Origin: a virus | Lineage: Duplodnaviria; Caudoviricetes | Virus record (IMG/VR): IMGVR_UViG_3300002220_000029 | Span: 11,285-75,284 of that record | Reading direction: 5' to 3' (one strand) | DNA: 64,000 nucleotides | Part shown: positions 1-64,000 of the stretch, one piece after another | Layout of the letters: each line of letters begins with the position of its first letter | Position numbering within the stretch: position 1 is the first letter of the stretch | Made by a program: the position numbers and the translations under genes | The notes under the pieces: model-generated | The model's input: the letters and a program-made list of their open reading frames with translations, nothing else | What the model was told of the DNA's origin: nothing | Database searches by the model: none

Positions 1-816
1 GTCATCAGAAAAATATGGGAGGATGGTGGCCAAATTGATTATGAAATTGCCTTATTTACACATGATGTAGAAATGGCTTTTGATAAAGAAATTGAATTAA
101 TACATTTGTATGGAAGAAAAGATAAAAAGACAGGTGTTCTTGCCAATATGACAGATGGAGGAGAAGATCCTCCTGATCATACAGGAGAAAAGCATTCTGA
201 GGAAACCAAAAGCAAGATGTCAATTGCTGCAATAGGAAGGGTCTTTTCTGATGGCCACAAAAAGAATTTGTCTGAAGCCCATAAAGGCCAACGCTGCTCT
301 GAAGAAGCAAAAAAGAAAATGTCAGAAGCTCATAAAGGCAAACGTCGTTCTGAAGAAACAAGAAATAAAATTAGTGTAGCAAGAAAAGGTAATTGTCCTT
401 CTGTTGAAACAAGAAAGAAGATGTCAGATGCCAAGAAGGGCAAACCGGCATGGAACAAAGGTGTCCCTATGTCAAGTGGACAAAAGAAAATGTTATCAGA
501 AAGAATGAATGGTAGACCTTGTCGGGAGGAAACAAGAAATAAAATATCAGCATCCTTGAAAGGAAAAACTTTTTCAGAGCAGACAAGGAGAAAATTATCT
601 GAGGCTGCAAAAGGGAAGCCAAAATCAAAAGAACATAAAACCAATTTATCTCGATCTTTGAAAGGAAAAGAGGTGTCTATAGAAACAAGAGAAAGGTTAT
701 CCAGAGCTAATAAAGGACAAATTCCTTGGATAAAAGGCAGGCATCATTCAGTAGAAACAAGAAATCAGATATCTGTATCACTTAAACAAAGGACAGATTA
801 TGGATTACACACCTAA
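1..816 (+). CDS. GIY-YIG-type homing endonuclease with NUMOD3 repeats (5' end outside window)
   Basis: Frame is open from base 1 (VIRKIWEDGGQIDYEI...); EIELIHLYGRKDKKTGVLANMTDGGE resembles the end of a GIY-YIG domain; followed by many ~17-aa (H/R)SEETK.K(M/I)S...KGK NUMOD3-like repeats. Confidence 0.8.
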   Translation, partial: VIRKIWEDGGQIDYEIALFTHDVEMAFDKEIELIHLYGRKDKKTGVLANMTDGGEDPPDHTGEKHSEETKSKMSIAAIGRVFSDGHKKNLSEAHKGQRCSEEAKKKMSEAHKGKRRSEETRNKISVARKGNCPSVETRKKMSDAKKGKPAWNKGVPMSSGQKKMLSERMNGRPCREETRNKISASLKGKTFSEQTRRKLSEAAKGKPKSKEHKTNLSRSLKGKEVSIETRERLSRANKGQIPWIKGRHHSVETRNQISVSLKQRTDYGLHT

Positions 817-1153
817 AGCTAATTTGGCCAAGAAACTGCTGGACAAATTCGGTGTAGCCATGCAGGTGATTCAGTCAATCCATGGATCCTATATTGCAAC
901 GACTGATTCATATGCCTCAACAGCAGTTACATACGACACAATTGGGGTTATCCTAAATCCTACAATGGTGTCTCCAGAAGGGATTTATGGCAAGTCTGAC
1001 CGTGTTCGTCTTCTTTTGAACGGCTCTGCATTGCCTACACTGGACCAAATTGAGTTTAATGTGGTTTATGATTCCAACAATTGGGTGGCTGACACTGTTG
1101 TGGCTGTGAAACCTGGCGGCAGTGTGATTCTCTATATTGTGGATGTTAAATAA
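800..1153 (+). CDS. putative head-tail joining/closure protein
   Basis: 117 aa, beta-rich, directly upstream of gp10-like and terminator genes; assigned mainly from synteny. Confidence 0.55.
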   Translation: MDYTPKANLAKKLLDKFGVAMQVIQSIHGSYIATTDSYASTAVTYDTIGVILNPTMVSPEGIYGKSDRVRLLLNGSALPTLDQIEFNVVYDSNNWVADTVVAVKPGGSVILYIVDVK

Positions 1154-1163
1154 TAGGAGGTAA

Positions 1164-1346
1164 ATGAATATGGACAGAGGATCAAGGAAGCATGTTATGC
1201 TGAACCAAATTGCACGGCTGGAAGCTGTCGTGCAGGAGAAGGAAAAAATCATTGGCATTTTGAGACAGGAACTGGCTGAAGCCAAAGCAAAACCTGTGGC
1301 TGGCAAAAAAGAGAAAGAACCATACGAAGGATTCAAGGACAGATAA
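1164..1346 (+). CDS. hypothetical protein (short coiled coil)
   Basis: AGGAG RBS, 60 aa, fills the gap in the operon. Confidence 0.5.
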   Translation: MNMDRGSRKHVMLNQIARLEAVVQEKEKIIGILRQELAEAKAKPVAGKKEKEPYEGFKDR

Positions 1347-1820
1347 ATGGAAACAGCAGCATTACAGGCAGAACTTTCTCAGAATGCAAGTCAATTTTCT
1401 CAATCATTGAGACAATTGGCAGCTGCAATTGATGCTGACATCAGCAAGGTTATTAGGAACGGTGTTTTGAGAGCCTTTAAAGCCATTATCAAGAGATCGC
1501 CTGTTGACACTGGTGCTTACAGAGGCAGTCATGGCATTGCCAATATGGAGCCAGCAGGAAATGAAAAAATTGTTAAAGGAAAGAAAGGATCAGTGATCCC
1601 TCCTGCAACAGCAGGCAATTGGACATGGAAGGTTGGTGATGGCGATATTTGGCTTTATAACAATGTTCCTTATGCAGAAAGACTTGAGAATGGCTGGAGC
1701 AAGACGCAAGCGCCACAGGGGATTTATAGACAGGCTATTCCAGAAATAACTAATTTCATCAATCAGGAATTGGCAAAGTATCCCAGTCTTGCACCAACGG
1801 GAGGCGGTGGAGAAAAATGA
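1347..1820 (+). CDS. HK97 gp10-like neck/tail completion protein
   Basis: SPVDTGAYRGS and NNVPYAERLENGWS...APQG motifs typical of the family; synteny. Confidence 0.8.
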   Translation: METAALQAELSQNASQFSQSLRQLAAAIDADISKVIRNGVLRAFKAIIKRSPVDTGAYRGSHGIANMEPAGNEKIVKGKKGSVIPPATAGNWTWKVGDGDIWLYNNVPYAERLENGWSKTQAPQGIYRQAIPEITNFINQELAKYPSLAPTGGGGEK

Positions 1821-2215
1821 CACCCGATGAAATCAGATCAGCCATAATGTCTTCAATTGCTGCAAGTTGGGCAACAGCAACAGAAATCTGTTATCCTAAC
1901 CAGCATTTTGTTGCACCACAGGCTTCATGGATAAGACCAACGATCAAGATGAGTGAAACGGTTGTCGGAGAACTGGGTGATGACGGAATTGGAATGAGAA
2001 GCGGATTGCTTATGATTTCGATATTTGGTCTTGCTGGGCAAGGAACCAAAACACTCATGGGTTATGCATCAAGGCTTGAATCGTTATTTAGAAGACGAGA
2101 TGTGTCAGGCATTATTTTTAATGAACCAAATACAGACATACCGGGATTGGATGATAGTGGGTACTTTCATGTGCTTGTGAGCATTGATTTTTGGACGTGG
2201 ATAGGAGAAGTTTAA
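1817..2215 (+). CDS. tail terminator protein
   Basis: 132 aa between the gp10-like gene and the tail tube; YPNQ..F...WIR and G.FHV.VSIDF pattern. Confidence 0.7.
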   Translation: MTPDEIRSAIMSSIAASWATATEICYPNQHFVAPQASWIRPTIKMSETVVGELGDDGIGMRSGLLMISIFGLAGQGTKTLMGYASRLESLFRRRDVSGIIFNEPNTDIPGLDDSGYFHVLVSIDFWTWIGEV

Positions 2216-3189
2216 TGTTAAAAAGAACAAATCTTTCCGAAGAGCATAAACAAAAGATTGGGAAAGCCAATAAAGGGAAGATCTGTTCTGTTGAATTAAG
2301 GACACAAATATCTGAATCTCTTAGAGGGAGAAAACAAACAAAAGAATCTAATGAAAAAAGATCCAGAGCCTTAAAAGGGAGAGTTATCCCTGAAGAACAA
2401 AGAAAAAGAATGCTTGATGGTATGCGTAAGACTAAAAGAGAAAATCCTACGTCTGAAGAGACAAAAAAGAAAATGTCAGAAGTCAAAACAGGCAAACCAA
2501 ATTATAAGGGGAGAAAACCACGATCAGAACAAGCAAAGAAAAATATATCAGAAGCACATAAAGGAATCATTCAATCTGAAAAACAAAGACAAAAAGTATC
2601 TGAAAGGATGAAAGGGAATAAATATAATCTTGGCAAAATTCGTACGGAAGAAAGCAACCTTAAAACCTCTCAAACGTTGAAAAAAAAATATCAAGATGGA
2701 AGTTTTGTGTCAGGAATGAAAGGTAAAAAACATACAGAGGAATGGAAAAAAGAAGTATCCCGGAAATTAAAAGGAGTAGTTCGTACAGAAGATTATAAAA
2801 AGAAAATGTCCAAGACTCATAAAGAAAAATGGCAAGATCCAGAATTTGCAGAAAAAAGAATCGCTGATTTTTTTAAAGGGAATAGATGTAAGCCAAACAA
2901 ACCAGAAATGTTTCTAAAGAATGTTCTTGAGCAGTTATATCCAGGAGAATGGAGATACGTCGGTGACGGTCAAGTTTTCATAGCAGGCAAGTGCCCTGAT
3001 TTTATCAATGTCAATGGCCAGAAGAAAATCATCGAATTGTTTGGTGATTATTGGCACAGAGGTCAAGATCCACAAGACAGGGCTGATATTTTCAAACCAT
3101 TTGGATTTGAGACTCTTGTGATATGGGAGAAGGAGTTGAAAAATTTCAAAAGTTTGAGAAGAAAAATTTTTAATTTTACAGAAATATAA
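2215..3189 (+). CDS. homing endonuclease: NUMOD3 repeats plus C-terminal Vsr-like PD-(D/E)XK nuclease
   Basis: TAATG stop/start overlap at 2213-2217; Lys-rich SEE.K.KIS repeats; C-terminus NKPE...CPDF...IIELFGDYWH...LVIWE. Confidence 0.8.
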   Translation: MLKRTNLSEEHKQKIGKANKGKICSVELRTQISESLRGRKQTKESNEKRSRALKGRVIPEEQRKRMLDGMRKTKRENPTSEETKKKMSEVKTGKPNYKGRKPRSEQAKKNISEAHKGIIQSEKQRQKVSERMKGNKYNLGKIRTEESNLKTSQTLKKKYQDGSFVSGMKGKKHTEEWKKEVSRKLKGVVRTEDYKKKMSKTHKEKWQDPEFAEKRIADFFKGNRCKPNKPEMFLKNVLEQLYPGEWRYVGDGQVFIAGKCPDFINVNGQKKIIELFGDYWHRGQDPQDRADIFKPFGFETLVIWEKELKNFKSLRRKIFNFTEI

Positions 3190-3202
3190 TAGGAGGTGTA
3201 TC

Positions 3203-4600
3203 ATGAGTGAGAACGCAGAGATCGGCCTCAGTAGGAAACAGCGAGTGTTTGCTGTCTTAGAGGATGTGTTTGGAACATTACAGCTGCCATCAGGGACAAC
3301 TGATTTTATCAGGCCTGCAGGCAACGCTGTGATTTCACAGAATCCAGCTTTTAATGATTCTGAGGAATTGGCAAATACATTGGATGTTCTTGATCGTTTC
3401 CAGAGCGCTTTGCCGCCTGGAAAATGGTCAATTCCGATGTATCTCAGGCCATCAGGAACGGTTGGGACAAAACCACAGGGATCATGTCTTTTCCAGTCAT
3501 TGCAGGGAAGCTGCCTTGCAACGTTGACTGGTGTAACTCTTGGTGTAGCTTTTGCAAGCACCACAGAGGCTACAATGGTCTTGTCCGGAATTGATATTGC
3601 TGATTTTCCGCATGTTGGGGTGGTTGGAATCACCAATGGGACTCCTACAACGGAATATGTTAGATACACCGGATATATTGCTCCGGCAACGGATGCAACT
3701 ATTGCAACCTTTACAGGATGCACCAGAGGGTATGCATCTTCAACGGCTGCTACAGGCACGGTTGGTAATGGTGTGGTTTTGTCTTCTCCGTATTATCGCC
3801 AGACAACCACTTCTCCTTCAATCTCAATTTGGATTGAAACTGACCATCTTGTGCAGGGTCTCCAAGGAGCAAGTGTAAGCGAGGCTGCTATCGATGTCAC
3901 AAATGAAGGTGCGGTCAAGCTCACGCTTTCTGGTGAAGGGATGAATATGGTTTGGGCAGGGACATCAACGATGGTTGCAAACGCTGCCACAACAGCAACC
4001 ATTGCTTATGTGGGAGACGCAAATCTTTTCTCTGTTGATGCTTGGGTTCATTGTGCATCAAGCGGGACTAATGCAAGACAAATTATTGCGGTTGATACGA
4101 CAGCAAATACCTTGCTTTTTGACGTGGCTCTTGATCACAATTGGGCAACGACAGACACGATTTGTGGTTATTTGCCAACAGGCACGGCGATTGGTGATCC
4201 TGTTGAAGCCAAAGACACATCGGTTGAAATATCTGGTGTTTCTGCAAAGATCAAGTCTGGGTCTTTGAGCATTAGGGCACCCAAGAAATATCTGTCTGAT
4301 GAAATTGGAACAGATTATGCTGAGGACTATCTTGAGGATTTGAGAGAAATCACCTCCACCCTCAAGCTGTATTTCAAGAAGGCAGATGCCAAGTATTTTG
4401 CGGATGGGATGGCCTCTGACGAAAACAGCATGCATTTCCAGTTCGGTGATACAGCTGGTTATATCATGGACGTTTATTTTCCGAGAGCTTTCCTTGAGGT
4501 GCCAACCGTTGAATTCAATGCTCCAGCTCTTGAGTTGAGCATTCCGATGAAGGCTATTGGTACTGATGGAGAAGACAGCTGTGAAATTGTAATTTGTTAA
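3203..4600 (+). CDS. major tail (tube) protein with inserted beta-rich domains
   Basis: 465 aa preceding chaperone and tape measure; C-terminal ITSTLKLYF...YIMDVYFPRA...VPTVEF tail-tube-like pattern; AGGAGG RBS. Confidence 0.8.
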   Translation: MSENAEIGLSRKQRVFAVLEDVFGTLQLPSGTTDFIRPAGNAVISQNPAFNDSEELANTLDVLDRFQSALPPGKWSIPMYLRPSGTVGTKPQGSCLFQSLQGSCLATLTGVTLGVAFASTTEATMVLSGIDIADFPHVGVVGITNGTPTTEYVRYTGYIAPATDATIATFTGCTRGYASSTAATGTVGNGVVLSSPYYRQTTTSPSISIWIETDHLVQGLQGASVSEAAIDVTNEGAVKLTLSGEGMNMVWAGTSTMVANAATTATIAYVGDANLFSVDAWVHCASSGTNARQIIAVDTTANTLLFDVALDHNWATTDTICGYLPTGTAIGDPVEAKDTSVEISGVSAKIKSGSLSIRAPKKYLSDEIGTDYAEDYLEDLREITSTLKLYFKKADAKYFADGMASDENSMHFQFGDTAGYIMDVYFPRAFLEVPTVEFNAPALELSIPMKAIGTDGEDSCEIVIC

Positions 4601-4607
4601 TTGGGAT

Positions 4608-4665
4608 TGGAGGGAATAGACTCTCGTAGTCGAACAGGGTAGATCCCGGCTCCCCTTTCCCTCCA
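4608..4665 (+). other. intergenic structured element (9-bp closing stem with internal hairpins)
   Basis: TGGAGGGAA (4608-4616) pairs with TTCCCTCCA (4657-4665); internal GACT-ctcgt-AGTC and GGG-tagat-CCC hairpins. Confidence 0.55.
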
Positions 4666-4701
4666 TATTTCAACCGGGACAGAAATCCGGGAGGAGATAA
4701 A

Positions 4702-5118
4702 ATGAAGCTGAGAACGAAGCGTATTGAGGAATGGATCATTGTTGAGGGAGAAAACCCTGACGAGAAGGCAGAGTTTTTGGTGCATCCAATGTCACCAAAG
4801 GAAACATCTGACCTGTTGGAAAAGGCCAAGAAAGCAGAGTGGGATAAAGGCCAACGATTTATGGAGATTGATTTTTATAAATTCAAACTCCAGAAAATCT
4901 ATGCCACCATTCTTGACTGGAAAGGGATTGAAGACGAGAATGGAGAATCCATCAATTGCATCAATTCCAACAAGGAACTGGTTTATCTTGGCAATCCTGA
5001 ATTTATTGACAAGGTGATTGAGCAGGCAGAAGCCCTCTACAAGAATGTTCAGGCGGATCTGGAGAAAGAAGCAAAAAACTTGAAGACTGCGCAGCATGGT
5101 ACGGAAACAAGCAAATAG
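4702..5118 (+). CDS. tail assembly chaperone (gpG-like)
   Basis: 138 aa between tail tube and tape measure; ILDWKGIEDENG motif; slippery site near the 3' end. Confidence 0.85.
   Translation: MKLRTKRIEEWIIVEGENPDEKAEFLVHPMSPKETSDLLEKAKKAEWDKGQRFMEIDFYKFKLQKIYATILDWKGIEDENGESINCINSNKELVYLGNPEFIDKVIEQAEALYKNVQADLEKEAKNLKTAQHGTETSK
5073..5079 (+). other. -1 ribosomal frameshift slippery site A AAA AAC producing a gpGT-like fusion (4702..5468)
   Basis: In-frame gcA AAA AAC fits X XXY YYZ; the -1 frame is stop-free from 5073 through the 5190..5468 ORF (LEDCAAWYGNKQIADCEGCRR...DLLQGNWLAW). Confidence 0.85.
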
Positions 5119-5468
5119 CGGATTGCGAGGGCTGTCGCAGAGTTTACAATGATGATCCGCCATGTGATACGGAATGTAAGAAACCAGATTTGCTGCAAGG
5201 GAATTGGCTGGCATGGAGACTTTGGAACATATTAAACGGCAGGGATCGACCTCTAACACAGGTCGGTCCTGGTCCTTTGCCAACAACGGCAATGATGGCA
5301 ATATGCGAGTTGTATGATGCCACCATTGACGATTTTGAGAAGATATTGAAGTTGGATTATCTGCTTTATAAAGGACCAGATGGTGGATCAAGATCAGAAG
5401 AGGGTGATTTGCCAAAGAATGTTGTAAGGATGCAAAGACCAAAATCAAAGCCGAAAGGTAAAAGATAA
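5079..5468 (+). CDS. gpT-like C-terminal part of the tail assembly chaperone (translated via frameshift)
   Basis: Open -1 frame with no own RBS/ATG; ends adjacent to the tape-measure start. Confidence 0.75.
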   Translation, partial: LEDCAAWYGNKQIADCEGCRRVYNDDPPCDTECKKPDLLQGNWLAWRLWNILNGRDRPLTQVGPGPLPTTAMMAICELYDATIDDFEKILKLDYLLYKGPDGGSRSEEGDLPKNVVRMQRPKSKPKGKR

Positions 5469-8400
5469 TGGCTGGTATCAAGATAAAAATATCAACTGAA
5501 GAGGCACAAACAGCAACCAAGAAGCTTTCAACAGATCTTGAGAAGCTTGGAGCTACAAGTAAGCTAACAGAAGCGCAGATTGCCAAACTACAATCCCGTA
5601 TGACAGAAAAGATGGGTATGGATAAAGCCAGCGACGCCATCAATCGGGTTGCACAATCTGTTGGTATGTCCAGCAAGGAGATTGAAAAGTTTCACGCGAC
5701 TCTTGCTCCTCCTGGTTTTGCAGAAAGAGTCACAAGCGGATTTAACAGAATTAAAGCCAATTGGATGGCATTAGCTGGAACTGCATTTGCTGTTGGAATT
5801 GCTATAAATCAAGCATTTAGTTATGCAAAGCTTGGTGCATCGGCACAGCAGGCAGAAGAATCTTTTAGAATTGTTGCTTTTGCTGCAAAAGAGAATGCCA
5901 ACGAAATTGTTGATGCAATGACTCGAGTGTCACAGGAAACAGTTGATAACTCTGACATTATGCAGAAAGCTGTAAAAGGAATGGTAATGGGGTTGAAGGG
6001 CAATGAGATTGTCAAGATCATGGAAGTTGCCCGTACTTCGGCAAGAATAGCAGGTGAAGACATCAAAACTGCTTATGAAAATATAACAGATGCCATTAGT
6101 ACAAATATGCCAAGATCTTTGAAAAGATATGGTCTTATTGCAAAAGAGGAGTTGGCTCTTGTTAATAAAGCAATCGCAGCTGGTATAGAAGACATCGATT
6201 TGCTTGGTCTTGTTTTATCAAGAGCTGCTGTGCAACAGGCTAAAATGGGACCTTTAGCTTTAAGTACTGCAGAAAATCTTCAAAAATTTCAAGCACAGGT
6301 GCAGCAATTAAAAGAAGACATTGGCAAAGGATTGATATGGGTTTTGCAAGAACTGTTCGGAGTCTTCCAAGCTGTTGCTGCAGGTGTGCTGACAGTTGCG
6401 TCTGGATTTGCATATTTGGTTGGAGGTGTTAATGACTTACAATCAAAATTGGCAGGATTCAGAGGCAACAAAAAAGTAGAAGCAGAATTAAAAGGCTTGG
6501 CTGATGCAGCATATAAGGTTGGCGAAGATCTTTACGGTGCTTCAGTAGAACTTGCCAATAAGTCTGCTCAAAATATTGCTGGAGTTGACAAAGTCATTGG
6601 TGAAGCTGATCAGAAAGCCATTGCTCGTGCAGAGGCCAATCATAAAAAGTTTATCAAAAACATGAGCGACAAAATTAAAGCACAACAAGGTGCAGCAAAA
6701 GCTGCGCAGGCATATGCTGCAGCATTGGAAGATATAAACAATGCAATCGCGAAATCCGAAGCAGAATTGCAGATGATTGGTAAGGTTGGTTTTGAGAAAG
6801 AGATTCATCGGATCAATCTTGAAGTAGAGAAATACAAAGCAAAAGGTATCAGCGGTGTCAAAACTGAGAGATATGCAACCTTGGAAATTTTAAAGATTAA
6901 AAAAGCCCTTCAAGTTGAGATAACTGAGCTGATTCGTAAGACCGATCTTGAAACACAGGCAATAGGTAAAACTGCTTATGAGCAGGAATTGGTGCGGATT
7001 CAAGGAGAAGTTGAGAAATATAGAAAGGCAGGCGCTGAAAAAGTTCAGATTGCCAAACTTACAGCATCTATGGTTGCCAAAGTCAATGCTGAGGCCAAAG
7101 AACAATTCAAAGAGATGGATAAATCTACCCTTGGTTTTGGTGAAACAGAGAATGAACGGCAAATTAGGCAACTGATTCTTGATAATGAAAAGAAGGTCAA
7201 ACAGATTCAGGCATGGATGCAAGGAGGCACCATAGGTGGAGAAAAGGCACCTGAGACGAAATCTGTTGATAGTCAGATACTTGATGTCAATCAACGATCC
7301 TTGGGAATTGAGATAGACCAGCTAAATTCATTGCGTGCAATTGAGGCTAAATTAACAGGCAAACCAGAACCGACACCAGTTCCGCAGCCCAAGCCAATAT
7401 CAGAACCAATTCCTGTAAAGAAGGTTCCTCCTGCAGTTGGACAGGAAGAAGGACAAGCCCTTATTGATAGAGTCAATGAAGAAACGAGACAAGCCCAACA
7501 AAAATTGGATTATGACAAGCTGAAAAAAGAGGAAGAGTATTATGCAACTATTAAGGGATATGAAGATGTTGCATTCCAGAAGAAAATGCAGAGGATAGAA
7601 TTAGAAAAGCAAATGCATTTAGCGTCCTATGAGGCTATTGCAGCAGCAGCGAAAAAATCAGCAGATGCGTCGTCAGATGCCGCTGCAAAGGCTGTAAATG
7701 CCGCTGATGCAGCTATAGCTGCGATGGATGCCGCAGTTCTTGCGGGTGATAATATACCTCAGAAAGACAGGGATGATGCTGCAAAAGCATCTAAAGATGC
7801 CAAAGCTGCGCTGGCAAAAGCAGATGCTGCTGCTGAAAAATCAATGAAGAGTCAAAATACATTACTACAGGAGCAAACGGCTGCAGAAGCAAAGGCATTG
7901 CAAGAAACAGGAAAGGCAAAACAAGATGTATGGGATGCAAATTCTGCTGAAGTAAATGCTGGCATCAATAGCATGATCACCGCATTCCAGGCGATCGGCT
8001 CAATGTATGATGAAAATTCAAAAGAATATGCCATGATGCAAGATGCAGCGAAGGCAATGATAGTATTACAACAGGCTGTTGCTGTTGCCAATGCTGTTGC
8101 CGCGATCGCCAATCAAGGTCTTGGCGATCCTTACACAGCTTTTGCTCGTATAGCTGCAATGGTGGCAGCGATGGGAGCATTATTGGCTACAATAGGCAAA
8201 TCAATAGGTGGAGGAAGCAGTATTTCTGCACGCAAGAAGGAACAGGCTGAATATATGGCCAAGCCTGAGAGCACTGTTCTTGGAGCAAAAAGAGGAACTG
8301 CAAGTGAATCTTTGGAGAAATCATGGGAGATCCTTGAGGACATGTATGATCTTCAATATCATGAATTAAAAGGGATCCATAGCTCAATGAAGCTGCTTAA

Positions 8401-11017
8401 TACCAATATTATGGGTCTTGTCAATCAAATGGTTCGTGGATATGGAGAATTTGCTGGAACTGGTACCATCGGAGAATACACAACAGCAGCCTTTAAACAA
8501 AACCAAAAAGCAATGGAAGGCTTCTTTGGAATGGCATTTTCTATTATGGCTGACCCAATATCGCAGTTATTCAAAAGCAAGTTAGTGAATAATGTGACTA
8601 ACTTTCTATTTGGAGGAAAAGTAAAATCCTATGGAACAGTTTCGAGCGGATTGGAAACTGGAGCAGCAAGTGTTGGAAATTTGGCAGCTGGCCAGGATGT
8701 ATCAGCAGCAATATGGGATACCCAAGCCTATAAGAAATCAGGTAGTATTTTTAGCAGCAGCAAAAGGTGGCAAGTCACTTATTGGCAGGCGGTGGATGCT
8801 CAAACACAAGATTTGATTACAAAAGTTTACGAAAATATTGGAAACACACTGATAGAACTGACCAGGATGCTTGGTACTGATATGCAGAAGACGTTAAATT
8901 ATGTCCTGCCAGGACTTCATGTAGAATTGAAAGGGCTGTCTGGAGAGGAAATAAATAAGAAGCTCAAAGAAGAGTTCTCTGCAATGGGAGACAGGGCTGT
9001 TGATGCTTTGTTTGGCCACATATTGAGGCAATATCAAAAAGTCAATGAAGGGCTATTGGAAACTGCAACAAGAGTCGTGACTGACATGGTAGTTGTTCAA
9101 TCTGTTCTTGGCATGACAAACCAAAAATTTGCTGAGTTTGGCAGGGTAGTGATGGAAGGAAACATGGCTGTTTTTCTAAGTATGGAACAAGCAGCAACGG
9201 TAACAACATATTTTGATGCAGCATTGGGCAAATGGGTCGTTACTTGGAAATTGACAAAAGCTGAAATCATTGCCATGACAGAGGAAATGATTGAGCTTGC
9301 TGGTGGTCTTGATAAATTGACAGAGGCAGCAGAAACTTACTATGATGCCTTCTTTGATGAAGGAGAAAAATTTGTCAAGACGCAGAAAATATTGACAGAG
9401 AATCTCGCTGATTATAACTTGCAAGTGCCCAAAGCTCGAGATGGGTGGAGAGACCTTGTTGAAGCACAGGATTTAATGACTAAATCAGGAAGAGAAACAT
9501 ATGTGGCCTTGCTGCAAATGTCGGAAGCGGCTGATCAGCTTTACAGCTATCTGGATAATCTGATTGACAAAGTCAAAGATGCCAGAGAAAGTATGCAATT
9601 GGCTAATAGGTCTATTGATGAGCAAAGAATGACCTTCAAAAGAGCCACAGACACAGTAAAGACAGCATTGGTCATGTCATGGAGCGGTGATTTCTCTTGG
9701 GGTGACAGCGAGATTGTTGACAAGGCTCTTGATACGGTATCAAGTATTTCCACAAATACATATGCAGACAAGATGAGTTATGAAAGGGATTATTGGAAGA
9801 CTTATAATCTCCTTGCAGAGCTTGAGGCTGCTGCCGGTGGAGAAATCTCATATGAAGACCAAATGGTCAATCTTACAGAGCAAGAGATTCAGATATTGGA
9901 ATCTATTCACAGAGCAATAACAGGACAGGCAACAACTGTATCTGTTGGAAATTATACATTCCCAAATAGCACCGCCACCACAGGTGGAACAACCACCACA
10001 GGAGGAACTGTTACGACAGGAACTCCATATACAAACCCAACAGCAGCGGCATATGCACCTGAAATTGCAATACCAGAATCGTTAAGAGCATTCCTTAAAT
10101 CTGGCCAGGCGTGGGCTGCAAGTTTATTGATGCCTGGTGATTGGCTAAAATGGTTTCAAGCAATGTTTGCTGGTGGATTTGATATCACCAAAGCCGTGCA
10201 ATCAGTCAAAGGTTATGCCGAAGGCGGAGTCCACACAGGTGGCTGGCGTGTTGTCGGAGAAAAAGGACCTGAGCTTGAATACACAGGCGCAAGCAGGATA
10301 TTCAGCAACGATGATACAAAGAGCATTTTTGATACGGCTGCCATTATAGAAGAACTGAATAAGATCGAGGAGAACACCAGACCATCCGACGAGGAAGAAT
10401 CTGTATATGCATTGCTGAGACAACAATTAAAAATGATTTCCAAAGACGAAATGGAATTTAATAAGAAAGCACATAAAAATTCCTATGAACAATCATCAAG
10501 GTCGTTACTGTATCAGATCCTAACGGCTGGTTTGCAAAAGACAGAAGTTGATCTGACCGAGACAGGACAATCAATATTATTGGCTACAGTCACAGGTATA
10601 ACCCAGACTATCGATTTGACACAGGCCATTATTGATGCTACCAATGAAATGAATCAAATTCTTGCCAATATAGCTGCTGGATTGGTTAAAACACCAGCCA
10701 CAACAGGCACAACAACTACCGTTCAAGGCCATCAAGCAGGCGGAAGCCACACAGGTGGCTGGCGTGTTGTTGGTGAAGGCGGTCCTGAATTGGAATTTAC
10801 CCCTGCAAGCACAATATACAGTAATGCTCAAAGCAAAAAGATGCTTGATAATACTGAGGTTGTTTCTGAATTGAGGGCAGTCAAAGTGGAGTTGAAGACA
10901 TTAAGATCAGATTTAGCAGCAGCCAATTATGCCATAGCAAAGAATACAAACAAGTCGGCAAAGGTGGCAGAGCGGTGGGATGTTGACGGTCTACCTGCCG
11001 AAAGGACTTATACATGA
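5468..11017 (+). CDS. tape measure protein
   Basis: 1849 aa, Ala/Lys/Glu-rich helical, follows the G/GT chaperones; duplicated C-terminal GG.HTGGWRVVGE.GPELE motif. Confidence 0.93.
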   Translation: MAGIKIKISTEEAQTATKKLSTDLEKLGATSKLTEAQIAKLQSRMTEKMGMDKASDAINRVAQSVGMSSKEIEKFHATLAPPGFAERVTSGFNRIKANWMALAGTAFAVGIAINQAFSYAKLGASAQQAEESFRIVAFAAKENANEIVDAMTRVSQETVDNSDIMQKAVKGMVMGLKGNEIVKIMEVARTSARIAGEDIKTAYENITDAISTNMPRSLKRYGLIAKEELALVNKAIAAGIEDIDLLGLVLSRAAVQQAKMGPLALSTAENLQKFQAQVQQLKEDIGKGLIWVLQELFGVFQAVAAGVLTVASGFAYLVGGVNDLQSKLAGFRGNKKVEAELKGLADAAYKVGEDLYGASVELANKSAQNIAGVDKVIGEADQKAIARAEANHKKFIKNMSDKIKAQQGAAKAAQAYAAALEDINNAIAKSEAELQMIGKVGFEKEIHRINLEVEKYKAKGISGVKTERYATLEILKIKKALQVEITELIRKTDLETQAIGKTAYEQELVRIQGEVEKYRKAGAEKVQIAKLTASMVAKVNAEAKEQFKEMDKSTLGFGETENERQIRQLILDNEKKVKQIQAWMQGGTIGGEKAPETKSVDSQILDVNQRSLGIEIDQLNSLRAIEAKLTGKPEPTPVPQPKPISEPIPVKKVPPAVGQEEGQALIDRVNEETRQAQQKLDYDKLKKEEEYYATIKGYEDVAFQKKMQRIELEKQMHLASYEAIAAAAKKSADASSDAAAKAVNAADAAIAAMDAAVLAGDNIPQKDRDDAAKASKDAKAALAKADAAAEKSMKSQNTLLQEQTAAEAKALQETGKAKQDVWDANSAEVNAGINSMITAFQAIGSMYDENSKEYAMMQDAAKAMIVLQQAVAVANAVAAIANQGLGDPYTAFARIAAMVAAMGALLATIGKSIGGGSSISARKKEQAEYMAKPESTVLGAKRGTASESLEKSWEILEDMYDLQYHELKGIHSSMKLLNTNIMGLVNQMVRGYGEFAGTGTIGEYTTAAFKQNQKAMEGFFGMAFSIMADPISQLFKSKLVNNVTNFLFGGKVKSYGTVSSGLETGAASVGNLAAGQDVSAAIWDTQAYKKSGSIFSSSKRWQVTYWQAVDAQTQDLITKVYENIGNTLIELTRMLGTDMQKTLNYVLPGLHVELKGLSGEEINKKLKEEFSAMGDRAVDALFGHILRQYQKVNEGLLETATRVVTDMVVVQSVLGMTNQKFAEFGRVVMEGNMAVFLSMEQAATVTTYFDAALGKWVVTWKLTKAEIIAMTEEMIELAGGLDKLTEAAETYYDAFFDEGEKFVKTQKILTENLADYNLQVPKARDGWRDLVEAQDLMTKSGRETYVALLQMSEAADQLYSYLDNLIDKVKDARESMQLANRSIDEQRMTFKRATDTVKTALVMSWSGDFSWGDSEIVDKALDTVSSISTNTYADKMSYERDYWKTYNLLAELEAAAGGEISYEDQMVNLTEQEIQILESIHRAITGQATTVSVGNYTFPNSTATTGGTTTTGGTVTTGTPYTNPTAAAYAPEIAIPESLRAFLKSGQAWAASLLMPGDWLKWFQAMFAGGFDITKAVQSVKGYAEGGVHTGGWRVVGEKGPELEYTGASRIFSNDDTKSIFDTAAIIEELNKIEENTRPSDEEESVYALLRQQLKMISKDEMEFNKKAHKNSYEQSSRSLLYQILTAGLQKTEVDLTETGQSILLATVTGITQTIDLTQAIIDATNEMNQILANIAAGLVKTPATTGTTTTVQGHQAGGSHTGGWRVVGEGGPELEFTPASTIYSNAQSKKMLDNTEVVSELRAVKVELKTLRSDLAAANYAIAKNTNKSAKVAERWDVDGLPAERTYT

Positions 11018-11910
11018 AATTGATACCACCAATCACGATAACGGATGTTGAGTTTCATGATTCAACTATCACAGAGCCCAGTGTGGACGAATTAGCTGAC
11101 GTCAATTACAGAGGCGAGTGGAATGCTGGTGTGACTTATACTGTAAATGCTCTTGTTATTGTTGTGGCTGATCATAAAAGGTATATCTCATTACAAAATG
11201 GCAATGTTGGCTACACCCCAGGTGGAGCTGGCAACGAGGCATGGTGGTCAGATGATGGATATACGGATCGTTGGAAGGTATTTGATGCTGTTGTTGGTTC
11301 ACAGGCAACATTAACATCAGCCATCACATATGAATTAGATCCAGGACCAATTGACAGTGTTGCTCTTTTGAATATTGAGGCAGGAACAACTACAGTTACA
11401 ATGACAGATGTTGGTGGTGCAGGGGATCCTATTATTTGGACAGAAACAACAAAGGTTGATGGAATGCTCGTTTCTGATGTTGCCTATACAGATTTTCCTT
11501 TGACATATTTGACACCACACATTGTGATTGAATTGTCTATTCCAGCAACGGGTGATTCTGTTAAAATAGGAGAAATCATTGTTGGGCAGAAGGAATCTTT
11601 GGGCAACACAAAGTATATACCATCGGTTGGTATTACTGATTATAGCATCAAAGAGGTTGATGATTTTGGAAATTATACAGTGTTGGAAAGAGCATATTCG
11701 AAAAGGCTTTCATGCGCCACCAATATCTTAAATACACAGTTGGATGCTGTTTATAATGTTCTTGCCTCTTACCGAGCGCAGCCTGTGGTGTGGATTGGCC
11801 ATGAAGACTATGCCAGTATGATCGTTTATGGTTTTTATAAAGATTTTAGTATTGAGATTGCTTATTTGAAATATAGCGTATGCACATTGGAGATTGAGGG
11901 TCTTGTTTAA
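11014..11910 (+). CDS. tail tip protein (Dit-like) with small carbohydrate-binding-like insert
   Basis: Immediately after the tape measure (ATGA overlap); WNAGVTYTVNALV CBM5/12-like motif; paralogous to the next gene. Confidence 0.6.
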   Translation: MKLIPPITITDVEFHDSTITEPSVDELADVNYRGEWNAGVTYTVNALVIVVADHKRYISLQNGNVGYTPGGAGNEAWWSDDGYTDRWKVFDAVVGSQATLTSAITYELDPGPIDSVALLNIEAGTTTVTMTDVGGAGDPIIWTETTKVDGMLVSDVAYTDFPLTYLTPHIVIELSIPATGDSVKIGEIIVGQKESLGNTKYIPSVGITDYSIKEVDDFGNYTVLERAYSKRLSCATNILNTQLDAVYNVLASYRAQPVVWIGHEDYASMIVYGFYKDFSIEIAYLKYSVCTLEIEGLV

Positions 11911-13529
11911 TGCAAATAATTCTGCCATCATATATCACAGATGATCTTTTGATTTCCTGTGATGCTCCAGAGGATGATCCCAACATTCCAGAGTGGGATT
12001 CAACTGTGGAATATATTACTGGACAAAGGGTTGCCGTCACAGATCCTGGTGTCCACAATGTATATGAGGCTGTTTGGCACACGCCTTCAAATCTCAATTA
12101 CTATCCTCCTGATAATCTTGTTGGAACTCCTCCTTGGTGGATGTTAATCGGAGCAACAAACAGATGGAAACTGTTTGATATGATTGTTGCGCCTGAACGA
12201 TGTGAGGTTGCCAACAATAATCCCGGTTGTGCTTGGGAAGCTGCCAGTTTATGGGAAGCCGGAACCACTTGGGCAACCTTTTCATACACAACGATGCAGG
12301 TAACAGTTTTGCCTGGTGAGATTGACTCCGTTGCCATAATGAACTCTGATGTCACTTCTGTAACGGTTGTTATGGAGGATTTGGGCGAAGCTGTTCATTA
12401 TGAAACAAATGTCCCAACAACAACAGCATTTAACAATTTGCTATTTCAGGATTTGCCTTCATACCCAAATGCAACTGTTCAGGTGATATTGCGAAATTCA
12501 ACAGCAGCCACAATATCCATTGGTGAAATTGTATTTGGCATGGAACAATATTTGGGCAGGACAAAATATGGTGTTGGTGTTGGTCTTACGGATTATTCTA
12601 TAAAACAAGCAGATGAATGGGGCAACTTCTCAATATTGGAAAGATCATTTTCAAAAAGGATTGATTGCAACTTTACAATGGAAACATCAGCCCACTCTGG
12701 CGTTATGCGGCTGCTGGAGAAATATAGATCGATCCCGTTGGTTTGGATTGTTAGTGATTTGTATTCAACTACAATCATATATGGATTCTACAGAGATTTT
12801 GAAATATCAATTCCATATCTCAACATGGCAGAATGTGCATTGAATATTGAAGGTCTTGGTGCCGATTTGGTTTATGCAACACCTGCCACAGATGATTGGT
12901 CACCTCCTTGGTCTGGTTATTTGGAATTGGAGACATTGGAATTACCTTCGCTTGATAGTGTTACGATGGCAACAATAGATGCAATACCTGTATCGACAGA
13001 TCTTTTGGAATTAACCACTTTTGATTTGCCTACATTTGAATATCCGAGAGGATTGCAGTATCTGTATTTGAAACTGGGCACCTGCACCATCTCAAGTGCC
13101 GAGCCCACCGTGATAACTTTTGCTGGTCATGGGCTGCCTAATAATCACAGAGTTCTTTTCCATGCAGGAACAGCCGATGCACTGGATATGTTGCCTTCTC
13201 CGTTGAGTCCTGATCAAGTGTATTATGCAGAAAATGCTGCAATCGATACATTCAACATTACATTGACTATTTTAGGATCAACTATTGATACAACTGATGA
13301 TGGACAAGGCGTATTTACACTTTATAAAAGTAATGATTATTACATTGATGCCGATTCCTGTTCACATGCACATAGTGCTGATGGTCCTGTAGTATCAAAT
13401 GCAGTGTTAGGAATGGATTCTACACATTCATTAGTATCAGATAATGTTATTGTACAACCGATTCTTTTAATAATTGGTGGCTCAAATCATTCATTGGTAT
13501 CCGATAATCTTGAACTGGTTGAAAGCTGA
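11910..13529 (+). CDS. tail tip protein, paralog of preceding gene with C-terminal extension
   Basis: Shares TNRWKLFD/TDRWKVFD, G(I/L)TDYSIK..D..GN...LER..SKR, YGFY.DF.I.I.Y motifs; extra beta-rich C-terminal domain (CTISSAEPTVITFAGHGL). Confidence 0.65.
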   Translation: MQIILPSYITDDLLISCDAPEDDPNIPEWDSTVEYITGQRVAVTDPGVHNVYEAVWHTPSNLNYYPPDNLVGTPPWWMLIGATNRWKLFDMIVAPERCEVANNNPGCAWEAASLWEAGTTWATFSYTTMQVTVLPGEIDSVAIMNSDVTSVTVVMEDLGEAVHYETNVPTTTAFNNLLFQDLPSYPNATVQVILRNSTAATISIGEIVFGMEQYLGRTKYGVGVGLTDYSIKQADEWGNFSILERSFSKRIDCNFTMETSAHSGVMRLLEKYRSIPLVWIVSDLYSTTIIYGFYRDFEISIPYLNMAECALNIEGLGADLVYATPATDDWSPPWSGYLELETLELPSLDSVTMATIDAIPVSTDLLELTTFDLPTFEYPRGLQYLYLKLGTCTISSAEPTVITFAGHGLPNNHRVLFHAGTADALDMLPSPLSPDQVYYAENAAIDTFNITLTILGSTIDTTDDGQGVFTLYKSNDYYIDADSCSHAHSADGPVVSNAVLGMDSTHSLVSDNVIVQPILLIIGGSNHSLVSDNLELVES

Positions 13530-13543
13530 CAAAGGAGACGAAA

Positions 13544-14701
13544 ATGAGGTATAAATTAAAAACAGATTTTGAAATGCCAAAATTGCATATAAGGATGACG
13601 GTTGAAAAGGATGGCCAAATAATAAGTGATAGATATGAAGAAGGCCATAGCTGGACAACCAATGCATACCATTTTTACCAATCATTTATGCTTGATGCTC
13701 TGGTGGATAGCAATTTATATGCAAGAGATACATCTGGAGTGATTTATGTAGCAAACCAATTCGCAAGGTGGGGAACTGCTGCTGCCTACGGATTTTATAA
13801 TAATGCAAACAATTTGAGTTTTGGAATTGTTATTGGAACAGGAACAGCAGCTTTTCATTTAGAAGATTATAAATTAGAAACAGATATTCAACATGGCAAT
13901 ACAACTGACTGTCTATATTACCAAGCACAGATTGCTCCTGTTGTAACATATTCTGGTGATCCTGATTACACACAAAACATTTTACACAAAAGAGTTTTCA
14001 ATAACAATTCAGGAGCATCAATTACTGTCAACGAGGTGGGGATTACTTATCGAGAGTTCGGCAATCATTATATTTTATTGAGCCGTGATGTTCTTGGTGT
14101 ACCTACTGAGGTGGTCAATGGGGCACAATTAACCACAACAATTTCTATCACAACCCCATCTTTGGAAGCAATCCACAGCGAGCATAATATTGCCCTTGGT
14201 GCTCTTGGTTCTGGTGGAATATACATGGGCTGGTATGATTATACAATAGAAAACCAATCTCCTGGTAGTCATAGAAAATATGGATTGATATTAGCTCCTG
14301 TAAGCAGTGAAAGTGCTGGGGTTGTCTGGTGTAATCCGACACAAACAGTCGTACAAAAACATTATTATGGACAGCCTGTAACGGCATTGTTAGAAGCCCT
14401 TGGTGCAATTTCTCCATTGGGACAATATGTGACAGCGCAAAATGCGGCTGTTCTTGGTGGATTTTCAGATTGGTATGTTCCAGGGATATATGAATTTGGT
14501 AGATATTATACTATACGAGCATCCATACCTGGCGGAGAGGGATCTACAAACGACAGTTATTGGAGTTCTACCAGCAATGGTCCTTTCGCTTATACCTACA
14601 ATCCAGTAACAAATTCTGTCTACTCTGGCACGACGCAAACAGCAAGTGCCAAGATACGGCTCTTCAGAAGATTTTTACTTTCAACATGGACACCTGCATA
14701 A
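13544..14701 (+). CDS. tail fibre/receptor-binding protein with DUF1566-like (C-type lectin fold) C-terminus
   Basis: GFSDWYVP...E...YWSST...AY...N...IRLFRR pattern at the C-terminus. Confidence 0.6.
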   Translation: MRYKLKTDFEMPKLHIRMTVEKDGQIISDRYEEGHSWTTNAYHFYQSFMLDALVDSNLYARDTSGVIYVANQFARWGTAAAYGFYNNANNLSFGIVIGTGTAAFHLEDYKLETDIQHGNTTDCLYYQAQIAPVVTYSGDPDYTQNILHKRVFNNNSGASITVNEVGITYREFGNHYILLSRDVLGVPTEVVNGAQLTTTISITTPSLEAIHSEHNIALGALGSGGIYMGWYDYTIENQSPGSHRKYGLILAPVSSESAGVVWCNPTQTVVQKHYYGQPVTALLEALGAISPLGQYVTAQNAAVLGGFSDWYVPGIYEFGRYYTIRASIPGGEGSTNDSYWSSTSNGPFAYTYNPVTNSVYSGTTQTASAKIRLFRRFLLSTWTPA

Positions 14702-14712
14702 AGGAGTATGTT

Positions 14713-15114
14713 ATGTATAATATATCAATGAAAGTTGGCAATAAAACAATTTCTGGCATTTTGGAAGATAATAATTTGACATCAGAACAGATACAATCAA
14801 AAGGTTGGACTATTTTGAGGGATGCTGTAGAGATCCACGCTCCTCATGTTCTCCGTAGCGACAAAGGTAAATCAGAACTTCCCACCATTGAGTATGAGGA
14901 AATAATTGAACCTCAACAAGAAGTAGAACCAGCCAAAGAAAAGGTCTATGAATTGCCAGATTTAACCAGTCTTTCAAGGAAGCAACTTTTGGAACAGAAA
15001 ATATTAGCAGAAAGGAAGTTGCAAAAGATAGAGGAGACTTTGGTTGAACATGAAAAGCTGGAAAAGGAAGAAATTGAAGGCAGTCTTAAAGAAGAAAGAG
15101 AAAAGGGAGAATAA
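14713..15114 (+). CDS. hypothetical protein (acidic, coiled-coil C-terminus)
   Basis: AAGGAG RBS before ATG 14713 (the ORF track start at 14560 overlaps the upstream gene). Confidence 0.6.
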   Translation: MYNISMKVGNKTISGILEDNNLTSEQIQSKGWTILRDAVEIHAPHVLRSDKGKSELPTIEYEEIIEPQQEVEPAKEKVYELPDLTSLSRKQLLEQKILAERKLQKIEETLVEHEKLEKEEIEGSLKEEREKGE

Positions 15115-15116
15115 CC

Positions 15117-15455
15117 ATGGCTGATCGAATGGTATTTTTTAGAACGACAACATCAGGTGGGGCTGGTGGATCTGTTGATGTTATTGATGGTGATGATAGA
15201 GGAGACACAAATCCTCTGCAGGATGGAGATGCCGCTATTGTTCTGACTGATGCTGGTTATTATTATCTTTATATTCTTGATGATGATTTAGCTGGTGCTG
15301 AGGATCTCCCAAACATTATTGCACCAGACACAAATGCTGGAGATAAGAGATGGGTATTGAAATCTTCACCATATATTCTATCAGGAACAACAGCAACAGC
15401 ACCTTCTGCAACTGGGGTTCCTGATGGTGCAATTTATTTTAAATACACACCATAA
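15117..15455 (+). CDS. putative virion structural protein
   Basis: 112 aa, Gly/Asp-rich, in the tail operon. Confidence 0.55.
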   Translation: MADRMVFFRTTTSGGAGGSVDVIDGDDRGDTNPLQDGDAAIVLTDAGYYYLYILDDDLAGAEDLPNIIAPDTNAGDKRWVLKSSPYILSGTTATAPSATGVPDGAIYFKYTP

Positions 15456-15467
15456 AGGAGGCCGGGA

Positions 15468-15599
15468 ATGGAAGAAGAAAAGAAAAATACTGTTTTAGAG
15501 GTTCAGAATGGTTTTATTGATGTGACAAAGATTTTCAAAATGACTTGGAAACCCAAAGATAAAAAGGAGGTAAAGGAAGATGCCAAAAGCAGTACATGA
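15468..15599 (+). CDS. small hypothetical protein (43 aa, MEEEKKNTVLEVQNG...)
   Basis: AAGGAGG RBS; fills the gap and overlaps the next start. Confidence 0.5.
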   Translation: MEEEKKNTVLEVQNGFIDVTKIFKMTWKPKDKKEVKEDAKSST

Positions 15600-15963
15600 T
15601 GATGTTTTAGATGGTGCATTGTTGGTTATTAAAAACAATGCCACACAAATCAGCGTTTGTGGTCCAACTCAGCCTGCAACCTATGGAGAAGCGACAACAG
15701 GAACCACTTACATGATTGCTATTGATTCGGCGTTGGATACCAATGATTTTGTAATTGCTGATGACGTTGGTGGTGGCAGAAAAGTAACAATTGGAGAGCA
15801 GGCAGCCCTCAATGTTACCGCAACGGCTTCAGCGGATTATGTGTGTCTTTGTGATGTGGATGATCGGTTGCTTTATGTAACCACTTGCACCGAGCAAGTG
15901 TTGACAGCAGGCAATACGGTGACAATTCCGGCATGGACAATAACAATTGGTGATCCCACATAA
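15580..15963 (+). CDS. putative virion structural protein
   Basis: 127 aa beta-rich, ends TVTIPAWTITIGDPT, a pattern seen in phage tail-associated proteins. Confidence 0.6.
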   Translation: MPKAVHDDVLDGALLVIKNNATQISVCGPTQPATYGEATTGTTYMIAIDSALDTNDFVIADDVGGGRKVTIGEQAALNVTATASADYVCLCDVDDRLLYVTTCTEQVLTAGNTVTIPAWTITIGDPT

Positions 15964-15972
15964 GGACTTGCA

Positions 15973-16500
15973 ATGGCTAATATATTCAATGATTTTGAAT
16001 TATTAGATTTCATCAATCTTGATGAAATGATGTGGGAAGGAGAGGCAGGAGAGTCCTTAACTGTAGCTTCTTCCGTTCATGCATTAAGTTCTGATAATTT
16101 GGATTTGTTACTTGGATCCATCAGCACCCACAATTCTGTTCATGCATTAAGCTCAACCATCCCTAATCTGGTACAAGATTATTCGCTTGGAGTGAATAAT
16201 ACTGCCCATTCATTGACTGATTTTGGAGCAATTGTATCATGGCTTCAAACATTAGTGATTGATGATGCGGACCATCCGCTAAATTCAGACAGCATTGCTG
16301 TTGTCCAAGCTTATATTCTTGTCATTGATAATGCGATCGATGCCTTGACAAGTGATGATATAGCATTAAGGACAGTAGCATTTCAATTATTGGTATCAGG
16401 AAGTTGGAAGTTGGTAAGCTCAGCACAAATATTGAAAAGTGGTGTGTGGAAAGATGTTCAAACCATCAATGTTTTGGTTGGTGGTTCGTGGAAAGAATAA
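15973..16500 (+). CDS. putative tail fibre-associated repeat protein
   Basis: Repeated SVHALSSD/HSL.SD units like those at the C-terminus of 11910..13529; C-terminal SGSWK/SGVWK/GGSWK repeats. Confidence 0.55.
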   Translation: MANIFNDFELLDFINLDEMMWEGEAGESLTVASSVHALSSDNLDLLLGSISTHNSVHALSSTIPNLVQDYSLGVNNTAHSLTDFGAIVSWLQTLVIDDADHPLNSDSIAVVQAYILVIDNAIDALTSDDIALRTVAFQLLVSGSWKLVSSAQILKSGVWKDVQTINVLVGGSWKE

Positions 16501-16512
16501 AAGGAGGTTAAA

Positions 16513-16878
16513 ATGGCAAGCTCATCAGCAGTTAAAAGAAAACTATCAGGTAGCACAGACGGTAAAGCAATTAAGATCACACAGACCGCCACGGCAGGAG
16601 ATACGATTCACACAGCAGTGGCAGGAACGACGGATGGCACATACGACGAGATATGGCTGTGGGCCTACAACGGACATACTTCTGATGTTGCCCTAACCAT
16701 TGAGTTTGGTGGGGCATCCGTTCCTGACCAAAATATCGTTGTGACTATTCCGTTTAAGTCTGGTCTTGTGCCTGTGGTGCCAGGGCTTTTATTGCAGAAT
16801 GGCATGGTGGTGAAGGCGTTTGCTGGAAGCGCAAATGTAGTGACTTTGATAGGATTTGTTAATGCTATTACAGATTAA
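16513..16878 (+). CDS. putative virion structural protein
   Basis: AAGGAGG RBS; 121 aa beta-sandwich-like composition. Confidence 0.55.
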   Translation: MASSSAVKRKLSGSTDGKAIKITQTATAGDTIHTAVAGTTDGTYDEIWLWAYNGHTSDVALTIEFGGASVPDQNIVVTIPFKSGLVPVVPGLLLQNGMVVKAFAGSANVVTLIGFVNAITD

Positions 16879-16896
16879 AGAAGATGAGAGGTATTT

Positions 16897-17364
16897 ATGT
16901 TTTTTAAGATTGAAAAGACAGGGTGTGGTGAGTTTAAAGGAACAGTAGAAGTCAGATATGATTTATATCTTGATCCAAGTGATGCACGACACCATGAGCA
17001 TTACATAGATGTTCCTATTTTTCCTGAAGAAGATTACACAGGAGACCCAGGCAATTTTGCATCTTGGGTAGAAAGTCTACCTCACAAAAAACAGCACAAC
17101 CCATTTTGTTGTCATTTTGTTCAGTTCGATTATAACCAATGTAGTGATGAGGAAATTCTGGTAATGGGTGAGTATGTTTTGCAGGAGAAATATAAGCATT
17201 GGATTGATGAGGATCTTAGTAAACCTTTGAATAAACACAGAATGTTCCATCCGCATGATGAGGATAGAAGGAATCTGAGTCAAAAGAGGATTAATGAAAT
17301 CCTTACCATAGATTTTGTTAAGGTAAATACAATGAAAAAGCTAAAATGTAACATAAAGGATTAG
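16897..17364 (+). CDS. hypothetical protein
   Basis: GAGG RBS, 155 aa, in operon. Confidence 0.55.
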   Translation: MFFKIEKTGCGEFKGTVEVRYDLYLDPSDARHHEHYIDVPIFPEEDYTGDPGNFASWVESLPHKKQHNPFCCHFVQFDYNQCSDEEILVMGEYVLQEKYKHWIDEDLSKPLNKHRMFHPHDEDRRNLSQKRINEILTIDFVKVNTMKKLKCNIKD

Positions 17365-17367
17365 GCT

Positions 17368-17880
17368 ATGACCATTACAATAGGGTATCCCGCAGCAGTA
17401 TATGGATATATTCCCGCAATAACAAGCACAAGAATAAATTATGTTGGTCCTGCAAATTTAGCAGGTAATGTGGATACATTTGAGATTTATATGTACTCCA
17501 CAGGGTCAAATGTCAAGGTTGGAGTGTTCTATCAGAATGATACCGATGTTTTTACAAGAAGGGAGCAGACGACATTAGGAACTGTTAATACAGGCAGTAA
17601 ACAGACTTTTTCGGGAAAGGTTGTCGGCTGCGATATAAATGATTATGTAGGAATTTACGGCTCTGCAGGAAATATTTACGCAAACAATGTAAATAATAAT
17701 TATTACAAATCTGGCGACCAATTTGATGCAGGAGAACAAACATATTCAGTAAATGCCGGATACTGCATGGCTTTATATGCGACTGGCGTGGAATTGCCTG
17801 TTCATGCGTGTTATCTTAGGAAGGGACGCAGTAGACTATTTATTGCACAACCCCTCTCCTATAGAAATCAGGGAGAGTAA
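17368..17880 (+). CDS. Gly/Tyr/Asn-rich beta protein, tandem paralog 1 (possible receptor-binding/tail accessory)
   Basis: Aligns along its length with 17882..18412 (PANL.G, KVG.FY, LGTV..GSKQTF.GK, GDQF.AG.QTY.VN). Confidence 0.6.
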   Translation: MTITIGYPAAVYGYIPAITSTRINYVGPANLAGNVDTFEIYMYSTGSNVKVGVFYQNDTDVFTRREQTTLGTVNTGSKQTFSGKVVGCDINDYVGIYGSAGNIYANNVNNNYYKSGDQFDAGEQTYSVNAGYCMALYATGVELPVHACYLRKGRSRLFIAQPLSYRNQGE

Positions 17881-17881
17881 T

Positions 17882-18412
17882 ATGTCAGATAATATAGATA
17901 TTGGTTCACCAGCAAGTGCATATGGATATTCTTGGTCTTATGGAACCACCCTTTTGGATAGAACTAACCCAGCAAATCTCAGCGGTTTTGTTCATACCAT
18001 AGAGATGTATTTTTACCGCACAGCAACTGTGGTTAAAGTGGGGACTTTTTATGGCAGCGCAGCATCATGGACATCACGAAACTATGTCTCTCTTGGTACA
18101 GTGGTGCAAGGTAGTAAGCAAACATTTACAGGAAAGTATCTGCTTGTTGAAGCGTCAGATATAGCCGGAACGTACTACAATAACTCCGGCGCTGCTGGAA
18201 ACTTGCATGTCAACACATCAGGAGGGAGCGGTTTTGTTACTAAAGGAGGAGATCAATTTGGAGCAGGCACTCAGACATATACGGTAAACGAGGCGTCTGG
18301 GATTGTGGCGATGTATCTTACTGGAAGGGACACCGATTATGCCGCTTGTTATTTGAAAGGACGACACAGGTTAGATATGGAGGGAGTGTCGACACAAAAT
18401 CAAATAACCTAA
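17882..18412 (+). CDS. Gly/Tyr/Asn-rich beta protein, tandem paralog 2
   Basis: GGAG RBS before ATG 17882; paralogy as above. Confidence 0.6.
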   Translation: MSDNIDIGSPASAYGYSWSYGTTLLDRTNPANLSGFVHTIEMYFYRTATVVKVGTFYGSAASWTSRNYVSLGTVVQGSKQTFTGKYLLVEASDIAGTYYNNSGAAGNLHVNTSGGSGFVTKGGDQFGAGTQTYTVNEASGIVAMYLTGRDTDYAACYLKGRHRLDMEGVSTQNQIT

Positions 18413-18440
18413 AGGTGACGCCTATGATTAAGGAGACAAA

Positions 18441-18887
18441 ATGATTATTTACATACTCATTCCGTTCATACTCTTGCTCGCTTTTGCTGTGTTTGCCGGT
18501 GTTAATCCAAGTGCTCCCGTAGGAACATCCGAGAATCCTGCATTCACATGGAATTTGATTGTTGCTCCTTTAATCACAGCCCTTACGTCTGCGTTGGTTG
18601 TCTTTTTTATAGGTCGTCAGTTTAAGACAAGAGACGAGAAAGATATCCAGATTGCTAATTTACTTGCTGAAAATATGAAGGAGAAAGAAAGATCATTAGA
18701 TGAATGGAGAAGGCGATACACCGACACCCAGTGCGCTATCAAAAATAAACTTGATGAAATTGGTGAGGACATGCACAAGAAAGTCACATGGGATCATTGT
18801 GATAAAAGAGAAAATGAAGTGAAAAAAGATATTCAGAACCTTGAAGAGCGGTTAAAACGAGATTGGCAAGGCAGAGTGGGTGCTTGA
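18441..18887 (+). CDS. membrane protein with two hydrophobic segments and coiled-coil tail (lysis-associated)
   Basis: AAGGAG RBS; two N-terminal TM-like segments; upstream of the endolysin. Confidence 0.55.
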   Translation: MIIYILIPFILLLAFAVFAGVNPSAPVGTSENPAFTWNLIVAPLITALTSALVVFFIGRQFKTRDEKDIQIANLLAENMKEKERSLDEWRRRYTDTQCAIKNKLDEIGEDMHKKVTWDHCDKRENEVKKDIQNLEERLKRDWQGRVGA

Positions 18888-18889
18888 TC

Positions 18890-19030
18890 ATGATAAGAAT
18901 ATTCTACGATACAGACCATTATTGCTCCTTGACACAGGATAGGTGCATACTCGACAAGTGTCCTGAAAAGCGAGAAACCAATGAGCACTGCCTTTACTAC
19001 AAGAAATTGGAGACAAGCGATGCCAAGTAG
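18890..19030 (+). CDS. small Cys-containing hypothetical protein (46 aa)
   Basis: ORF MIRIFYDTDHYCSLTQDRCILDKCPEK... fills the gap and overlaps the endolysin start. Confidence 0.4.
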   Translation: MIRIFYDTDHYCSLTQDRCILDKCPEKRETNEHCLYYKKLETSDAK

Positions 19031-19469
19031 AAAAATTGAAGATTTGGAACCAGATTTTCAGCAGGAGATTATTGACTTTGAACAAAAGCTGGAAGACGAA
19101 GGACTGACTTGGTTCAAACGGTGTTGCACTTATCGGTCTCAGGCCGAACAGGATGCTCTTCATAAAAGAGGCAGGTATCCGCTCCATATTGTGAATGAAG
19201 CCTATAAAGCTGTGGGTCTTGCTCCAATAACAGCAAAGGAAAATGAACGACCTGTAACATGGAGAAAAGTGTCGGACCATACAGCAAGAAGAGCGGTTGA
19301 CTATTATATAGAATGGGATGGCAGGTATGTCAGTGATATAAAGGCCGATATTGATGACAATGACATTCCAGATTGGGAAGAGTTTGGGGAAATTGCAATG
19401 GAATGTGGTCTTGAGTGGGGAGGTTCTTGGGTTAAGAAGGATATGCCCCATGTCCAGAAAATAGGTTAG
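19020..19469 (+). CDS. endolysin, peptidase M15 family (L-Ala-D-Glu endopeptidase-like)
   Basis: YRSQAEQDAL, SDH...AVD, LEWGGSW..KDMPHVQ Zn-peptidase motifs; GGAG RBS before ATG 19020. Confidence 0.85.
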   Translation: MPSRKIEDLEPDFQQEIIDFEQKLEDEGLTWFKRCCTYRSQAEQDALHKRGRYPLHIVNEAYKAVGLAPITAKENERPVTWRKVSDHTARRAVDYYIEWDGRYVSDIKADIDDNDIPDWEEFGEIAMECGLEWGGSWVKKDMPHVQKIG

Positions 19470-19479
19470 GAGGTTTGTG

Positions 19480-19605
19480 ATGAGTTCAGTTATTGGTTTT
19501 ATTGTGGGGTTTGCTGCCGGATTGGTGGTTGCATTCTTTATTTGGAAGAACAATCAATTAAAGATCACGGAATTAACTGCCAAGTTGAAGGAGTTGTCCA
19601 AGTGA
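19480..19605 (+). CDS. small single-TM membrane protein (41 aa)
   Basis: AGGAGG RBS; MSSVIGFIVGFAAGLVVAFFIWKNN. Confidence 0.6.
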   Translation: MSSVIGFIVGFAAGLVVAFFIWKNNQLKITELTAKLKELSK

Positions 19606-19922
19606 AGCTGGTCATTGTAGTATTGGCATTGCTGATAACTGTCCCTGCTTTTGGTTTGGAGAAGGTTGTCCTTACAGCAACGCAAACACGATGTCCATCA
19701 GGCTATAACAAGACTAATGTGGCAAAGATATGCTGCCCTGCTGGATCAAACATCATATTCAAAGATGATGCTTGCTGTCCCACAGGTTATCAATATCTGT
19801 CAGACGGTAAATGCCACAAATGCCCTACTGGTCATTATATCGCTTGGTACAATATCTGTTGCCCAAACAAGATGATGCTGGGCTGGGACGAATTATTGCA
19901 AAAAGATGTTTGCGGGAATTGA
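19602..19922 (+). CDS. secreted Cys-rich repeat protein
   Basis: GTG start overlapping the upstream TGA with AAGGAG RBS; signal peptide MKLVIVVLALLITVPAFG; 10 Cys in CP.G/CCP repeats. Confidence 0.65.
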   Translation: MKLVIVVLALLITVPAFGLEKVVLTATQTRCPSGYNKTNVAKICCPAGSNIIFKDDACCPTGYQYLSDGKCHKCPTGHYIAWYNICCPNKMMLGWDELLQKDVCGN

Positions 19923-19930
19923 GGTGAAAT

Positions 19931-20365
19931 ATGTGGACATGGCTGCTTCAACCAAAAAATATGATCCTTGTGGCGCTTGCCGCTTGCCTCATCACCCTGA
20001 GTGGTTTTTATTTATGGCAAAGAACTACAGTGGCAGAGCTTACAGGAGAGAATGACAGGCTGAATACTGCGGTCAATGAGCAACGAGCTATCATCAAGGC
20101 ATTAGAGGCCAATTTGGAAGCAGCGAGACAAGCACAGGCTCGGATGCAGAAGATAGAGAAAATGACGGCAACTATCCAGGAATCAATCAATAAGCTGAAA
20201 CCAAAGGACTTGACAGATGAGGAAAGAACTGTTGCTCGGGATATTACTGGTTATTTTAACACAAGGTTGTTGCCAGTATCTTTGCAAGACAGAAATGGTT
20301 CAGCCGGTGCAAAGGTATTGCCCACCACCGATAAGACCAACCCTGTCGGCACCTACAACCGTTAA
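19931..20365 (+). CDS. i-spanin (Rz-like)
   Basis: N-terminal TM then coiled coil; overlapped at its 3' end by a lipoprotein gene in another frame. Confidence 0.7.
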   Translation: MWTWLLQPKNMILVALAACLITLSGFYLWQRTTVAELTGENDRLNTAVNEQRAIIKALEANLEAARQAQARMQKIEKMTATIQESINKLKPKDLTDEERTVARDITGYFNTRLLPVSLQDRNGSAGAKVLPTTDKTNPVGTYNR

Positions 20366-20462
20366 AGATTTGGAACGGAATTATCTTAATGTGGTTGATT
20401 ATTGCCTAAAATTGGAGGAAACGGTGACTTGCTATGAGCCTATTAAAAAAATTGTGGAATAA
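20217..20462 (+). CDS. o-spanin (Rz1-like lipoprotein)
   Basis: MRKELLLGILLVILTQGC lipobox-like signal, Pro-rich CPPPIRP; overlapped-spanin architecture. Confidence 0.7.
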   Translation: MRKELLLGILLVILTQGCCQYLCKTEMVQPVQRYCPPPIRPTLSAPTTVKDLERNYLNVVDYCLKLEETVTCYEPIKKIVE

Positions 20463-20796
20463 GAGGAAGCAACAACGCTATCATACCCACGGACATGCTT
20501 ACTTGGTCTTGAATGTTGGTACAGATAGTGAAAGAAAATTGCAAATCATCGATGTTAGTCAAGGAGGCTGCGCATTTATTTACTATGGAGACAAGGCAGA
20601 CATCGAATCGGGTGTAGCCAAACTAATGACTGGCCATTGTGTTCATATTGAAGATATAAAGTATGAAGTGCGATCAGACAAGCAACTAACTGTGAATGAT
20701 CGTCGGTGTGGCATTGAATTTAGGTGGATGGGTGGCGTGGACAAGAAGGGATTGGCAGAGTTTGTCAATTCGGCTGCCTTATTCCCTTGCCCATAG
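20434..20796 (+). CDS. PilZ-domain protein
   Basis: RKQQR (RxxxR) and DVSQGG (DxSxxG) c-di-GMP-binding motifs, plus a C-terminal RCGIEF strand. Confidence 0.8.
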   Translation: MSLLKKLWNKRKQQRYHTHGHAYLVLNVGTDSERKLQIIDVSQGGCAFIYYGDKADIESGVAKLMTGHCVHIEDIKYEVRSDKQLTVNDRRCGIEFRWMGGVDKKGLAEFVNSAALFPCP

Positions 20797-20807
20797 GAGG
20801 TGTTGAT

Positions 20808-21104
20808 ATGGCATTTGTCGAGAAACGAAAACGTGGTACATGGGTCGGTTTCATTATTGATATGCATGCACAGGAATCAACTACATCATGGATGCGGTGG
20901 ATGGGAACATTGATCCTGACCAACATAATGCTGATGTGGACGCTGACATGCTTATTTGATGCTGATTGGAAGTTTAATTTGTCCCTTGAGGAAATGCCTC
21001 TGGGACTTCTTGGGATCGTAACCACAGTTATTGGTGGCAAGGTTTTGCAATCTATGACTGAAAAAAATAAAAATACGACAGGAAATCAGGAGGGACAGGC
21101 ATGA
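20808..21104 (+). CDS. putative holin (2 TM)
   Basis: AGGAGG RBS; two hydrophobic helices and a charged C-terminal tail; in the lysis cassette. Confidence 0.6.
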   Translation: MAFVEKRKRGTWVGFIIDMHAQESTTSWMRWMGTLILTNIMLMWTLTCLFDADWKFNLSLEEMPLGLLGIVTTVIGGKVLQSMTEKNKNTTGNQEGQA

Positions 21105-21772
21105 AGACATTACTTGATTCAGTAAAAGCAACAGGAGCAGGGATCCACATTAAGACTACCAGCCCACAGTCAAAACATGGAGTTGAAATCCTGACAGCCG
21201 GAACAGGAACAGTTACCACATTGGTGGTGGAATTAGAAGGAAGCATATCAGGCAGCACATTTGCTTCAATCGGTTCCGCAACTGTTACCAATGATGGTCT
21301 TTTCTTTGTTACTGATAAGATGGTCGAGATGGTAAGGGCAAATATCACCTCCCTTACATCAGGAACACAGGCAACCGGGACATTGATTGCTATTGGCGTT
21401 ACACCAGCTTCTGGTGAAACGGTTAGCATTGACGGCACCACATACAAATTCCAGACCGCAAGTCTGGCCACAGAGGGGTTTGTTATTATTGGAGCTGATT
21501 ATGCTGAAGCAATGGATCATCTTAACGATGCCATCAATTACACCGGGAATCCTATGACTGATTATAATGGAACGGTGGCACATTCTTCTGTTACCTCAAC
21601 CAATGCCACAGCTGCCGACATTATTGTGACAGCGATTGAATTTGGAACGATTGGGAATGCCATCATTGTGACAGGTAGTGGAGCAACTTTAACTTGGTCG
21701 GCTGGCACATTATTGCTTGGAACCGAGAGGCAGGATATAACAGTCAACTATACTCCGTATCCTTCCGAATAA
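21101..21772 (+). CDS. Thr/Gly-rich putative virion structural protein
   Basis: 223 aa beta-rich; last gene before the terminator. Confidence 0.5.
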   Translation: MKTLLDSVKATGAGIHIKTTSPQSKHGVEILTAGTGTVTTLVVELEGSISGSTFASIGSATVTNDGLFFVTDKMVEMVRANITSLTSGTQATGTLIAIGVTPASGETVSIDGTTYKFQTASLATEGFVIIGADYAEAMDHLNDAINYTGNPMTDYNGTVAHSSVTSTNATAADIIVTAIEFGTIGNAIIVTGSGATLTWSAGTLLLGTERQDITVNYTPYPSE

Positions 21773-21803
21773 ATCCCCAGGCCTCTTCCTCGGCCTGTCG
21801 CTG

Positions 21804-21848
21804 AAGGCGCTGTGGTTTTTCTCCTTTTCCCGCAGCGCCTTTTTATTT
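21804..21848 (+). terminator. Rho-independent terminator ending the late operon
   Basis: AAGGCGCTGTGG...CCGCAGCGCCTT stem followed by TTTTATTT. Confidence 0.8.
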
Positions 21849-22177
21849 GTTGATTTCACAGCAGAAAGGGAGAATGTATATACTTTGTCATTTTTAATTT
21901 AAGTTATTGATGTCATCCATTTCTGAGCGGAGAAATGGCTTGTTTTTATTAATGGATATCCTCTGTTTTAATCTTGATTTGTAATGTCATTGTATCTCTG
22001 TTTTTGTCATTTCAAAATATTTCAAAAATCTTCTTGAATATCAAAAGGTTCTTCATAGGAGCACGGTTTTGGCAAAAAATGCCAGATTCATTTAAAAAAT
22101 GTTTAAAAAATCTTGGTTTTTAACTATTTGATTGTATTAGACTACTAAGATTTTTAAAAAAACTTTAAAAAAAAAGC

Positions 22178-22205
22178 TTGTGTTGTCGAAAGAATCCTTT
22201 ATACT
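22178..22205 (+). promoter_or_regulatory. sigma70-like early promoter
   Basis: TTGTGT-16 nt-TATACT preceded by an A-tract UP-like element. Confidence 0.55.
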
Positions 22206-22211
22206 TCAGTT

Positions 22212-22500
22212 AAAGAGTTCATTGACAAACCAGGAAGGGGCCAAGTGAAGGCAGAGATTTTCTGGAACGAAAGACGGGCAGAGGCAAAAAAGTTCGAGGG
22301 TGAACTGAAGTAGCCGAAGCATCCGGGACGGATTAGGGGCACGGGACAAAGCCTTAAAAGATGGGAGGCACGGATGACCAGTTTCACCGGAGAGCCCAAT
22401 TTCGCATCAAGATGGCAGGCCACGATGCGAATTATCAGGATGAAGCTCCTGAATAAGATAACAGATACGTCCTTCCACCCAATTCGTTGAGTGGAAGCAT
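22212..22500 (+). ncRNA. candidate structured non-coding RNA / leader
   Basis: GC-richer island without a long + strand ORF; at least 6 helices (22299-22307/22379-22388, 22320-22325/22371-22376, 22401-22408/22424-22431, 22435-22440/22447-22452, 22472-22478/22491-22497). Confidence 0.45.
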
Positions 22501-22531
22501 CATATAAGTTATCAATTTTAAAAAAGGAGGA

Positions 22532-22741
22532 ATGACAATGTATTTGATTCATAAATCCACAAAAAAAGAAAGCGACGGGATGATTGAGATTGAACTTTAT
22601 ATTGTCAATCAAAAGAAGGCAAAACATTATACTTACAATCTGGCATCTCAATATGCCGCAGAGAAATTTCACACCTTATATAATAAGGGAAGAAAATGTC
22701 ACGGAAGAGCATTAACTATTTTGAAAAAATTCCAAGTTTGA
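22532..22741 (+). CDS. hypothetical early protein
   Basis: AAGGAGG RBS, 69 aa. Confidence 0.6.
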   Translation: MTMYLIHKSTKKESDGMIEIELYIVNQKKAKHYTYNLASQYAAEKFHTLYNKGRKCHGRALTILKKFQV

Positions 22742-22765
22742 TCTTCTCAAGAAAGGAGACATACA

Positions 22766-22936
22766 ATGAAAACAGCAAAAGAGACAATGACCAAAGAGGA
22801 AATCATTGACCGGATTGTTCAATTCACTGAAATTGACAAAGCAGATGCTGAGAGAGTTTATTTCACAGGCATTTTCAAAGAGGGAATGAGACGGAATAGG
22901 GTTGAGAAATTAATCAGAAAAACTTGCTGGAGCTAA
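22766..22936 (+). CDS. hypothetical early protein (56 aa)
   Basis: AAGGAG RBS; MKTAKETMTKEEIIDRIV... Confidence 0.55.
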   Translation: MKTAKETMTKEEIIDRIVQFTEIDKADAERVYFTGIFKEGMRRNRVEKLIRKTCWS

Positions 22937-23006
22937 TACTCTGATGGTTGCCCTTTACGAAGGGCTTCCATGAGAGGATTAGATTAGAAGAAAGGAGCAT
23001 AAAAAT

Positions 23007-23546
23007 ATGTGGGTATTTACCAAAGATGGATTTTTTAGTGCGGTTGAGAAACCTGTTGATAAAGGACAGGATATGATAACCATTAGGGCACGAGCCAAAA
23101 TTGATTTAGAAAACCTGCTCAAAGAGATTGTGAAAGAAATGCCAATCATAGTAGATGCAGGAACAGATTATGAATATCGCATCAGACTATTGAAGAGCGA
23201 GTGGGCAGATTATCTTGCACAAACAGCCAAAAATATTGATTATGAGAATTTCAAGCATGAGGTAGGATTGATTGATAAGAAACGAGCAAATACCTATTTG
23301 TCCATTTGGAGCAATTTGCTCAGGGTGGCAGACAGAGCGGTCAAACGGAGTATCTTTTTAGAAGATGATTATGCTTATAATCGATCTACCGAATCTATCA
23401 ACTGGAGAGAGTTATGGCGTGATGAAGAGCCCATTAAATTACCTCTTACTAAAGATGAGAAGAGAATAATCAAAAATCAACGGAGAAGAGAACAAAGGCG
23501 TAAGCGTAAACAAGAACTCAAGAATCTTATTCACCCTATGACATAA
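23007..23546 (+). CDS. hypothetical phage protein
   Basis: AAGGAG RBS; MWVFTKDGFFSAV...IDYENFK. Confidence 0.65.
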   Translation: MWVFTKDGFFSAVEKPVDKGQDMITIRARAKIDLENLLKEIVKEMPIIVDAGTDYEYRIRLLKSEWADYLAQTAKNIDYENFKHEVGLIDKKRANTYLSIWSNLLRVADRAVKRSIFLEDDYAYNRSTESINWRELWRDEEPIKLPLTKDEKRIIKNQRRREQRRKRKQELKNLIHPMT

Positions 23547-23566
23547 CATAAAGGGAGGAACTGGAA

Positions 23567-23887
23567 ATGAAAATAAAATGGAAAGTTTCAGAAGAAGAAA
23601 CGGGTCGTTATGCTTCTTTTCACAAAAGAAGCTGGCCAACAGCAGAATACGAAGATGGCTCTATGGCGGCAATGATTCAATGTGAAGATAATTACCACTA
23701 TCAAAAAGCAAAGACAGGAAACCATGCTGCTCTGACCGTATATGTTGCCGATCATTCCCTTGATCCTGTCTGGAAATGGAGGAAACTTATATTGACTTTT
23801 GAAACATTAAAAGAGGCTAAAGAGGCTGTTTTAGAAATTTTGAAAAAATATCCTAATTTTCAAAAAGTAAGGAAGGAGGACAAATAA
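23567..23887 (+). CDS. hypothetical protein
   Basis: GGAGG RBS, 106 aa. Confidence 0.6.
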   Translation: MKIKWKVSEEETGRYASFHKRSWPTAEYEDGSMAAMIQCEDNYHYQKAKTGNHAALTVYVADHSLDPVWKWRKLILTFETLKEAKEAVLEILKKYPNFQKVRKEDK

Positions 23888-23993
23888 TGGAACTGTACTT
23901 TCTAACATTCTCAACATTTTTTGTTGGTGTTATTACAGGGTGGACATTGAAAGTAATGTGGGACGAATTGAAGCGAGAGAGGAGGAGGATAAA

Positions 23994-24269
23994 ATGAAGA
24001 TTAAAACAGGATTAAGGTTTTGTGATATTTGTTTGGTGTCAGGCGAAATGAATTTGGCCATTTACAAAACATGGAACGCGAATGGAGCACAAGAATTAAT
24101 GATAGATGTTTGTGACCAGCACAAAGATTTTATTCGTGATTTGTCTCCAGCAGAGCTGAATGCCAAGATTGATCGTTTGGTGCAAGAAAAGTTTAAACCT
24201 CTTGATGAAGAAGTATTTCGATCAGTTATAAGTAAAAATATCAAACCTCCAGGAGTTTGGGAGAATTAA
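23994..24269 (+). CDS. hypothetical protein with CxxC
   Basis: GGAGG RBS before ATG 23994; CDIC...CDQH. Confidence 0.55.
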   Translation: MKIKTGLRFCDICLVSGEMNLAIYKTWNANGAQELMIDVCDQHKDFIRDLSPAELNAKIDRLVQEKFKPLDEEVFRSVISKNIKPPGVWEN

Positions 24270-24284
24270 TCAAGGGAGGAGCCC

Positions 24285-25835
24285 ATGAAAGGAATTGAAG
24301 AATTGATTTTTGGAATCAAGTCTGGATATTGTTATTTCTATGGTGAATCACAAGAAATCAACAAGACTGTGGCTGATATTGCAAAAGGTTTAACAGATCA
24401 TTTTGCAGAGAGCAAAAATGGACTTCAATATGAAGTGTCTGTCTGGGATTTTGAATCTATCAATCCAGCTGGAGAAAGTATCTATAACAGCCCGGATGAT
24501 ATGTTGACAATGCTTGAAAATATTCAGGGCGGTTATGATTCTGTCAAGGCTGGAACAGTGGTGATTGCCAAAAATTTTAATTGGTTCTTGATTGATGATT
24601 ACGGTAATTGCGACAAGGCCAAAACCAGCTGGCTGTTAAATCGGGCTGCAAAGTTCACCAGTACTGAATTTCGTAAGATCTTTATCATGGTTGGCAATGC
24701 CTCTTTTGATAAGGCGATTCCTGAAGTACTAAGACGGGATTTTGCTAACATTCATTTTGATTTGCCCGATGAAATTGAGATTGAAAACATTTATGAATTT
24801 ATCGTGGATTCTGCCAAAGAAAATCCTAAGTTTATCATGCCCACAGATAAAGAAAAGGCTCGTATCATTGCAGGAGCACGGGGATTAACCAAATCTGAAA
24901 TTGTGAAAGTGTTTAGTTATAGTATCGTTAAAAACAAAGGAGTGTTCAATCCAGTAACGGTTGAAGAACTCAGAGCAGAAGAAATTAACTCCACGCCTGG
25001 ACTCACAATTGGAACCTATGATAAAAAATTAGACGACCTTAAAGGTTACGAAGTGGCCAAAGAAATTGTTGATGAATGGATTGATGACCCTGAAGCCAAA
25101 GGCATTATGTTGCTTGGTCCTGCCGGTGTTGGAAAGACACATTTCTGCCAAAGCTTGGCTGGTCACTATAATCGGTTAATCATCGAATTAGAATTTGCTC
25201 AGTTAATGGGCGACGGTTTGGTAGGTCAGGCTGAAAAAGCAATGAAACGAGCGCTGGATGTCATTACGGCTAACGCTAATCCTGCATCACCCATCATTGT
25301 ATTTGTTGATGAAATTGAAAAAGGCTTAGCGGGAACATCTGGTGCAGGTGGTCGTGGTGGAGCTAATGATGGCGGCACCACTGATCGCTCTAACGCTCAA
25401 TTTCTGAAATTTCTTTCTGATGCCAGACCAAAGGGAATTTACTTTGTTGCCAGTTGTAATGACATCGAGAAATTGCCTGCAGCTTATGTAAGGGCAGAGA
25501 GATGGGACACGGCCCCCATTTTTGTTGATCTCCCTGCTAAGGCAGAGCAAATGGCAATTTTAAAGCATTATCAAGAGGTGTATGGAGTTGTTGCACAACC
25601 TTATGACATGGTGGGATGGACAGGTGCTGAAATCAAAGCATGGTGTAAATTAGCCAGGAAGAAAATGGATAAAGGCAAAAATGCAAATGATGCTGACGAA
25701 TTGATTGTGCCTGTTTCCAAAACTATGAGCAGAGAGATTGATTATCTGCGTAGTTGGAAAGAAGGCAGAACAGTTCCTGCATCCAGGAAAGTAGTTGTCA
25801 ATCAGACAATGGGTGGGCGTAAATTAGAAATGTAA
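24285..25835 (+). CDS. AAA+ ATPase, Ycf46-like
   Basis: Walker A GPAGVGKT, Walker B VFVDEIEK, RAERWD, GWTGAEI; degenerate N-terminal AAA-like domain. Confidence 0.85.
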   Translation: MKGIEELIFGIKSGYCYFYGESQEINKTVADIAKGLTDHFAESKNGLQYEVSVWDFESINPAGESIYNSPDDMLTMLENIQGGYDSVKAGTVVIAKNFNWFLIDDYGNCDKAKTSWLLNRAAKFTSTEFRKIFIMVGNASFDKAIPEVLRRDFANIHFDLPDEIEIENIYEFIVDSAKENPKFIMPTDKEKARIIAGARGLTKSEIVKVFSYSIVKNKGVFNPVTVEELRAEEINSTPGLTIGTYDKKLDDLKGYEVAKEIVDEWIDDPEAKGIMLLGPAGVGKTHFCQSLAGHYNRLIIELEFAQLMGDGLVGQAEKAMKRALDVITANANPASPIIVFVDEIEKGLAGTSGAGGRGGANDGGTTDRSNAQFLKFLSDARPKGIYFVASCNDIEKLPAAYVRAERWDTAPIFVDLPAKAEQMAILKHYQEVYGVVAQPYDMVGWTGAEIKAWCKLARKKMDKGKNANDADELIVPVSKTMSREIDYLRSWKEGRTVPASRKVVVNQTMGGRKLEM

Positions 25836-25859
25836 TTCAATAAAAAAAGGAGAAAGACT

Positions 25860-26744
25860 ATGATAAACGAAAACAATATTTTTGATCAAGGGATGTTAAT
25901 TCATTTGAAAATGGGTGGCTATGAAGGCAGAATGAAACTGTCTGTCGATCAACTCAAGGATCTTCCTCAGGAGATTGTAAGAGGAGTACATGATCTTTTT
26001 GACAAAAGTTTCAAAGACCTGCTTCGAGAAATTGGTTCTTTTGATAATGAAACTCGATGGGAAGTAAAAAGAAGATCTGTGCCATTTCCTATTGATGGGG
26101 TTTATTTTATCACGTCTGGTTACATTGAAAAGATTATTGAGCTTCTGGAACAGAGAAAAATTGGCAGACGGGAATTAATTGCTAAAGCCGTAGAGAATTA
26201 CGATGTTGCCATTCAAATCTTTTCGGAAAAGTATCCAGACTACTTTGAGAGAGCTAAACATAAGTACTTAACCAAAGATCGATTTCAACAAAGATTTTAT
26301 TTCCAATATCAGTTTATCAAAATCACTGCTCCCGATAAAAATGGTAAGTTCATTACGCCAGAAATGTATAAATTGGAAATGAAAAAATTCAAAGATACCA
26401 TTAACGAGATGAAACAAGAAGTTCTTGGCACCATTTATCAATCCCTGTTGGAAGTAACAGGGCGATTGAAAAAACAGTGTACCGATGGCAAGCCCAATCA
26501 GAGAACGTTTAACAGCCTTAATGCTTTCTTGGCTCAGATTGATGATGTGTATTCTGACTTCATTGACCGAGATGATATGAAGGAAGCCATTAAGAAAATA
26601 AAGGCTCAGGTTTTGGGGATCGATGCCAATGATCTCAGAAGTTCAGAAGATTTGAAAGCCAAGTTTGGAAAAGAAATAGCAGCTTTAGGCGCTGAAATCA
26701 AGGCATTGCCTGACATTCCTTTAAAAAGAGCTATTGATTTTTAG
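25860..26744 (+). CDS. helical protein, DUF3150-like (tentative)
   Basis: 294 aa helical; position directly after the Ycf46-like ATPase. Confidence 0.45.
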   Translation: MINENNIFDQGMLIHLKMGGYEGRMKLSVDQLKDLPQEIVRGVHDLFDKSFKDLLREIGSFDNETRWEVKRRSVPFPIDGVYFITSGYIEKIIELLEQRKIGRRELIAKAVENYDVAIQIFSEKYPDYFERAKHKYLTKDRFQQRFYFQYQFIKITAPDKNGKFITPEMYKLEMKKFKDTINEMKQEVLGTIYQSLLEVTGRLKKQCTDGKPNQRTFNSLNAFLAQIDDVYSDFIDRDDMKEAIKKIKAQVLGIDANDLRSSEDLKAKFGKEIAALGAEIKALPDIPLKRAIDF

Positions 26745-26811
26745 GAGGTGTTGTGGGAGAAGCAAAGAGAAAACGTCAAATTATTTTGACAGGGAGATGG
26801 ATAAGATTTGC

Positions 26812-26842
26812 GTATCTGCTGCGTAAGATAAGCAGCAGATAC
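26812..26842. repeat. perfect 11-bp inverted repeat
   Basis: GTATCTGCTGC-gtaagataa-GCAGCAGATAC; no U-tract. May lie in a small ORF 26753..26914 (MGEAKRKR...). Confidence 0.7.
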
Positions 26843-26886
26843 AGTGATAAGGAAATTATGGATTTTATCAAAAGGAGGAAAGATAT

Positions 26887-27213
26887 ATGCCCTGCCACGA
26901 AGTCAGAACAGTAAGTGTAGAATTTAAAGTAGGCAATATTGATTTACTCAAGAAGGTATTGGAAAAAATTGGATTCAAGAGAATTGAGTGGACTGAAGAA
27001 AATGTTAGATTTGAGAATAACAAATCCATATTCAACATTAACTTTTTCGATAACAAAATTTCAAGCCGTTATGTTGATGCAAAAGAACTGGCCAACCTTT
27101 CTAACCAAATCAAGCGTGCCTACAGCGAACAAGTCATTGATGAAATTGCCAAAAGACAAAAGTGGATGAAGAAAAAGATGAGTGAAAACAAATTTCAACT
27201 TCAAAGATTTTAG
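26887..27213 (+). CDS. DUF1257/Ycf35-like protein
   Basis: H...TVSVEF...DLLKKVLEKIGF...IKRAYSEQVI pattern; AAA-ATPase context. Confidence 0.5.
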   Translation: MPCHEVRTVSVEFKVGNIDLLKKVLEKIGFKRIEWTEENVRFENNKSIFNINFFDNKISSRYVDAKELANLSNQIKRAYSEQVIDEIAKRQKWMKKKMSENKFQLQRF

Positions 27214-27223
27214 GGAAGGACAC

Positions 27224-27502
27224 ATGAAAAACCTGGCAAAGGCCAATGATTTTATCAATACGGCAAGAGGAAATTATATCGTCGCACAAGCTCTGTATAT
27301 CGCAAGCAAGGAAATGAAAAAGGTGCCTGCTCCTCATACAGAATACAGCAACATATCTGATATGGAATTTCTGCTGGATAATTTGTTTTCTAACTTCAAG
27401 GCAATTTTTGAGATGGAAGAAGACCACGCTGAAATTGCAAGAAGGGACTTTGAAAGAAAGGTCTACGAGGAGTGCGATAAAGAAGATAGGGAGGAGAAAT
27501 AA
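27224..27502 (+). CDS. hypothetical protein
   Basis: GGAAGG RBS before ATG 27224. Confidence 0.55.
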   Translation: MKNLAKANDFINTARGNYIVAQALYIASKEMKKVPAPHTEYSNISDMEFLLDNLFSNFKAIFEMEEDHAEIARRDFERKVYEECDKEDREEK

Positions 27503-27505
27503 AAA

Positions 27506-27715
27506 ATGGACATCATGAATTTCGAGATTTTAGAGGATGGAACCATTACGGTCAAAACGAGCGACATCAGCGATGGCAATCACATGAGTGCCGATGCGTT
27601 AATGGAGGAACTTGATAAATTAATGGGCGGCCATGTTGATATTAAACAAAATCCCGACGCCCAGAAAAGAGCACACGTTCATGCCCACAAGCATGGCTTG
27701 GTTCATAATCATTAG
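27506..27715 (+). CDS. DUF2997-like protein
   Basis: FEILEDGTITVKT...ELDKLMGG pattern; same module. Confidence 0.5.
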   Translation: MDIMNFEILEDGTITVKTSDISDGNHMSADALMEELDKLMGGHVDIKQNPDAQKRAHVHAHKHGLVHNH

Positions 27716-27726
27716 GTTGAATGATC

Positions 27727-27746
27727 CTTTTAAAATATTTTAAAAG
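27727..27746. promoter_or_regulatory. perfect 20-bp palindrome, candidate operator
   Basis: CTTTTAAAATATTTTAAAAG in an AT-rich intergenic region upstream of a small DNA-binding gene. Confidence 0.45.
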
Positions 27747-27809
27747 ATTTTCTTTATTTCTTAGAAGAGATAGTATACAATAAGAAATAAATGAAAGGAG
27801 GAACAAATA

Positions 27810-28019
27810 TTGTCTATTTCACTTAGTAGAAAAAAGGTCAAAAGAATCGTCCAAGGGGCCTATATTACTCACGAAGCAAAAGCTGCTTTAACCAGAGAGG
27901 CTCAAAGGCAGGACATTTTTCTTTCCAGATTTGCTGCCGAGATTTTGGAAAAGGAAGCCAAACTAATTCTGAGGAGGGAATCTAAAGATGGCAAAAATCT
28001 TCCGACCACTGAAACCTAA
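27810..28019 (+). CDS. ribbon-helix-helix-like DNA-binding protein
   Basis: AGGAGG RBS with TTG start; GAYITHEAKAALTREAQRQDIFLSRFAAEILE strand-helix-helix pattern. Confidence 0.55.
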   Translation: MSISLSRKKVKRIVQGAYITHEAKAALTREAQRQDIFLSRFAAEILEKEAKLILRRESKDGKNLPTTET

Positions 28020-28341
28020 AATGTTTTGTGGGAATTGCCAGTCTTTTTTAGGAAGTAAAAAGTGTATTGCTGATGAAGATTCTGAAGAAGAAGGCAAGTT
28101 TCGTAACTGTAGAGTGGGAGGTCAAAAGGTTACCTCTCGCTCTACATCCTGTAATGAATTCAAATTGAAACATACTTTTTTCTGTCAAAGACATGACCAA
28201 AGTTATGATGTGCTTATGTGCCTGGCCAGGCAAAAGAAAAATCATCCAGGATGTTCAGTGAGGTGTCAACAAGGTAAAATGTTTAAACGATATACAGAAT
28301 ATCAAAAAGGAGCAGGAGACAATGCGAATAGATATGAATAA
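27988..28341 (+). CDS. Cys-rich putative Zn-binding protein
   Basis: CGNC, CRV, CNEF, CQRH, CSVRC. Confidence 0.55.
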   Translation: MAKIFRPLKPKMFCGNCQSFLGSKKCIADEDSEEEGKFRNCRVGGQKVTSRSTSCNEFKLKHTFFCQRHDQSYDVLMCLARQKKNHPGCSVRCQQGKMFKRYTEYQKGAGDNANRYE

Positions 28342-28693
28342 AAGATTATTACAACTGGCATGGAATGCCATAGATGTCAATAATTACGTGCCTGTCGATG
28401 ATGTTTCTGTGTTTAATCAACTGGTAGACCATAATAATCCAGAAGTTATCTATATGGAAATTGAAAGGAAGAATATAATTAAAAAGGCATACGCTAATCT
28501 TTCCAGCGAGGCTAAGCAAGTGATTCAAATAGTTTTAGATGCTCCCAACGAGATAATGGAAATAATCGCCAGCCCCAGAACTCGGCTGATAAGTCAAAAA
28601 AGAATTGAATCAATGATGAGAAGACAGTGGAAAGAAAAATCATACACCAAACAGGTCATGAAGGAATTAAATAATTTTGTTAAAAATTTTTAA
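28322..28693 (+). CDS. hypothetical protein, weak sigma-factor region-4-like helix pattern
   Basis: IIKKAYANLSSEAKQVIQIVL; resemblance only. Confidence 0.35.
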   Translation: MRIDMNKRLLQLAWNAIDVNNYVPVDDVSVFNQLVDHNNPEVIYMEIERKNIIKKAYANLSSEAKQVIQIVLDAPNEIMEIIASPRTRLISQKRIESMMRRQWKEKSYTKQVMKELNNFVKNF

Positions 28694-28699
28694 AGGAAA

Positions 28700-30106
28700 A
28701 TGATGCTTATTAAATTTATTGATCCTATTTATTGTCAGGCAGATCCTAAACAAGATATTCAAAAAATCAAGTCTTGTTTGGAATACCCTTCTGAACATTG
28801 GAAACAAGGTCCTTTTAGAAAAGTTAAAAAGACAGGCACTGCTTTCCTTTGTGATCAGCGTAGTGGAAAATTCCTGGCAGGCTTGTATCCAAGAGTGATC
28901 AAGTATTGTAGAGACAATGCCATTCTGGCAGATACTCAGCCTTTGCTTGATTCCTTAAAAACCGGGAAGCCAAGTCTGCCAGGGATTGATCTGCGACAAG
29001 ATCAGATCGAACTGTTACAAAAGGTCAATGAACACAAAAGGGGATTGTTAGTAGCACCTCCTGGCATTGGCAAGACAGTTTTAGCAGGCTCTATTATTTC
29101 GCAGTATCCAAAATCAAAAGCGATAATGGTCGTGCATACCAATTCTCTTTTCCAACAGACGATCGAAAATTTCAAGAATTGGTTTGGAGAACAATCGATA
29201 GGCATCATTGGCGACAGTGTTTATTCACCAGCCAGAGTCAATGTAGTTATGTCTAAAACAGCGTTTTCTATTTGTAGCCGTAATGAAAACGGCAAATATT
29301 CAAATGTAAATTATAACAATTTCTTTGACCTATTGGCTGCTGCTGATGTTTTAATAATTGATGAAAGCCACCATTGTGGACAATTAAAAGGGTCTTATTC
29401 AGATATCTTTGAACGATGTTTAGCCCCTATCAGAATTGGATTAACAGCGACACCCAATACCAAGAAAAAAGAATCTCTTATTATCGAAGGCTATCTGGGT
29501 CCAGTGATTGGCCAACTAACAATTCAAGAAGGAATGGAAAGAGGTCTTTTGGCCACACCAAAAGTAAAATTAATTCCTGTGCCACTGAATACCACCATTG
29601 GAGAATTTCGGTCATATCAAGAAATCTATAAACATGGCATTATTTTAAACAAGGCCAGAAATCGACTGATTGTAAAAGAGGCGGCAGAAAGAATATCGAA
29701 TGGCGAGTCTGTTTTAATTATGATTACAGACGTGATACACGAACAAGGCGTCATGCTTCAAGAGATGGGGCGGGATATCTATGGTCTCGATATTGATCTT
29801 GTCCAAGGGTCAACAGAAACAGAAACACGTGAGAGAATTAAAAAGGCATTGCAATCAAAACAGACGAGATGTGTTACAACCACAACCATCTGGAGAGAAG
29901 GCATCAATATTCCATCTTTGGATTGTGTAATTTGGGCTTCTGGAGGGAAGTCTGACATTGCCACACTTCAAGGTCTTGGCCGTGGTTTGAGAACGACCGA
30001 TGAAAAAAAGACCTTCACGATCGTTGATTTTCTTGATCCATACAAATACTTGAGCCAACACACAATTCAGCGTTTGAGAATTTATGTTGAGAACGGATGT
30101 TTATGA
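28700..30106 (+). CDS. SF2 DNA helicase (UvsW-like)
   Basis: APPGIGKT, IIDESHH, GLTATP, REGINIP, QGLGRGLR motifs. Confidence 0.9.
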   Translation: MMLIKFIDPIYCQADPKQDIQKIKSCLEYPSEHWKQGPFRKVKKTGTAFLCDQRSGKFLAGLYPRVIKYCRDNAILADTQPLLDSLKTGKPSLPGIDLRQDQIELLQKVNEHKRGLLVAPPGIGKTVLAGSIISQYPKSKAIMVVHTNSLFQQTIENFKNWFGEQSIGIIGDSVYSPARVNVVMSKTAFSICSRNENGKYSNVNYNNFFDLLAAADVLIIDESHHCGQLKGSYSDIFERCLAPIRIGLTATPNTKKKESLIIEGYLGPVIGQLTIQEGMERGLLATPKVKLIPVPLNTTIGEFRSYQEIYKHGIILNKARNRLIVKEAAERISNGESVLIMITDVIHEQGVMLQEMGRDIYGLDIDLVQGSTETETRERIKKALQSKQTRCVTTTTIWREGINIPSLDCVIWASGGKSDIATLQGLGRGLRTTDEKKTFTIVDFLDPYKYLSQHTIQRLRIYVENGCL

Positions 30107-31026
30107 ACATGGACCTGGAGTTAGTGGATACCAAATCTCTCCTGTCGGATCTTGATATTGAATACAAGACTTCAGGAAAAAATATAGGCTCGGGTTGTAT
30201 TGGAATTGTTTGCCCATTTTGTGGGGACCAATCGAACCACTGCGGAATCTTCATTAAAAAGAACCTATTCAAATGCTGGGTCTGTGGCCAAAAGGGGTCA
30301 ATTGTCCATTTGATCAAAGAAATCAAAGGGATATCGTTTCGAAAATCAGTCAATATCATTAGAGACTATGTCCAAGACAGTAGTCTTTATCGCCTTAATG
30401 AAAAAGATTTGACTGAAGCCAATTCTGTAAGGAGTAATAGACAGTCTGTCGCGTATCCATCCCCGATTTTAGACTCTATTCCTGAACCTCATAGGCAATA
30501 TCTTTTGTCCAGGAATTTTGACCCCGATCTTCTTATTAAAAAATATGGCCTAAAATTTACTTATAATACGGGTGACTATCGGTTCAGAATCATAGCCCCA
30601 ATCTCTGTTGGTGGCAAAGCAGTATCATGGATTGCTGCTGATGTAATCAGAAAAGGTGGGATTCCATACTTGAAATGTCCTTTGGAGATGTCCATCATAT
30701 CGGTTAATAATTGTCTTTACAATATTGATTCGGTTGGATCTGTGGCCATTCTTGTTGAGGGAATAACAGATGTGTGGCGTATGGGCGATGGCTGCGTAGC
30801 TTCAATGACCAAGTCAATAAATTCTGCTCAAATACAACAGCTCTCTGATCATGGGGTTAAGAAGGTTATTATTATGTTTGATGCTGATGCTATTGACGGA
30901 GCGAAGATCGCAGCTGGCAAATTACGTGGACTTTTCTCTGTTGATGTGATAGAACTATCTGAAGGAGATCCTGCTGATTTGTTAGCCAGTGATGTCATGG
31001 ATTTGCGGGCGGAAATTTTTTCTTAA
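30097..31026 (+). CDS. DNA primase (Zn finger + TOPRIM)
   Basis: CPFC...H...CWVC zinc finger; LVEGITD and MFDAD TOPRIM motifs. Confidence 0.88.
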   Translation: MFMNMDLELVDTKSLLSDLDIEYKTSGKNIGSGCIGIVCPFCGDQSNHCGIFIKKNLFKCWVCGQKGSIVHLIKEIKGISFRKSVNIIRDYVQDSSLYRLNEKDLTEANSVRSNRQSVAYPSPILDSIPEPHRQYLLSRNFDPDLLIKKYGLKFTYNTGDYRFRIIAPISVGGKAVSWIAADVIRKGGIPYLKCPLEMSIISVNNCLYNIDSVGSVAILVEGITDVWRMGDGCVASMTKSINSAQIQQLSDHGVKKVIIMFDADAIDGAKIAAGKLRGLFSVDVIELSEGDPADLLASDVMDLRAEIFS

Positions 31027-31121
31027 AAAATATCTTTTAATGCCAGAGATTTTATCTTATAATTATTTTAAAGGATAGATTGGTCAGGCAATCACCTTTA
31101 GCAAGGAACAAGGAAAGCAAA

Positions 31122-31277
31122 ATGAAAAAAAACCTTTTACGCATGGACCCGAGGTTATTGTTTTTGATAGCCTTGGTCCTGACAATCAAGTCTATCGTAT
31201 TGTATGGCTTTCCTTGTACGATGGCCTTGGGTTCAGCCGTAAAAGGTTTTTTACTGGCTGAAATTTGGAGGGAATAA
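31122..31277 (+). CDS. small membrane protein
   Basis: AAGGA RBS; hydrophobic 51-aa ORF. Confidence 0.45.
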   Translation: MKKNLLRMDPRLLFLIALVLTIKSIVLYGFPCTMALGSAVKGFLLAEIWRE

Positions 31278-31279
31278 AA

Positions 31280-32731
31280 ATGGAAAATGATGAATCTATC
31301 TTAATGGAAAAGCATAAATCCACACCATCAGGAATTGGTATCCCAGTAGAAGTTTTTTGTAATTATCAATTGACTCAAACAGAGAAAATGCTTTTTGGAT
31401 ACATTCAAAATCTAAGTAAATCATCAAAAGGGTGTTGGGCCTCTAACAAATATCTTGGTAAAATCACCGGGGTAGGAGAACAATCAATCACCAATTCACT
31501 CAGGACTCTCCAAGATTACCAATACATTGTTGTTGAATTAGAAAAATCACCAAGAGGTATAAGCAGACATATTTTTATCAATCCGAATTATCTGGTCATT
31601 TATAAACCTCTTGTGGAGATTTTTTATGATAATCTTGATCAGCTTGATGCAGATCCACTATTAGAAAAATTATGCACTACCATAAAAAGAATTATAGACC
31701 CCCATAAAAAGAATTATGACATAAAAGAATATATAAAAGGAGATGTAAAAGATACATCTTCTAAAGAAGATGATGGTTCTGAAGAACCATCATTGGAAAG
31801 GTCAATCCGTTTTACCAATCTTCGTCCAATAAGGATCAGCCCTTATAGAAATTTCAAAGAAGAAGCAAAAGAACTTTTCCTTTATTGGAACGGTAAAGGT
31901 AAGCCGCTTACAAAGCATTTAGAAAAATCGAAGACCTTTACTGTCGCTCTTACAAGTTTAGATATTCTTATCCGTAGGAAATATACAGTGGAAGAAATAA
32001 AAAGGTCAATAGACAATTATTTTTGGTTGATTACCTGGAAAGAATTTCTGTTAGCAGGATCGAAGAAATCGGGGACAGTTGTTGGATTACCTGAATTCAT
32101 TAAGTTTGGAAAAGATACAAATGAAAGGATGGTCCTTTTTAATCCACTGCTTATAGAAAAAGGAGTAACCTCTTGGTTTGAAGAATGCCTCAATACACGA
32201 GACGTCCTTGAACAGAGATGGTCTAAATTGGTTAAAGATATGTATCCTAAAGAAACCAAAAAACTGAAAGAGCTTTGGTATGAATTTGGTGGCAGGCAAT
32301 TAGATCCTGTTAATGATGAAAATATCTTCCGCCAAATTTCAAAAAAGGCTCATAATTATTTTGAATCATTAAATGGAAAGTACCAATGGGGAACAGAAGA
32401 AAGGTATCCAATTGCGAGATTACACCACCTATTTGATGTTGGGCAAGCAGAAGGATGGGATTGGAAAAAAGCCCATCCAAAGTTCCTGTTGTCGCCAAAG
32501 ATGTTTGAAGAGAAGCTTCCTGCTCATTGGGGAAGAATAGCAATGGCCGAAGCGTTAACAGACACAGAGAGGAAGGAAAGAGATAATACCCCAGAGGCCA
32601 GAGAGCGTATGGAATTCAATAGTCATTTTTCTCACGATCCAAATAGTACCAGAGAGAGAACACTGGCTATGATCGCCAGTCAAGCGAAGAATCAAAAGGA
32701 AGAAACTGTGGACGAATTAAGAGATTATTGA
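31280..32731 (+). CDS. replication initiator-like protein with N-terminal winged HTH
   Basis: LTQTEKMLFGYI...CWASNKYLGKITGVGEQSITNSLRTL; between primase and DnaB; contains internal direct repeats. Confidence 0.65.
   Translation: MENDESILMEKHKSTPSGIGIPVEVFCNYQLTQTEKMLFGYIQNLSKSSKGCWASNKYLGKITGVGEQSITNSLRTLQDYQYIVVELEKSPRGISRHIFINPNYLVIYKPLVEIFYDNLDQLDADPLLEKLCTTIKRIIDPHKKNYDIKEYIKGDVKDTSSKEDDGSEEPSLERSIRFTNLRPIRISPYRNFKEEAKELFLYWNGKGKPLTKHLEKSKTFTVALTSLDILIRRKYTVEEIKRSIDNYFWLITWKEFLLAGSKKSGTVVGLPEFIKFGKDTNERMVLFNPLLIEKGVTSWFEECLNTRDVLEQRWSKLVKDMYPKETKKLKELWYEFGGRQLDPVNDENIFRQISKKAHNYFESLNGKYQWGTEERYPIARLHHLFDVGQAEGWDWKKAHPKFLLSPKMFEEKLPAHWGRIAMAEALTDTERKERDNTPEARERMEFNSHFSHDPNSTRERTLAMIASQAKNQKEETVDELRDY
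31681..31735 (+). repeat. iteron-like direct repeats inside the initiator gene (candidate ori)
   Basis: CATAAAAAGAATTAT exact at 31681 and 31703; variant CATAAAAGAATATAT at 31720. Confidence 0.5.
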
Positions 32732-32746
32732 GAGGAGCAGACCGGG

Positions 32747-34297
32747 ATGACAAAGATTCGCAGATATTCGGTGGATAGAGACATCGAAAAAAAGATCGTA
32801 ACAGGGATGATTGTTTCAGATGAATTTTGTACCAGTATCCAAAAGATGATCAAACCGCAGTATTTTCAAATTGATTATGCCAAGATTGTAGCGGGCTGGG
32901 TTCAAGAACATTTTAGACATTACAAAAAGGCTCCGAAAAAAGATATTCAGACCATGTATCGGGCGGAGAAGGTTTCTTTAGATGAGGCTACTGGCAATTT
33001 GATTGGCAAATTCCTGAACAACCTTTCAGAGGCCTATGAAGAAGGCCCTTCTTTTAACCATGAGTATTTGTTAGATCAAGCCAGAGATTATTTCCGAGAG
33101 CGGTCTCTTTCCATTTTATCGGAAAAGGTCCAAGCCGATCTTCTTAGGGGTAGAATTGATCAAGCAGAAAAGGAAGTGAAGAACTTCAGCCGAGTTGTAA
33201 AAGAGCTTGGCACCGGGTTTAATCCTTTTGAAAAATCACACATCCTCAAAATGTTCAGCGTAGAGAATGATTTTATTTTCAGATTGCCAGAAGAGTTTGG
33301 CGATTTAGCGGGAGATCTTGAAAGAGAATGGCTTGTTGCATTTATGGGGCCAATGAAAAGAGGCAAGAGTTGGATGTTACAAGAATTTGCTGTTCAAGCT
33401 TTATCGTGTCGGTTAAAGGTGGCGATTTTTAGTCTTGAGATGAGTGGGAGAGAAATAACAAAAAGAATATACAAGAGGCTGACCGGAATGAGTGAGAGAT
33501 CTGGTCAAATTTCTTGGGCTACTTTTGATTGTGAACGGAATCAAGATAATACTTGTAATCGTCCAGAAAGGACTTGTTCAAAAGGCGTTAAGGTTCCTGG
33601 AGAGATTATCGTGGAAGCAAAAGAAGTAAGAGGATACAAGCCATGTGTAATTTGTAGGCCGACTGAAAAAGGCGATCCGGGCAATGGCGAGTACCGGCAA
33701 GCGACCTGGAAGATTTGGAAGGACCAAAAGGAGTCATTAGATTCAAAAATAGTTCTTAAGAAGGCCCGTGATTTTGAAAGGCTTTATGGGAGTAATTTAC
33801 GAGTTAAATCATATCCATCATTTATTGCCAGTTTTGATGATATTATTTCCGATTTGGACGATTTTTGGTATACAGAATCATTTGCTCCCGATGTGATTTG
33901 TATTGACTCGGTTGATATTATGGCTCCGCAAGGGAGTGGAAATCTTTCTGAGAGAGGTCAAGCAGATTGGGCGTGGAAAAGAGCAAAAGGGTTGGCCGGA
34001 GAGAGACATTGTTTGGTGGCCACTGTCCTCCAGAGCAATCGTGCGTCTATTACACAAAAGAGTGTCCAGCAAGAAAATACGTCGGAAGATATCAGGAAGT
34101 TAGCACATTCAGATATTATGTTTGGTCTAAATCAGACTCCTGCTGAAAAGAAAAAAGGCGTAATGAGAGTGAGTGCTATTGTTCATCGCCATAAAGAATT
34201 CCAATTCGGTAAAGATGTAATGATTTTACAATCATTAGGCATTGGCCAGCCACTTCTTGAAACGCAATGGAGTGAGGAAAAAGAAAAGGACGAGTAA
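32747..34297 (+). CDS. dnaB: replicative helicase, DnaB/gp41-like
   Basis: Walker A GPMKRGKS, FSLEMS, ICIDSVD, VATVLQSNR, EDIRKLAHSD. Confidence 0.85.
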   Translation: MTKIRRYSVDRDIEKKIVTGMIVSDEFCTSIQKMIKPQYFQIDYAKIVAGWVQEHFRHYKKAPKKDIQTMYRAEKVSLDEATGNLIGKFLNNLSEAYEEGPSFNHEYLLDQARDYFRERSLSILSEKVQADLLRGRIDQAEKEVKNFSRVVKELGTGFNPFEKSHILKMFSVENDFIFRLPEEFGDLAGDLEREWLVAFMGPMKRGKSWMLQEFAVQALSCRLKVAIFSLEMSGREITKRIYKRLTGMSERSGQISWATFDCERNQDNTCNRPERTCSKGVKVPGEIIVEAKEVRGYKPCVICRPTEKGDPGNGEYRQATWKIWKDQKESLDSKIVLKKARDFERLYGSNLRVKSYPSFIASFDDIISDLDDFWYTESFAPDVICIDSVDIMAPQGSGNLSERGQADWAWKRAKGLAGERHCLVATVLQSNRASITQKSVQQENTSEDIRKLAHSDIMFGLNQTPAEKKKGVMRVSAIVHRHKEFQFGKDVMILQSLGIGQPLLETQWSEEKEKDE

Positions 34298-34322
34298 AAT
34301 AGTTGTAAAATAACTGGCTCAA

Positions 34323-34346
34323 ATTTTCAAGAGTGGTCTATAATAG
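34323..34346 (+). promoter_or_regulatory. phage promoter-like motif TCAA(A/G)A-N-TATAATAG
   Basis: TTTTCAAGAGTGGTCTATAATAG; one of 7 or more copies. Confidence 0.6.
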
Positions 34347-34398
34347 TTGTAAAGGTAGTTAAATTCTAACTGAGAATTAAAATGAAAGGAGAACGGAA

Positions 34399-34872
34399 AT
34401 GTTAGTGGATGTAAAAGAAATTAAATTTAAAGAGTTAGCAGCGGCAGTGAAGGTCTTAAATGATAGTGGATTGTTGGTTAAAACAATCGCCACAGTTGGC
34501 GTGACCAAAGAAGCTATCGTTAAGGCTTTTGTTGAAGGCGTTCAGTCGGTTCCCGATGACCAGGATGGAAATTGGACTGGTCCAGAAGAAGTGGCCGATT
34601 ATTACAGTAAGATTGTGATTCCTGATCCTGGAATCGAGACGGGCAAGAAAGAGAAAGTTCCAAAAGAAAAGAAAGAGAAAGTTCCAAAACAGAAAGGAGA
34701 GAAGAGTAAATCTTCGTTGGAAGTAATGAAAGAGCTTATTGCCAACAAAGCTTCCGATGCCGAGATTACCAAGGTGTTCACAGAGAAGTTGACCAAGAAG
34801 GATCCGAAACTTTCGGCAGATTTCATTGCCAAGAGAATCAAGATTTACAAAGGTTTAGCTGCAAAAGGGTAA
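34399..34872 (+). CDS. hypothetical Lys-rich protein
   Basis: AAGGAG RBS; KKEKVPK direct repeat. Confidence 0.6.
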   Translation: MLVDVKEIKFKELAAAVKVLNDSGLLVKTIATVGVTKEAIVKAFVEGVQSVPDDQDGNWTGPEEVADYYSKIVIPDPGIETGKKEKVPKEKKEKVPKQKGEKSKSSLEVMKELIANKASDAEITKVFTEKLTKKDPKLSADFIAKRIKIYKGLAAKG

Positions 34873-34894
34873 TCTTTCTCTTGCCCAGGCGCCC

Positions 34895-34924
34895 TTGGGA
34901 GGGATTATTGCCAATCCCTCCCAA
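34895..34924 (+). terminator. perfect 12-bp hairpin (terminator or RNA-processing/stability element)
   Basis: TTGGGAGGGATT-attgcc-AATCCCTCCCAA, weak U-tract; immediately upstream of queD. Confidence 0.55.
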
Positions 34925-34948
34925 TTGAATTTATAGAAAGGAGGCTTT

Positions 34949-35326
34949 ATGATTTCAATCTGTAGACGTTTCGAATTTCATGCTGCTCATTATCTTCCGA
35001 ATCATGAAGGAAAATGTAAAGATATTCATGGTCATTCATACATTCTGGAAGTAGAAGTGATAGGAATGATTCACACTGAAGGTCCCGCTACTGGGATGAT
35101 TATGGATTTTAGCAAGTTAAAGAAGATTGTTCATGATTCTGTTTTAGAGAAGATTGATCATAAGAATTTGAATGATATCTGGGATAATCCAACTGCCGAG
35201 AATATGGTCGTGGATATCTCCCGTTGGATTGAGCCACATCTGCCCGGATGGGTTACGGTTAATAGAATTCGTTTATGGGAAACCAGTAATTCTTACGCAG
35301 AATGGAGGATAGAATGGGGTCAGTGA
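34949..35326 (+). CDS. queD: 6-carboxytetrahydropterin synthase
   Basis: FEFHAAHYLP..EGKCKDIHGHSY, MIMDFS, DH..LN, PTAEN, WET. Confidence 0.92.
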   Translation: MISICRRFEFHAAHYLPNHEGKCKDIHGHSYILEVEVIGMIHTEGPATGMIMDFSKLKKIVHDSVLEKIDHKNLNDIWDNPTAENMVVDISRWIEPHLPGWVTVNRIRLWETSNSYAEWRIEWGQ

Positions 35327-35751
35327 AATCAAAAGAACAAATCGGGCCAAAGCTTTTTATCAATGGTATTGAATTGTCAGATCGTTGTCCTCATGAAATA
35401 GTAGAAATATTATTTTTGTGTATCAATTTTACATACTCATCTCTTGAGGCGATCCGAGCAAATCTGGAAGAATTGTTTGCTATGGCTGATGAATATTTAA
35501 TCGACAGAAGGAAGTGGTCTGCTGATAAAAAAGATCGAACCGACTGCTCCCGCCTCTTGAGACAGATCAATATTTGGAAAGTGAAATGGAAGAGATTACC
35601 TAAAGAAGGTTTGATGAGTGCTTACTGGGATTTTATTTTGAGGAATCAAAAGCTTGCGTTGTTACCTGGATTTGGTGTGGCTACCAATTTTGGTGATGTA
35701 TTGAGAGTCAATCCCGAAAAGACGTCGCTTCATTCTATGGTTAAAACCTAA
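35314..35751 (+). CDS. hypothetical protein within the deazaguanine cluster
   Basis: GGAGG RBS before ATG 35314; between queD and queE. Confidence 0.55.
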   Translation: MGSVKSKEQIGPKLFINGIELSDRCPHEIVEILFLCINFTYSSLEAIRANLEELFAMADEYLIDRRKWSADKKDRTDCSRLLRQINIWKVKWKRLPKEGLMSAYWDFILRNQKLALLPGFGVATNFGDVLRVNPEKTSLHSMVKT

Positions 35752-35764
35752 TAGGAGAAATGGT

Positions 35765-36421
35765 ATGAAAATTCATTCTATTTTCAAATCAATCAACGGT
35801 GAAATTTGTTCAGAGCACCAAGGCAGTCTAACAGCCTTTGTTCGTACTTTTGGCTGTAACAGTCGGTGTAGTTATTGCGACACACCATACAGTTACGCAG
35901 AAGGAGGAACTTATTCTGAGATGACTGTCAATCAAATTGTCCAAGAGGTTCTTGATTTGGCGGTTAAGAATGTTACCATAACAGGTGGAGAACCATTATT
36001 GCAAAAAGGAACCATCAATCTTATCAAACAGCTTAAATTGAAACGCCTTCATGTGTCTGTTGAAACAAATGGATCAAAGTTTATACCTAAGATAGAAGGC
36101 GTATCGTGGGTGGCAGATTATAAATTGCCATCTTCTGGTGCTGGACATTTGATGAGAATCAAGAATTACATCAATCTGTCCAGTCGTGATTATGTAAAGT
36201 TTGTCGTGTCAGATAGGCACGATTTTGATACAGCTCTCGAAATCATTCTCAGTATTTTTGTTGTGGTGAATTTCCTTGCAAGACCTAAATTTGCATTTTC
36301 TCCTGTATGGGGATCTCTGGCTCCAGAGACTCTTGCACAATGGATGATTGATAGTGAGTTTTTGTGTCGTCTTGGAGCTATTTATAATCTACAGATTCAT
36401 AAGATCTTGAAGGTATTATAA
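35765..36421 (+). CDS. queE: 7-carboxy-7-deazaguanine synthase (radical SAM)
   Basis: IFKSINGE, FVRTFGCNSRCSYCDTPY, TITGGEPLLQ, VETNGS, LQIHKIL. Confidence 0.92.
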   Translation: MKIHSIFKSINGEICSEHQGSLTAFVRTFGCNSRCSYCDTPYSYAEGGTYSEMTVNQIVQEVLDLAVKNVTITGGEPLLQKGTINLIKQLKLKRLHVSVETNGSKFIPKIEGVSWVADYKLPSSGAGHLMRIKNYINLSSRDYVKFVVSDRHDFDTALEIILSIFVVVNFLARPKFAFSPVWGSLAPETLAQWMIDSEFLCRLGAIYNLQIHKILKVL

Positions 36422-36439
36422 AATAATTGCCTCTGAATT

Positions 36440-36469
36440 TTAAATCCCTTCTATAATAGCTATAATAGA
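36440..36469 (+). promoter_or_regulatory. phage promoter-like motif (double TATAATAG)
   Basis: TTTAAATCCCTTCTATAATAGCTATAATAG upstream of folE. Confidence 0.5.
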
Positions 36470-36483
36470 GTAGGAGAAAATAA

Positions 36484-37068
36484 ATGTTGAAAAAATCTCG
36501 AGAAGTCGTCCAGGCAGAACAGAATGTTAGAGAGCTTTTAGCCTTCATTGGGGAAGATCCTGATCGCCCAGGGTTAGTAGATACCCCCAGTCGTGTGGTT
36601 AAAATGTATCAAGAATTTTTCTGCGGGTATGACCGTAAAAGGCGGCCCAAGATGACCATATTCAAAAATCAAGACGACGGGATCATTTATAATGATATGA
36701 TCTTAGATTCTGGTTTTTTCTTTTCTTGTTGTGAACATCATATGGCAATTTTTTTTGGTAGTTTTCATTGTGCATATATCCCTGATAAACATATCATTGG
36801 ATTGAGCAAGATAGACCGAATTGTTGATTATTATTCGGGTAGGCTTCAAGTGGCGGAGCGGTTGGTGCACCAAATTGTGGATGATTTACAGGAGGTATTA
36901 AATCCAAAAGGCCTTATTCTGGTTATGAATGCCCGTCATCTTTGTAAGGAAATGCGTGGAGTCAAAAAAATTAACAGTCCTGCAGAAGTGATTGCTGTCA
37001 GAGGCGCTTTTGCTACAAATCTTAATGGATGTAAAGACGAATTCATGTCCAGAATTCAAGGGAGGTAA
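36484..37068 (+). CDS. folE: GTP cyclohydrolase I
   Basis: GEDPDRPGLVDTPSRV, SCCEHH, GLSK..R, RLQVAERL, ARHLCKEMRG. Confidence 0.95.
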   Translation: MLKKSREVVQAEQNVRELLAFIGEDPDRPGLVDTPSRVVKMYQEFFCGYDRKRRPKMTIFKNQDDGIIYNDMILDSGFFFSCCEHHMAIFFGSFHCAYIPDKHIIGLSKIDRIVDYYSGRLQVAERLVHQIVDDLQEVLNPKGLILVMNARHLCKEMRGVKKINSPAEVIAVRGAFATNLNGCKDEFMSRIQGR

Positions 37069-37070
37069 CT

Positions 37071-37418
37071 ATGGACCAGATAGTAGCAAATTACAAAAGA
37101 TTCATCGTAATCAGGACCAGCTTTGAGGCGTTGCATCGTTGGCCCGAATGTCCTTTTGAGGACGTTTCTTTTCTAAGGGATGCTCATCGTCATATTTTTC
37201 ATGTGGAAGTTCAGGTGGAGACTTCAATGGATCGGCAGATTGAATTTATCAGATTCAAACGCAAGGTAGACAAGTATATCAAGAAGGAGTTCGCAGGGAA
37301 GAATCTGGGATCTCTTTCTTGCGAAGCGATTGCCGAAGTCCTGTGCTACCGCATGGATGCTAAACGGGTATCGGTTTTTGAGGACAATGAAAATGGGGCG
37401 ATTTATGAAAGGGCATGA
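37071..37418 (+). CDS. QueD-paralog T-fold protein with LxxxHRHxF motif (DpdL-like CDG decarboxylase candidate)
   Basis: HRWP...LRDAHRHIFHV...DRQIEF...SCE..A...V.V.EDNENGA. Confidence 0.65.
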   Translation: MDQIVANYKRFIVIRTSFEALHRWPECPFEDVSFLRDAHRHIFHVEVQVETSMDRQIEFIRFKRKVDKYIKKEFAGKNLGSLSCEAIAEVLCYRMDAKRVSVFEDNENGAIYERA

Positions 37419-38712
37419 TTTTGTAATAATTGATCCATCCAGTCCTGAATTCAACAGAGGTTCATTCTGCTATCTTCCCTTCATTTTATTTTCCGCACTA
37501 AAGGCTCAAGGAATAGATGTAATTCTGTTAGAAGATTTTTCTTGTGCTGATATCGATACAGTGCCAGAGGCCAACAATTATTTGGTAGGTCTTTGGTCAT
37601 ATCCTCAGATTGATGCTTGTTTGGTTTTGAATAGATTTTTGCCCAAGAAACCATTGTTCTTTGGCTATTATCCACTTATTCGCGACTTGAAATTAGGCGA
37701 ATATCTTGTAAGTAATATGCAGATTGAAATAGGGATAGTCAACTATGTCCAGTATTATGAAGGATTTGAAAGGATCTTGTTGTCTGATTGTGACATGCAT
37801 TTGACCAAATATGAAGGGACAGTTTATCCTTTATTTACTTCATATGGTTGCAACAATCGTTGCAAATTCTGTCCAGTATCTGTCAATTGTAACAGTCATC
37901 GCGTAGTAGTGCCTCTTGAAAGCGTGCGAATGGTTTTGGATTTTTGTGGTAGTAAAGGTTATAAAAATATTCATTTCACTGATGAGGATTTCTTTTTTGA
38001 TATTGATCGGGCCGAGCAGATTTTGAGATATACTCAAGGTAAAGATTTTAATTATATTGCTCTGGGAAGTGTTTATACTGTATCTAAATTCATTGAGAAA
38101 TTTGGCACTGATATTTTTGACGAGACTGGAATGCGGCTGATTGAGATCGGGCTGGAGACGGCTGATTCTGTATTAAATAAAAAGATGGGCAAGGGAGGAC
38201 GAGATAAATATTCTGCTTTAGCAGAGCAGACTAAAGGCAAGGTCGATATTTTTTGGCTTACCATGACTTTCTTTCCTGGGGAAACCATTGCTACATTACG
38301 TTCGACAGGATTATTTTTGGAAAAGTATGGGTTTCAATTAGAGGAATTGTATGGTAGGATTCAGACCAATTCCACGTCAGGCGGGTTAGGCCAGTTTTAT
38401 CAATCTTACATTGGGACACCAGAAAATGAAAATATTGAAGACAAAGGCATAGTTTTGTCTGAGAGGCCAGTGAGACTGATCCCCAGTTTTGTACCGTATA
38501 CTTTTTTGGGATGTCGAATTACGAAATGGCGAATGATCAGGGAAGATGAAAAGAAGTGGTTTGAGTTGTATAGGATTCCTGAAAAGCTGGTCCATGTAAA
38601 AATTTCTTTGAATACCATTGCACAAACTATCGAAATGTTAAAAGGCATATATAATGTAAATGACATTGTAACTTTTTTAGCTATCTCAGCCCGTTTAGGA
38701 GTTATTGAATGA
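37405..38712 (+). CDS. radical SAM enzyme with N-terminal Rossmann/B12-binding-like domain
   Basis: TSYGCNNRCKFC (CxxxCxxC), HFTDEDFF, IGLETAD, FFPGET. Confidence 0.8.
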   Translation: MKGHDFVIIDPSSPEFNRGSFCYLPFILFSALKAQGIDVILLEDFSCADIDTVPEANNYLVGLWSYPQIDACLVLNRFLPKKPLFFGYYPLIRDLKLGEYLVSNMQIEIGIVNYVQYYEGFERILLSDCDMHLTKYEGTVYPLFTSYGCNNRCKFCPVSVNCNSHRVVVPLESVRMVLDFCGSKGYKNIHFTDEDFFFDIDRAEQILRYTQGKDFNYIALGSVYTVSKFIEKFGTDIFDETGMRLIEIGLETADSVLNKKMGKGGRDKYSALAEQTKGKVDIFWLTMTFFPGETIATLRSTGLFLEKYGFQLEELYGRIQTNSTSGGLGQFYQSYIGTPENENIEDKGIVLSERPVRLIPSFVPYTFLGCRITKWRMIREDEKKWFELYRIPEKLVHVKISLNTIAQTIEMLKGIYNVNDIVTFLAISARLGVIE

Positions 38713-39710
38713 GAATAATTAATGTGCCAATTGAAAGTTTGGAAGAACGTTATTCTGCTCAATGGAATAAATGGTTCCCAGAAGCCTTTACCGATATGAG
38801 AATCAATTTTGTTAACATCTATCCCGATACGCTCTCTGACCATATTAAGGATGGTTCTTTCTTAGATGTTTGTGGCACCAATTATTTTAAGGCTGGCCAA
38901 TTAAAAATATTGACCAAAATGTTATTCCAAGACGAGATTGAGAAGGATGATGTTATCTTTTTTCATGATCTTTGGTGTCCAGGCATAGAAATGCTTCAAT
39001 ACATCAGACAAGGAAAGAAATTGAATTTTAAGATCTGTGGCATTCTCCATGCAGGGACGTATGATCCTTACGATTTCCTGGCCAAACAAGGCATGGCTTC
39101 TTGGGGTGGTCCTCTTGAAGAAGTTTGGTTTAGTTTTATTGATCAAATCTATGTGGCAACAGAATTTCATAAAAATCTTATTTGGCATAAAAGAAAAATT
39201 GATTTTGATAAGATCAAAGTGACAGGATTACCAATTTACAATAATCAATATCCTGATATGATGAGGAAAGAAAATATTGTTGTATTCCCTCACAGGCTTG
39301 ATTCGGAGAAGAATCCACAGTTGTTTGATCGATTGTCAATCGATGCAACTACAGAAGGTTGGCAATTTATTAAAACCAAAGAAGTGTGTAAGACAAAAAA
39401 AGATTACTTTAAACTTTTGAACCGGGCTAAAATAGCAGTGTCATTCGCTGATCAGGAAACATGGGGCATTGCTCAGCAAGAGGCGTTATTTGCTAAATGT
39501 TTTCCTGTAGTGCCTAATCGGCTCAGTTATTCAGAAATGTATAGAAGGAGTTTTAGATATTCTTCTTTTGAAGAGGCTGTTCATTTGGTCAAGAAATTGA
39601 TGGAGCCTAACAGCGAAGATTTTGATCAACTATCTTATAATAGAGATGAGTTGCTCAGACGTGGCGATTTAGCTATACTAAACATTGTAAATGAAATGGA
39701 GAAATTATGA
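38709..39710 (+). CDS. GT-B glycosyltransferase, GTDC1/QTMAN-like
   Basis: FPHRLDSEKNP...KKDYFKLL.RA...S.A.QETWGIAQQEA...CFPVVPNRLSYSE. Confidence 0.8.
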   Translation: MRIINVPIESLEERYSAQWNKWFPEAFTDMRINFVNIYPDTLSDHIKDGSFLDVCGTNYFKAGQLKILTKMLFQDEIEKDDVIFFHDLWCPGIEMLQYIRQGKKLNFKICGILHAGTYDPYDFLAKQGMASWGGPLEEVWFSFIDQIYVATEFHKNLIWHKRKIDFDKIKVTGLPIYNNQYPDMMRKENIVVFPHRLDSEKNPQLFDRLSIDATTEGWQFIKTKEVCKTKKDYFKLLNRAKIAVSFADQETWGIAQQEALFAKCFPVVPNRLSYSEMYRRSFRYSSFEEAVHLVKKLMEPNSEDFDQLSYNRDELLRRGDLAILNIVNEMEKL

Positions 39711-40702
39711 ATCTGATGTTGGACAGTGGTTCGCCAAGCCTTTACAACACCTTGGTTAGAAAAAAGAAAACCAAAGGTATCATGGGGGCTTTTCTAAAAG
39801 ATAGAGTAGAATTTGATAATGAAGGAAAAAGGGTTAGTGCTGATACATTCGAATTTTTAGAAACAGAGAAGTATTTGATATACAAAGAGGAATACATTGC
39901 CTTCCTTTTGAAAAATCAGCAGTATTTTGATGTCTATGTAAATCTCGATATCATTAACAATGCACAGGCGACTTGGGATAATCAACAAGAGATGGAGTCT
40001 TATGGGCTGAAGCCTATTCCAGTATTTCATTTTGGGTCTGACATAAAGTGGTTGCATATGTATCTTGAGAAGGGCTACAAGTATATTGCTATGGGAGGCT
40101 TCATTCCAAACCCCGTAGCGGTGTTACAGCCAATTTTAGATGATCTGTGGGCGAATATTTTATGCGATAAAGAAGGGATTCCAAAGGTAAAGGTCCACGG
40201 TTTTGCTGTTACGTCGGCCAGGCTTGTTGCTCGTTATCCGTGGTGGAGTGTTGATAGTACCAGTTGGGCCAAGATTGGAATTTATGGAGCCATTACTGTT
40301 CCAAGGCATAAAAATGGTCAGTGGGTTTATGATGGTACTCCTCATGTTGTTTTTACATCCAATAAGAGCAAGGCTCAGAATGAGATTAATGGTAAACATA
40401 TCAATACTGTCACTTCTGTTGAGAGAGAATATATTTTGGCATTTCTGAAAGAAAATGGTGTTGCCTTAGGTAAGTCTTCTTTCAAAACAGAGAGTAAGTT
40501 TAGCGGGTATGTGCCAAAGGCAAATGAGCGATGGGTTGATTTGAAAACCAAAGACGAGATTGAGATTATTGAAGAGCAAGGTGTGTGCAACCAGTTTGAG
40601 TTAAGAAATAAGATCAATCTTTTATTTTTTATTAACCTTCAAAAAAATCTTCCGGAGTGGCCTTGGGCTTTCAAACGGACAGTGAAAGGATTTGGACTAT
40701 GA
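39707..40702 (+). CDS. dpdA: DpdA-like deazaguanine-DNA transglycosylase (TGT fold)
   Basis: MLDSGS, YVNLDII, IPVFH, IAMGG, VHGFAVT, SVDSTSW; context with folE/queD/queE. Confidence 0.78.
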   Translation: MNLMLDSGSPSLYNTLVRKKKTKGIMGAFLKDRVEFDNEGKRVSADTFEFLETEKYLIYKEEYIAFLLKNQQYFDVYVNLDIINNAQATWDNQQEMESYGLKPIPVFHFGSDIKWLHMYLEKGYKYIAMGGFIPNPVAVLQPILDDLWANILCDKEGIPKVKVHGFAVTSARLVARYPWWSVDSTSWAKIGIYGAITVPRHKNGQWVYDGTPHVVFTSNKSKAQNEINGKHINTVTSVEREYILAFLKENGVALGKSSFKTESKFSGYVPKANERWVDLKTKDEIEIIEEQGVCNQFELRNKINLLFFINLQKNLPEWPWAFKRTVKGFGL

Positions 40703-40905
40703 AACTTTATATTGCTGGAGAGAATCCTCATGGCGTTAACCCAAATACGCCAAGAGAGAGATGTGATAATGACATTCACGATTTTATTGAGAGCCAGGGA
40801 ATAGAAATGAATCGGCTTGTTTCTTTCTTTTACAAAGGATCGGTCCTGAGAAATATTAAATTGAAAAAAGAATTGGAGGATGAGCGTGAAAATACAAAAA
40901 GCTGA
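40699..40905 (+). CDS. small hypothetical protein (MKLYIAG...RLVSFFY)
   Basis: ATGA overlap with the dpdA-like stop. Confidence 0.5.
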   Translation: MKLYIAGENPHGVNPNTPRERCDNDIHDFIESQGIEMNRLVSFFYKGSVLRNIKLKKELEDERENTKS

Positions 40906-41908
40906 GTTACAGAGGATTTTGGAAAATCTCCGGCCTGGACTTGCCAAAAGGGATATTGTTAGTAAACTATCTGATTTTACTTTTTTAGGAGACAGGATTT
41001 GCGCCTTTAATGATCAAATATCCATTAGTCATCCTTTTGAATCGGAGTTTGAATGTTCGGTTGATGGCCAAAATTTTTATTCAGTTATTGTGAATATTCC
41101 TGAAGGCAACATTGATTTGACATTGGCAGAATCAAAGTTAATTATCAAAGGAGAGAAGGCAAAGGCATCTCTTGTAACTTCTGAAGGCGGTGGTGTTCTT
41201 GGTAAGATTAAAGTGCCCAGAATAAAATCGAAGAAGTGGAAGGATTTACCAGAGATGTTTACGAAAGGGGTTAAACTTTGTTCATTCAGTGTTTCCACTG
41301 ATTTGACAAGGCCGGCTTTAACATGTATTGCTGTTCAGGGCGATAAGATTTTTTCTGCTGACAATCTCAGAATTAGTAAATTTTTACTGTCCACCCCAGT
41401 TGGCGATGATTTTTTGATTACTGGAGTATCAGCGGTCATCTTGGCCAAATATCCTGTGACTCAGTATTTAAAAGATGATAGTTGGGTTCATTTTAAGACT
41501 GAAGGAGACATCATTTTTTCTTGTCGAGTTATTGTTGATGTTTTTCCTGATGTGAGCGAGTATTTCAAGGTGGATGGCGTGTCTTTTGCCTTGCCAGCCG
41601 AGTTAAAGAATGTTGTTGATTCTGTTTCGGTCGTCGCTGACGAAGAATTTGTCGTTGATCAAATTATTTCGGTGTTCCTTTCTAAAAAAGATAAAACTAT
41701 CGTTTGTTCTGGGCAAGGTTCTCTCGGATCTTTTGAAAGGTCGTGTTCTTTAGGTGTTCGTATCCAGAGCGATGTAGCATTTAATATTAATCCGTCTTTC
41801 TTTTCTGAGGTTTTATACAGCGGGTCCGAGATGACTTTGGGAGATAACCATGCGTTGTTTACGGGCGATTCTTTCGAGCATGTCATGTGTTTACCTTGTA
41901 AATCATAG
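40880..41908 (+). CDS. dnaN: DNA polymerase sliding clamp (beta-like)
   Basis: FSVSTDLTRPALT..I....AD..R, VFPDVSEYF, AFNINP.FF; 342 aa. Confidence 0.8.
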   Translation: MSVKIQKAELQRILENLRPGLAKRDIVSKLSDFTFLGDRICAFNDQISISHPFESEFECSVDGQNFYSVIVNIPEGNIDLTLAESKLIIKGEKAKASLVTSEGGGVLGKIKVPRIKSKKWKDLPEMFTKGVKLCSFSVSTDLTRPALTCIAVQGDKIFSADNLRISKFLLSTPVGDDFLITGVSAVILAKYPVTQYLKDDSWVHFKTEGDIIFSCRVIVDVFPDVSEYFKVDGVSFALPAELKNVVDSVSVVADEEFVVDQIISVFLSKKDKTIVCSGQGSLGSFERSCSLGVRIQSDVAFNINPSFFSEVLYSGSEMTLGDNHALFTGDSFEHVMCLPCKS

Positions 41909-41914
41909 GCTAAA

Positions 41915-41936
41915 AAATCAAAAGCCTTTATAATAA
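41915..41936 (+). promoter_or_regulatory. phage promoter-like motif
   Basis: AATCAAAAGCCTTTATAATAA upstream of the polymerase. Confidence 0.55.
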
Positions 41937-41950
41937 GTAGAGGAATTCAA

Positions 41951-44900
41951 ATGGAATTTTGTCATCTCCACGTTCATACAGAAAATTCGCTTTTAGATGG
42001 ATATGGTAGCGCTAAACAGTATCTGTCTAAAGCTAAGGAGTTGGGGTTTCAATATCTTGCTTGTACTGATCATGGGAATCAAGATGGGTTAATTAAGTTT
42101 CAAAGAGAGGCAGAGAAACAAGGCATTAAATCTATCTTAGGCTGTGAATTATATATTGTGCCAGATGCCTCTATCAAAGTGCCTAAAGAATTTAGATTTC
42201 ATGTAACCGTGTTAGTTAAAGATAATGATGGTTGGCATAACCTTTGTAAAATATTGACAGAAGCGAATCTGCATGGTTTTTACTATAAGCCAAGGGCAGA
42301 TTTTGATATGTTGAAAAAATATAGTAAAGGATTAGTTTTTTTGAGTGGCTGTACCGCCACTGTTTTGACATCTAAGATTGGTCAGGATTTCTTTTGGGAG
42401 TTAAATGTCCTGTGTCCTGGCGATTGTTACTTAGAAGTTATGCCTCATCTGTTTGATGATCAGATGGAAGTCAATAAGATTTGTTGTGAATATGGGTTGC
42501 CATTGGTAGCAACAAATGATTGTCATTATGTCAATGAAGATGATGGTATGGTGCATGAAGTGTTGTTGGCTATTCAAACTAAAGCTAAGTGGTCTGATAG
42601 TTCGCGTTTTCGTTTTGAAACCAGAGGTTTGTTTCTCCGTTCATCTCAAGAGATGAAAGAAGCTTTTAAACTTCAAGATGTTTTAACTAAATCTCAATAT
42701 CTTTTGGCAATGAGGAACACAGTTGAGATTGCCGAGAAGTGTTCTGATTTTAAGATCCAAAAACAAGATATCTTTTTACCTTCCATATTACAGAAAGGCG
42801 AGTCTGAAAATCTTTTTCTTCGGACACTTTGCGAGAAAGGATACAGAAAAATATTTGGCGAATTGATCGAGAATGATTCTATTTATTATGATCGTTTCCT
42901 TGAAGAGTTTAACATGATCAAAAAGAAAAAGTTCATTCGATATTTTCTGGTCGTTTGGGAGCTTACTGAATGGTGTAAAAAGAACAATATTATGATTGGA
43001 CCAGGCCGGGGTTCTGTGGGCGGCAGTCTTATTGCTTATTTGATTGGTATTACTTCTGTTGATCCAATCAAATATAATTTATTATTTTCTCGTTTCATTG
43101 CAGAAGATCGAATTGATTATCCGGATATTGATTTGGACTTTGAGGATGTTAAAAGACCACTGATCAGAGGTCATCTTGAAGAGATGTATGGTAAAAATAA
43201 TATTGCCAGTGTGTCTACTTTTATGGATATGAAGGGAAGAGCGGCAATACGTGATGTTGCAAGGGTTTTTGAGATACCGTATGGCGAAGTAGATGAGTTT
43301 GCTAAATTTATTGAAGATGAAAATGGTGATGGCAGTTCTATTGAAACAGCAGCAAGTGATCATTGGTTTTCTCAAAAGTATCCTGAGGCTGTAAAAATTG
43401 CCATTAGATTAGAAGGACAGACGAGAGGTGTTGGCCAGCATGCCGCTGCTCTTATTGTGTCTGCTGATGATCTTACGCAAGGAGCCAGGTGTAATCTTTC
43501 TGTTCGATCAAATCAAGAGGTTGTTAACTGGGATAAAGATGATGCCGAATATGTAGGCCTTATGAAATTAGATGTTTTAGGTCTTAATACATTGTCTATT
43601 TTAAATGAAACCAAAAGGCTGGTAAAGGAGAATCATAACAAGGAAATTGTTTTTGAGAAAATCACATTAGATAATCCTCAAGTTTTTGATATGCTGTCAA
43701 AAGGACAAACAGTAGGTGTTTTTCAATTTAATACTTGGCCAACAACTAAGCTTTGTAAAGAGGTTGGTGTTGATAGTTTTGGTTTAATGAGCGATGTCGT
43801 CGCTTTAGTTAGGCCTGGTCCTGCCGACAGTGGGATGACTGCCGATTTTATTAAAAGGAAGCATGGAAAGAAGTGGCTAAAGAAACACAGGATTTATGAA
43901 CAGATCACACGAGATACTTTTGGTATCATTATTTATCAAGAACAAGTAATGCAAGTTATCAGCGAAGTGGCCGGATTGCCATATTCGACGGCTGATAAGA
44001 TTAGGAAGATTATTGCAAAGAAAAGAGATGTCAAAGAATTTGAAAAATATAGAGAAATGTTTGTTGATGGCTGTGAAAAAAAAGAGACCTTATCTGAAAA
44101 GGAAGCCTTGGAATTCTGGGAAGCTCTTGAGAAACATGCAAGTTACAGTTTTAATCGTTGTTTGGCGGGAGATACAGTTGTTAACCGAGCATCAGCTGGA
44201 AGATTTTGCGGGTTAGATGTTACATTGAAAGATTTATATGAAAGTCGGTATTCGAAAACGAGTACAGGCGATAAACTTCGCTGTAGAGGATTGCATCTTC
44301 TTCAATGGAAAGAGTTAGATTCTCGTATTCATACAGGGAAAATGACAAATATCTATGATAGTGGAGTTCAAGAAGTTTGGTTAATTTGTTTAGAATCGGG
44401 GAATTCAATCAAGGCAACAGACCAACATCGTTTTTTGGCCAAGAGAAGAGAAAAAAATTTATATGTCAAAGTATGTGATTTGAAAATTGGTGATTTGTTA
44501 GCTATTAAAGGCCCCAGAGTAAAGGAAATAATCAAAGCTGCTCTTGATAGTAGACCTTTGAAAACAACATATCGTGGTAGAGGGTTTCAAAAAGGAGAGG
44601 ATAATGTAGGATACATTGATGGAAGAGGAAAATTTCTAAAACCGGCAAGGATAAAGGTTTCTTTAAGAGCGCGCGGCAGATGTGAGGAATGCGGGAAGGA
44701 AATAGAAAAAGAATGCGAATCATGTCATCAGAAAGTAAAAATAGGAAGACCCGAATTTGCTCATGTCAAACTTTTAGATGAACTGAATTATGACCATGAA
44801 TTATACCATTCTCTTGAAAATATAATGTATCTTTGTAATTCATGCCACAAGAAAAAAGATTATGAAAAAGGAGAAAGGAAGGTAAGACATTCGGTGGGGA

Positions 44901-46180
44901 GAATAATAGAATATTCTCCTATCAAATCTATCAAATACGTTGGAAAAGAACAGACATATGATGTTGAAATGGAAGATCCACATAATTTTATTGCCAATGG
45001 TTTTGTAAGCCATAATTCTCACAGCGTCGAGTATTCTATGATAGCATATTGGTGTGCATTTTGTAAGTTGTATTTTCCAGCTGAGTTTTTGTGCGCTAAT
45101 TTATCATATGGATCAGATGGCAAAAAAGAAGAATTGGTCAAAGAGGCAAGGCGGTTAGGCTTGAATATTGTTCTGCCAAAGATTGGTGTTTCTGATGCTC
45201 ATAAATGGGTTGTTAAAGATGGCAAGTTATATGTTCCTTTCATTGAGATAAAAGGTGTAGGCGAAAAAGTGGCTTTAGAACTTTTGAAGTATCGTCCTCC
45301 GGAGCCACAAGAAGTAGTATTACATCAACAAAGTAAGCCAAGGCAACGAGGTTTTTTTGATTTAAAGCAGGAAGAACCTAAAACAGTGTTAAAAGAGGTA
45401 AAAGAAAAAAAGATAGATAAATTATTAAAGGCCATTGGAGCGATTGGCAATAATCCAGAAGAAGATTTGTCAAAGTATTTTTCTTTTGATATGAGTGTTG
45501 ATAAACGGGACGAATTTCCTAATCTACGCCAATGTCTTGGCTTTAGTTTTCCTCCTAAGGATCTTGAAGCCATGTTGAGTTTAGAATTGCCTGTAGGCTA
45601 TATTCGAGGAAAGATTCATACTTCTAAATTCCAAAATCCAGAGCTTTTGTATTGCCAGGATTGTGATCTTGTAAAACAGTGTAAAAGACCAGTATTACCT
45701 TCGTCGGGAAGGTACAATCTTGCTATTGTTGGCGAGGCTCCTGGGCCGAATGAGGATAAACAAGGAGAAGGATTTGTTGGACGCGCTGGCGATTTGGTTT
45801 GGAAAGAGTTAGGCCAATATGGTCTTATACGCAGGTTTTTTCATGTAACGAATTGTGTTAAATGTTATCCTGGCGAGATTAAGACTCCGGCTGTAAGACA
45901 TTTAACAGCTTGTAAGAAATGGCTTGATGAAGAGATCAAACAAGCTGAGATAAAATTATCATTGGTATTTGGAAATACGGGGTTAAAATATTTTAAGGGA
46001 GAGGATGGCGGTATTACCAAATACAGTGGCAAGGCAGAATGGCTTGAGAATTATGGCATGTGGGCTTGCTGGTGTGTTCATCCTGCTTCGGTATTGAGAG
46101 ATCCTAAAAATAAGGATGATTTTCAATCAGGGATTGCAAACTTTGTGGAAAAAATAAATGTTCTGGGAGGATTGAAATAA
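41951..46180 (+). CDS. dnaE: DNA polymerase III alpha (DnaE) with intein and C-terminal family-4 uracil-DNA glycosylase domain
   Basis: PHP HLHVHTE..TDHG; GPGRGSVGGS; YPDIDLDF; KLDVLGL; FNR|intein|SHS; C-terminal VGEAPG.NED..GEGFVG.AG, TNCVKC, HPA. Confidence 0.93.
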   Translation: MEFCHLHVHTENSLLDGYGSAKQYLSKAKELGFQYLACTDHGNQDGLIKFQREAEKQGIKSILGCELYIVPDASIKVPKEFRFHVTVLVKDNDGWHNLCKILTEANLHGFYYKPRADFDMLKKYSKGLVFLSGCTATVLTSKIGQDFFWELNVLCPGDCYLEVMPHLFDDQMEVNKICCEYGLPLVATNDCHYVNEDDGMVHEVLLAIQTKAKWSDSSRFRFETRGLFLRSSQEMKEAFKLQDVLTKSQYLLAMRNTVEIAEKCSDFKIQKQDIFLPSILQKGESENLFLRTLCEKGYRKIFGELIENDSIYYDRFLEEFNMIKKKKFIRYFLVVWELTEWCKKNNIMIGPGRGSVGGSLIAYLIGITSVDPIKYNLLFSRFIAEDRIDYPDIDLDFEDVKRPLIRGHLEEMYGKNNIASVSTFMDMKGRAAIRDVARVFEIPYGEVDEFAKFIEDENGDGSSIETAASDHWFSQKYPEAVKIAIRLEGQTRGVGQHAAALIVSADDLTQGARCNLSVRSNQEVVNWDKDDAEYVGLMKLDVLGLNTLSILNETKRLVKENHNKEIVFEKITLDNPQVFDMLSKGQTVGVFQFNTWPTTKLCKEVGVDSFGLMSDVVALVRPGPADSGMTADFIKRKHGKKWLKKHRIYEQITRDTFGIIIYQEQVMQVISEVAGLPYSTADKIRKIIAKKRDVKEFEKYREMFVDGCEKKETLSEKEALEFWEALEKHASYSFNRCLAGDTVVNRASAGRFCGLDVTLKDLYESRYSKTSTGDKLRCRGLHLLQWKELDSRIHTGKMTNIYDSGVQEVWLICLESGNSIKATDQHRFLAKRREKNLYVKVCDLKIGDLLAIKGPRVKEIIKAALDSRPLKTTYRGRGFQKGEDNVGYIDGRGKFLKPARIKVSLRARGRCEECGKEIEKECESCHQKVKIGRPEFAHVKLLDELNYDHELYHSLENIMYLCNSCHKKKDYEKGERKVRHSVGRIIEYSPIKSIKYVGKEQTYDVEMEDPHNFIANGFVSHNSHSVEYSMIAYWCAFCKLYFPAEFLCANLSYGSDGKKEELVKEARRLGLNIVLPKIGVSDAHKWVVKDGKLYVPFIEIKGVGEKVALELLKYRPPEPQEVVLHQQSKPRQRGFFDLKQEEPKTVLKEVKEKKIDKLLKAIGAIGNNPEEDLSKYFSFDMSVDKRDEFPNLRQCLGFSFPPKDLEAMLSLELPVGYIRGKIHTSKFQNPELLYCQDCDLVKQCKRPVLPSSGRYNLAIVGEAPGPNEDKQGEGFVGRAGDLVWKELGQYGLIRRFFHVTNCVKCYPGEIKTPAVRHLTACKKWLDEEIKQAEIKLSLVFGNTGLKYFKGEDGGITKYSGKAEWLENYGMWACWCVHPASVLRDPKNKDDFQSGIANFVEKINVLGGLK
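44159..45016 (+). mobile_element. intein (286 aa) with HNH-type endonuclease
   Basis: Starts CLAGDT, block B KATDQHRFL, ends TYDVEMEDPHNFIANGFVSHN with +1 Ser; interrupts FN(K/R)SH; internal CEEC...AHV...N..YLCNSCH. Confidence 0.92.
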
Positions 46181-47139
46181 TGGTACAACCGTTACATCTC
46201 AAGTATAGGCCGGTCAGTTTAGAAGAGTTTGTAGGCAACAAAGGAGTGGTCAGTTCTCTTAAGAGTGTGTTAGAACGACCTGATGGTGTTCCTCATTCAT
46301 TTCTGTTTTCAGGACCAAGTGGCTGCGGCAAGACGACTCTGGCGAGAATTGTTAAGAACCTTTTGGGTTGTTCTGATGTAGATTTTCAGGAAATGAATGT
46401 GGCAAATGATCGTGGTATTGATACCATTCGAGAGATAGAAAAGAATTGTTCTTATGCTCCATTCAGCGGGAAGATAAAAATGTTACTATTAGACGAGAGT
46501 CATCGATTAACTACAGATGCTCAAAATGCCTTGTTAAAATTGTTAGAAGATACACCAAATCATGTTTATTTTCTTCTTTGTACCACTGATCCTGAAAAGT
46601 TGATTAAGACCATTAGGACTCGGTGTCATACATATCAAGTACAATCATTAATGAGTCACGACATAAGAAGTTTATTGAATCATGTTTTGAAGCAAGAAAA
46701 GATTAAGGATTTTCCAGAGAAGGCTGTTGAAGAAATTGTTAAAACGGCTAATGGATCTCCCAGACAGGCTTTGGTTATTTTGGATTCCGTTATTGATATT
46801 CAGGATGATGATGAGATGATCGCTTCTATTATGGATTATAATTTTAGTGAAAAGACTGTTTTGGATTTGTGTAAAGCACTGTTAGAGAAACAAGGTTGGC
46901 CTATCATTGCCGCAGTTTTGAAAACTCTTCTGAGCAAAGATGATGGAGATAAGGATGCAGATAAGGCTGAGAAGGTCAGATATGCCGTGTTGGGTTATAT
47001 GACATCTGTTCTTTTAAACAAAGAGAATGAGGTTGCTATGACAACAATTGAAGAATTTTCTGATCATTTTCGGGATAATGCTAAGGCAGGCCTGGTGGGT
47101 GCTTGTTACAAAATTTATATACGAGTAAATTCAAAATAG
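46180..47139 (+). CDS. clamp loader ATPase (DnaX/RFC-like)
   Basis: KYRP, GPSGCGKTT, LDESH, AQNALLKLLED, IRTRC, GSPRQAL. Confidence 0.9.
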   Translation: MVQPLHLKYRPVSLEEFVGNKGVVSSLKSVLERPDGVPHSFLFSGPSGCGKTTLARIVKNLLGCSDVDFQEMNVANDRGIDTIREIEKNCSYAPFSGKIKMLLLDESHRLTTDAQNALLKLLEDTPNHVYFLLCTTDPEKLIKTIRTRCHTYQVQSLMSHDIRSLLNHVLKQEKIKDFPEKAVEEIVKTANGSPRQALVILDSVIDIQDDDEMIASIMDYNFSEKTVLDLCKALLEKQGWPIIAAVLKTLLSKDDGDKDADKAEKVRYAVLGYMTSVLLNKENEVAMTTIEEFSDHFRDNAKAGLVGACYKIYIRVNSK

Positions 47140-47149
47140 GATATAATAG
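47128..47149 (+). promoter_or_regulatory. phage promoter-like motif
   Basis: AATTCAAAATAGGATATAATAG upstream of 47168. Confidence 0.6.
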
Positions 47150-47167
47150 TATTGAAAGGAGATCAAA

Positions 47168-47677
47168 ATGGATAATGATTTTGAAGTCAATGAACATGAT
47201 TTGGATGGTGAGTGGTTAAGGCAGGCAATGCTTTACAATAAATGGGCTGATCGGGCAGCAGTAGCTGCAAAGAATCAAGCCAAATTACATTTGAAAAGAA
47301 AGATACTCAAGGCAAGTTTGTATAAGGAAGCAAAAATTAAGCTTGCGGCTCTTCCTGGAAGCAAAGAAGGGAAGGAACCAACAGGAGCAGCTATAGAAGC
47401 CGAGATTAGAACCAGCAAGGAATATGAGAGTTTATCTTTGGAATTAATCGATGCAGAGGAATACACGAGTCTCATGGATTCGGGTAAATGGTCGATGGTC
47501 GAAAAGAGTAAGGCTCTTGATAGACTGTGTGTCGATAGAGATAAAGGATTTTACATGCCATCAAGTTGTGGTGGTCAGGATGATTCAAAAAGGTCTGATA
47601 TTCGTCAAGAGCAATTAAAAAAAGTCGACAAAGGCTTAAGGGAAGGAATGGCTCAGAAAAAGATAAGCCGAGGTTGA
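47168..47677 (+). CDS. UvsY-like recombination mediator
   Basis: Helical 169 aa, LDGEWLRQA.LY..W...IEAEIRT; precedes the SSB gene. Confidence 0.6.
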   Translation: MDNDFEVNEHDLDGEWLRQAMLYNKWADRAAVAAKNQAKLHLKRKILKASLYKEAKIKLAALPGSKEGKEPTGAAIEAEIRTSKEYESLSLELIDAEEYTSLMDSGKWSMVEKSKALDRLCVDRDKGFYMPSSCGGQDDSKRSDIRQEQLKKVDKGLREGMAQKKISRG

Positions 47678-47681
47678 TGAT

Positions 47682-47819
47682 ATGGAAGAAATTAAAATCA
47701 TTATTATTGTTTTAGGTGTGTTGTGTGTAGGGTATGTGGCCGTGCGATTGTGGTCATCTGCGTATTTTCGCAGTAAGTTTGAGGCCAGTAAATTTAATCA
47801 TAAAAAAGAAGAGGAGTAG
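47682..47819 (+). CDS. small single-TM protein (45 aa)
   Basis: GAGG RBS; MEEIKIIIIVLGVLCVGYVAVRLW. Confidence 0.5.
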   Translation: MEEIKIIIIVLGVLCVGYVAVRLWSSAYFRSKFEASKFNHKKEEE

Positions 47820-47823
47820 TATT

Positions 47824-48876
47824 ATGCCAAAACCATCGCGTCGTAGTGCAAAAGAAGAGTTGTTGAAGAGATTAGAAGGAGATTACAACAGAAAGAAAGG
47901 AGGGGGTTCGCTTTTCAGATCGGATGTAAAAGGTGTTTCTTTTTGGCAGTGTAAAGAGGCAGATCATATTATTGATATCATTCCTTATACTGCTGGAGAC
48001 ATGGATCCAATTGAACCAGGGAGCGAGAGTTATGTGTTGGAGTTTTTTGTTCACAGCAATGTGGGCCAGCAAGAAGGCATGATAATTTGTATGGCCGAGA
48101 CGTTTAAGAAGCCTTGTCCTATTTGTGAAGAGCGTCGGCGTCTGATCAAGAAAGGAGATGATGAACAGCGGATCAAGGAGTTGACGCCAAGTAGATTTCC
48201 AAGGTCAATTTACAATATCGTTTGTTATGATTCGAAGGAAGAAGAAAACAAAGGTGTCCAGGTTTGGCATACAAGTAATTATTTGCTTCAGCAATTTTTA
48301 CTTGCTCTTGCTAAAAGGCCGGTCCGTCCTGGACAGAAATCTGTCGAGCCATTCATTGCTTTTATGGATGTTGATGAAGGAAAGTCTATTGCCTTTAAGA
48401 GAGAAGGCAAGAAGGAAAGTACCAAATATATCGGCATTCGTTTTGAAGATCGTAATTATAAAATCAGCGATGAAATTGCCAAAGGAGTTCATGTTCTGGA
48501 TGAATTAATTGCCTGGCCAACTTACGAAGAGTCTTATTTGGAGTTTTGGGGTCAGCCACTTGCTTCTGAGAAGGTTGTTGATGATCCTCCGGCACGTGAA
48601 CGAAAGTATGAAGAAAAGAAAGAACCTGAACCTTCCAGAGGAAGGCGTCCAGAAGTAGAAGAGAAGAAATCGGTTGAAGAGGATCCGCCTGTTCGGGGTC
48701 GCAGACGGGTGGCTGAGGAAGACGTTCCTGATCCTGATGTTGGTAAAAGCAACAAATGCCCTGCTGGTAAAGGTTTTGGCATTGATATTGATGATCTAAA
48801 GGAATGTGACAAATGTGCCGTCTGGAAAGAGTGTGCCAAAGAAGCGGATGCCATCGAGAAAGCAAAAAAGAAATAA
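47824..48876 (+). CDS. ssDNA-binding protein, T4 gp32-like
   Basis: GAGGAG RBS; VH..V...IC.....KPCPICE; acidic/charged C-terminal tail. Confidence 0.7.
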   Translation: MPKPSRRSAKEELLKRLEGDYNRKKGGGSLFRSDVKGVSFWQCKEADHIIDIIPYTAGDMDPIEPGSESYVLEFFVHSNVGQQEGMIICMAETFKKPCPICEERRRLIKKGDDEQRIKELTPSRFPRSIYNIVCYDSKEEENKGVQVWHTSNYLLQQFLLALAKRPVRPGQKSVEPFIAFMDVDEGKSIAFKREGKKESTKYIGIRFEDRNYKISDEIAKGVHVLDELIAWPTYEESYLEFWGQPLASEKVVDDPPARERKYEEKKEPEPSRGRRPEVEEKKSVEEDPPVRGRRRVAEEDVPDPDVGKSNKCPAGKGFGIDIDDLKECDKCAVWKECAKEADAIEKAKKK

Positions 48877-48919
48877 CGTTTCTAAAATAAAAAAAATAAA
48901 ATAGGAAGGAGGTCATAAA

Positions 48920-49099
48920 ATGATAACAGAATTATTGGAGGAAATGGTTGTCGTGCTTGTAGCGGCGAAAGAAGATGCAAAGAAGTTTGATGAAAAAGGT
49001 AATGCTGCATCCGGTCGCCGGGTGAGAGTGGCCATGCAGGATTTGAAAAAGAAGGCCCAGGACGTGCGCGTTGCCATTACTGAATTAAAGAAAAAATAG
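48920..49099 (+). CDS. Hc1-like small basic nucleoid protein (59 aa)
   Basis: AGGAGG RBS; KFDEKGNAASGRRVRVAMQDLKKKAQDVR. Confidence 0.65.
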   Translation: MITELLEEMVVVLVAAKEDAKKFDEKGNAASGRRVRVAMQDLKKKAQDVRVAITELKKK

Positions 49100-49197
49100 T
49101 GAATGATGCCGGATAGCGACCGGATGAACTGAGGGGATGCGGGGTAGCCTCAGCGAGATTGATAAAAAGCCCGCACAAAATAAAGGAGGTTTTAATC

Positions 49198-49728
49198 ATG
49201 ATAAATACTTTAATCGACGGTTGGAGACTTACTAAGGTGGATGCAAAGTGGATGGCACAACATGTTGGTGTCGATGTTGCTAACAAGGAAATCAGGCCAA
49301 GAGTTATTGAACTAATCAAAGATAGTTTAGGGTTTCTTGTTCAAGCGATCCAAAACGATTGGCGGTCTGTTTACTTTAGCGTGGGAGTGAATTTAGCTGA
49401 ACGTGTAGGATGGCAAGAGGGCGATTTGATTGCTTGTTTGCGACATGAAAACCATCCAGCATATGGTCGACTTATCAAAGTCACCGGAGAACAAAAACAA
49501 GCAATGGTCAAAAACGACCCGACAGGTTGTCGTTCGCGTATCAGAGTGTTAAGTATTCATGATAAAGAGGTTGGTAAGATTTCACAGTTTCGCATCACTT
49601 ATGATTATGGAGATGATTTGCCAACGAAGGAGCAGTGGCCATGTATTAACAATCTGACTATTGTGAGTATAGGCCTTTATTGTGAAACAAATATTGGTTG
49701 GATAGATTTTCTGTGGCCAGTTGCTTAA
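49198..49728 (+). CDS. hypothetical protein
   Basis: AAGGAGG RBS before ATG 49198. Confidence 0.6.
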   Translation: MINTLIDGWRLTKVDAKWMAQHVGVDVANKEIRPRVIELIKDSLGFLVQAIQNDWRSVYFSVGVNLAERVGWQEGDLIACLRHENHPAYGRLIKVTGEQKQAMVKNDPTGCRSRIRVLSIHDKEVGKISQFRITYDYGDDLPTKEQWPCINNLTIVSIGLYCETNIGWIDFLWPVA

Positions 49729-49746
49729 TTATAGAAGGACAAAACA

Positions 49747-50847
49747 ATGAAAATCAATCGAAGCATTGAACCAGACGAAATTAGAGAGGCCGCAGCGAAA
49801 ATGAAAGCCGCTGCTGAGCCAATAGAAGAGACTCCGGTTGAGTTTTTCCATTCCAGTTCTGTTTTACTAAACCTTGCAGGATCAGGTAAGGGCAGAAAAG
49901 GTGGTTGGGCCAGAGGCAGGATTATCAATCTTGTTGGGGACGGCTCCAGTGGCAAGACGTTATTGGCATTGGAGTTAGCTGCTTTTGTTTTCCATAAGAT
50001 GATGGGGAATAAATCCCATAATTTTCCAGTGGTCAAAAAGATCAAAATCATTTTTGATAATGCTGAAGAGGTTATGGATTTCCCTCTGGAGAAGATGTAT
50101 GGGAAGGCTTTTGTTGAGGGCATTGAGTGGGTAAGCTCGAAGACGGTTCAGGGCTGGGGCCGCAACGTCACCAGAGAAGTTATGGCCAATAAGCCGGGAG
50201 AGCTGTTGTTGTATATCACCGATTCCCTTGATGCGCTGACTTCTCAGGAGGGTTTGGAACGGTTTGAAAAGGCCGCCAAGACAGACAAGGAAGAGGAAGG
50301 CACGTATGGGACGGAGAAGCCAGCTTATTTGAGCAAGAGCTTTTTCAACAATATGTGTTCAATGATGTCAGGCAAGGACGTCACTCTGGTCATTATATCC
50401 CAGATTAGGATGAAGATAGGCGTGACGTTTGGGGAGAAATACAATAGGGCTGGAGGCAAGTCGTTGGATTTTTATACGCATCAAGTATGTTGGTTAAGTG
50501 AGGTCGAAAAATTAAAAAAGACCTTCCGCGGCGAAGAAAGAGTTTATGGGATACGGGTGTTGGCCAAGTTTAAGCGTAATAAGGTTGCTAAGCCATTCCG
50601 GGAAGCAGAATTGATAATCTTGTTTGATTACGGAGTTGATGATATTGGATCAAGTATTGCTTATCTGTGGGGACCAAAAGTAAAAGCGATTGATTGGAAT
50701 GGAACTGAATACAGTCGTGAAGGCATGATAAAGTATATTGAGGAAAACAACTGTCAAGATGAACTGGCCGAGAAAGTAGAAATTTGGTGGAATGAAATAG
50801 AAGATCATCTAAAGCCTGATCGTGTTAAAAAATATGGTGATGAATAA
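49747..50847 (+). CDS. RecA/UvsX-like recombinase
   Basis: GDGSSGKT, ITDSLDAL, ISQIRMKIG, AGGKSLDFY, KRNKVAKPFR. Confidence 0.9.
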   Translation: MKINRSIEPDEIREAAAKMKAAAEPIEETPVEFFHSSSVLLNLAGSGKGRKGGWARGRIINLVGDGSSGKTLLALELAAFVFHKMMGNKSHNFPVVKKIKIIFDNAEEVMDFPLEKMYGKAFVEGIEWVSSKTVQGWGRNVTREVMANKPGELLLYITDSLDALTSQEGLERFEKAAKTDKEEEGTYGTEKPAYLSKSFFNNMCSMMSGKDVTLVIISQIRMKIGVTFGEKYNRAGGKSLDFYTHQVCWLSEVEKLKKTFRGEERVYGIRVLAKFKRNKVAKPFREAELIILFDYGVDDIGSSIAYLWGPKVKAIDWNGTEYSREGMIKYIEENNCQDELAEKVEIWWNEIEDHLKPDRVKKYGDE

Positions 50848-51731
50848 TGGTTCGTCTTTTAATTGATTGTAGTTGTTTGGCCTACAAATCTTTGTTTACC
50901 ATGGGTGATCTAAGTAATGATGAAAAACGTGTTGGTGTTATCTTTGGTTTTGTTAAACAGATATTGACACTATCTAAGAAATTTGAAACCAATAAATTTG
51001 TATTCTGTTGGGATCATCGTAATTCTTATCGGAAGATTGAATATCCTGAATACAAAGTGAAACGACATAGTAAGGCACAAACCGAAGAACAACAAGCAGA
51101 TATGCAAGATGCTTTTCGACAGTTTGATGAAATAAGAGAATTGATTTTGCCTTTAATGGGGTTTACAAATATTTATCAACAGAGTGGATATGAGGCAGAT
51201 GATTTAATTGCCTACGTGGCTACGAGAAGACCAGATGATACTGTGATAGTATCGACTGACAATGATTTACTTCAACTGATATATCATGACAGATTCTGTC
51301 CAATTAAGATTTACAATTTCAAAGGCATCACAGATGAGGCAGAATTTAGGAGAGCTTGGTTTAATATTTCTCCTATGAAATGGTCCTTTGTTAAGGCTAT
51401 TGCAGGATGTAACAGTGATGAGGTTGTAGGGATTGCTGGCGTAGGAGAGCTGACGGCTGCCAAGTATGTGGCCGGTGTGTTAAAAGGAAAGAATCTTGAA
51501 AAAATCAATTCGTCAGAAGGTCAATACATTTTCAAGAGAAATTTGTCGCTTGTGGCGTTACCATATAATGGAATCAAGTCTATTAATCTTCCTGAACATA
51601 AGGATGATGATATCGCGATTGAAAAATTTAAAGCAATATTTGGTCAATACGGCTTTAAATCCTTATTGAAAGAGGAAGAGATTTCTAAATGGTCTAAATC
51701 ATTTTTTGGAGGGGAAGATGGCAAGCGGTAA
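50847..51731 (+). CDS. 5'-3' exonuclease / RNase H (FEN-like)
   Basis: LLIDCS, CWD...YR...YPEYK, GYEADDLI, STDNDLLQL, GIAGVGE.TA. Confidence 0.88.
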   Translation: MVRLLIDCSCLAYKSLFTMGDLSNDEKRVGVIFGFVKQILTLSKKFETNKFVFCWDHRNSYRKIEYPEYKVKRHSKAQTEEQQADMQDAFRQFDEIRELILPLMGFTNIYQQSGYEADDLIAYVATRRPDDTVIVSTDNDLLQLIYHDRFCPIKIYNFKGITDEAEFRRAWFNISPMKWSFVKAIAGCNSDEVVGIAGVGELTAAKYVAGVLKGKNLEKINSSEGQYIFKRNLSLVALPYNGIKSINLPEHKDDDIAIEKFKAIFGQYGFKSLLKEEEISKWSKSFFGGEDGKR

Positions 51732-52431
51732 AGCAAAAGGTGGTTCATATGAGAATGAAATTGCACGACAACTTTCCTTGTGGTTTACTAATGGAGAGAG
51801 GGACGATGTATTTGGTCGTTCTGATGGTTCTGGCAGTCGATTTACTGCTCGAAGAAAGAAAGGAAAAGATACGGCTAATCAAGGGGGAGACATCACTATC
51901 ATTGATAGTATTGGAGAGCCGTTGATCAAGATTTGGAATATTGAAGTGAAGACCGGGTATTCTGGTAAAAAGAAAGTTAAAGATGCTGATGGCGATATTG
52001 TAAAGATTCCAATTTACGCCAAAAATAAGACTGGGCAGAAAAAGAAGGATGAAGAAAGAGTAATCATTGGCTGGAAAGACAAAACTTCATTGGCTCCATG
52101 GGATGTTCTTGATTTTGTTGATTCGCAGAAAAAGAGTCCTGTTCTCCAGATTTTGTGGGATCAGTGTGTTAGGGATGCTGATTTAACTGGCCGTCATCCT
52201 ATTTTGATTTTTAGGCGTAACGCCCGTCAATCTTGTATCTGTTTTAGAAGGTCATACTATCTGCATGTAGGCAGGTATTATGGAAAAGGCCATTGGGTTT
52301 GTAAGGATGGTCAATATGAAAGTTTTCCTAATTTGATTAATCTGCGTATGGGCGAAGAAAGTTTGGTCATCATGTCTTTGAAACAATTTTTTGCATGGGC
52401 TGATCCAGTAGCGGGATTTTTATCTGATTAA
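51718..52431 (+). CDS. Holliday junction resolvase-like PD-(D/E)XK nuclease
   Basis: KAKGGSYENEIA, GS..., GGDI, IEVK. Confidence 0.7.
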   Translation: MASGKAKGGSYENEIARQLSLWFTNGERDDVFGRSDGSGSRFTARRKKGKDTANQGGDITIIDSIGEPLIKIWNIEVKTGYSGKKKVKDADGDIVKIPIYAKNKTGQKKKDEERVIIGWKDKTSLAPWDVLDFVDSQKKSPVLQILWDQCVRDADLTGRHPILIFRRNARQSCICFRRSYYLHVGRYYGKGHWVCKDGQYESFPNLINLRMGEESLVIMSLKQFFAWADPVAGFLSD

Positions 52432-52454
52432 ATTCAAAAGGCAGATTATAATAA
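52431..52454 (+). promoter_or_regulatory. phage promoter-like motif
   Basis: AATTCAAAAGGCAGATTATAATAA upstream of 52473. Confidence 0.6.
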
Positions 52455-52472
52455 GTATGAGGTTAACGTCGA

Positions 52473-53561
52473 ATGTTTAAATTTCTTAGACTTAAAAATT
52501 ACAAGAGTCATGAAGATTCTTTGATTCACTTTCACAAAGGGGTTAATGTTATATTTGGCCTGAGCCAAGCTGGCAAAACTAATTTTTTAAAAGGATTGAG
52601 GCTATTGGCTGATAATCGACCTCTCGGCGGTAAGTTTTTTTCGGATTTTGCTGGCGAAAAAGGGGAAACTCAGATCACTCTTGGTCTGGATGGTCAAGAT
52701 ATTTCTATTACTAAATCGATCAAAATCAATAAAGAAGGCGATAAACAAGTAATCAAAACAGCTTATACGATAGGCGATTTGGAATTTTCATCGCCCAAAG
52801 ATCAGGTTCCCGATCAAGTTGTGGCGGCATTGAATCTTTCTGAGTTGAATATCCAAGGACAGTTTGATCCTCCGTTTTTAGTTTCGTCATCTGGTGGCGA
52901 GATTGCTAAAACAATTAATAGAATTACAAGGCTTGAAGAAGTAGATGATTGGGTATCAGAGCTGACCAGTGACATCAATGCGGGCAATCGTGATGTTGTT
53001 CGAATAGAAAGTGAAGCCAAAAATCTGATTCAAGAGATTGAAATATACAGCGACATTGAAGAGACAGAGGAAATTGTTAACGAGTTGCAAGCAGTTTCAA
53101 AAGAAGTGGCAAGATTACTTATTCAACAAAATGATTGGGATAGATTGCTTGTCAGTTTTGAGAATGCTGTCAGAGCGTGTGAAAGGTTTGATGGGGTTGA
53201 TGGAGCTGATCAACATATCAAAGATGCCGAAAAGATACAAGACGAGATTGAAATTTATGAGAATTTAAAGGGGCTGATTTGTAGTTATGAATCAAAGATG
53301 TTTGATGACGACAATCTGGTCCGGGCTGAACGGTATGTTGCAAAGGCCGAAAAGATTGATGCTGAAATATCTCTTTTTGTTGAAATGAGAAGTCGGCTCA
53401 GAGTTTATGAGCAGGCGGTGGACGATATGCAACAAAAGGTTCTATTTTTAGAGAATAAGAAAGGGAAATACATGGATTTGTTAAAGACCATTAAAAAGTG
53501 TCCAATTTGTTTCTCTGACATCAGTGCCAAGCATTTAAAGAATGTGGAGGCCTCATTATGA
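52473..53561 (+). CDS. SbcC/Rad50/gp46-like ATPase, N-terminal half ending at the zinc hook
   Basis: LKNYKSH, Walker A GLSQAGKT, Q-loop IQGQFD, coiled coil, terminal CPIC. Confidence 0.8.
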   Translation: MFKFLRLKNYKSHEDSLIHFHKGVNVIFGLSQAGKTNFLKGLRLLADNRPLGGKFFSDFAGEKGETQITLGLDGQDISITKSIKINKEGDKQVIKTAYTIGDLEFSSPKDQVPDQVVAALNLSELNIQGQFDPPFLVSSSGGEIAKTINRITRLEEVDDWVSELTSDINAGNRDVVRIESEAKNLIQEIEIYSDIEETEEIVNELQAVSKEVARLLIQQNDWDRLLVSFENAVRACERFDGVDGADQHIKDAEKIQDEIEIYENLKGLICSYESKMFDDDNLVRAERYVAKAEKIDAEISLFVEMRSRLRVYEQAVDDMQQKVLFLENKKGKYMDLLKTIKKCPICFSDISAKHLKNVEASL

Positions 53562-54508
53562 AATTTGTTTGTTTGAGCGACATTCATCTTTCATCAGAGA
53601 ATTCTGAGGCTCGGCAGGATAATCTCGTTGAGACTCAATTTGACAAGTTGGAATTTGTATTGCAGTTAGCCAACGAGAATCAAGCAGCAATCTTGCAAGC
53701 TGGTGATTTTTTTCATCGTCCAAGAAGTTGGATGCTTTTGCCAACGGTGATTGATCTGCTGAAAAAGTATCAAGTGGATATTTACAGCGTAAGAGGTCAA
53801 CATGATGATTATCTCTATTCAGAAGAAACAAAAGACAGAACTAATCTGGGTATCCTTGTAAAAGTAGGGTTGGTTATTCCTCTTTCTGTTGATCGTCCAG
53901 TTGTGGTCCAGGATGCGGTGTTGTATGGAGCGAATTTCGGTCAGAACCTATGCGATCTTGGACGAAAGAAGTTAGGATATACCATAGGAGTCATTCACCG
54001 TTCTATCTCTGACAAGGCTTTATGGCCAGGACATCAGTTTACGTCTGCTGATAGATATTTGAAGGATAGCCCCGATTATGATTTTATTTTGGTAGGCGAT
54101 ATTCATCGTAGGTTTGAAGTCGTATCTGGGAATAGAAGGTTGGTTAACACTGGTCCTATGTTGCGTAGAGAAGCCACTGAATATAATTTTGACCATGAGC
54201 CATCAGTGTTTTTGTTAGATACAGAAGATCTGCAGCAATGTGCATGGATGGAAATTCCTTATAGTCCCGCTAATCGAGTGTTAAGTCGGGATCATATTGA
54301 ACGTAAGGCCGAAGCGGATACATTACTGGATGAGTTTGTAAGAATGATTAAAGATGATGCCATAACGATGGGGATGGGGATGGATGTCGACCAAAGTGGC
54401 GTTTCTTTCACAGAAAATTTAATTGCATTTTCAGAGGCCAATAAGGTCGAGCCAAAAGTGATGGATGTGATTGCGAAATTTGTTGAGCGATCAAAGGAGG
54501 GGTTGTAA
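53558..54508 (+). CDS. SbcD/Mre11/gp47-like metallophosphoesterase nuclease
   Basis: SDIH, AGDFFH, GQHD, GDIH motifs. Confidence 0.88.
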   Translation: MKFVCLSDIHLSSENSEARQDNLVETQFDKLEFVLQLANENQAAILQAGDFFHRPRSWMLLPTVIDLLKKYQVDIYSVRGQHDDYLYSEETKDRTNLGILVKVGLVIPLSVDRPVVVQDAVLYGANFGQNLCDLGRKKLGYTIGVIHRSISDKALWPGHQFTSADRYLKDSPDYDFILVGDIHRRFEVVSGNRRLVNTGPMLRREATEYNFDHEPSVFLLDTEDLQQCAWMEIPYSPANRVLSRDHIERKAEADTLLDEFVRMIKDDAITMGMGMDVDQSGVSFTENLIAFSEANKVEPKVMDVIAKFVERSKEGL

Positions 54509-54756
54509 TGAGTAGTGATGACAAGGCGCTTGCTGATGTGAAGCGTGATATTGAAAGCTTGAAGCGCGAAATGGCTGTTAAAGAAGGCGAGAGGAATTCT
54601 ATATTTGAGCGTATCAAAAAAGATTTTGGGGTCAAGACCTTAGATGATGCCTATGACAAGCTCAAGGAACTTGGTACTGATATTGAAATCAAAAAAGAAC
54701 GCCGAGAAGAATTGATTAGGCAGGCACAGGCAAAACTGGCAGGATATAAAAAATGA
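54508..54756 (+). CDS. small coiled-coil protein (possible SbcC fragment)
   Basis: 82 aa heptad pattern between sbcD-like and the C-terminal ATPase half. Confidence 0.55.
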   Translation: MSSDDKALADVKRDIESLKREMAVKEGERNSIFERIKKDFGVKTLDDAYDKLKELGTDIEIKKERREELIRQAQAKLAGYKK

Positions 54757-55421
54757 CAGTCCAAGAGATTACACAAGAATTTGTAGAAGCTAAGGCCAGG
54801 CATGGCTTGTTGAAACAAGATCTTGATATCAAACTTAATCAAATTCTTTATCAAAAAGAACAGGTTGAATACATGGTTAAGGCCAGGTGGGTTTTGACTG
54901 AGGTGGCTACTCAGACACAGAAGCGATTCAAAGAAAAGGTCGAAACACTTGTGACCATGGCTATTAGAAGCGTATTTGATCGTCCTTTTCAATTTCTTTT
55001 GGGATTTGAACGTAAAAGAAATAAAATGGAGTGTAAACCAGAGATTAAAGAATTGGTAAACGGTAAATACAGGACCTTTGATCCATCGGAAGATATGGGT
55101 GGTGGTATGGTTGACATCATATCGTTTGCGCTCAGAGTTGTTTTGTGGAGTTTGGAAAAGCCACGTAGTAGAGCAGTGATTGTTTTTGATGAGCCGATGA
55201 AGAATTTAGGCAAAATGGTATCTCTTGCTGGACAAGTTCTAAAAGAAATCAGCCATAAATTAAATTTTCAGCTTATTATTATCACGCATGAAGATGAATT
55301 AATAGAAATTGCAGACCGGGCATACTATATTTCGCATGATGGTAACAAATCTCATGTTGAACTTGTAAAAGGGGAACTGGTAAATGCCACCAAAAAAGCC
55401 CGTATCGTCAGAGGTTCTTAG
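54753..55421 (+). CDS. SbcC/Rad50-like ATPase, C-terminal half
   Basis: Signature-like DMGGG, Walker B IVFDEP, H-loop IITH. Confidence 0.8.
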   Translation: MTVQEITQEFVEAKARHGLLKQDLDIKLNQILYQKEQVEYMVKARWVLTEVATQTQKRFKEKVETLVTMAIRSVFDRPFQFLLGFERKRNKMECKPEIKELVNGKYRTFDPSEDMGGGMVDIISFALRVVLWSLEKPRSRAVIVFDEPMKNLGKMVSLAGQVLKEISHKLNFQLIIITHEDELIEIADRAYYISHDGNKSHVELVKGELVNATKKARIVRGS

Positions 55422-55851
55422 ATTAATTGAGTCTCTTGTATGTGCAGGAAAAACAGATCAACAGATTTCAGTAATACTTCAAATCAAAGTTCGCAAAATA
55501 TACAAGATCAGGAGAGATGTTTTAAAGATAAATTTATACGGTAGCAAGCGGCGATGTGCTCACTGCGGTGTCAATACCTCTGTTACGTGTTTTAGCCAAA
55601 AATCTATTTATCCTGATTGGTGTGTTATCTGTCGGAGAAAATTTGGCGGAGAAAGGGGCAGCGGTAGAGAGAGAGGTTGTGAAGGGTTCAATGTTAGAAA
55701 AAGTGATCAATTTATAGACGCTGTTTGTTTGAGATGTGGTAGTGATTTCAAGTCAGAGGTATTTGTAGGATTTGGTGGGCGTTTAGATCATTATCGATGT
55801 TGTCCAAAATGTCAAGTTATTGTAACTAAAATGGAGCGGTTATCGATATGA
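55384..55851 (+). CDS. HTH plus Zn-finger putative regulator
   Basis: GKTDQQISVIL HTH-like; CAHC, CVIC, CLRC, CPKC. Confidence 0.55.
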   Translation: MPPKKPVSSEVLRLIESLVCAGKTDQQISVILQIKVRKIYKIRRDVLKINLYGSKRRCAHCGVNTSVTCFSQKSIYPDWCVICRRKFGGERGSGRERGCEGFNVRKSDQFIDAVCLRCGSDFKSEVFVGFGGRLDHYRCCPKCQVIVTKMERLSI

Positions 55852-56069
55852 CAGATAAAAATCTTGATATCAGACATTGGTTAGAATCCAGCGGGATCAA
55901 AACGTGTTCTACATGTGGCGCTAAGGCGATGTTTGTCCCGTATGGTGGCCATCCATTAGCAAGAAAATGGTATAGATTGGCTAAAGGTGAAATGTTAATG
56001 TGTTGTCCTAATGGCTGTTTGGAAGGATCCTTGCCATTGCCCAGAAAGATACGACGATTTAAATTGTAA
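55848..56069 (+). CDS. small Zn-ribbon protein
   Basis: CSTC...CCPNGC. Confidence 0.5.
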   Translation: MTDKNLDIRHWLESSGIKTCSTCGAKAMFVPYGGHPLARKWYRLAKGEMLMCCPNGCLEGSLPLPRKIRRFKL

Positions 56070-56084
56070 TGAGAGGAGGCGTAA

Positions 56085-56648
56085 ATGAAGAAGTTAATTT
56101 TTATTGATACAGAAACAACAGGGTCAGATCGAAGAGAGAGCGGTATTTGGCAAATTGGTGGCATTATTGAATGTGGCAAAAGACAGGAAGAATTTTTGTT
56201 TGAGTGTGACATATTTGAACAAGATGTGTTTGATGGCAATGTAACTGAAGTGACTGGTATCACTATCAAGAGGTTGTCACAGATGGCTGATCCTGGAGAA
56301 ACATACGACAAGTTTGTGGCCATGTTGGACAAATACGTGGACAAGTTTGACAAAACAGACAAATTTACAGCCATTGGATATGGTACGGATTTTGATCAAG
56401 ATATGTTAAGGTCTTGGTTCCAAAAGAATGATGATGACTATTTTGGAAGCTGGTTTTGGTATCCTTGGCTGTGTATGATGAATATGGCAGCAGTGGAATT
56501 GAGAAATGAAAGATCAGCGTTGAAAAACTTTCGTTTGGAGACAGTGGCCGCCTATTTAGGCATTAAAGTAGATACGCAGCAAGTACATAATGCTCTATAT
56601 GATGCTCAATTGGCCAGAGCGATTTATCATAAGATAGTTGAAAGGTAA
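56085..56648 (+). CDS. DEDDh 3'-5' exonuclease (DnaQ-like)
   Basis: IDTETTG, FDQD, HNALYDA. Confidence 0.85.
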   Translation: MKKLIFIDTETTGSDRRESGIWQIGGIIECGKRQEEFLFECDIFEQDVFDGNVTEVTGITIKRLSQMADPGETYDKFVAMLDKYVDKFDKTDKFTAIGYGTDFDQDMLRSWFQKNDDDYFGSWFWYPWLCMMNMAAVELRNERSALKNFRLETVAAYLGIKVDTQQVHNALYDAQLARAIYHKIVER

Positions 56649-56794
56649 TTTATAGAAGAAATCATAAATTGAATAAAATTTATCAAAAAGAACACCATTG
56701 TAGAGCAAGGCGTAGAAAGGAATAAAAGTATATTGTAAGTAAAAAAAGAAGAAATATCTTTTAATTCCCAGTAAAAAAGTCTATAAATCACGGT

Positions 56795-57430
56795 ATGAAG
56801 ATTATCCGTGATAAACTCCCCAAACCTGTTAAGAAAGGTAGAGGACGGCCTAAAGGAACAGGTTCTCGTAAAGGTAAAATTCCACAAAAAAGATACATTA
56901 AAATCAAAAGATTTGTCTCGCAATATCTTATTGATTTGAATGCTATGAAAGCATACCAGCGATGTGGTTATGGTACAGGAAATGATCAAGCTGACAGTGC
57001 AAATGGCAATAAGTTATTAGATAGGCCAGATGTCCAACAATTAATAGCAGAAGCAGAAGAGAAGAGAGCGAAGGAAGTTAATATCACACAGGAAATGGTG
57101 TTAAAAGAACTGGCGCTGTTGGCCTTTGCTAACATAAAGGACATATCAACCTGGGACGGAAACAACATGATTCTCAAGCCTTTCGACGAGCTTACCAGGG
57201 ATCAAACTGCTATTATTTCCAGCATTGGCCTTAAGAGAACTGCATTTGGTGATTTTGATCTTAGATTTACAACCCCATCGGCTCAGGACAAGAGAGGAGC
57301 CTTAGTTGATCTTGGTAAGCATTTAGGAATGTTCTGGGAAGCTGGCCGGCAAGAAGATCCTATTGAATTTGCCAGGAAGTCGCATGAAGCTTTGAACCAG
57401 ATGGAAGATACAATAGGTAGTCCTGAATGA
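56795..57430 (+). CDS. terminase small subunit
   Basis: FVSQYLIDLNA..AY...GY...LL..P.VQ..I...EITQE.VLKELA.LAF...DK..AL..LGKHLGMF. Confidence 0.88.
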   Translation: MKIIRDKLPKPVKKGRGRPKGTGSRKGKIPQKRYIKIKRFVSQYLIDLNAMKAYQRCGYGTGNDQADSANGNKLLDRPDVQQLIAEAEEKRAKEVNITQEMVLKELALLAFANIKDISTWDGNNMILKPFDELTRDQTAIISSIGLKRTAFGDFDLRFTTPSAQDKRGALVDLGKHLGMFWEAGRQEDPIEFARKSHEALNQMEDTIGSPE

Positions 57431-58809
57431 AAAAGCCAGTAAGATTGCCGGAGCCATCAACCTTTGATACGCCTGGCATGTTAACATCAAGATGGACACC
57501 ATTAAGATATCATCCAGAGCAAGATAGATTATGGCGTCATCCCGCTCGCTTTAATGTCAATCCCGCAGGTCGCCGTTCCGGCAAAACAGAATTAGCCAAA
57601 AGAAAATTAGTTAAAAGAGCAATAAGAGGAACAAAATTCGAAGATCCTCGATTTTTTGCTGCTGCTCCCACCAGAGATCAGGCCAAGCGTATATACTGGG
57701 ATGACCTGAAAAGATTGACACCTCGCTGGTGGCAGAGAAAACCCCCATCAGAATCAGAGTTAACAATTTATGGCGGTAATGGTGCAACTATTCATGTATT
57801 AGGAATGGACAAGCCAGAGCGTATTGAAGGTACGCCATGGGATGGCGGTATATTAGACGAATTCGGTAATATGAAGAAAGAAGCATGGGGCAAGAATGTT
57901 AGGCCAGCTTTAGCAGATAGAGGTGGTTGGTGCGATTTAATAGGCGTGCCAGAAGGTAGGAATCATTACTATGATATAGCAAAAGAAGCTCAAGAGAACG
58001 CCAGTGGCGAGTGGGATTATTTTTGGTGGATCAGTGCCGATATACTTTCAGAGGCCGAGATAACGGCAGCTAAACAAGATCTGGATGAGTTGACGTTCCA
58101 ACAGGAGTTTGAAGCATCATTTGTTAATTTTCAAGGGAGGACTTATTACGCTTATCTGGAAAGGACACACAATGCCAGGATAGCATACGATCCACAACAG
58201 CCATTGATTTTCTGCTTTGATTTCAATGTTGCTCCTGGTGTTGCTGCAGTAATACAAGAAAAACAGGTTTTTGATTTACAGTCACAAGTACCATTAATAG
58301 GAGAAACAGTAACGGGTGTTATAGGAGAGGTTTATATTCCTCGTAATTCAAATACGCCATTGGTTTGTAATAGGCTTATTACGGACTGGGGCGACCATCA
58401 GGGACGTATAGAGGTCTATGGCGACGCAACTGGTGGCGCATCAGGCACAGCGAAGTTGGGCGGTTCAGATTGGGACTTGGTAAGAAAGGTTTTGGGTAAA
58501 CATTTTGGCGACCGTTTATCTTTTAATGTTCCGCCAGGCAATCCATCAGAGCGAGATCGTGTTAATGCTGTTAATAGTCGATTGAGGACTATGGAAGGAC
58601 GAATTAGGTTAATGGTGGATCCTAACAAGGCTTCGCATGTAGTAAAGGATCTCGAAGGCGTCCAGTGTGTTGAAGGCGGCTCAGGCGAGATAGACAAGAA
58701 GAAAAGCCCGGATTTGACACATTTATCAGATGCTATAGGCTATTACGTGCACAAAGTTTTTCCGATCAGGACAATTTCAGGGGCAATGGTTCCTGTCCGT
58801 GGCCTATAA
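57427..58809 (+). CDS. terminase large subunit
   Basis: AGRRSGKT, AAPTRDQAK, LDEFG, GVPEGRNHYY, FDFNV, HLSDAIGY. Confidence 0.93.
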   Translation: MKKPVRLPEPSTFDTPGMLTSRWTPLRYHPEQDRLWRHPARFNVNPAGRRSGKTELAKRKLVKRAIRGTKFEDPRFFAAAPTRDQAKRIYWDDLKRLTPRWWQRKPPSESELTIYGGNGATIHVLGMDKPERIEGTPWDGGILDEFGNMKKEAWGKNVRPALADRGGWCDLIGVPEGRNHYYDIAKEAQENASGEWDYFWWISADILSEAEITAAKQDLDELTFQQEFEASFVNFQGRTYYAYLERTHNARIAYDPQQPLIFCFDFNVAPGVAAVIQEKQVFDLQSQVPLIGETVTGVIGEVYIPRNSNTPLVCNRLITDWGDHQGRIEVYGDATGGASGTAKLGGSDWDLVRKVLGKHFGDRLSFNVPPGNPSERDRVNAVNSRLRTMEGRIRLMVDPNKASHVVKDLEGVQCVEGGSGEIDKKKSPDLTHLSDAIGYYVHKVFPIRTISGAMVPVRGL

Positions 58810-58822
58810 TTTACTTGGCAGA

Positions 58823-58851
58823 AATTGAAAACCGGCTTATAATAGTTGTAA
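58823..58851 (+). promoter_or_regulatory. phage promoter-like motif
   Basis: AATTGAAAACCGGCTTATAATAGTTGTAA; shares TATAATAGTTGTAA exactly with the 34339 copy. Confidence 0.6.
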
Positions 58852-58862
58852 GGAGATGCTGA

Positions 58863-59042
58863 ATGACTCAAATCACGATATATGCACATGCTTCTTGGAA
58901 GCCAATTCGTACACACAAAGTCATAGATGCTCCAACAACAGTGTTGAGAATCATAAGACACTATCGAAGGCTTGGCATGAAGATGGTTTATTACAGCGAA
59001 GATTCAGCAGGTAATACAACAATGCATTTTGTGGAGAGATAG
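58863..59042 (+). CDS. small hypothetical protein (59 aa)
   Basis: AAGGAG RBS; stop abuts the next ATG. Confidence 0.5.
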   Translation: MTQITIYAHASWKPIRTHKVIDAPTTVLRIIRHYRRLGMKMVYYSEDSAGNTTMHFVER

Positions 59043-59264
59043 ATGGCAGATATACACATGCACAATATGAACAAATCAATCGATGCAATCATTAGCAATG
59101 ATAAGGATGTGTACACTCAGTATCTGCGAGCACGACACGAATTGGCTAACTTGCTTGATATGATCAATATTCGCTTGAGGAAGAATGGTGAATACTGCAA
59201 TGTTTACACATTGACTGTGGCATCGGGTATTCATGGCACCAATGATTCTTATCTTAAACATTAA
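59043..59264 (+). CDS. hypothetical protein
   Basis: 73 aa, GGAG RBS. Confidence 0.5.
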   Translation: MADIHMHNMNKSIDAIISNDKDVYTQYLRARHELANLLDMINIRLRKNGEYCNVYTLTVASGIHGTNDSYLKH

Positions 59265-59463
59265 GGAGTGTATGATTGTCTAAAAAACCAAGAACAAGGT
59301 TTTGTGGGGAGCCGGGATGCAACCAAGTCATTGCCCTTACCAGAAAGAACAAATCACAGAAATATTGCTTGAGGCATCAAGATAACCATGTGGGCAAAAG
59401 GAAGACGTTTGCCAGAATTAACACTGATGGAGAACCAGACTGTTATGAGGTGGGAAATTAGCT

Positions 59464-59670
59464 ATGGCAAAGCGTAGTTATGAAGACAGACCGTTGTCGT
59501 TTGGTAAGTTTAGAGGAAAATTGATCTGCGACATACCTTCTGGCTATTTGACATGGTTGTCGGAGCAGGATTTCTTTTCCAGAGACTTTCCTGCTTTGTT
59601 TGATCTGGTTGAACAGGAGTTGCTTTATAGGGACAGATGGGTAGAACATTTTTATGAGGAGAGAAAATGA
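59464..59670 (+). CDS. DUF3820-like small protein
   Basis: LSFGKFRGKLICDIPSGYLTWL. Confidence 0.65.
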   Translation: MAKRSYEDRPLSFGKFRGKLICDIPSGYLTWLSEQDFFSRDFPALFDLVEQELLYRDRWVEHFYEERK

Positions 59671-60467
59671 GACTACGCTTTGGTATGATTGGTAACGGTA
59701 CAATTGCAGGCAGGCACAAGGAGGCAATCAAATCAATCAATGGTGTGTTGAGATGGGTATCTGATCCAGCATTGGTTACTGACGAGGGTAAAATTCCTTA
59801 TTGCTCTTTTGACCAGAATGCATATATGAGTAATCTGCCACCTTCTGACTGGATGTTTGATTTGGTGGATTATATTGTCGTTTGCTCGCCTACTTACTTG
59901 CACAGACACCATGTAAAGGAGGCTCTCAAACATAACAAACAGGTGATTTGCGAGAAGCCATTGTGCTTGCCTTGGGAGCCCTTGATTGATGATGATCGTA
60001 TAAACATCGTCCTGCAATTACGGTATATTGAGAACTTGCCAAAGAAGGCTGATTTGGTCAAGGCTGTGATGGTCAGGGATGAGGAGTTCTTCAAGTCGTG
60101 GAAGGGCGATCCAAGAAAGGCTGGAGGCAACATCTACGAGTTCTTTATTCACTACATTGACCTTGCCATCCTTCTTGGAGCAAACTTTGAGGGTGCTGTT
60201 TCTCCCAAAGGAGCACAGGAAAGGAAGATCATTTATGATAAGGAATACGGCCTGGTTCAGGATGAGGCAGAGATTGACATTATGAAGATCGACATGCAAC
60301 ATTTGTACAATAGGATGTATGAGGACATCTGCTGCAGTCAGACTGGCGGTGTAAAGCCACGAGACATATTTTACCTTTCATGGATCCTCAATCGCAACAG
60401 TGAGCTTTATGGATACAGGAAGGGCGGGTTTGATAGGCCAATAAAAATATCAAAAGAACTCCTATAA
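59667..60467 (+). CDS. Gfo/Idh/MocA oxidoreductase, WbpB/WlbA-like NDP-sugar dehydrogenase
   Basis: GMIGNGTIAGRH, CSPTYLH, CEKPL, LQLRY, SWKGDPRK. Confidence 0.8.
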   Translation: MRLRFGMIGNGTIAGRHKEAIKSINGVLRWVSDPALVTDEGKIPYCSFDQNAYMSNLPPSDWMFDLVDYIVVCSPTYLHRHHVKEALKHNKQVICEKPLCLPWEPLIDDDRINIVLQLRYIENLPKKADLVKAVMVRDEEFFKSWKGDPRKAGGNIYEFFIHYIDLAILLGANFEGAVSPKGAQERKIIYDKEYGLVQDEAEIDIMKIDMQHLYNRMYEDICCSQTGGVKPRDIFYLSWILNRNSELYGYRKGGFDRPIKISKELL

Positions 60468-60491
60468 TATTCAAAAAGCGGGTTATAATAG
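60449..60491 (+). promoter_or_regulatory. tandem pair of phage promoter-like motifs
   Basis: TCAAAAGAACTCCTATAAT and TCAAAAAGCGGGTTATAATAG. Confidence 0.6.
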
Positions 60492-60508
60492 TAGCGAAAG
60501 GAGAATAA

Positions 60509-60835
60509 ATGCACCACACAGTATTTGATGATTTAGTGACTGTAAGATTTAACAAATGCTTGAATACGCTGACGTTAAAGAGCGAGGAGTATGCAAGAGA
60601 TGGAGATAGACTTCACAACTTTAAGACGGCTGCTCGAATTGACAATGAAACGCCTGAGAAGGCCTTGTGGGGTATGTGGAAGAAACACATTGTGTCCATT
60701 CGTGATATGATCCACGATATTGATAAAGGAATTCTCCCATCTGAAAGTGTATTAAACGAGAAAATGACGGACAATATTGATTACACGGTTTTGTTGGAAG
60801 GTTTGATTCGAGAAAGGATGAGTAAGAACGAATGA
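60509..60835 (+). CDS. all-alpha nucleotide-modification-associated / NTP pyrophosphohydrolase-like protein
   Basis: K..EYA...DRLHNF......EK..D..DY..LL pattern. Confidence 0.55.
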   Translation: MHHTVFDDLVTVRFNKCLNTLTLKSEEYARDGDRLHNFKTAARIDNETPEKALWGMWKKHIVSIRDMIHDIDKGILPSESVLNEKMTDNIDYTVLLEGLIRERMSKNE

Positions 60836-61020
60836 AGTCTATGTTGTTGGTGATGATATTTTTGATGATTTTAGGCTGTACCGATGATAATTCACATAAA
60901 TCATCACCACCTGATTGCTGTTACAATAGCAAGCCTGCAATGTGCTACAAGGAACCAGGAGCAACTCATGGCCATATTTTGTGCGAGAATGGTTATGAGA
61001 GTAGCTGCGAGTGTCAATAA
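60832..61020 (+). CDS. small Cys-rich lipoprotein
   Basis: MKSMLLVMIFLMILGC lipobox; 6 further Cys. Confidence 0.65.
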   Translation: MKSMLLVMIFLMILGCTDDNSHKSSPPDCCYNSKPAMCYKEPGATHGHILCENGYESSCECQ

Positions 61021-61031
61021 AAGGAGACGTC

Positions 61032-61646
61032 ATGAAAGTAAATGAAGCGAATGTTTGTTTGGATTGTGATGAATTACACAGCGATATTGAATGTCCAAAA
61101 TGTTTGAGCAGGAGTTTCCATTCCCTGAGTGCAAAGGTAAAAGATTCTGATGGTCAAGTTGTAGCTCCTCCTTGGTTTGAGCCTTTGCATCGCTTTGGAG
61201 ATAGGAAGAAGGAGGTAATACATGGACGTGCGACCAGCAATAACAATCTACAAGAAAAGCCAGAAGCTGGCCTATTGTTTGTTGATCGGGCTGGCATTAG
61301 GTCTCGCCCTGCAAACGTCATTAGTAGATACGGCAATAGAGAAATTCCACCCAGTGAGCAGAAACGACCTGATGAAAATAATCAGAATGAACCACTCAAA
61401 TCCCAAACTTATATCGGCTATAATTCAAACGGAGTCAGAGTGGCGTTCAAATGCAGTCTCCCACAAAGGCGCCATTGGGCTCATGCAAGTTATGCCCGAA
61501 TCATCAAAATGGTTAGTGGGTTACTCAAGAAAGGATTTGTTCTGTCCAGAGAAAAATATCATAGCAGGCACAAAGATCCTCAAATACTACCAGCGAACCT
61601 CACCAAACTTGAGGGTAGCGTTGAACAAGTACAGTGGCGGAGCTGA
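61032..61646 (+). CDS. Zn-ribbon protein whose frame stays open across the SLT gene
   Basis: AAGGAG RBS; CLDC...CPKC; the true 3' extent is uncertain. Confidence 0.45.
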   Translation: MKVNEANVCLDCDELHSDIECPKCLSRSFHSLSAKVKDSDGQVVAPPWFEPLHRFGDRKKEVIHGRATSNNNLQEKPEAGLLFVDRAGIRSRPANVISRYGNREIPPSEQKRPDENNQNEPLKSQTYIGYNSNGVRVAFKCSLPQRRHWAHASYARIIKMVSGLLKKGFVLSREKYHSRHKDPQILPANLTKLEGSVEQVQWRS

Positions 61647-61680
61647 TAGATATTATGAGAAGGTCATGAGGAATATGTGA
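61222..61680 (+). CDS. lytic transglycosylase (SLT) with N-terminal membrane anchor
   Basis: AIIQTES.W...AVS.KGAIGLMQVMP, NIIAGT..L, Y..KV; AGGAGG RBS. Confidence 0.88.
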   Translation: MDVRPAITIYKKSQKLAYCLLIGLALGLALQTSLVDTAIEKFHPVSRNDLMKIIRMNHSNPKLISAIIQTESEWRSNAVSHKGAIGLMQVMPESSKWLVGYSRKDLFCPEKNIIAGTKILKYYQRTSPNLRVALNKYSGGADRYYEKVMRNM

Positions 61681-61868
61681 TGGCAGATTTTTGTGAGCAA
61701 TGTGCTGAACATCTTGGGTTTCCTAATGATTTAAAAGGAATAACCAAGAAAGAAGATTATGAAAAGGGTCTTGCTTGTGTAGTTATATGTGAAGGATGTG
61801 GCACTATCCAAGTAGACCCTGATGGAAGATGTATTAGTGAGGATTGTCTCGAAAGAGGACACAAGTAA
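61677..61868 (+). CDS. small Cys-rich protein
   Basis: MADFCEQC...CEGCG...G.C...C. Confidence 0.55.
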   Translation: MMADFCEQCAEHLGFPNDLKGITKKEDYEKGLACVVICEGCGTIQVDPDGRCISEDCLERGHK

Positions 61869-62050
61869 GGCGGGTGGCGGAAGATAGACGCAGGGCAAAA
61901 TGTCCAAACCTGAGAGCTACGACAGTATTGGATTACAGCGTAGTGGCTTTATCCTATCAAAGAGTAGGAGAAATGGAACGCTCTCATGCAGGTATCAAAT
62001 CCTGCCCCGCCAGAATAAATAAGCACAAAAAGTGCAGAAAGGAGGCCACG

Positions 62051-62185
62051 ATGGAAGAATTACAGAAAGTTCTCATTGCCGAGATTGGCAAGCAGTTGAA
62101 GGCTGACAAGATGAATGTTCAGTTATTAGATGTTCTTAACCGGTTATTGGGAACTGTGAATAATTATATCCTTAGCGATAAATAG
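62051..62185 (+). CDS. small hypothetical protein
   Basis: AAGGAGG RBS before ATG 62051. Confidence 0.5.
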   Translation: MEELQKVLIAEIGKQLKADKMNVQLLDVLNRLLGTVNNYILSDK

Positions 62186-62203
62186 TTCACAGTAATGGTC
62201 AAT

Positions 62204-62268
62204 GGCGGAGTGACTGAATAAGTCTAAGACTACGAGTTTTGTAGGATAAGACCCTACCTCCGCCACCA
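62204..62268 (+). ncRNA. tRNA-like element (65 nt, non-canonical) ending in ACCA
   Basis: Acceptor GGCGGAG/CTCCGCC+A+CCA; D-like GACT/AGTC; central AAGAC/GTTTT; T-like GTAGG-ataagac-CCTAC. Confidence 0.65.
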
Positions 62269-62282
62269 CCAAAGGAGGATTT

Positions 62283-62675
62283 ATGACTGAAGAAGAAAGA
62301 AAGAGGCTTATCAAGTGGCTTGGCCTCTGCTGGCATGAAGCATCAGATGATGACTATATGTTATGTCGGCACTGTGGAATAACATTCCAAGGTGACTGGA
62401 GAGACGATGGAGGGTTTAAGCACTTTTATGCCATCATTGAGCAACGCACCTTCACAGAACCTGACGACTTCTTTGCCTGCTTTGAGAGGCTGGTGGAGAA
62501 GAATGACTTAAGCCTATTCTATGCATGGGGAGGTCTAATATGGGCGAAGACGCTAACAACATACATAAACCATATATCTGGACTTATGGCATGGCTCCTC
62601 TCAAAGACCGACACAGGCCACTATCGCTTCTGTGTCCTGTTGGCGGAGTGGCTGAAGGAGGCTCAAGATGAGTGA
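62283..62675 (+). CDS. hypothetical protein
   Basis: AAGGAGG RBS, 130 aa. Confidence 0.6.
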   Translation: MTEEERKRLIKWLGLCWHEASDDDYMLCRHCGITFQGDWRDDGGFKHFYAIIEQRTFTEPDDFFACFERLVEKNDLSLFYAWGGLIWAKTLTTYINHISGLMAWLLSKTDTGHYRFCVLLAEWLKEAQDE

Positions 62676-62898
62676 CTTTTTATTAGAGTTTATGGAGTTT
62701 GTCGGATTCCAGATCAAGCGGTTTATGGAGAAGGACGCAGATGGTTGGCGTGGGGCAGATGCTATTTATGCAAACGAATATAAGGAGAGAGCGATTCATA
62801 ACCTGAGCAAAGGCGATTATGTTGATGCCGCGAATCTGTGCTTTCTTGCATTTTGGGCAAAGACCAGAGGGAAGGAGGCTCAGGATGAACCCAAATAA
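62668..62898 (+). CDS. hypothetical protein
   Basis: AAGGAGG RBS; DAANLCFLAF resembles the end of all-alpha pyrophosphohydrolase-like small proteins. Confidence 0.5.
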   Translation: MSDFLLEFMEFVGFQIKRFMEKDADGWRGADAIYANEYKERAIHNLSKGDYVDAANLCFLAFWAKTRGKEAQDEPK

Positions 62899-63304
62899 CT
62901 ATGCAACACTTGAAGCCAGTAAACGACTGATTGATGCAGGGATTGTGTTGAATACAGATTTTTATTGGGCTACGTATGCAGAAAGAACATTGCGATCTCT
63001 AAAAGATGCTGGAAAGGCAATACCAGCACCATACTTAGTTGGTAGAGAATCAATCCACAATAAGCATTTAATTGGCATGGGTAGTTATGTCTCTGCTCCT
63101 TCAATGGCAGAGGTCTGGCTGGAGCTGCCGGATTTGATGCTGTTTAATGGCTTATGTTATGATTTGGCTCTATATTCTTTCGAGGGACAGGCTCATGCAG
63201 GATACCAGTGGAACAGTATGATGCGGATAGAGTTCTACAGCACCAACCCCACAGACGCCTTGATCGACCTGCTTATATGGGTGAGGAGGAAAAGAAAGGG
63301 ATGA
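62885..63304 (+). CDS. hypothetical phage protein
   Basis: AAGGAGG RBS; NYATLEASKRL...APSMAEVWLELP. Confidence 0.6.
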   Translation: MNPNNYATLEASKRLIDAGIVLNTDFYWATYAERTLRSLKDAGKAIPAPYLVGRESIHNKHLIGMGSYVSAPSMAEVWLELPDLMLFNGLCYDLALYSFEGQAHAGYQWNSMMRIEFYSTNPTDALIDLLIWVRRKRKG

Positions 63305-63708
63305 ATAAATATCAATATACACCTGCTGGGATGGCGGTTGGTATAAATGGGAATTATATACTTCTGTCAGACCACCTTGCTACCCTTGCGGAGAAGGAGC
63401 AAAACATAAGCCTTGATGTATCACAACAAGATGACATCCTCCGTGTATTGGCAGATTGTCAAGTCGCTCTGAAGGAGAAGGATGAGGAGAGAGATGCTCT
63501 TGAATCAGACAAAAAATTTCTAATGGAGGAACTAAATAAAAAGATAATCCGCATCAATGAAATGGAGAAACAGAAGGTTGTTTGGAGGAAGATGCTTGTA
63601 GCACGTAAAAAGAGAATTGATGAATTGGAAGACAAAATAAAAGGCATGGTCTATTTAGAGGTTGATCCTAACTGTGAATTGGCAAAGGAATCACAGGAGG
63701 GAACCTAA
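63301..63708 (+). CDS. coiled-coil hypothetical protein
   Basis: ATGA overlap with the upstream stop. Confidence 0.55.
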   Translation: MNKYQYTPAGMAVGINGNYILLSDHLATLAEKEQNISLDVSQQDDILRVLADCQVALKEKDEERDALESDKKFLMEELNKKIIRINEMEKQKVVWRKMLVARKKRIDELEDKIKGMVYLEVDPNCELAKESQEGT

Positions 63709-63711
63709 GCC

Positions 63712-63885
63712 ATGACTATAGAATGTTATTTTAGCGGTTGTCCCTTTCACAGCTGCAATGAACCTGGACAGGAAGGACCATTCTGTTATGAAGAGGATTG
63801 CAGAGCCACTATGAATCAGGTTGAAGCATATGAAAAGGAAAGAATGGAATATCTAAAGAAACACACTTTGGAGTCAAAGCCATGA
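63712..63885 (+). CDS. small Cys-containing protein (57 aa)
   Basis: AGGAGG RBS; CYFSGCPFHSC...C...C. Confidence 0.5.
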   Translation: MTIECYFSGCPFHSCNEPGQEGPFCYEEDCRATMNQVEAYEKERMEYLKKHTLESKP

Positions 63886-64000
63886 CTGTCATTGAATTAA
63901 AGAATATGCTCGATATTATCCTTGACCAGGATCGGGAGGTTATCCTGCGTCACGTCAATAACAACTTCGATGTCATAGACATCCAATTTGAGGAAGGCAA
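63882..64000 (+). CDS. hypothetical protein, truncated by window end
   Basis: ATGA overlap; MTVIELKNMLDIILDQD... open to the end. Confidence 0.45.
   Translation, partial: MTVIELKNMLDIILDQDREVILRHVNNNFDVIDIQFEEG

Follow-up and report, generated by a model that had tools for sequence, protein, structure and literature searches.

It is established enzymology that FolE, QueD and QueE convert GTP into 7-carboxy-7-deazaguanine (CDG), and that enzymes of the DpdA family exchange guanine in phage DNA for a deazaguanine base. To our knowledge, all the deazaguanines described in DNA carry small groups at C7, and all the known glycosylated DNA bases are pyrimidines, namely glucosyl-hmC, base J, and sugar-bearing thymidine derivatives. 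The closest described pathway is that of the Cellulophaga phage phiST, in which a DpdL-type system leads to 2′-deoxy-7-deazaguanosine (dDG) in the DNA, with full substitution (Cui et al., 2023; PMC10516641). DpdL has been proposed to convert CDG into 7-deazaguanine, and the reconstitution of dDG with DpdL and DpdA failed (Cui et al., 2023; PMC10516641). This was the case for the phiST proteins and also for those of ACP17, a phage that also encodes a glycosyltransferase (GT), unlike phiST, and whose DpdL and DpdA produced no dDG in Escherichia coli; “other unknown enzymes” were suspected (Cui et al., 2023; PMC10516641). In PA5oct, which encodes a GT, DpdL and DpdA, the DNA resists restriction, and this resistance has been attributed to modified G (PMC12191111).

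The window analyzed here is a stretch of 64,000 nucleotides from a virus of the Caudoviricetes (IMG/VR record IMGVR_UViG_3300002220_000029, positions 11,285 to 75,284). It contains a run of genes, all on the same strand and packed tightly or overlapping, that ends at a sliding clamp and a DnaE-type polymerase (Table 1, in genomic order). The original prediction for this locus was an extended 7-deazaguanine DNA-modification cluster with two extra enzymes, directly upstream of the clamp and polymerase. Every gene that it named is present at the coordinates given, and the cluster with its two additions is confirmed, as one that lacks QueC. The same block was seen again in about 100 viral loci, so the arrangement is not due to chance. 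The gene between QueD and QueE gave no match in Pfam, PHROG, NCBIfam, or Atlas, and was found in only six related loci, at varying positions. QueE also matched TIGR03963 (4.5e-48), under the curated cut-off. For the radical SAM gene, the ATG at 37408 is a likelier start than the TTG at 37330. The last small gene is better read as 68 codons from the ATG at 40699, which forms an ATGA overlap with the stop codon of dpdA; in the close relatives L004 and L006 its product is fused to the C-terminus of DpdA.

Table 1. Genes of the modification module and of its downstream context in the window.
Feature	Position	Strand	Support
QueD (6-carboxytetrahydropterin synthase)	34949..35326	+	PF01242 7e-33; TIGR03367 94.7 bits vs cut-off 89.25; CxxxHGH motif
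ORF149, no assigned function	35302..35751	+	not a conserved module member
QueE (7-carboxy-7-deazaguanine synthase, radical SAM)	35765..36421	+	phrog_2076 6.8e-34; CX3CX2C motif
FolE (GTP cyclohydrolase I)	36484..37068	+	PF01227 1e-54; NF006826 188.7 bits vs cut-off 162
DpdL (T-fold QueD paralog; proposed CDG decarboxylase)	37071..37418	+	phrog_17812 2.2e-19; exact LxxxHRHxF motif
AprD4-like radical SAM enzyme (N-terminal Rossmann-like domain and barrel)	37408..38712	+	PF04055 2.4e-14; single CX3CX2C site
Virus-specific retaining-type GT4 (GT-B) glycosyltransferase	38709..39710	+	AF2 model pLDDT 92; BshA Z 26.0
DpdA (DNA guanine transglycosylase), closest to 9g/CAjan-type phage DpdA	39707..40702	+	phrog_887 1.8e-40
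68-aa ORF	40699..40905	+	reading frames, junction sequence
Sliding clamp (context, outside the modification module)	40880..41908	+	phrog_947 9.5e-28
DnaE-type polymerase with intein and C-terminal UDG-superfamily domain (context)	41951..46180	+	PF07733 2.9e-75; PF14890 3.6e-16; PF03167 1.5e-20

The gene features by which Cui et al. (2023) recognize a DpdL-type system are all seen in this locus: FolE, QueD with its CxxxHGH motif, QueE, the DpdL motif, a DpdA family member, and the lack of QueC. Regarding the last, PF06508 matched neither the 75-kb contig, which is 86% complete, nor any of five complete relatives, while control genomes were matched. The gene originally described as a QueD paralog is indeed present, and it corresponds to the already named DpdL; LxxxHRHxF, which replaces CxxxHGH, is kept in 130 of 134 DpdL family members, and all the invariant residues are common to the window and phiST proteins in an alignment. 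Since the paralog is DpdL and QueC is absent, the core is, as judged by profiles and motifs, the published phiST dDG pathway. Both loci also adjoin a DnaE-type polymerase. They differ in that a MazG-like enzyme and a small P-loop ATPase of phiST stand where the window has the radical SAM enzyme and GT, and in that the phiST transglycosylase is a DpdA3; annotated phage DpdA genes match the DpdA of the window at 35–39% identity (tblastn). Relative to the phiST pathway, the new parts are the GT and the second radical SAM enzyme. They had been predicted to lie beyond the described deazaguanine systems and, in agreement with this, no description of a glycosylated or radical-SAM-elaborated 7-deazaguanine in DNA was found in the literature searched.

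The GT shows the two-Rossmann GT-B fold, and its model aligns with BshA (6n1x) over 303 residues with an rmsd of 3.2. Its top structural relatives are BshA, MshA, LmbT, and sugar-phosphate synthases, all of which act on small-molecule acceptors. The EX7E motif (E250/E258) and the donor phosphate-binding pair R196/K201 of the C-terminal domain are invariant in 38 of 38 GT sequences, and the enzyme is predicted to use an NDP-sugar donor. The Pfam profile Glycos_transf_1 scores 15.9 bits on this protein, below the cut-off of 26.4. The family is viral, with 382 stretches in IMG/VR, while a set of 185,579 species genomes yielded 11 MAG contigs. A distant phage paralogue (26% identity, PhiXhv-12) has GlmS and an LmbE-like deacetylase as neighbors, and no deazaguanine gene turned up within 6 kb of it.

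AprD4 is the best solved match of the second radical SAM enzyme, both by sequence profile (2.1e-12 against PDB) and by structure: the AF2 model (pLDDT 94) aligns with AprD4 (6fd2) over 354 of 434 residues with a Z of 23.7 and about 13% identity. C148, C152, and C155 are the only three invariant cysteines of the family; a methylthiotransferase of the MiaB/RimO type was rejected, as the three extra conserved cysteines for a second N-terminal Fe-S cluster are missing. Membership of the AprD4 family by sequence was likewise rejected (NF033070, 16.9 bits against a cut-off of 500), the likeness being structural only, as was membership of the cobalamin-dependent class B families (PhpK, HpnJ, and others), whose profiles scored below their curated cut-offs (best TIGR04479, 43.7 bits against 600). 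At 13% identity the resemblance to AprD4 leaves the exact reaction unfixed, and a sugar-type chemistry is predicted. AprD4, from the apramycin pathway, is a sugar 1,2-diol dehydratase. In sister clusters a twitch-type enzyme is found whose best solved relative (5.8e-8) is BtrN, the aminocyclitol dehydrogenase of the butirosin pathway; AprD4 and BtrN each modify ring hydroxyls of aminoglycoside sugars or cyclitols. The phage enzymes differ from them in being virus-encoded and in having no conserved partner reductase, a Gfo/Idh/MocA gene being found only in the closest relative.

Linkage of these enzymes to dpdA in other genomes had been proposed as a check, and it is tight. The GT adjoins DpdL and DpdA in 75 of 85 distinct viral loci, where the gene order varies and DpdA is of three types, and all 40 true orthologues of the AprD4-like enzyme adjoin DpdL and the GT; many of the loci come from one broad phage lineage, so these counts are not independent. 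The three transglycosylases paired with the GT are the window type, DpdA3 (ACP17 and BUCT-ZZ01), and the PA5oct type, and the isolates that carry the GT with DpdL and DpdA are ACP17, PA5oct-like phages, and the cyanophage BUCT-ZZ01. It might be argued that the GT and radical SAM enzyme have nothing to do with the DNA base, that what they glycosylate is a protein or some component of the host envelope, and that they are merely located in the replication module, given that such targets are common for GT4 enzymes and that the PhiXhv-12 paralogue has the neighbors described above. The conserved adjacency across gene orders, unrelated phage groups, and DpdA types, and the confinement of all true radical SAM orthologues to the module, make this highly improbable.

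The second radical SAM enzyme is AprD4-like in 36 of the 75 loci, BtrN-like in 24, where it occupies the position of the AprD4-like enzyme, and absent in 15, which include those of ACP17 and PA5oct-like phages. The two are never found together (Fisher p = 1e-9, uncorrected for phylogeny). With this distribution, the second radical enzyme looks like an exchangeable tailoring step. On the GT tree the three states are interleaved, so the acceptor of the GT cannot depend on the AprD4-like enzyme. These data bear on the order of reactions first put forward for the locus, in which the radical SAM enzyme gives the deazaguanine a C7 substituent and the GT then glycosylates the substituent. In a wider form of this reading the modified position is C7 or C8, and the group could be, e.g., a methyl or hydroxyalkyl installed with cobalamin in the manner of TsrM- or CysS-type enzymes. 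The class-B architecture of the enzyme, an N-terminal Rossmann-like domain followed by the radical SAM barrel, is in line with this order, as are its similarity to the cobalamin-dependent MgmA, CysS, TsrM, and OxsB (Z 18–20; a fold likeness that speaks neither for nor against cobalamin binding by the N-terminal domain), a weak one to the PhpK family, and the methylation by TsrM of an indole pyrrole carbon, chemically near C8 of a 7-deazapurine. However, the closest solved relative is a sugar diol dehydratase, AprD4, which works without cobalamin and leads by 3.7 Z units, and PhpK scores far below its cut-off. Since orthologous GTs also occur in clusters with no second radical enzyme or with the non-orthologous twitch-type one, the radical-SAM-first order is disfavored, and we regard it as improbable.

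The reading that we tentatively prefer, at a little under an even chance, is a DpdL-type 7-deazaguanine operon with two added tailoring enzymes, by which a sugar would be put on the inserted deazaguanine and then reshaped. FolE, QueD, and QueE would provide CDG from GTP, DpdL would convert it into 7-deazaguanine, and DpdA would put this base into phage DNA in exchange for guanine. The GT4 enzyme would then transfer a sugar from a host NDP-sugar to the inserted base, and the AprD4-like enzyme may remodel that sugar, for example by dehydration or oxidation of a hydroxyl. In this way the phage DNA would acquire a sugar-bearing purine, and with it protection against restriction and other defenses that target DNA, in line with the restriction resistance of PA5oct. 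In favor of this acceptor, no hydroxymethylase-like ThyA homologue was found in this genome, so 5-hydroxymethylpyrimidine is unavailable in its place. Against it, 7-deazaguanine carries no hydroxyl group, so the sugar would have to be N-, O6-, or C-linked, and we know of no GT4 enzyme that makes such a linkage on DNA.

The same enzymes could act in another place. The sugar-bearing deazaguanine might be built as a free base in the cytoplasm, by DpdL together with the GT and radical SAM enzyme, and DpdA might then insert the finished bulky base; this we regard as rather unlikely. Median pI values are acidic for the GT and radical SAM families (5.9 and 5.6, respectively) and basic for DpdA (8.7), and the top structural relatives of the GT, together with AprD4, all use small molecules, which weakly favors action on the free base rather than on DNA. 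The eukaryotic TGT does insert bulky queuine, and dpdA is the final gene of the run in the lineage of the window. Moreover, HuiG glycosylates a nitrogen of a free 7-deazapurine with UDP-GlcNAc (preprint 10.64898/2026.04.15.718813). Against this route, the same GT family is found with three DpdA subfamilies that differ widely, each of which would need to be adapted to the bulky base, and the DpdA3 of phiST serves a dDG system without GT. Furthermore, a sugar on N2 would clash with the recognition of the 2-amino group by TGT-family enzymes, and fusions joining the GT to another enzyme of the pathway were looked for without success, which is weak evidence.

It must also be considered that no sugar is present in the final DNA. 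The GT, with or without the radical SAM enzyme, would then assist in the synthesis or insertion of plain dDG or dCDG, e.g., via a transient glycosyl intermediate, and would represent the unknown enzymes suspected by Cui et al. The failure of ACP17 DpdL and DpdA in E. coli would fit such a role, and so would the strict association of the GT with DpdL-type clusters, none having been seen beside QueC-type clusters in the searches. Nevertheless, phiST, which has neither a GT nor a second radical SAM enzyme, reaches full substitution with DpdL and DpdA3, and its pathway likewise could not be reconstituted; among the DpdL phage groups with isolates, about half gave no GT match (tblastn, limit 1e-5). 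The GT retains the complete set of donor-binding and catalytic motifs, and two different radical SAM enzymes of sugar type are hard to explain without a sugar substrate. A helper role is for these reasons unlikely.

Taking the phages together, it is somewhat more likely than not that a glycosylated 7-deazaguanine occurs in the DNA of many lineages, including ACP17, PA5oct-like phages, and BUCT-ZZ01, as the first sugar-bearing purine known in natural DNA, and that the sugar is reshaped in about 80% of the clusters by either of two radical SAM enzymes that can replace each other and have relatives in aminoglycoside tailoring. If so, DNA hypermodification would gain a new class, the sugar-bearing 7-deazapurine, and with it new enzymology: a GT4 enzyme working on a hydroxyl-free base, and radical SAM chemistry on a DNA- or base-linked sugar. 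There would be consequences for restriction, CRISPR, the type IV and glycosylase defenses that sense deazaguanine, and the sequencing of such phages. Such a modification may also account for why Cui et al. did not succeed in reconstituting the ACP17 pathway with only DpdL and DpdA. The idea is directly testable in that the minimal module is present in isolated phages. 7-Deaza-dGTP can be purchased, so substrate DNA can be made.

Sugars are added to nucleic acids or to deazaguanines in other known systems. Mannosyl- and galactosyl-queuosine of eukaryotic tRNA bear a sugar on a 7-deazaguanine derivative within a nucleic acid, but this is RNA and the sugar is on the cyclopentenediol side chain of queuosine, which the phage pathway cannot make since it is without QueC; no domain specific to queuosine-glycosylating enzymes was found in the phage GT by a Pfam-type domain search. 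The alpha- and beta-glucosyltransferases of T4 are phage GT-B enzymes that take the sugar from a UDP-sugar of the host and attach it to a modified base once the DNA has been replicated; they belong to other GT families, and their acceptor is the hydroxymethyl group of a pyrimidine in 5-hydroxymethylcytosine DNA. They were absent among the matches listed for the GT structure, which says nothing either way on relatedness. Finally, HuiG, of huimycin biosynthesis in Kutzneria albida, places the sugar of UDP-GlcNAc on a nitrogen of a 7-deazaguanine-derived base supplied by FolE/QueD/QueE-type genes, and compared by description it resembles the step assigned to the phage GT; it differs in using a free base, in serving secondary metabolism, and in belonging to clusters that are defined by the lack of dpdA.

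The window belongs to an IMG/VR virus contig of 75,284 bases, with an estimated completeness of 86%, and all its large genes lie on the + strand. A DNA-level comparison with 50,697 phage records gave no match. The cluster is surrounded by a replication module, which has a primase, a DnaB-like helicase and further helicases on the upstream side, and a clamp, a DnaE-type polymerase, a clamp loader, a gp32-like protein, RecA, a flap nuclease and a terminase downstream. Family matches and motif reading confirmed that all genes named in the original prediction are present; the gene described there as a QueD paralog exists, but its family match and signature motif identify it as the already named DpdL. 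The start proposed for the radical SAM enzyme (rSAM) was preferred because its longest homologues have 430-445 aa.

Features of the deazaguanine cluster and of the SbcC/SbcD-like region in the window
Feature	Position	Strand	Basis or remark
QueD	34949-35326	+	above curated QueD model cut-off; CxxxHGH
QueE	35765-36421	+	phage QueE match; CX3CX2C
FolE	36484-37068	+	above curated FolE model cut-off
DpdL, 115 aa	37071-37418	+	phrog_17812; LxxxHRHxF
rSAM (AprD4-like)	start most likely ATG 37408	+	
GT	38709-39710	+	4-base overlap with neighbour
DpdA	39707-40702	+	4-base overlap with neighbour
68-aa ORF	start ATG 40699, to 40905	+	start overlaps dpdA stop as ATGA
SbcC-like N-terminal part	52473-53561		AAA_23
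SbcD-like phosphoesterase	53558-54508		
SbcC-like C-terminal part	54753-55421		SMC_N

Several neighbouring genes have a less constant association with the pathway. ORF149, without a recognisable family, is found in only 6 related loci and in varying positions; it is not one of the module's conserved genes. The sequence of the 68-aa ORF, called simply a small ORF at first, forms the C-terminal tail of longer DpdA proteins in two related loci (L004, 9075-10379; L006, 8637-9890), behind a linker of about 18 residues, and is absent from the DpdA of two others (L005 and L007); an iterated search with this ORF picked up the fused DpdA forms, and its result was set aside. A lysine-rich 157-aa protein without family match (window 34399-34872) is conserved across 84 related loci, several of which (e.g., L005 and L007) place it inside the pathway, with QueE and FolE on its two sides; it could be an additional pathway component or just a syntenic neighbour. 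The DnaE-type polymerase (window 41951-46180) has PHP, NTPase and finger domains, an intein at residues 757-1022 and a C-terminal domain of the uracil-DNA-glycosylase superfamily (residues 1256-1392); such a fusion with a C-family replicase is unusual in a phage for which modified G is predicted. Further on, an SbcC-like ATPase (window 52473-55421) is encoded in two pieces on either side of an SbcD-like phosphoesterase.

The core of the cluster is a known kind of system, the DpdL-type pathway to 2'-deoxy-7-deazaguanosine (dDG). Cellulophaga phage phiST encodes FolE, QueD, QueE, DpdL and DpdA3, lacks QueC, and has its dG replaced by dDG; DpdL, with the signature LxxxHRHxF, is the proposed decarboxylase of 7-carboxy-7-deazaguanine (Cui et al., 2023, PMC10516641). 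QueC was likewise found neither in our contig (86% complete) nor in five complete relatives. Twelve invariant residues are all common to the phiST DpdL and the DpdLs linked to the glycosyltransferase (GT), and therefore these proteins probably catalyse the same reaction. In Chryseobacterium phage MA9V-3, where a GT match was looked for and none was found, DpdL forms the C-terminal portion of a protein of 293 aa (L094, 6488-7369) whose N-terminal domain has no assigned function. Expression of dpdL and dpdA from phiST or from Acidovorax phage ACP17 in E. coli yielded no dDG, and a need for other enzymes was suggested by the authors (Cui et al., 2023, PMC10516641). Vibrio phage VP1 DNA is fully dDG by HPLC-MS (preprint 10.1101/2025.10.29.685425).

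The GT is a compact GT-B enzyme with a confident AlphaFold model (pLDDT 92), closest to BshA (Z 26.0), below which comes a wide plateau of retaining enzymes from GT4, GT5 and GT20; among the structural matches listed, T4-type DNA glucosyltransferases do not appear and a pterin glucosyltransferase occurs only within the general GT4 plateau, neither of which is informative. Since the EX7E pair (E250, E258) and R196/K201 are invariant in 38/38 family members, together with many aromatic and acidic positions in the N-terminal acceptor domain, the protein appears to be an active NDP-sugar transferase. A check for sugar-nucleotide supply genes gave no NTP_transferase match in the genome, and a host NDP-sugar is therefore the expected donor. 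The genome also lacks a thymidylate-synthase-like hydroxymethylase, which makes a 5-hydroxymethylpyrimidine acceptor unlikely; that GT and rSAM serve an altogether unrelated target is, in our estimation, highly improbable. A distant GT paralogue (26% identity) in Xanthomonas phage PhiXhv-12 (L150, 3678-6912) lies beside GlmS and an LmbE-like GlcNAc deacetylase, with no deazaguanine genes seen within 6 kb. This locus may encode another kind of sugar-based modification, and the genes around the paralogue hint that UDP-GlcNAc could be the donor in this GT clade.

The linkage of this GT to dpdA in other genomes, which the original prediction had made its own touchstone, is borne out by the loci surveyed. 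By tblastn, the GT was found in ACP17, PA5oct-like jumbo phages, Phosso, BUDD/X1, BCSR5 and cyanophage BUCT-ZZ01; considering isolated phages only, it occurs in about 6 of the 12 DpdL phage groups. The gene order is DpdA3-GT-DpdL-QueE in ACP17 (gene assignments made in this work), DpdA3-DpdL-GT in BUCT-ZZ01, and DpdA-GT-DpdL in PA5oct-like phages, where a short epimerase-like protein and a phosphoribosyltransferase come next, then QueE. A profile scan detected GT relatives in 382 IMG/VR stretches, from which 80 loci were fetched and, together with loci from other scans, gave 85 distinct GT sequences. Both DpdL and a DpdA were near the GT, within the fetched DNA, in 75 of these, the remainder being mostly loci on truncated contigs, and the orders included DpdL-rSAM-GT-DpdA, GT-DpdA-DpdL, GT-DpdL-DpdA, DpdL-GT-DpdA and DpdA-GT-DpdL. 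Only 11 GT loci were present in 185,579 species genomes, all on MAG contigs and nearly all with DpdA or DpdL adjoining, and viral members make up 85-100% of the Atlas clusters closest to the GT. On these counts, the GT family is judged to be specific to viruses and linked to the DpdL-type pathway. One module (QueD, GT, PA5oct-type DpdA, DpdL and QueE) lies on a chromosome-sized contig of 3.18 Mb from an Alphaproteobacteria MAG (L149), either as a prophage or as a cellular copy. The phosphoribosyltransferase adjoins QueE both in PA5oct-like phages (phage PAC2; L002, 8806-9764), where the short epimerase/dehydratase-like protein is also near, and in BUCT-ZZ01 (L151, 1069-1530); this arrangement hints at a nucleotide-level branch resembling tubercidin or toyocamycin biosynthesis.

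The rSAM, with a confident model (pLDDT 94), falls far below every curated family cut-off. Its best solved relative is AprD4, both by sequence profile (2.1e-12) and by structure (Z 23.7 over 354 residues across the whole protein), while the cobalamin enzymes MgmA, CysS, TsrM and OxsB score lower (Z 18-20). No cysteines other than the three of the cluster are invariant, which rules out a MiaB-type enzyme. A 722-aa homologue (P0011) carries an intein (PF14890). All 40 true orthologues in IMG/VR lie between or beside DpdL and GT; no isolated phage was matched by tblastn, and therefore the AprD4-like enzyme is carried by no cultured phage. Other GT loci hold in its place another protein, about 300 aa long, in which CX3CX2C is accompanied by a cysteine-rich twitch/SPASM region at the C-terminus; this protein forms one family in 24 loci and has BtrN as its best solved relative by sequence (5.8e-8). 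BtrN is the aminocyclitol dehydrogenase of butirosin biosynthesis. The idea that rSAM is simply optional was dropped, since most loci first scored as negative hold this twitch-type enzyme instead. A Gfo/Idh/MocA-type NAD-binding oxidoreductase encoded after the terminase genes (window 59667-60467) was ruled out as a conserved rSAM partner, being present in just one of ten related phage genomes, that of the closest relative.

Across 75 GT loci, 36 have the AprD4-like enzyme, 24 the twitch-type one, none both and 15 neither, a mutual exclusion with p = 1e-9 by Fisher's exact test when relatedness of the loci is ignored. Of the isolated phages, ACP17, PA5oct and BUCT-ZZ01 carry the GT and lack a second radical SAM enzyme. 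The states interleave on the GT tree, with 16 changes by parsimony, at least three of them forced by well-supported branches. Because of this interleaving and of the loci with neither enzyme, the GT acceptor appears to be independent of either radical enzyme. This argues against the order originally proposed, in which the rSAM installs a C7 substituent that the GT then glycosylates, and we now regard that order as improbable. The nearest characterised relatives of both radical enzymes act on sugar or cyclitol hydroxyls, so that two unrelated enzymes in one slot are as would be expected if a sugar were present for tailoring.

7-Deazaguanine has no hydroxyl group. The GT is strictly tied to clusters of the DpdL type and not of the QueC type, which suggests that the free C7-H product may matter. 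In our first-ranked reading, held at somewhat less than an even chance, the GT would glycosylate the deazaguanine after its insertion by DpdA, the DNA guanine transglycosylase. The pairing of one GT family with three very different DpdA subfamilies (window-type, DpdA3 and PA5oct type) favours this order and speaks against glycosylation of the free base, which we rank second and consider rather unlikely, although the GT and rSAM families, unlike the basic DpdA, are acidic, and the solved relatives of GT and rSAM act on small molecules. There is a smaller chance still that both enzymes have a helper role and that the final DNA carries no sugar. Fused GT forms (584 aa or longer) were searched for and none was found, which is weak evidence against the free-base reading. 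Glycosylation in DNA is kept as the leading prediction, and it is testable at once on isolated phages. PA5oct DNA is resistant to several restriction enzymes, and a modified G was proposed by its authors, its chemical identity not being given (PMC12191111).

In full-text literature searches, neither this module nor DNA containing a glycosylated deazaguanine was found to be described. A documented chemical precedent for glycosylating a 7-deazapurine is HuiG of huimycin biosynthesis, which transfers the sugar of UDP-GlcNAc onto a nitrogen of the free base (preprint 10.64898/2026.04.15.718813). The phiST cluster adjoins a DnaE-type polymerase, as the window's does, whereas a MazG-like enzyme and a small ATPase occupy the place of the rSAM and GT. 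Relative to the known dDG pathway, the conserved GT with its exchangeable radical SAM enzymes is new, and the predicted product is undescribed.

Follow-up and report, generated by a model that had tools for sequence, protein, structure and literature searches.

An orphan radical SAM enzyme family linked to a glycosyltransferase in viral 7-deazaguanine gene modules

The 64,000-nucleotide stretch of viral DNA analyzed here (the window; positions 11,285 to 75,284 of IMG/VR record IMGVR_UViG_3300002220_000029, Duplodnaviria; Caudoviricetes) contains, inside a 7-deazaguanine gene cluster, a gene for a radical SAM enzyme with an AprD4-like class B architecture and a degenerate B12-like N-terminal domain. 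The gene is strictly linked to genes for a GT4-type glycosyltransferase (GT), DpdL and DpdA, and is absent from the cultured phages that encode both DpdL and the GT. The explanation favored here, to which we assign a probability of roughly 0.4, is that the enzyme would carry out a cobalamin-independent radical tailoring of the sugar, or of the sugar-base adduct, on a glycosylated DG or CDG within a module lacking QueC. The novelty would probably lie in an orphan enzyme family within a known kind of system, with a new DNA base as the prediction.

Gene content and organization of the cluster

The genes of the region, all encoded on the plus strand, include the following:

34949-35326, plus strand: QueD (6-carboxytetrahydropterin synthase); PF01242 7e-33, TIGR03367 3.3e-27 (above cut-off)
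35765-36421, plus strand: QueE (7-carboxy-7-deazaguanine synthase), the first radical SAM enzyme of the cluster; TIGR03963 4.5e-48, PF04055 1.8e-16
36484-37068, plus strand: FolE (GTP cyclohydrolase I); PF01227 1e-54, NF006826 6.8e-56
37071-37418, plus strand: DpdL-type QueD paralog of the PTPS fold (proposed CDG decarboxylase); motif LRDAHRHIF, phrog_17812 2.2e-19
37393/37405-38712, plus strand: orphan radical SAM gene of class B architecture; 439 aa from ATG 37393, 435 aa from ATG 37405
38709-39710, plus strand: GT4-type glycosyltransferase of the GT-B fold, 333 aa; AF2 model, Foldseek, Pfam
39707-40702, plus strand: DpdA (DNA guanine transglycosylase); phrog_887 1.8e-40
40880-41908, plus strand: sliding clamp; profile match
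41951-46180, plus strand: Pol III alpha-type polymerase, 1409 aa; homology to an annotated gene of the related contig L001

DpdA, FolE, QueD and QueE, the set that defines a phage 7-deazaguanine DNA-modification (Dpd) cluster, are all present, with the last three upstream of the radical SAM gene, and the DpdL-type paralog lies between; an initial reading made from the letters and open reading frames (the sequence-only reading) had thus rightly placed the gene inside such a cluster. Consecutive stops and starts overlap throughout the DpdL, radical SAM, GT and DpdA genes: the radical SAM gene overlaps the DpdL stop by 14-26 nt, and the radical SAM/GT and GT/DpdA junctions are ATGA overlaps. The DpdL protein of the window is 35.5% identical to the phiST DpdL region, and its LRDAHRHIF motif fits LxxxHRHxF, the defining signature of DpdL, which is the proposed CDG decarboxylase (Cui, Hutinet et al., NAR 2023, PMC10516641). 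QueC is absent from the 75-kb virus record (86% complete) and from four complete related genomes. The lack of QueC, taken with a DpdL bearing this signature, points to a locus that, as far as its sequences indicate, encodes a DpdL-type 7-deazaguanine pathway resembling that of phiST. The DpdA of the window shares 35-39% identity with annotated phage DpdA/tgt genes and is closest to the 9g/Seuratvirus type.

Two open reading frames of the region (34399-34872 and 35302-35751) have no match in Pfam, NCBIfam, PHROG or PDB. The first of these (157 aa) recurs in 11 related loci (29-69% identity), in most cases flanked by QueE and FolE, and may be a further component of the module. The L001 homologue of the window polymerase carries PHP, DNA_pol3_alpha and UDG (PF03167) domains in one protein, and would represent a uracil-DNA-glycosylase-like domain fused to the replicase in a phage with a predicted modified G.

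The radical SAM gene and its predicted fold

The translation of the radical SAM gene (numbered here in the 435-aa reading from ATG 37405) contains DCDMH at residue 128, CNNRCKFC at 149, FTDEDF at 191, GLET at 249, FPGET at 290 and GGLGQF at 326. The sequence-only reading had described a plus-strand gene from 37405 to 38712 with the cysteine motif about 150 residues from its start and the FTDEDF, GLET and FPGET motifs; strand, end and motifs stand, and only the start is revised. Because a GAGGA lies 8 nt upstream of ATG 37393 (ATG 37405 is the next in-frame ATG) and an identical database protein (P0001) is 439 aa long, the upstream codon is the likelier choice and probably the true start. The gene is real, far beyond chance: a word-indexed search returned 230 homologues with identities of up to 72-74%, nearly all of them unnamed metagenomic sequences.

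The sole Pfam domain of the protein is Radical_SAM (PF04055; 54.5 bits versus a cut-off of 29.5, residues 145-301), and this score above the gathering cut-off, the CX3CX2C motif and a partial TIM-barrel core place it in the radical SAM superfamily. The enzyme is distinct from QueE, as first supposed, since QueE is a separate gene with its own model match and none of the QueE models match the target protein. The invariant residues of the family are Q68, G87, H132, the three cluster cysteines, H190, E247, G249, E251, L285, G327-Q330, R357, P360 and Y389; no cysteine other than C149, C153 and C156 is invariant across 41 sequences, and the groups H190/D193/E194, E247/G249/E251 and P291/T294 are conserved. 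A single predicted [4Fe-4S] cluster on the three cysteines, accompanied by the usual SAM-binding motifs, suggests a working radical SAM enzyme. One homologue (L036:5105-7324) is interrupted within the CX3CX2C motif by an intein of ~270 aa that includes an HNH-like segment; the insertion point, between CVNK and CKFC, splits CX3 from CX2C and places the second cluster cysteine at position +1. Inteins occur in functionally essential sites, and this insertion was therefore counted in favor of an active enzyme. Longer family members, searched for fusions to partner domains, carry only PF04055 or an intein.

The AF2 model built from the 41 sequences (pLDDT 95.8, pTM 0.93) predicts a Rossmann-like domain, with beta-alpha repeats over residues 4-94, ahead of the radical SAM core, and the alpha/beta domain noticed earlier in front of the cluster motif is recovered as a confidently modeled domain of ~120 aa. 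The top Foldseek matches are TsrM, AprD4, MgmA, CysS, TokK, MiaB and OxsB (full-length matches to TsrM, CysS, OxsB and TokK), and AprD4 ranks first in a profile search of PDB sequences (3e-12); a profile of the N-domain searched in the same way gives chance matches only (E>=0.35). The protein lacks the three conserved N-domain cysteines for an auxiliary cluster and the TRAM domain that characterize MiaB/RimO. Curated families matched by the 41 members include PhpK (29 members), HpnJ (24), Sden_1168 (19), AprD4 (12), slr0320 (12), ladderane (11) and ArsL (9), all with scores far under the cut-offs; for the AprD4 family NF033070, the window protein scores 17.1 bits against a cut-off of 500, and the 12 members matching at E<=1e-3 reach 3.7e-11 at best. 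The B12-binding-like architecture proposed from the sequence is thus upheld in the combination of a Rossmann-like N-domain with a radical SAM core and in the nearest structures (AprD4, MgmA, CysS, TsrM and OxsB). Taken together, sequence and model assign the protein to the B12-binding-like radical SAM group, as an orphan branch; this group includes AprD4 and ArsL, neither of which binds cobalamin (PMC12931638).

Cobalamin dependence

The motifs had also been read as typical of cobalamin-dependent radical SAM proteins, with possible methylation of the C7 position. The enzyme could be a true cobalamin-dependent class B methyltransferase acting on a deazaguanine carbon (C7/C8 of DG) or on a carbon of an attached sugar: the pyrrole carbon of DG is chemically like the indole C2 methylated by TsrM, and GenK methylates a sugar carbon in gentamicin. 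The nearest curated families by sequence are mostly cobalamin-dependent methylases, and the conserved S64, Q68 and G87 follow strands 3 and 4 of the N-domain, on the edge that holds cobalamin in TsrM, TokK and OxsB; both observations count against a cobalamin-free enzyme. A distant relationship is likewise visible in hhalign, where the N-domain aligns to the B12-domain region of out-of-family relatives with a probability of 68% (E 5e-5, 87 columns).

Several lines of evidence speak against a methyltransferase of this type. None of 32 family N-domains match PF02310, even at E<=10, whereas the outside relatives used as a positive control (P0184, P0193 and P0194) match at 1e-13 to 1e-19, and the cluster motif begins at residue 149 versus 181-265 in 35 class B-like relatives. 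A class-1 cobalamin domain is a five-stranded Rossmann fold with a C-terminal beta-hairpin and a GG motif (Avalos and Drennan, PMC13331322); the AF2 model of the N-domain, a prediction only, shows four strands and a single bridge residue, and the beta-hairpin is missing. In the hhalign alignment the family sequence FFGY.P falls on the GG motif of the relatives, so that GG becomes G87-Y88, with the tyrosine more than 90% conserved. AprD4, which does without cobalamin, is the top structural match. From sequence and model, cobalamin binding has probably been lost, and the edge carrying S64, Q68 and G87 may now line a substrate pocket. C7 methylation by the enzyme is possible, but a cobalamin-dependent methyltransferase is unlikely. 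The anaerobic or B12-rich host that the sequence-only reading had deduced does not follow, because the phage already encodes a radical SAM enzyme in QueE, and because one homologue is labeled as coming from Tara Oceans.

Distribution and linkage in viral genomes

The family comprises 62 clusters at 50% identity (E<=1e-30), after which an exhaustive search shows a clear drop, and the neighboring clusters in the atlas are 100% Viruses. Among the phages of GenBank (50,697 records) there is no match to the region 34000-42000 (megablast) or to the radical SAM protein (tblastn, E<=1e-5), and the family is therefore without a cultured representative; PHROGs contains no family for either the radical SAM protein or the GT. 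A search of 185,579 prokaryote species, each represented by one genome, gave a single match, on a 46-kb contig of a Paceibacterota MAG. The radical SAM family was found only in viruses. The MAG contig (L058; JBAZFF010000003.1, Candidatus Paceibacterota) coincides in length and match coordinates with the IMG/VR viral contig L036, which suggests that a phage contig was binned into the MAG. A similar misassignment may explain why another homologue (P0006) is labeled 'Patescibacteria group bacterium' at NCBI.

Linkage was assessed in 50 IMG/VR loci and 5 others that were searched with the window proteins and that represent 40 distinct loci; neighbors within 6 kb were counted in the 21 distinct loci where the radical SAM gene is flanked by 4 kb or more on each side. 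GT, DpdA, FolE and QueE are each found in 21/21 of these loci, and DpdL and QueD in 20/21. The commonest order, FolE-DpdL-rSAM-GT-DpdA, occurs in 25/40 loci, and at least four other orders (at least five in total) occur at radical SAM identities down to ~30%, so that the module, not one gene order, is the conserved unit. A 424-aa protein of phrog_10773 is encoded both in Acidovorax phage ACP17 (L056:6700-7974), where it adjoins the GT, and on a radical SAM-bearing contig (L004:2562-3836) with no phrog_887-type DpdA on the portion of the contig examined; it may be an alternative DpdA type in these two.

The cluster lies in a replication neighborhood (genes for helicase, primase, clamp and Pol III alpha), which would also be compatible with a role unrelated to base modification (e.g., a nucleotide-pool or host-takeover enzyme inside a replication module), and if the loci stem from related phage lineages, as they may, shared ancestry would contribute to the linkage. 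Such a role is nevertheless very unlikely, given that the association with GT, DpdL and DpdA survives the rearrangements and the divergence of the radical SAM protein, and that no family member occurs outside such clusters among contigs with enough flanking sequence.

The partner glycosyltransferase and its occurrence in cultured phages

The AF2 model of the GT (pLDDT 94) has a GT-B fold, and its best Foldseek matches are the retaining GT4 enzymes MshA and BshA (TM 0.71-0.73). All 30 GT homologues examined with Pfam match Glycos_transf_1, and 18/30 match Glyco_transf_4. The conserved residues E250-x7-E258, R196 and K201 fit what we take to be the GT4 motif set. A QTMAN/GTDC1-type identity was considered and set aside, as Pfam detects no QTMAN-specific N-domain and supports GT4 membership. 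The radical SAM protein and the GT both have a pI of about 6, a value compatible with action either on the free base or on DNA.

Homologues of the GT at 26-34% identity adjoin or lie near DpdL in Acidovorax phage ACP17, the Pseudomonas PA5oct group, Sinorhizobium Phosso, Xanthomonas X1/BUDD and Burkholderia BCSR5, none of which has a radical SAM homologue (tblastn, E<=1e-5). The DpdL-GT pair is a conserved unit. In ACP17 (L056:7971-9383) and PA5oct (L057:8001-9524), the GT homologue directly beside DpdL is annotated as hypothetical. The DNA of PA5oct resists enzymes with G-containing sites, and its modified G has not been identified (PMC12191111). Phage phiST, which carries dDG (PMC10516641), has DpdL and no GT match. 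The available genomes therefore fall into three tiers: DpdL alone (dDG), DpdL with GT (a putative modified G), and DpdL with GT and the radical SAM enzyme (the present clade). Since the GT occurs without the radical SAM enzyme, its acceptor is independent of that enzyme, which suggests, by analogy with the cultured phages, that the radical SAM enzyme most likely acts at or after glycosylation.

Proposed role of the radical SAM enzyme

The enzyme might alternatively act on the base before glycosylation, either as the real or an auxiliary decarboxylase converting CDG to DG, or as the builder of a carbon side chain at C7 by an MqnE- or HpnH-like addition of a 5'-deoxyadenosyl radical, with the GT glycosylating the product. 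DG offers the GT no hydroxyl, which means that an acceptor has to be created enzymatically, and the radical SAM gene directly follows DpdL with overlapping codons. In addition, DpdL combined with DpdA, from phiST and ACP17, failed to yield dDG in E. coli; the authors of that work consider that further enzymes may be required (PMC10516641). Against these points, phages of the phiST type make dDG without a radical SAM enzyme, and those of the ACP17 and PA5oct types have DpdL and GT with no homologue at the same threshold; since these phages lack the radical SAM enzyme, it is dispensable both for making DG and for providing the GT acceptor. We also know of no radical SAM enzyme that decarboxylates an aromatic acid. 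Action before glycosylation is, on balance, quite unlikely.

In the radical tailoring favored here, FolE, QueD and QueE would make CDG, and DpdL, the radical SAM enzyme, GT4 and DpdA would then act. A 5'-deoxyadenosyl radical, generated without cobalamin, would abstract a hydrogen from the sugar attached by GT4 or from the sugar-base adduct (on DG or CDG), and the sugar would be altered by dehydration/deoxygenation, epimerization or C-C rearrangement in an AprD4-like reaction. The resulting DNA base, which DpdA would insert or carry, would exceed dDG in complexity. The sugar tailored by AprD4 is put on 2-deoxystreptamine by a GT4-type enzyme. AprD4 itself removes a hydrogen atom from its sugar substrate and catalyzes the dehydration of a 1,2-diol (PMC5461906). 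That the radical SAM enzyme and GT4 jointly produce a sugar-bearing, radical-tailored 7-deazaguanine in phage DNA is put forward tentatively, and as somewhat doubtful. Of the roles suggested by the sequence-only reading, modification of the sugar comes closest to the present proposal, the sugar here being the one that the adjacent GT4 would add.

The weak points of sugar tailoring are the lack of a conserved AprD3-like reductase, the absence from DG of a hydroxyl for the GT to use, and sequence neighbors that are mostly methylases; identity to AprD4, moreover, is only 13-14%. No AprD3-like reductase is encoded in the module, and no conserved one was found in four complete relatives. A Gfo/Idh/MocA oxidoreductase gene located after the terminase genes (59667-60467; PF01408 1.5e-12) is present in the nearest relative and absent from the three other complete genomes bearing the radical SAM gene. 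It was rejected as an obligatory AprD3-like partner, as only 1/4 complete relatives has it.

Significance

Phage DNA is known to contain eight 7-deazaguanine derivatives, made by pathways that use neither a second radical SAM enzyme nor a glycosyltransferase. The module described here is compact (seven genes), virus-only and strictly conserved, and if both extra enzymes are active its product is none of the known bases. To our knowledge, a sugar-bearing product would be the first glycosylated purine analogue in DNA. Mannosyl- and galactosyl-queuosine occur in animal tRNA, and a sugar-bearing DNA base, if the proposal is true, would be their counterpart; the clade with the radical SAM enzyme would then lie one chemical step past the modified G of PA5oct- and ACP17-type phages. 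The module connects three subjects: the DpdL step, for which DpdL and DpdA yielded no dDG when expressed in E. coli; the modified G of PA5oct-group phages, which are under study for therapy; and an orphan branch within the B12-like radical SAM enzymes, with AprD4, the only radical SAM dehydratase known to us, as its nearest structural model. It is small enough to synthesize and express, and a new bulky G modification would be relevant to restriction evasion, sequencing artefacts and enzymatic tools.

Comparison with known systems

The closest structural model, AprD4 (the radical SAM 1,2-diol dehydratase of apramycin biosynthesis; PDB 6FD2), differs from the window enzyme in several respects: identity is low, and the window protein scores far below the AprD4 family cut-off, has an N-terminal region shorter by ~55 residues and no conserved AprD3-like reductase alongside it, and belongs to a phage DNA-base context instead of aminoglycoside synthesis. 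The class B enzymes TsrM, TokK, CysS, OxsB, MgmA/QCMT and PhpK share with the target their domain order, the FxDExF / GxE(S/T) / PGET motif set and a remote N-domain homology. The target differs from them in lacking a PF02310 signal, in its shorter N-domain (four-stranded in the model), in the change of GG to GY, and in falling under every curated cut-off.

Amongst deazaguanine pathways, the 2023 survey of phage systems mentions radical SAM once and glycosyl never (PMC10516641), and the literature searched reports no radical SAM enzyme beyond QueE, nor a GT, in deazaguanine DNA pathways. The dDG pathway of the phiST type (FolE, QueD, QueE, DpdL and DpdA3; PMC10516641) resembles the present locus in being QueC-less and in having a DpdL with LxxxHRHxF and a DpdA; phiST is distinguished by the lack of both a radical SAM enzyme and a GT4, and the window DpdA is closer to the 9g/Seuratvirus type than to that of phiST. 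Acidovorax ACP17, the Pseudomonas PA5oct group, Sinorhizobium Phosso, Xanthomonas X1/BUDD and Burkholderia BCSR5 resemble the locus in having a homologous GT adjoining or near DpdL, together with QueE, FolE and QueD, and compared with these cultured DpdL and GT4 phages the present clade adds one step, the radical SAM enzyme.

Follow-up and report, generated by a model that had tools for sequence, protein, structure and literature searches.

A QTMAN-like glycosyltransferase in a phage operon for 7-deazaguanine DNA modification, and a possible route to a sugar-bearing purine

What does a glycosyltransferase do in the middle of a phage operon for 7-deazaguanine DNA modification? The question is raised by a 64,000-nucleotide stretch of a Caudoviricetes genome (IMG/VR record IMGVR_UViG_3300002220_000029, positions 11,285 to 75,284; hereafter the window), in which a glycosyltransferase (GT) gene is wedged between the genes for a radical SAM enzyme and a DpdA-like transglycosylase. 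To our knowledge, the side chains on the published phage 7-deazaguanine DNA bases are all small (cyano, amido, aminomethyl, methyl or formyl derivatives, carboxy) or absent, and the known DNA sugars are all attached to hydroxymethyl pyrimidines. We found no description in the literature of a sugar-bearing purine in DNA, or of a GT within a DpdL/DpdA operon. An earlier note on this DNA had likened the enzyme to GTDC1/QTMAN and proposed that it glycosylates a deazaguanine in DNA. Animal QTMAN is the tRNA-queuosine mannosyltransferase; its acceptor is queuosine in tRNA and its donor GDP-mannose.

The genes of the cluster are all on the plus strand. At its head is a gene for a 157-aa protein (34399..34872); in 21 of the 88 related loci a homologue of it precedes the GT. 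Next come QueD (6-carboxy-tetrahydropterin synthase, PTPS fold; 34949..35326; PF01242, 7e-33; phrog_2389, QueD-like), with the motif CKDIHGH of the CxxxHGH type, and a 149-aa protein (35302..35751) that has homologues in 7/88 GT loci. The 157-aa protein has no match in Pfam, PHROG, NCBIfam or the PDB, and the 149-aa protein has no family match. The cluster continues with QueE (7-carboxy-7-deazaguanine (CDG) synthase, a radical SAM enzyme; 35765..36421; phrog_2076, QueE-like, 6.8e-34; PF04055, 1.8e-16), FolE (GTP cyclohydrolase I; 36484..37068; PF01227, 1e-54) and DpdL, a QueD paralogue and predicted CDG decarboxylase (37071..37418; phrog_17812, 2.2e-19). The LRDAHRHIF of this DpdL, which is homologous to DpdL of phages phiST and ACP17, fits the published signature LxxxHRHxF (PMC10516641). 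A run of overlapping genes then joins DpdL to a second radical SAM enzyme of AprD4/class-B-like architecture (37405..38712; PF04055, 2.4e-14; start at 37387, 37393 or 37405), the GT, and the DpdA-like DNA guanine transglycosylase (39707..40702; phrog_887, queuine tRNA-ribosyltransferase/DpdA type, 1.8e-40). The last is 35-39% identical in tblastn to phage DpdA annotated as '7-deazaguanosine inserting enzyme', and its nearest BLAST matches are the DpdA enzymes of 9g/CAjan-like and other siphophages; the Pfam TGT model does not match it at E<=0.01. QueC was not found in the 75-kb record, and Pfam, PHROG and NCBIfam scans showed no QueF, QueA or QueG in the cluster. The window thus has what marks a QueC-less DpdL/DpdA system: FolE, QueD and QueE, no QueC, the DpdL signature and a DpdA-family transglycosylase.

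The Cellulophaga phage phiST has FolE, QueD, QueE, DpdL and DpdA3, and its DNA carries plain dDG (Cui, Hutinet et al., 2023; PMC10516641). The window is like phiST in its QueC-less CDG pathway, in a DpdL with LxxxHRHxF and in a DpdA-family transglycosylase located in the replication module. It differs in the GT and the AprD4-like radical SAM enzyme added between DpdL and DpdA; phiST has neither, and its 7-deazaguanine is unmodified.

The GT is encoded by a stop-free reading frame of 333 aa (38709..39710, plus strand). The two strings that the earlier note had quoted from it, FPHRLDSEKNPQ and KKDYFKLLNRAKIAVSFADQETWGIAQQEALFAKCFPVVPNRLSYSE, are residues 193-204 and 230-276, and the overlap with the dpdA-like gene that it had described is there: a 4-nt ATGA at 39707-39710 holds both the DpdA-like start (39707) and the GT stop (39708-39710). 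At the 5' junction another 4-nt ATGA holds the GT start (38709) and the radical SAM stop (38710-38712), and AGGAG or GGAG lies directly upstream of the GT and DpdA-like starts. A word-indexed search returned 794 homologues at E<=1e-3, and an exhaustive profile search 651 clusters (50% identity) at E<=1e-30; the best 150 of the matches listed there all belong to the GT's own family (E <= 3e-78), so that an outgroup is not visible in that search. ESM Atlas matches were the family's own viral clusters only. The family is very large and mostly viral. The AlphaFold model is confident (pLDDT 93, pTM 0.90) and has the two Rossmann domains of a GT-B fold; with the homologues and clusters, it tells us that this is no chance ORF. 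Over 500 PDB entries match the model at E<=1e-3, the best being BshA, MshA, SenB, TarM and PglA.

Searches with the sequence were less specific. Pfam, PHROG and NCBIfam scans of the window GT gave nothing but a sub-threshold match to Pfam Glycos_transf_1 (15.9 bits; cut-off, 26.4), and PDB sequence and profile searches gave weak generic GT4 matches, with no QTMAN structure among them. Among 35 relatives, PF00534 is matched by 34 (best 8.7e-8) and PF13439 by 23. E250-x7-E258 and R196/K201 are invariant in 35/35 family members aligned; we take EX7E and the diphosphate-binding Arg/Lys pair to be GT4 donor-binding motifs. The protein is apparently an intact, soluble sugar transferase of the GT4 type, and homologues, motifs, fold model, QTMAN profile tests and tree together assign it to GT-B/GT4 with a QTMAN-like donor domain.

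How specific is the kinship with QTMAN? It was examined with bacterial PF12038 (QTMAN_N) proteins and a limited outgroup. An HMM of the phage GTs scores 62-82 bits on 23 of 24 QTMAN_N proteins and at most 18.5 bits on 25 generic GT4 proteins, and hhalign aligns the phage GT with PF12038 proteins over 168 columns (99.6%, E 1e-24). In five whole Bacteroidota genomes, reached by way of a mis-binned MAG, the QTMAN_N paralogues are the sole matches of this HMM at E<=1; genomes without PF12038 gave no matches at that threshold. A quick tree places the phage GTs and the QTMAN_N proteins as sister clades. With a bacterial PF12038 protein as its seed, a search gave bacterial members only; these read WN(H/Q)RWEYDKNPE where the earlier note has PHRWEHDK for GTDC1, and the genes flanking them are housekeeping genes and uninformative. 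Profile search and phylogeny, two of the checks that the earlier note had named, bear out the resemblance for bacterial PF12038 proteins, in the specific HMM scores and the sister clades.

The resemblance is, however, that of part of the protein. Profile tests locate it at residues ~142-305, where the N domain ends and the donor domain follows. In the acceptor domain, the part by which QTMAN_N is defined and which here takes up the first ~140 residues, no similarity to that family is detectable (hhalign probability 0.8%), and PF12038 has no match at E<=1 in any of the 35 family members, nor any match in the whole virus record. The earlier claim of a GTDC1/QTMAN-like enzyme thus stands for the donor domain and the adjoining end of the N domain, and is not supported for the rest. 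Both families are GT4 enzymes with a GT-B fold, and their donor domains have in common (F/W)xHRxxxxKxP, an EX7E inside QETWGIAxxEA or xEFFGxSxxEA, and CxPxxPNRLSYxE. Both also have a tie to 7-deazaguanine, shown for animal QTMAN and, for the phage GT, read from gene context. They differ in that the phage GT is without the QTMAN_N acceptor domain and shares an operon for DNA modification with DpdL and DpdA. The phage, having no QueC in its record, makes no queuosine, and the acceptor group of the GT must therefore differ from that of QTMAN. Judged by sequence, the donor half of the phage GT is the closest relative of the QTMAN family found here, and the kinship is specific.

The gene context is reproduced widely. 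In 82 GT loci the partners are DpdL (77/82), DpdA (71/82, typically directly downstream) and FolE (69/82), and a homologue in the same setting is conserved in the cultured phages ACP17 and PA5oct-like phages. Cultured phages with the GT include PA5oct, PAC2, Acidovorax ACP17, Xanthomonas X1/BUDD, Sinorhizobium Phosso, Burkholderia BCSR5 and Synechococcus BUCT-ZZ01. The GT is a core part of a QueC-less 7-deazaguanine DNA-modification module. It is not universal in phages with DpdL: six groups of isolated phages with DpdL have the GT and six are without it, a share that rests on isolated phages because the DpdL alignment is too variable for a scan of the collection. The decarboxylase role of DpdL is only predicted; DpdL yielded no dDG in E. 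coli, and dpdL and dpdA of ACP17 gave no product there (PMC10516641). ACP17 carries the GT, which that experiment omitted, and the missing GT may explain the lack of product. A GT for lysogenic conversion or the cell wall was also considered and rejected, given the replication-module location, the coupling to DpdA, and the DpdL and DpdA partners across very different phages.

The radical SAM enzyme whose gene overlaps both the DpdL and the GT genes has C149, C153 and C156 invariant. The best PDB neighbour of its model (pLDDT 93) is the sugar 1,2-diol dehydratase AprD4 of apramycin biosynthesis (E 8e-14, TM about 0.6), followed by TsrM, MgmA, CysS and OxsB. In AprD4 as in the window enzyme, a radical SAM barrel comes after a Rossmann-like N domain; the two are, however, only 13-14% identical, and the methylases TsrM, MgmA and CysS score nearly as well. 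Directly upstream of the GT, an AprD4-like radical SAM enzyme is found in 27 of 88 loci and a SPASM radical SAM enzyme in 31, and never the two together. Both alternative partners resemble sugar-tailoring enzymes, so that a sugar seems to be involved.

A bacterial cluster bears on the stage at which the sugar is added. The chromosome of Paenibacillus polymyxa ISL-58 has a cluster of FolE, QueD, QueE, DpdL, a SPASM radical SAM enzyme, sugar-nucleotide enzymes and a GT with 45 of the 48 family-invariant residues. This cluster, which joins CDG genes, DpdL, a SPASM enzyme and the GT, is new here. It was seen in a single genome of 301 Paenibacillaceae, and ~11 kb, with an AraC gene in between, separate its GT from DpdL. 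DpdA is missing from that genome, which has just the housekeeping tgt. A set of DpdL, SPASM enzyme and GT without DpdA suggests that the sugar is put onto a small-molecule deazapurine, before insertion by DpdA. Glycosylation of a deazaguanine in DNA, as the earlier note proposed, is thus not supported in that form.

A precedent comes from HuiG of huimycin biosynthesis, and also from the dapiramicin pathway, in which free 7-deazaguanine base is glycosylated at the 2-amino group (PMC7439116); GTs of the huimycin family are annotated with PF13439 (10.64898/2026.04.15.718813). The likeness, by description, is that FolE/QueD/QueE homologues make a base of the 7-deazaguanine type and that a GT places a sugar on this base in its free form, with N9 free in the huimycin product. 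The huimycin pathway differs in having QueC (preQ0 core) and an O-methyltransferase, and it yields a metabolite that is secreted instead of a base for DNA. The alpha- and beta-glucosyltransferases of T4 and the trypanosome base J glucosyltransferase have an analogous outcome, a sugar on a DNA base against nucleases, and differ in that their substrates are 5-hydroxymethyl pyrimidines in the polymer. None of these enzymes is among the best 50 PDB fold neighbours of the GT, and AGT and BGT gave no PDB sequence match.

We propose that the GT glycosylates a small-molecule 7-deazaguanine, that the radical SAM enzyme tailors the sugar and that DpdA inserts the base into phage DNA, an order of events to which we give about even chances. 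FolE, QueD and QueE, whose genes are present, make CDG, which DpdL would convert to the 7-deazaguanine nucleus. The GT would transfer a hexose from a host nucleotide-sugar to this nucleus while it is a free base or nucleotide, C7 being the most attractive attachment site for a major-groove DNA mark. The AprD4-like enzyme would tailor the sugar after the GT, and DpdA would swap guanine in phage DNA for the finished base, giving a sugar-bearing purine that may shield against host nucleases. The GT is placed in the pathway because of the ATGA overlaps on both sides, the co-occurrence with DpdL, DpdA and FolE, and the lack of QueC in the record; it is placed at the small-molecule stage because of the DpdA-less P. 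polymyxa cluster and the HuiG precedent. That phiST, with DpdL and DpdA and without the GT, has plain dDG also counts for a sugar step. Several points stand against the proposal. 7-Deazaguanine and CDG are without a hydroxyl of the QTMAN type, so the acceptor atom is a guess, and we know of no precedent for a C-glycoside made by a GT4 enzyme. Neither QTMAN nor the T4 glucosyltransferases work on a free base; their substrate is the polymer. DpdA, for its part, would need to take in a base made bulky by its sugar.

The order could be the reverse, DpdA inserting 7-deazaguanine or CDG and the GT then glycosylating it on the DNA polymer, where the radical SAM enzyme would tailor the sugar. QTMAN, the nearest characterised relative, is generally known to act on a base already in nucleic acid, and the GT and DpdA genes overlap and are adjacent in most loci; DpdM, moreover, methylates dPreQ1 after insertion (PMC10516641). 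We nevertheless consider this order possible rather than probable: a near-identical active-site set is retained in the DpdA-less Paenibacillus cluster, the radical SAM partners resemble small-molecule sugar enzymes, and the GT N domain is unrelated to QTMAN_N. The family's median pI of 6.0, with no obvious basic DNA-binding character, points the same way; yet QTMAN_N proteins are similar, and isoelectric point does not separate a DNA from a small-molecule substrate.

Targets outside DNA modification are less probable still. The substrate of the GT could be a pterin, or another metabolite that comes from the same GTP-derived precursors and is no deazaguanine, or else a protein or an envelope component; the place of the GT in the operon would then reflect only shared precursors or regulation. 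The GT has FolE and two proteins of PTPS fold beside it, and cyanobacterial BGluT, which glucosylates tetrahydrobiopterin, is among its many GT4 fold neighbours (5zer/5zes). BGluT ranks only 41st to 49th, however, and dozens of other GT4 enzymes are at least as near; the GT has its strongest partners in DpdL and DpdA rather than in FolE alone, and QTMAN_N proteins are the only specific cellular relatives, which together make such a target unlikely. That last kinship might instead mean that the GT is a true analogue of QTMAN, adding a sugar to queuosine in the tRNA of the host to retune translation during infection. This is the least probable reading, and very unlikely, since the GT has an acceptor domain other than QTMAN_N, since a tRNA target would not account for its tight linkage to DpdL, DpdA and CDG synthesis, and since the same GT occurs in the Paenibacillus small-molecule cluster.

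Glycosylated 7-deazaguanine in the DNA of these phages would be the first known case of a DNA purine that bears a sugar. The attachment site would be the carbon freed by DpdL, possibly through decarboxylation-coupled C-glycosylation, and the radical SAM enzyme would then remodel the sugar; the GT would share ancestry with QTMAN, and a bacterial natural-product pathway would use the same set of DpdL, radical SAM enzyme and GT. Taken jointly, these parts could as readily prove right as wrong. The system is probably widespread, judging from the 651 clusters, and cultured phages carry the GT, among them the Pseudomonas jumbo phage PA5oct, whose DNA contains a modified G of uncharacterised structure (PMC12191111). 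With the Paenibacillus cluster there is a bacterial system that is tractable, and tools for DNA labelling could be made from the enzymes. If true, glycosyl-deazaguanine would add a new class to the known hypermodifications of DNA, and one enzyme lineage would link the glycosylation of deazaguanine in DNA with that in tRNA.

The GT gene (38709-39710, translating to 333 aa) lies on the + strand, which carries nearly all genes of the window, itself 64 kb of a 75,284-bp IMG/VR virus record. It belongs to a run consisting of QueD (34949-35326), a 149-aa protein without detectable family (35302-35751, +), QueE (35765-36421), FolE (36484-37068), a QueD paralogue containing LRDAHRHIF (37071-37418), a second radical SAM enzyme (37405-38712), the GT, and a DpdA-like transglycosylase (39707-40702; phrog_887, 1.8e-40). 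The GT overlaps both of its neighbours: its start ATG shares bases with the stop codon of the radical SAM gene (GAATGAGA), and its stop codon with the ATG of the DpdA-like gene (TTATGAAT). A Shine-Dalgarno-like AGGAG or GGAG precedes both starts. LRDAHRHIF matches LxxxHRHxF, the published signature of DpdL, which is the predicted decarboxylase of 7-carboxy-7-deazaguanine (CDG) in phages that have FolE, QueD, QueE and DpdA and lack QueC (PMC10516641). No QueC domain was found in the whole 75,284-bp record.

A 157-aa protein without detectable family, encoded at 34399-34872 (+), has homologues in 21 of 88 related loci, again upstream of the GT, and may be a further pathway component. Downstream of the gene run are a sliding clamp and a DnaE-type polymerase III alpha (41951-46180, +; 1409 aa) with PHP, NTPase and finger domains. 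The polymerase also contains an intein at about residues 757-1022 and, at its C-terminus (residues 1256-1392), a uracil-DNA glycosylase (UDG) domain. In the literature, fusions of polymerase and UDG are described for A-family enzymes of T-modified phages; here the UDG sits on a C-family polymerase in a G-modifying phage.

Taken alone, the window GT matches only Glycos_transf_1 in Pfam, below threshold. Its family has 794 matches in an indexed search and 651 clusters (50% identity) at E<=1e-30 in an exhaustive one, with a viral share of 85-100% among its clusters in the Atlas; 34 of 35 aligned members match PF00534 and 23 match PF13439. The AlphaFold model (pLDDT 93) has a GT-B fold and is closest in the PDB to retaining GT4 enzymes, e.g., BshA, MshA, SenB, TarM and PglA. 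Because E250 and E258 (the EX7E pair) and likewise the pair R196/K201 do not vary in the family alignment, the enzyme looks catalytically intact. The earlier note's observation of a glycosyltransferase ORF overlapping a DpdA-like gene is confirmed.

The GT had also been likened to GTDC1/QTMAN, the tRNA-queuosine mannosyltransferase. The Pfam model of the QTMAN_N domain (PF12038) matched neither the phage record nor the 35 family members, and real PF12038 proteins, all bacterial, were therefore fetched for comparison. Of 401 Bacteroidota genomes sampled, 102 encode such proteins, frequently as two paralogues; those fetched match QTMAN_N at 2.9e-66 together with Glycos_transf_1. The genes beside them are housekeeping genes (Rrf2, EEP nuclease, MutL, DnaB); to our knowledge, glycosylated queuosine is known from eukaryotes only. 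An HMM built from 142 phage GT representatives scored 62-82 bits against 23 of 24 PF12038 proteins, compared with a maximum of 18.5 bits among 25 generic GT4 (PF13439) proteins taken from three genomes, and in the reciprocal search from the QTMAN_N side phage GTs ranked first (42-59 bits). Across five whole Bacteroidota genomes the sole matches of the phage profile at E<=1 were the two QTMAN_N paralogues; five genomes without PF12038 yielded no match except GT family members themselves. Profile-profile alignment joins the two groups over 168 columns (99.6% probability, E 1.1e-24), covering phage GT residues ~142-305, that is, the end of the N-domain and the entire donor domain. Two motifs are held in common (phage GT/QTMAN_N proteins): VVFPHRLxxEKxP/ILWNHRWEYDKNPE and YYxLLxxSKVAVSxAxQETFGIAMxEAxxxGCxPxVPDRLSYxE/YsrLLxxADixxxTSxxEFFGxSvxEAIYCGCxPLLPNRLxYPE. 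In a quick maximum-likelihood tree (short search, long branches, small outgroup) that also contained 19 generic GT4 proteins, the phage GTs and the QTMAN_N proteins each group with support 99, and a branch with support 92 unites the two to the exclusion of the generic proteins. The first ~140 residues of the GT, however, have no significant similarity to QTMAN_N in profile-profile comparison (probability 0.8%). By these comparisons, which support the earlier note's interpretation in part, the kinship to QTMAN is real and limited to the donor domain; the acceptor half, which defines QTMAN_N, differs.

Co-occurrence was counted in 80 IMG/VR loci and two isolates, many of the contigs being truncated: DpdL accompanies the GT in 77 of these 82 loci, DpdA in 71, FolE in 69, QueE in 53 and QueD in 43. 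A pared-down FolE-DpdL-GT-DpdA version also exists. Clustering of every same-strand neighbour in 88 loci placed the window-type radical SAM enzyme immediately 5' of the GT in 27 and an unrelated 303-aa SPASM radical SAM enzyme in 31, never both. The model of the window enzyme (pLDDT 93) has AprD4, a sugar 1,2-diol dehydratase, as its best PDB neighbour, ahead of TsrM, MgmA, CysS and OxsB.

The sole GT match on a long bacterial chromosome contig (805 kb) is in Paenibacillus polymyxa ISL-58, in a cluster on one strand (NZ_JAGGNR010000008, about 417.7-446 kb); 1 of 301 Paenibacillaceae genomes carries the phage-family GT. The cluster encodes QueE-like, QueD and FolE proteins, DpdL (104 bits), a SPASM radical SAM enzyme with homology to its phage counterpart (E 5e-22), two sugar nucleotidyltransferases (one ManC-like), a 4,6-dehydratase-type epimerase, nucleotide-handling enzymes, a carbamoyltransferase, a PLP decarboxylase, an ATP-grasp enzyme and three GTs. 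The one of phage family, about 11 kb from DpdL, is 40% identical to the window GT and keeps 45 of 48 family-invariant residues (43 in phage PAC2, 38 in ACP17). No DpdA was found in the ISL-58 genome, which has housekeeping tgt only. The cluster appears to be an undescribed pathway for a 7-deazapurine natural product, in which the acceptor cannot be a base put into DNA by DpdA; the set of DpdL, radical SAM and GT thus appears to work outside DNA modification as well. There is precedent in huimycin, where HuiG modifies a free 7-deazaguanine-type base with GlcNAc at the 2-amino group (PMC7439116; 10.64898/2026.04.15.718813).

These data bear on when the sugar would be added. The earlier note proposed glycosylation of deazaguanine in DNA, and the main rival reading is that the GT acts on the base after insertion, DpdA acting first. 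Glycosylation at the DNA level is unproven; attachment of the sugar may precede insertion, as the Paenibacillus cluster and the gene order suggest. Two other acceptors are unlikely: pterins, and host tRNA queuosine, which the donor-domain kinship to QTMAN brings to mind.

In the most likely pathway, with addition before insertion, CDG would be made by FolE, QueD and QueE, families for which CDG synthesis is established. DpdL would then remove or replace the carboxyl group, in line with its predicted role (PMC10516641), and the GT would transfer a hexose from a host nucleotide-sugar donor onto the deazaguanine nucleus at the small-molecule stage. The AprD4-like radical SAM enzyme, from its fold and position, could tailor the sugar, and DpdA, from its family membership, would exchange the finished base for G in DNA. 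We speculate that the most attractive attachment site is the carbon freed by decarboxylation, given the near-obligate pairing with DpdL and the absence of QueC and QueF.

Isolated phages that encode DpdL divide evenly: the GT is present in six groups and absent from six others. Homologues ~30% identical have a matching gene context in Acidovorax phage ACP17 and PA5oct-like Pseudomonas jumbo phages; further carriers of such homologues are Xanthomonas X1/BUDD, Sinorhizobium Phosso, Burkholderia BCSR5 and Synechococcus BUCT-ZZ01. In phiST, which, unlike the window, has DpdL without the GT, the DNA contains plain 7-deazaguanine (PMC10516641). In two other GT-less phages, Chryseobacterium MA9V-3 (L145, 4488-5369; 293 aa) and Vibrio Bakedbeans (L146, 4239-5390; 383 aa), DpdL homology is confined to the C-terminal portion of annotated proteins that are longer, so DpdL is fused there to another N-terminal domain. 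In PAC2, which is PA5oct-like, a 540-aa "hypothetical protein" immediately 5' of the GT (L002, 5379-7001) clusters with a 404-aa protein (L081, 3852-5066) that matches TGT (PF01702) weakly; the 540-aa protein is the probable DpdA of these jumbo phages. Genes for a phosphoribosyltransferase and an epimerase are close by. The enzyme resistance of PA5oct DNA points to a modified G of uncharacterised structure (PMC12191111). Expression of dpdL and dpdA from phiST or from ACP17 gave no 7-deazaguanine in DNA in E. coli, and other enzymes may be needed (PMC10516641); for ACP17, the GT is an obvious candidate. Full-text literature searches found no paper on glycosylated 7-deazaguanine in DNA or on a link between QTMAN and phages. 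The GT-bearing system extends the known Dpd-type deazaguanine system as a new variant, so far unpublished, and its cultured carriers make it directly testable.
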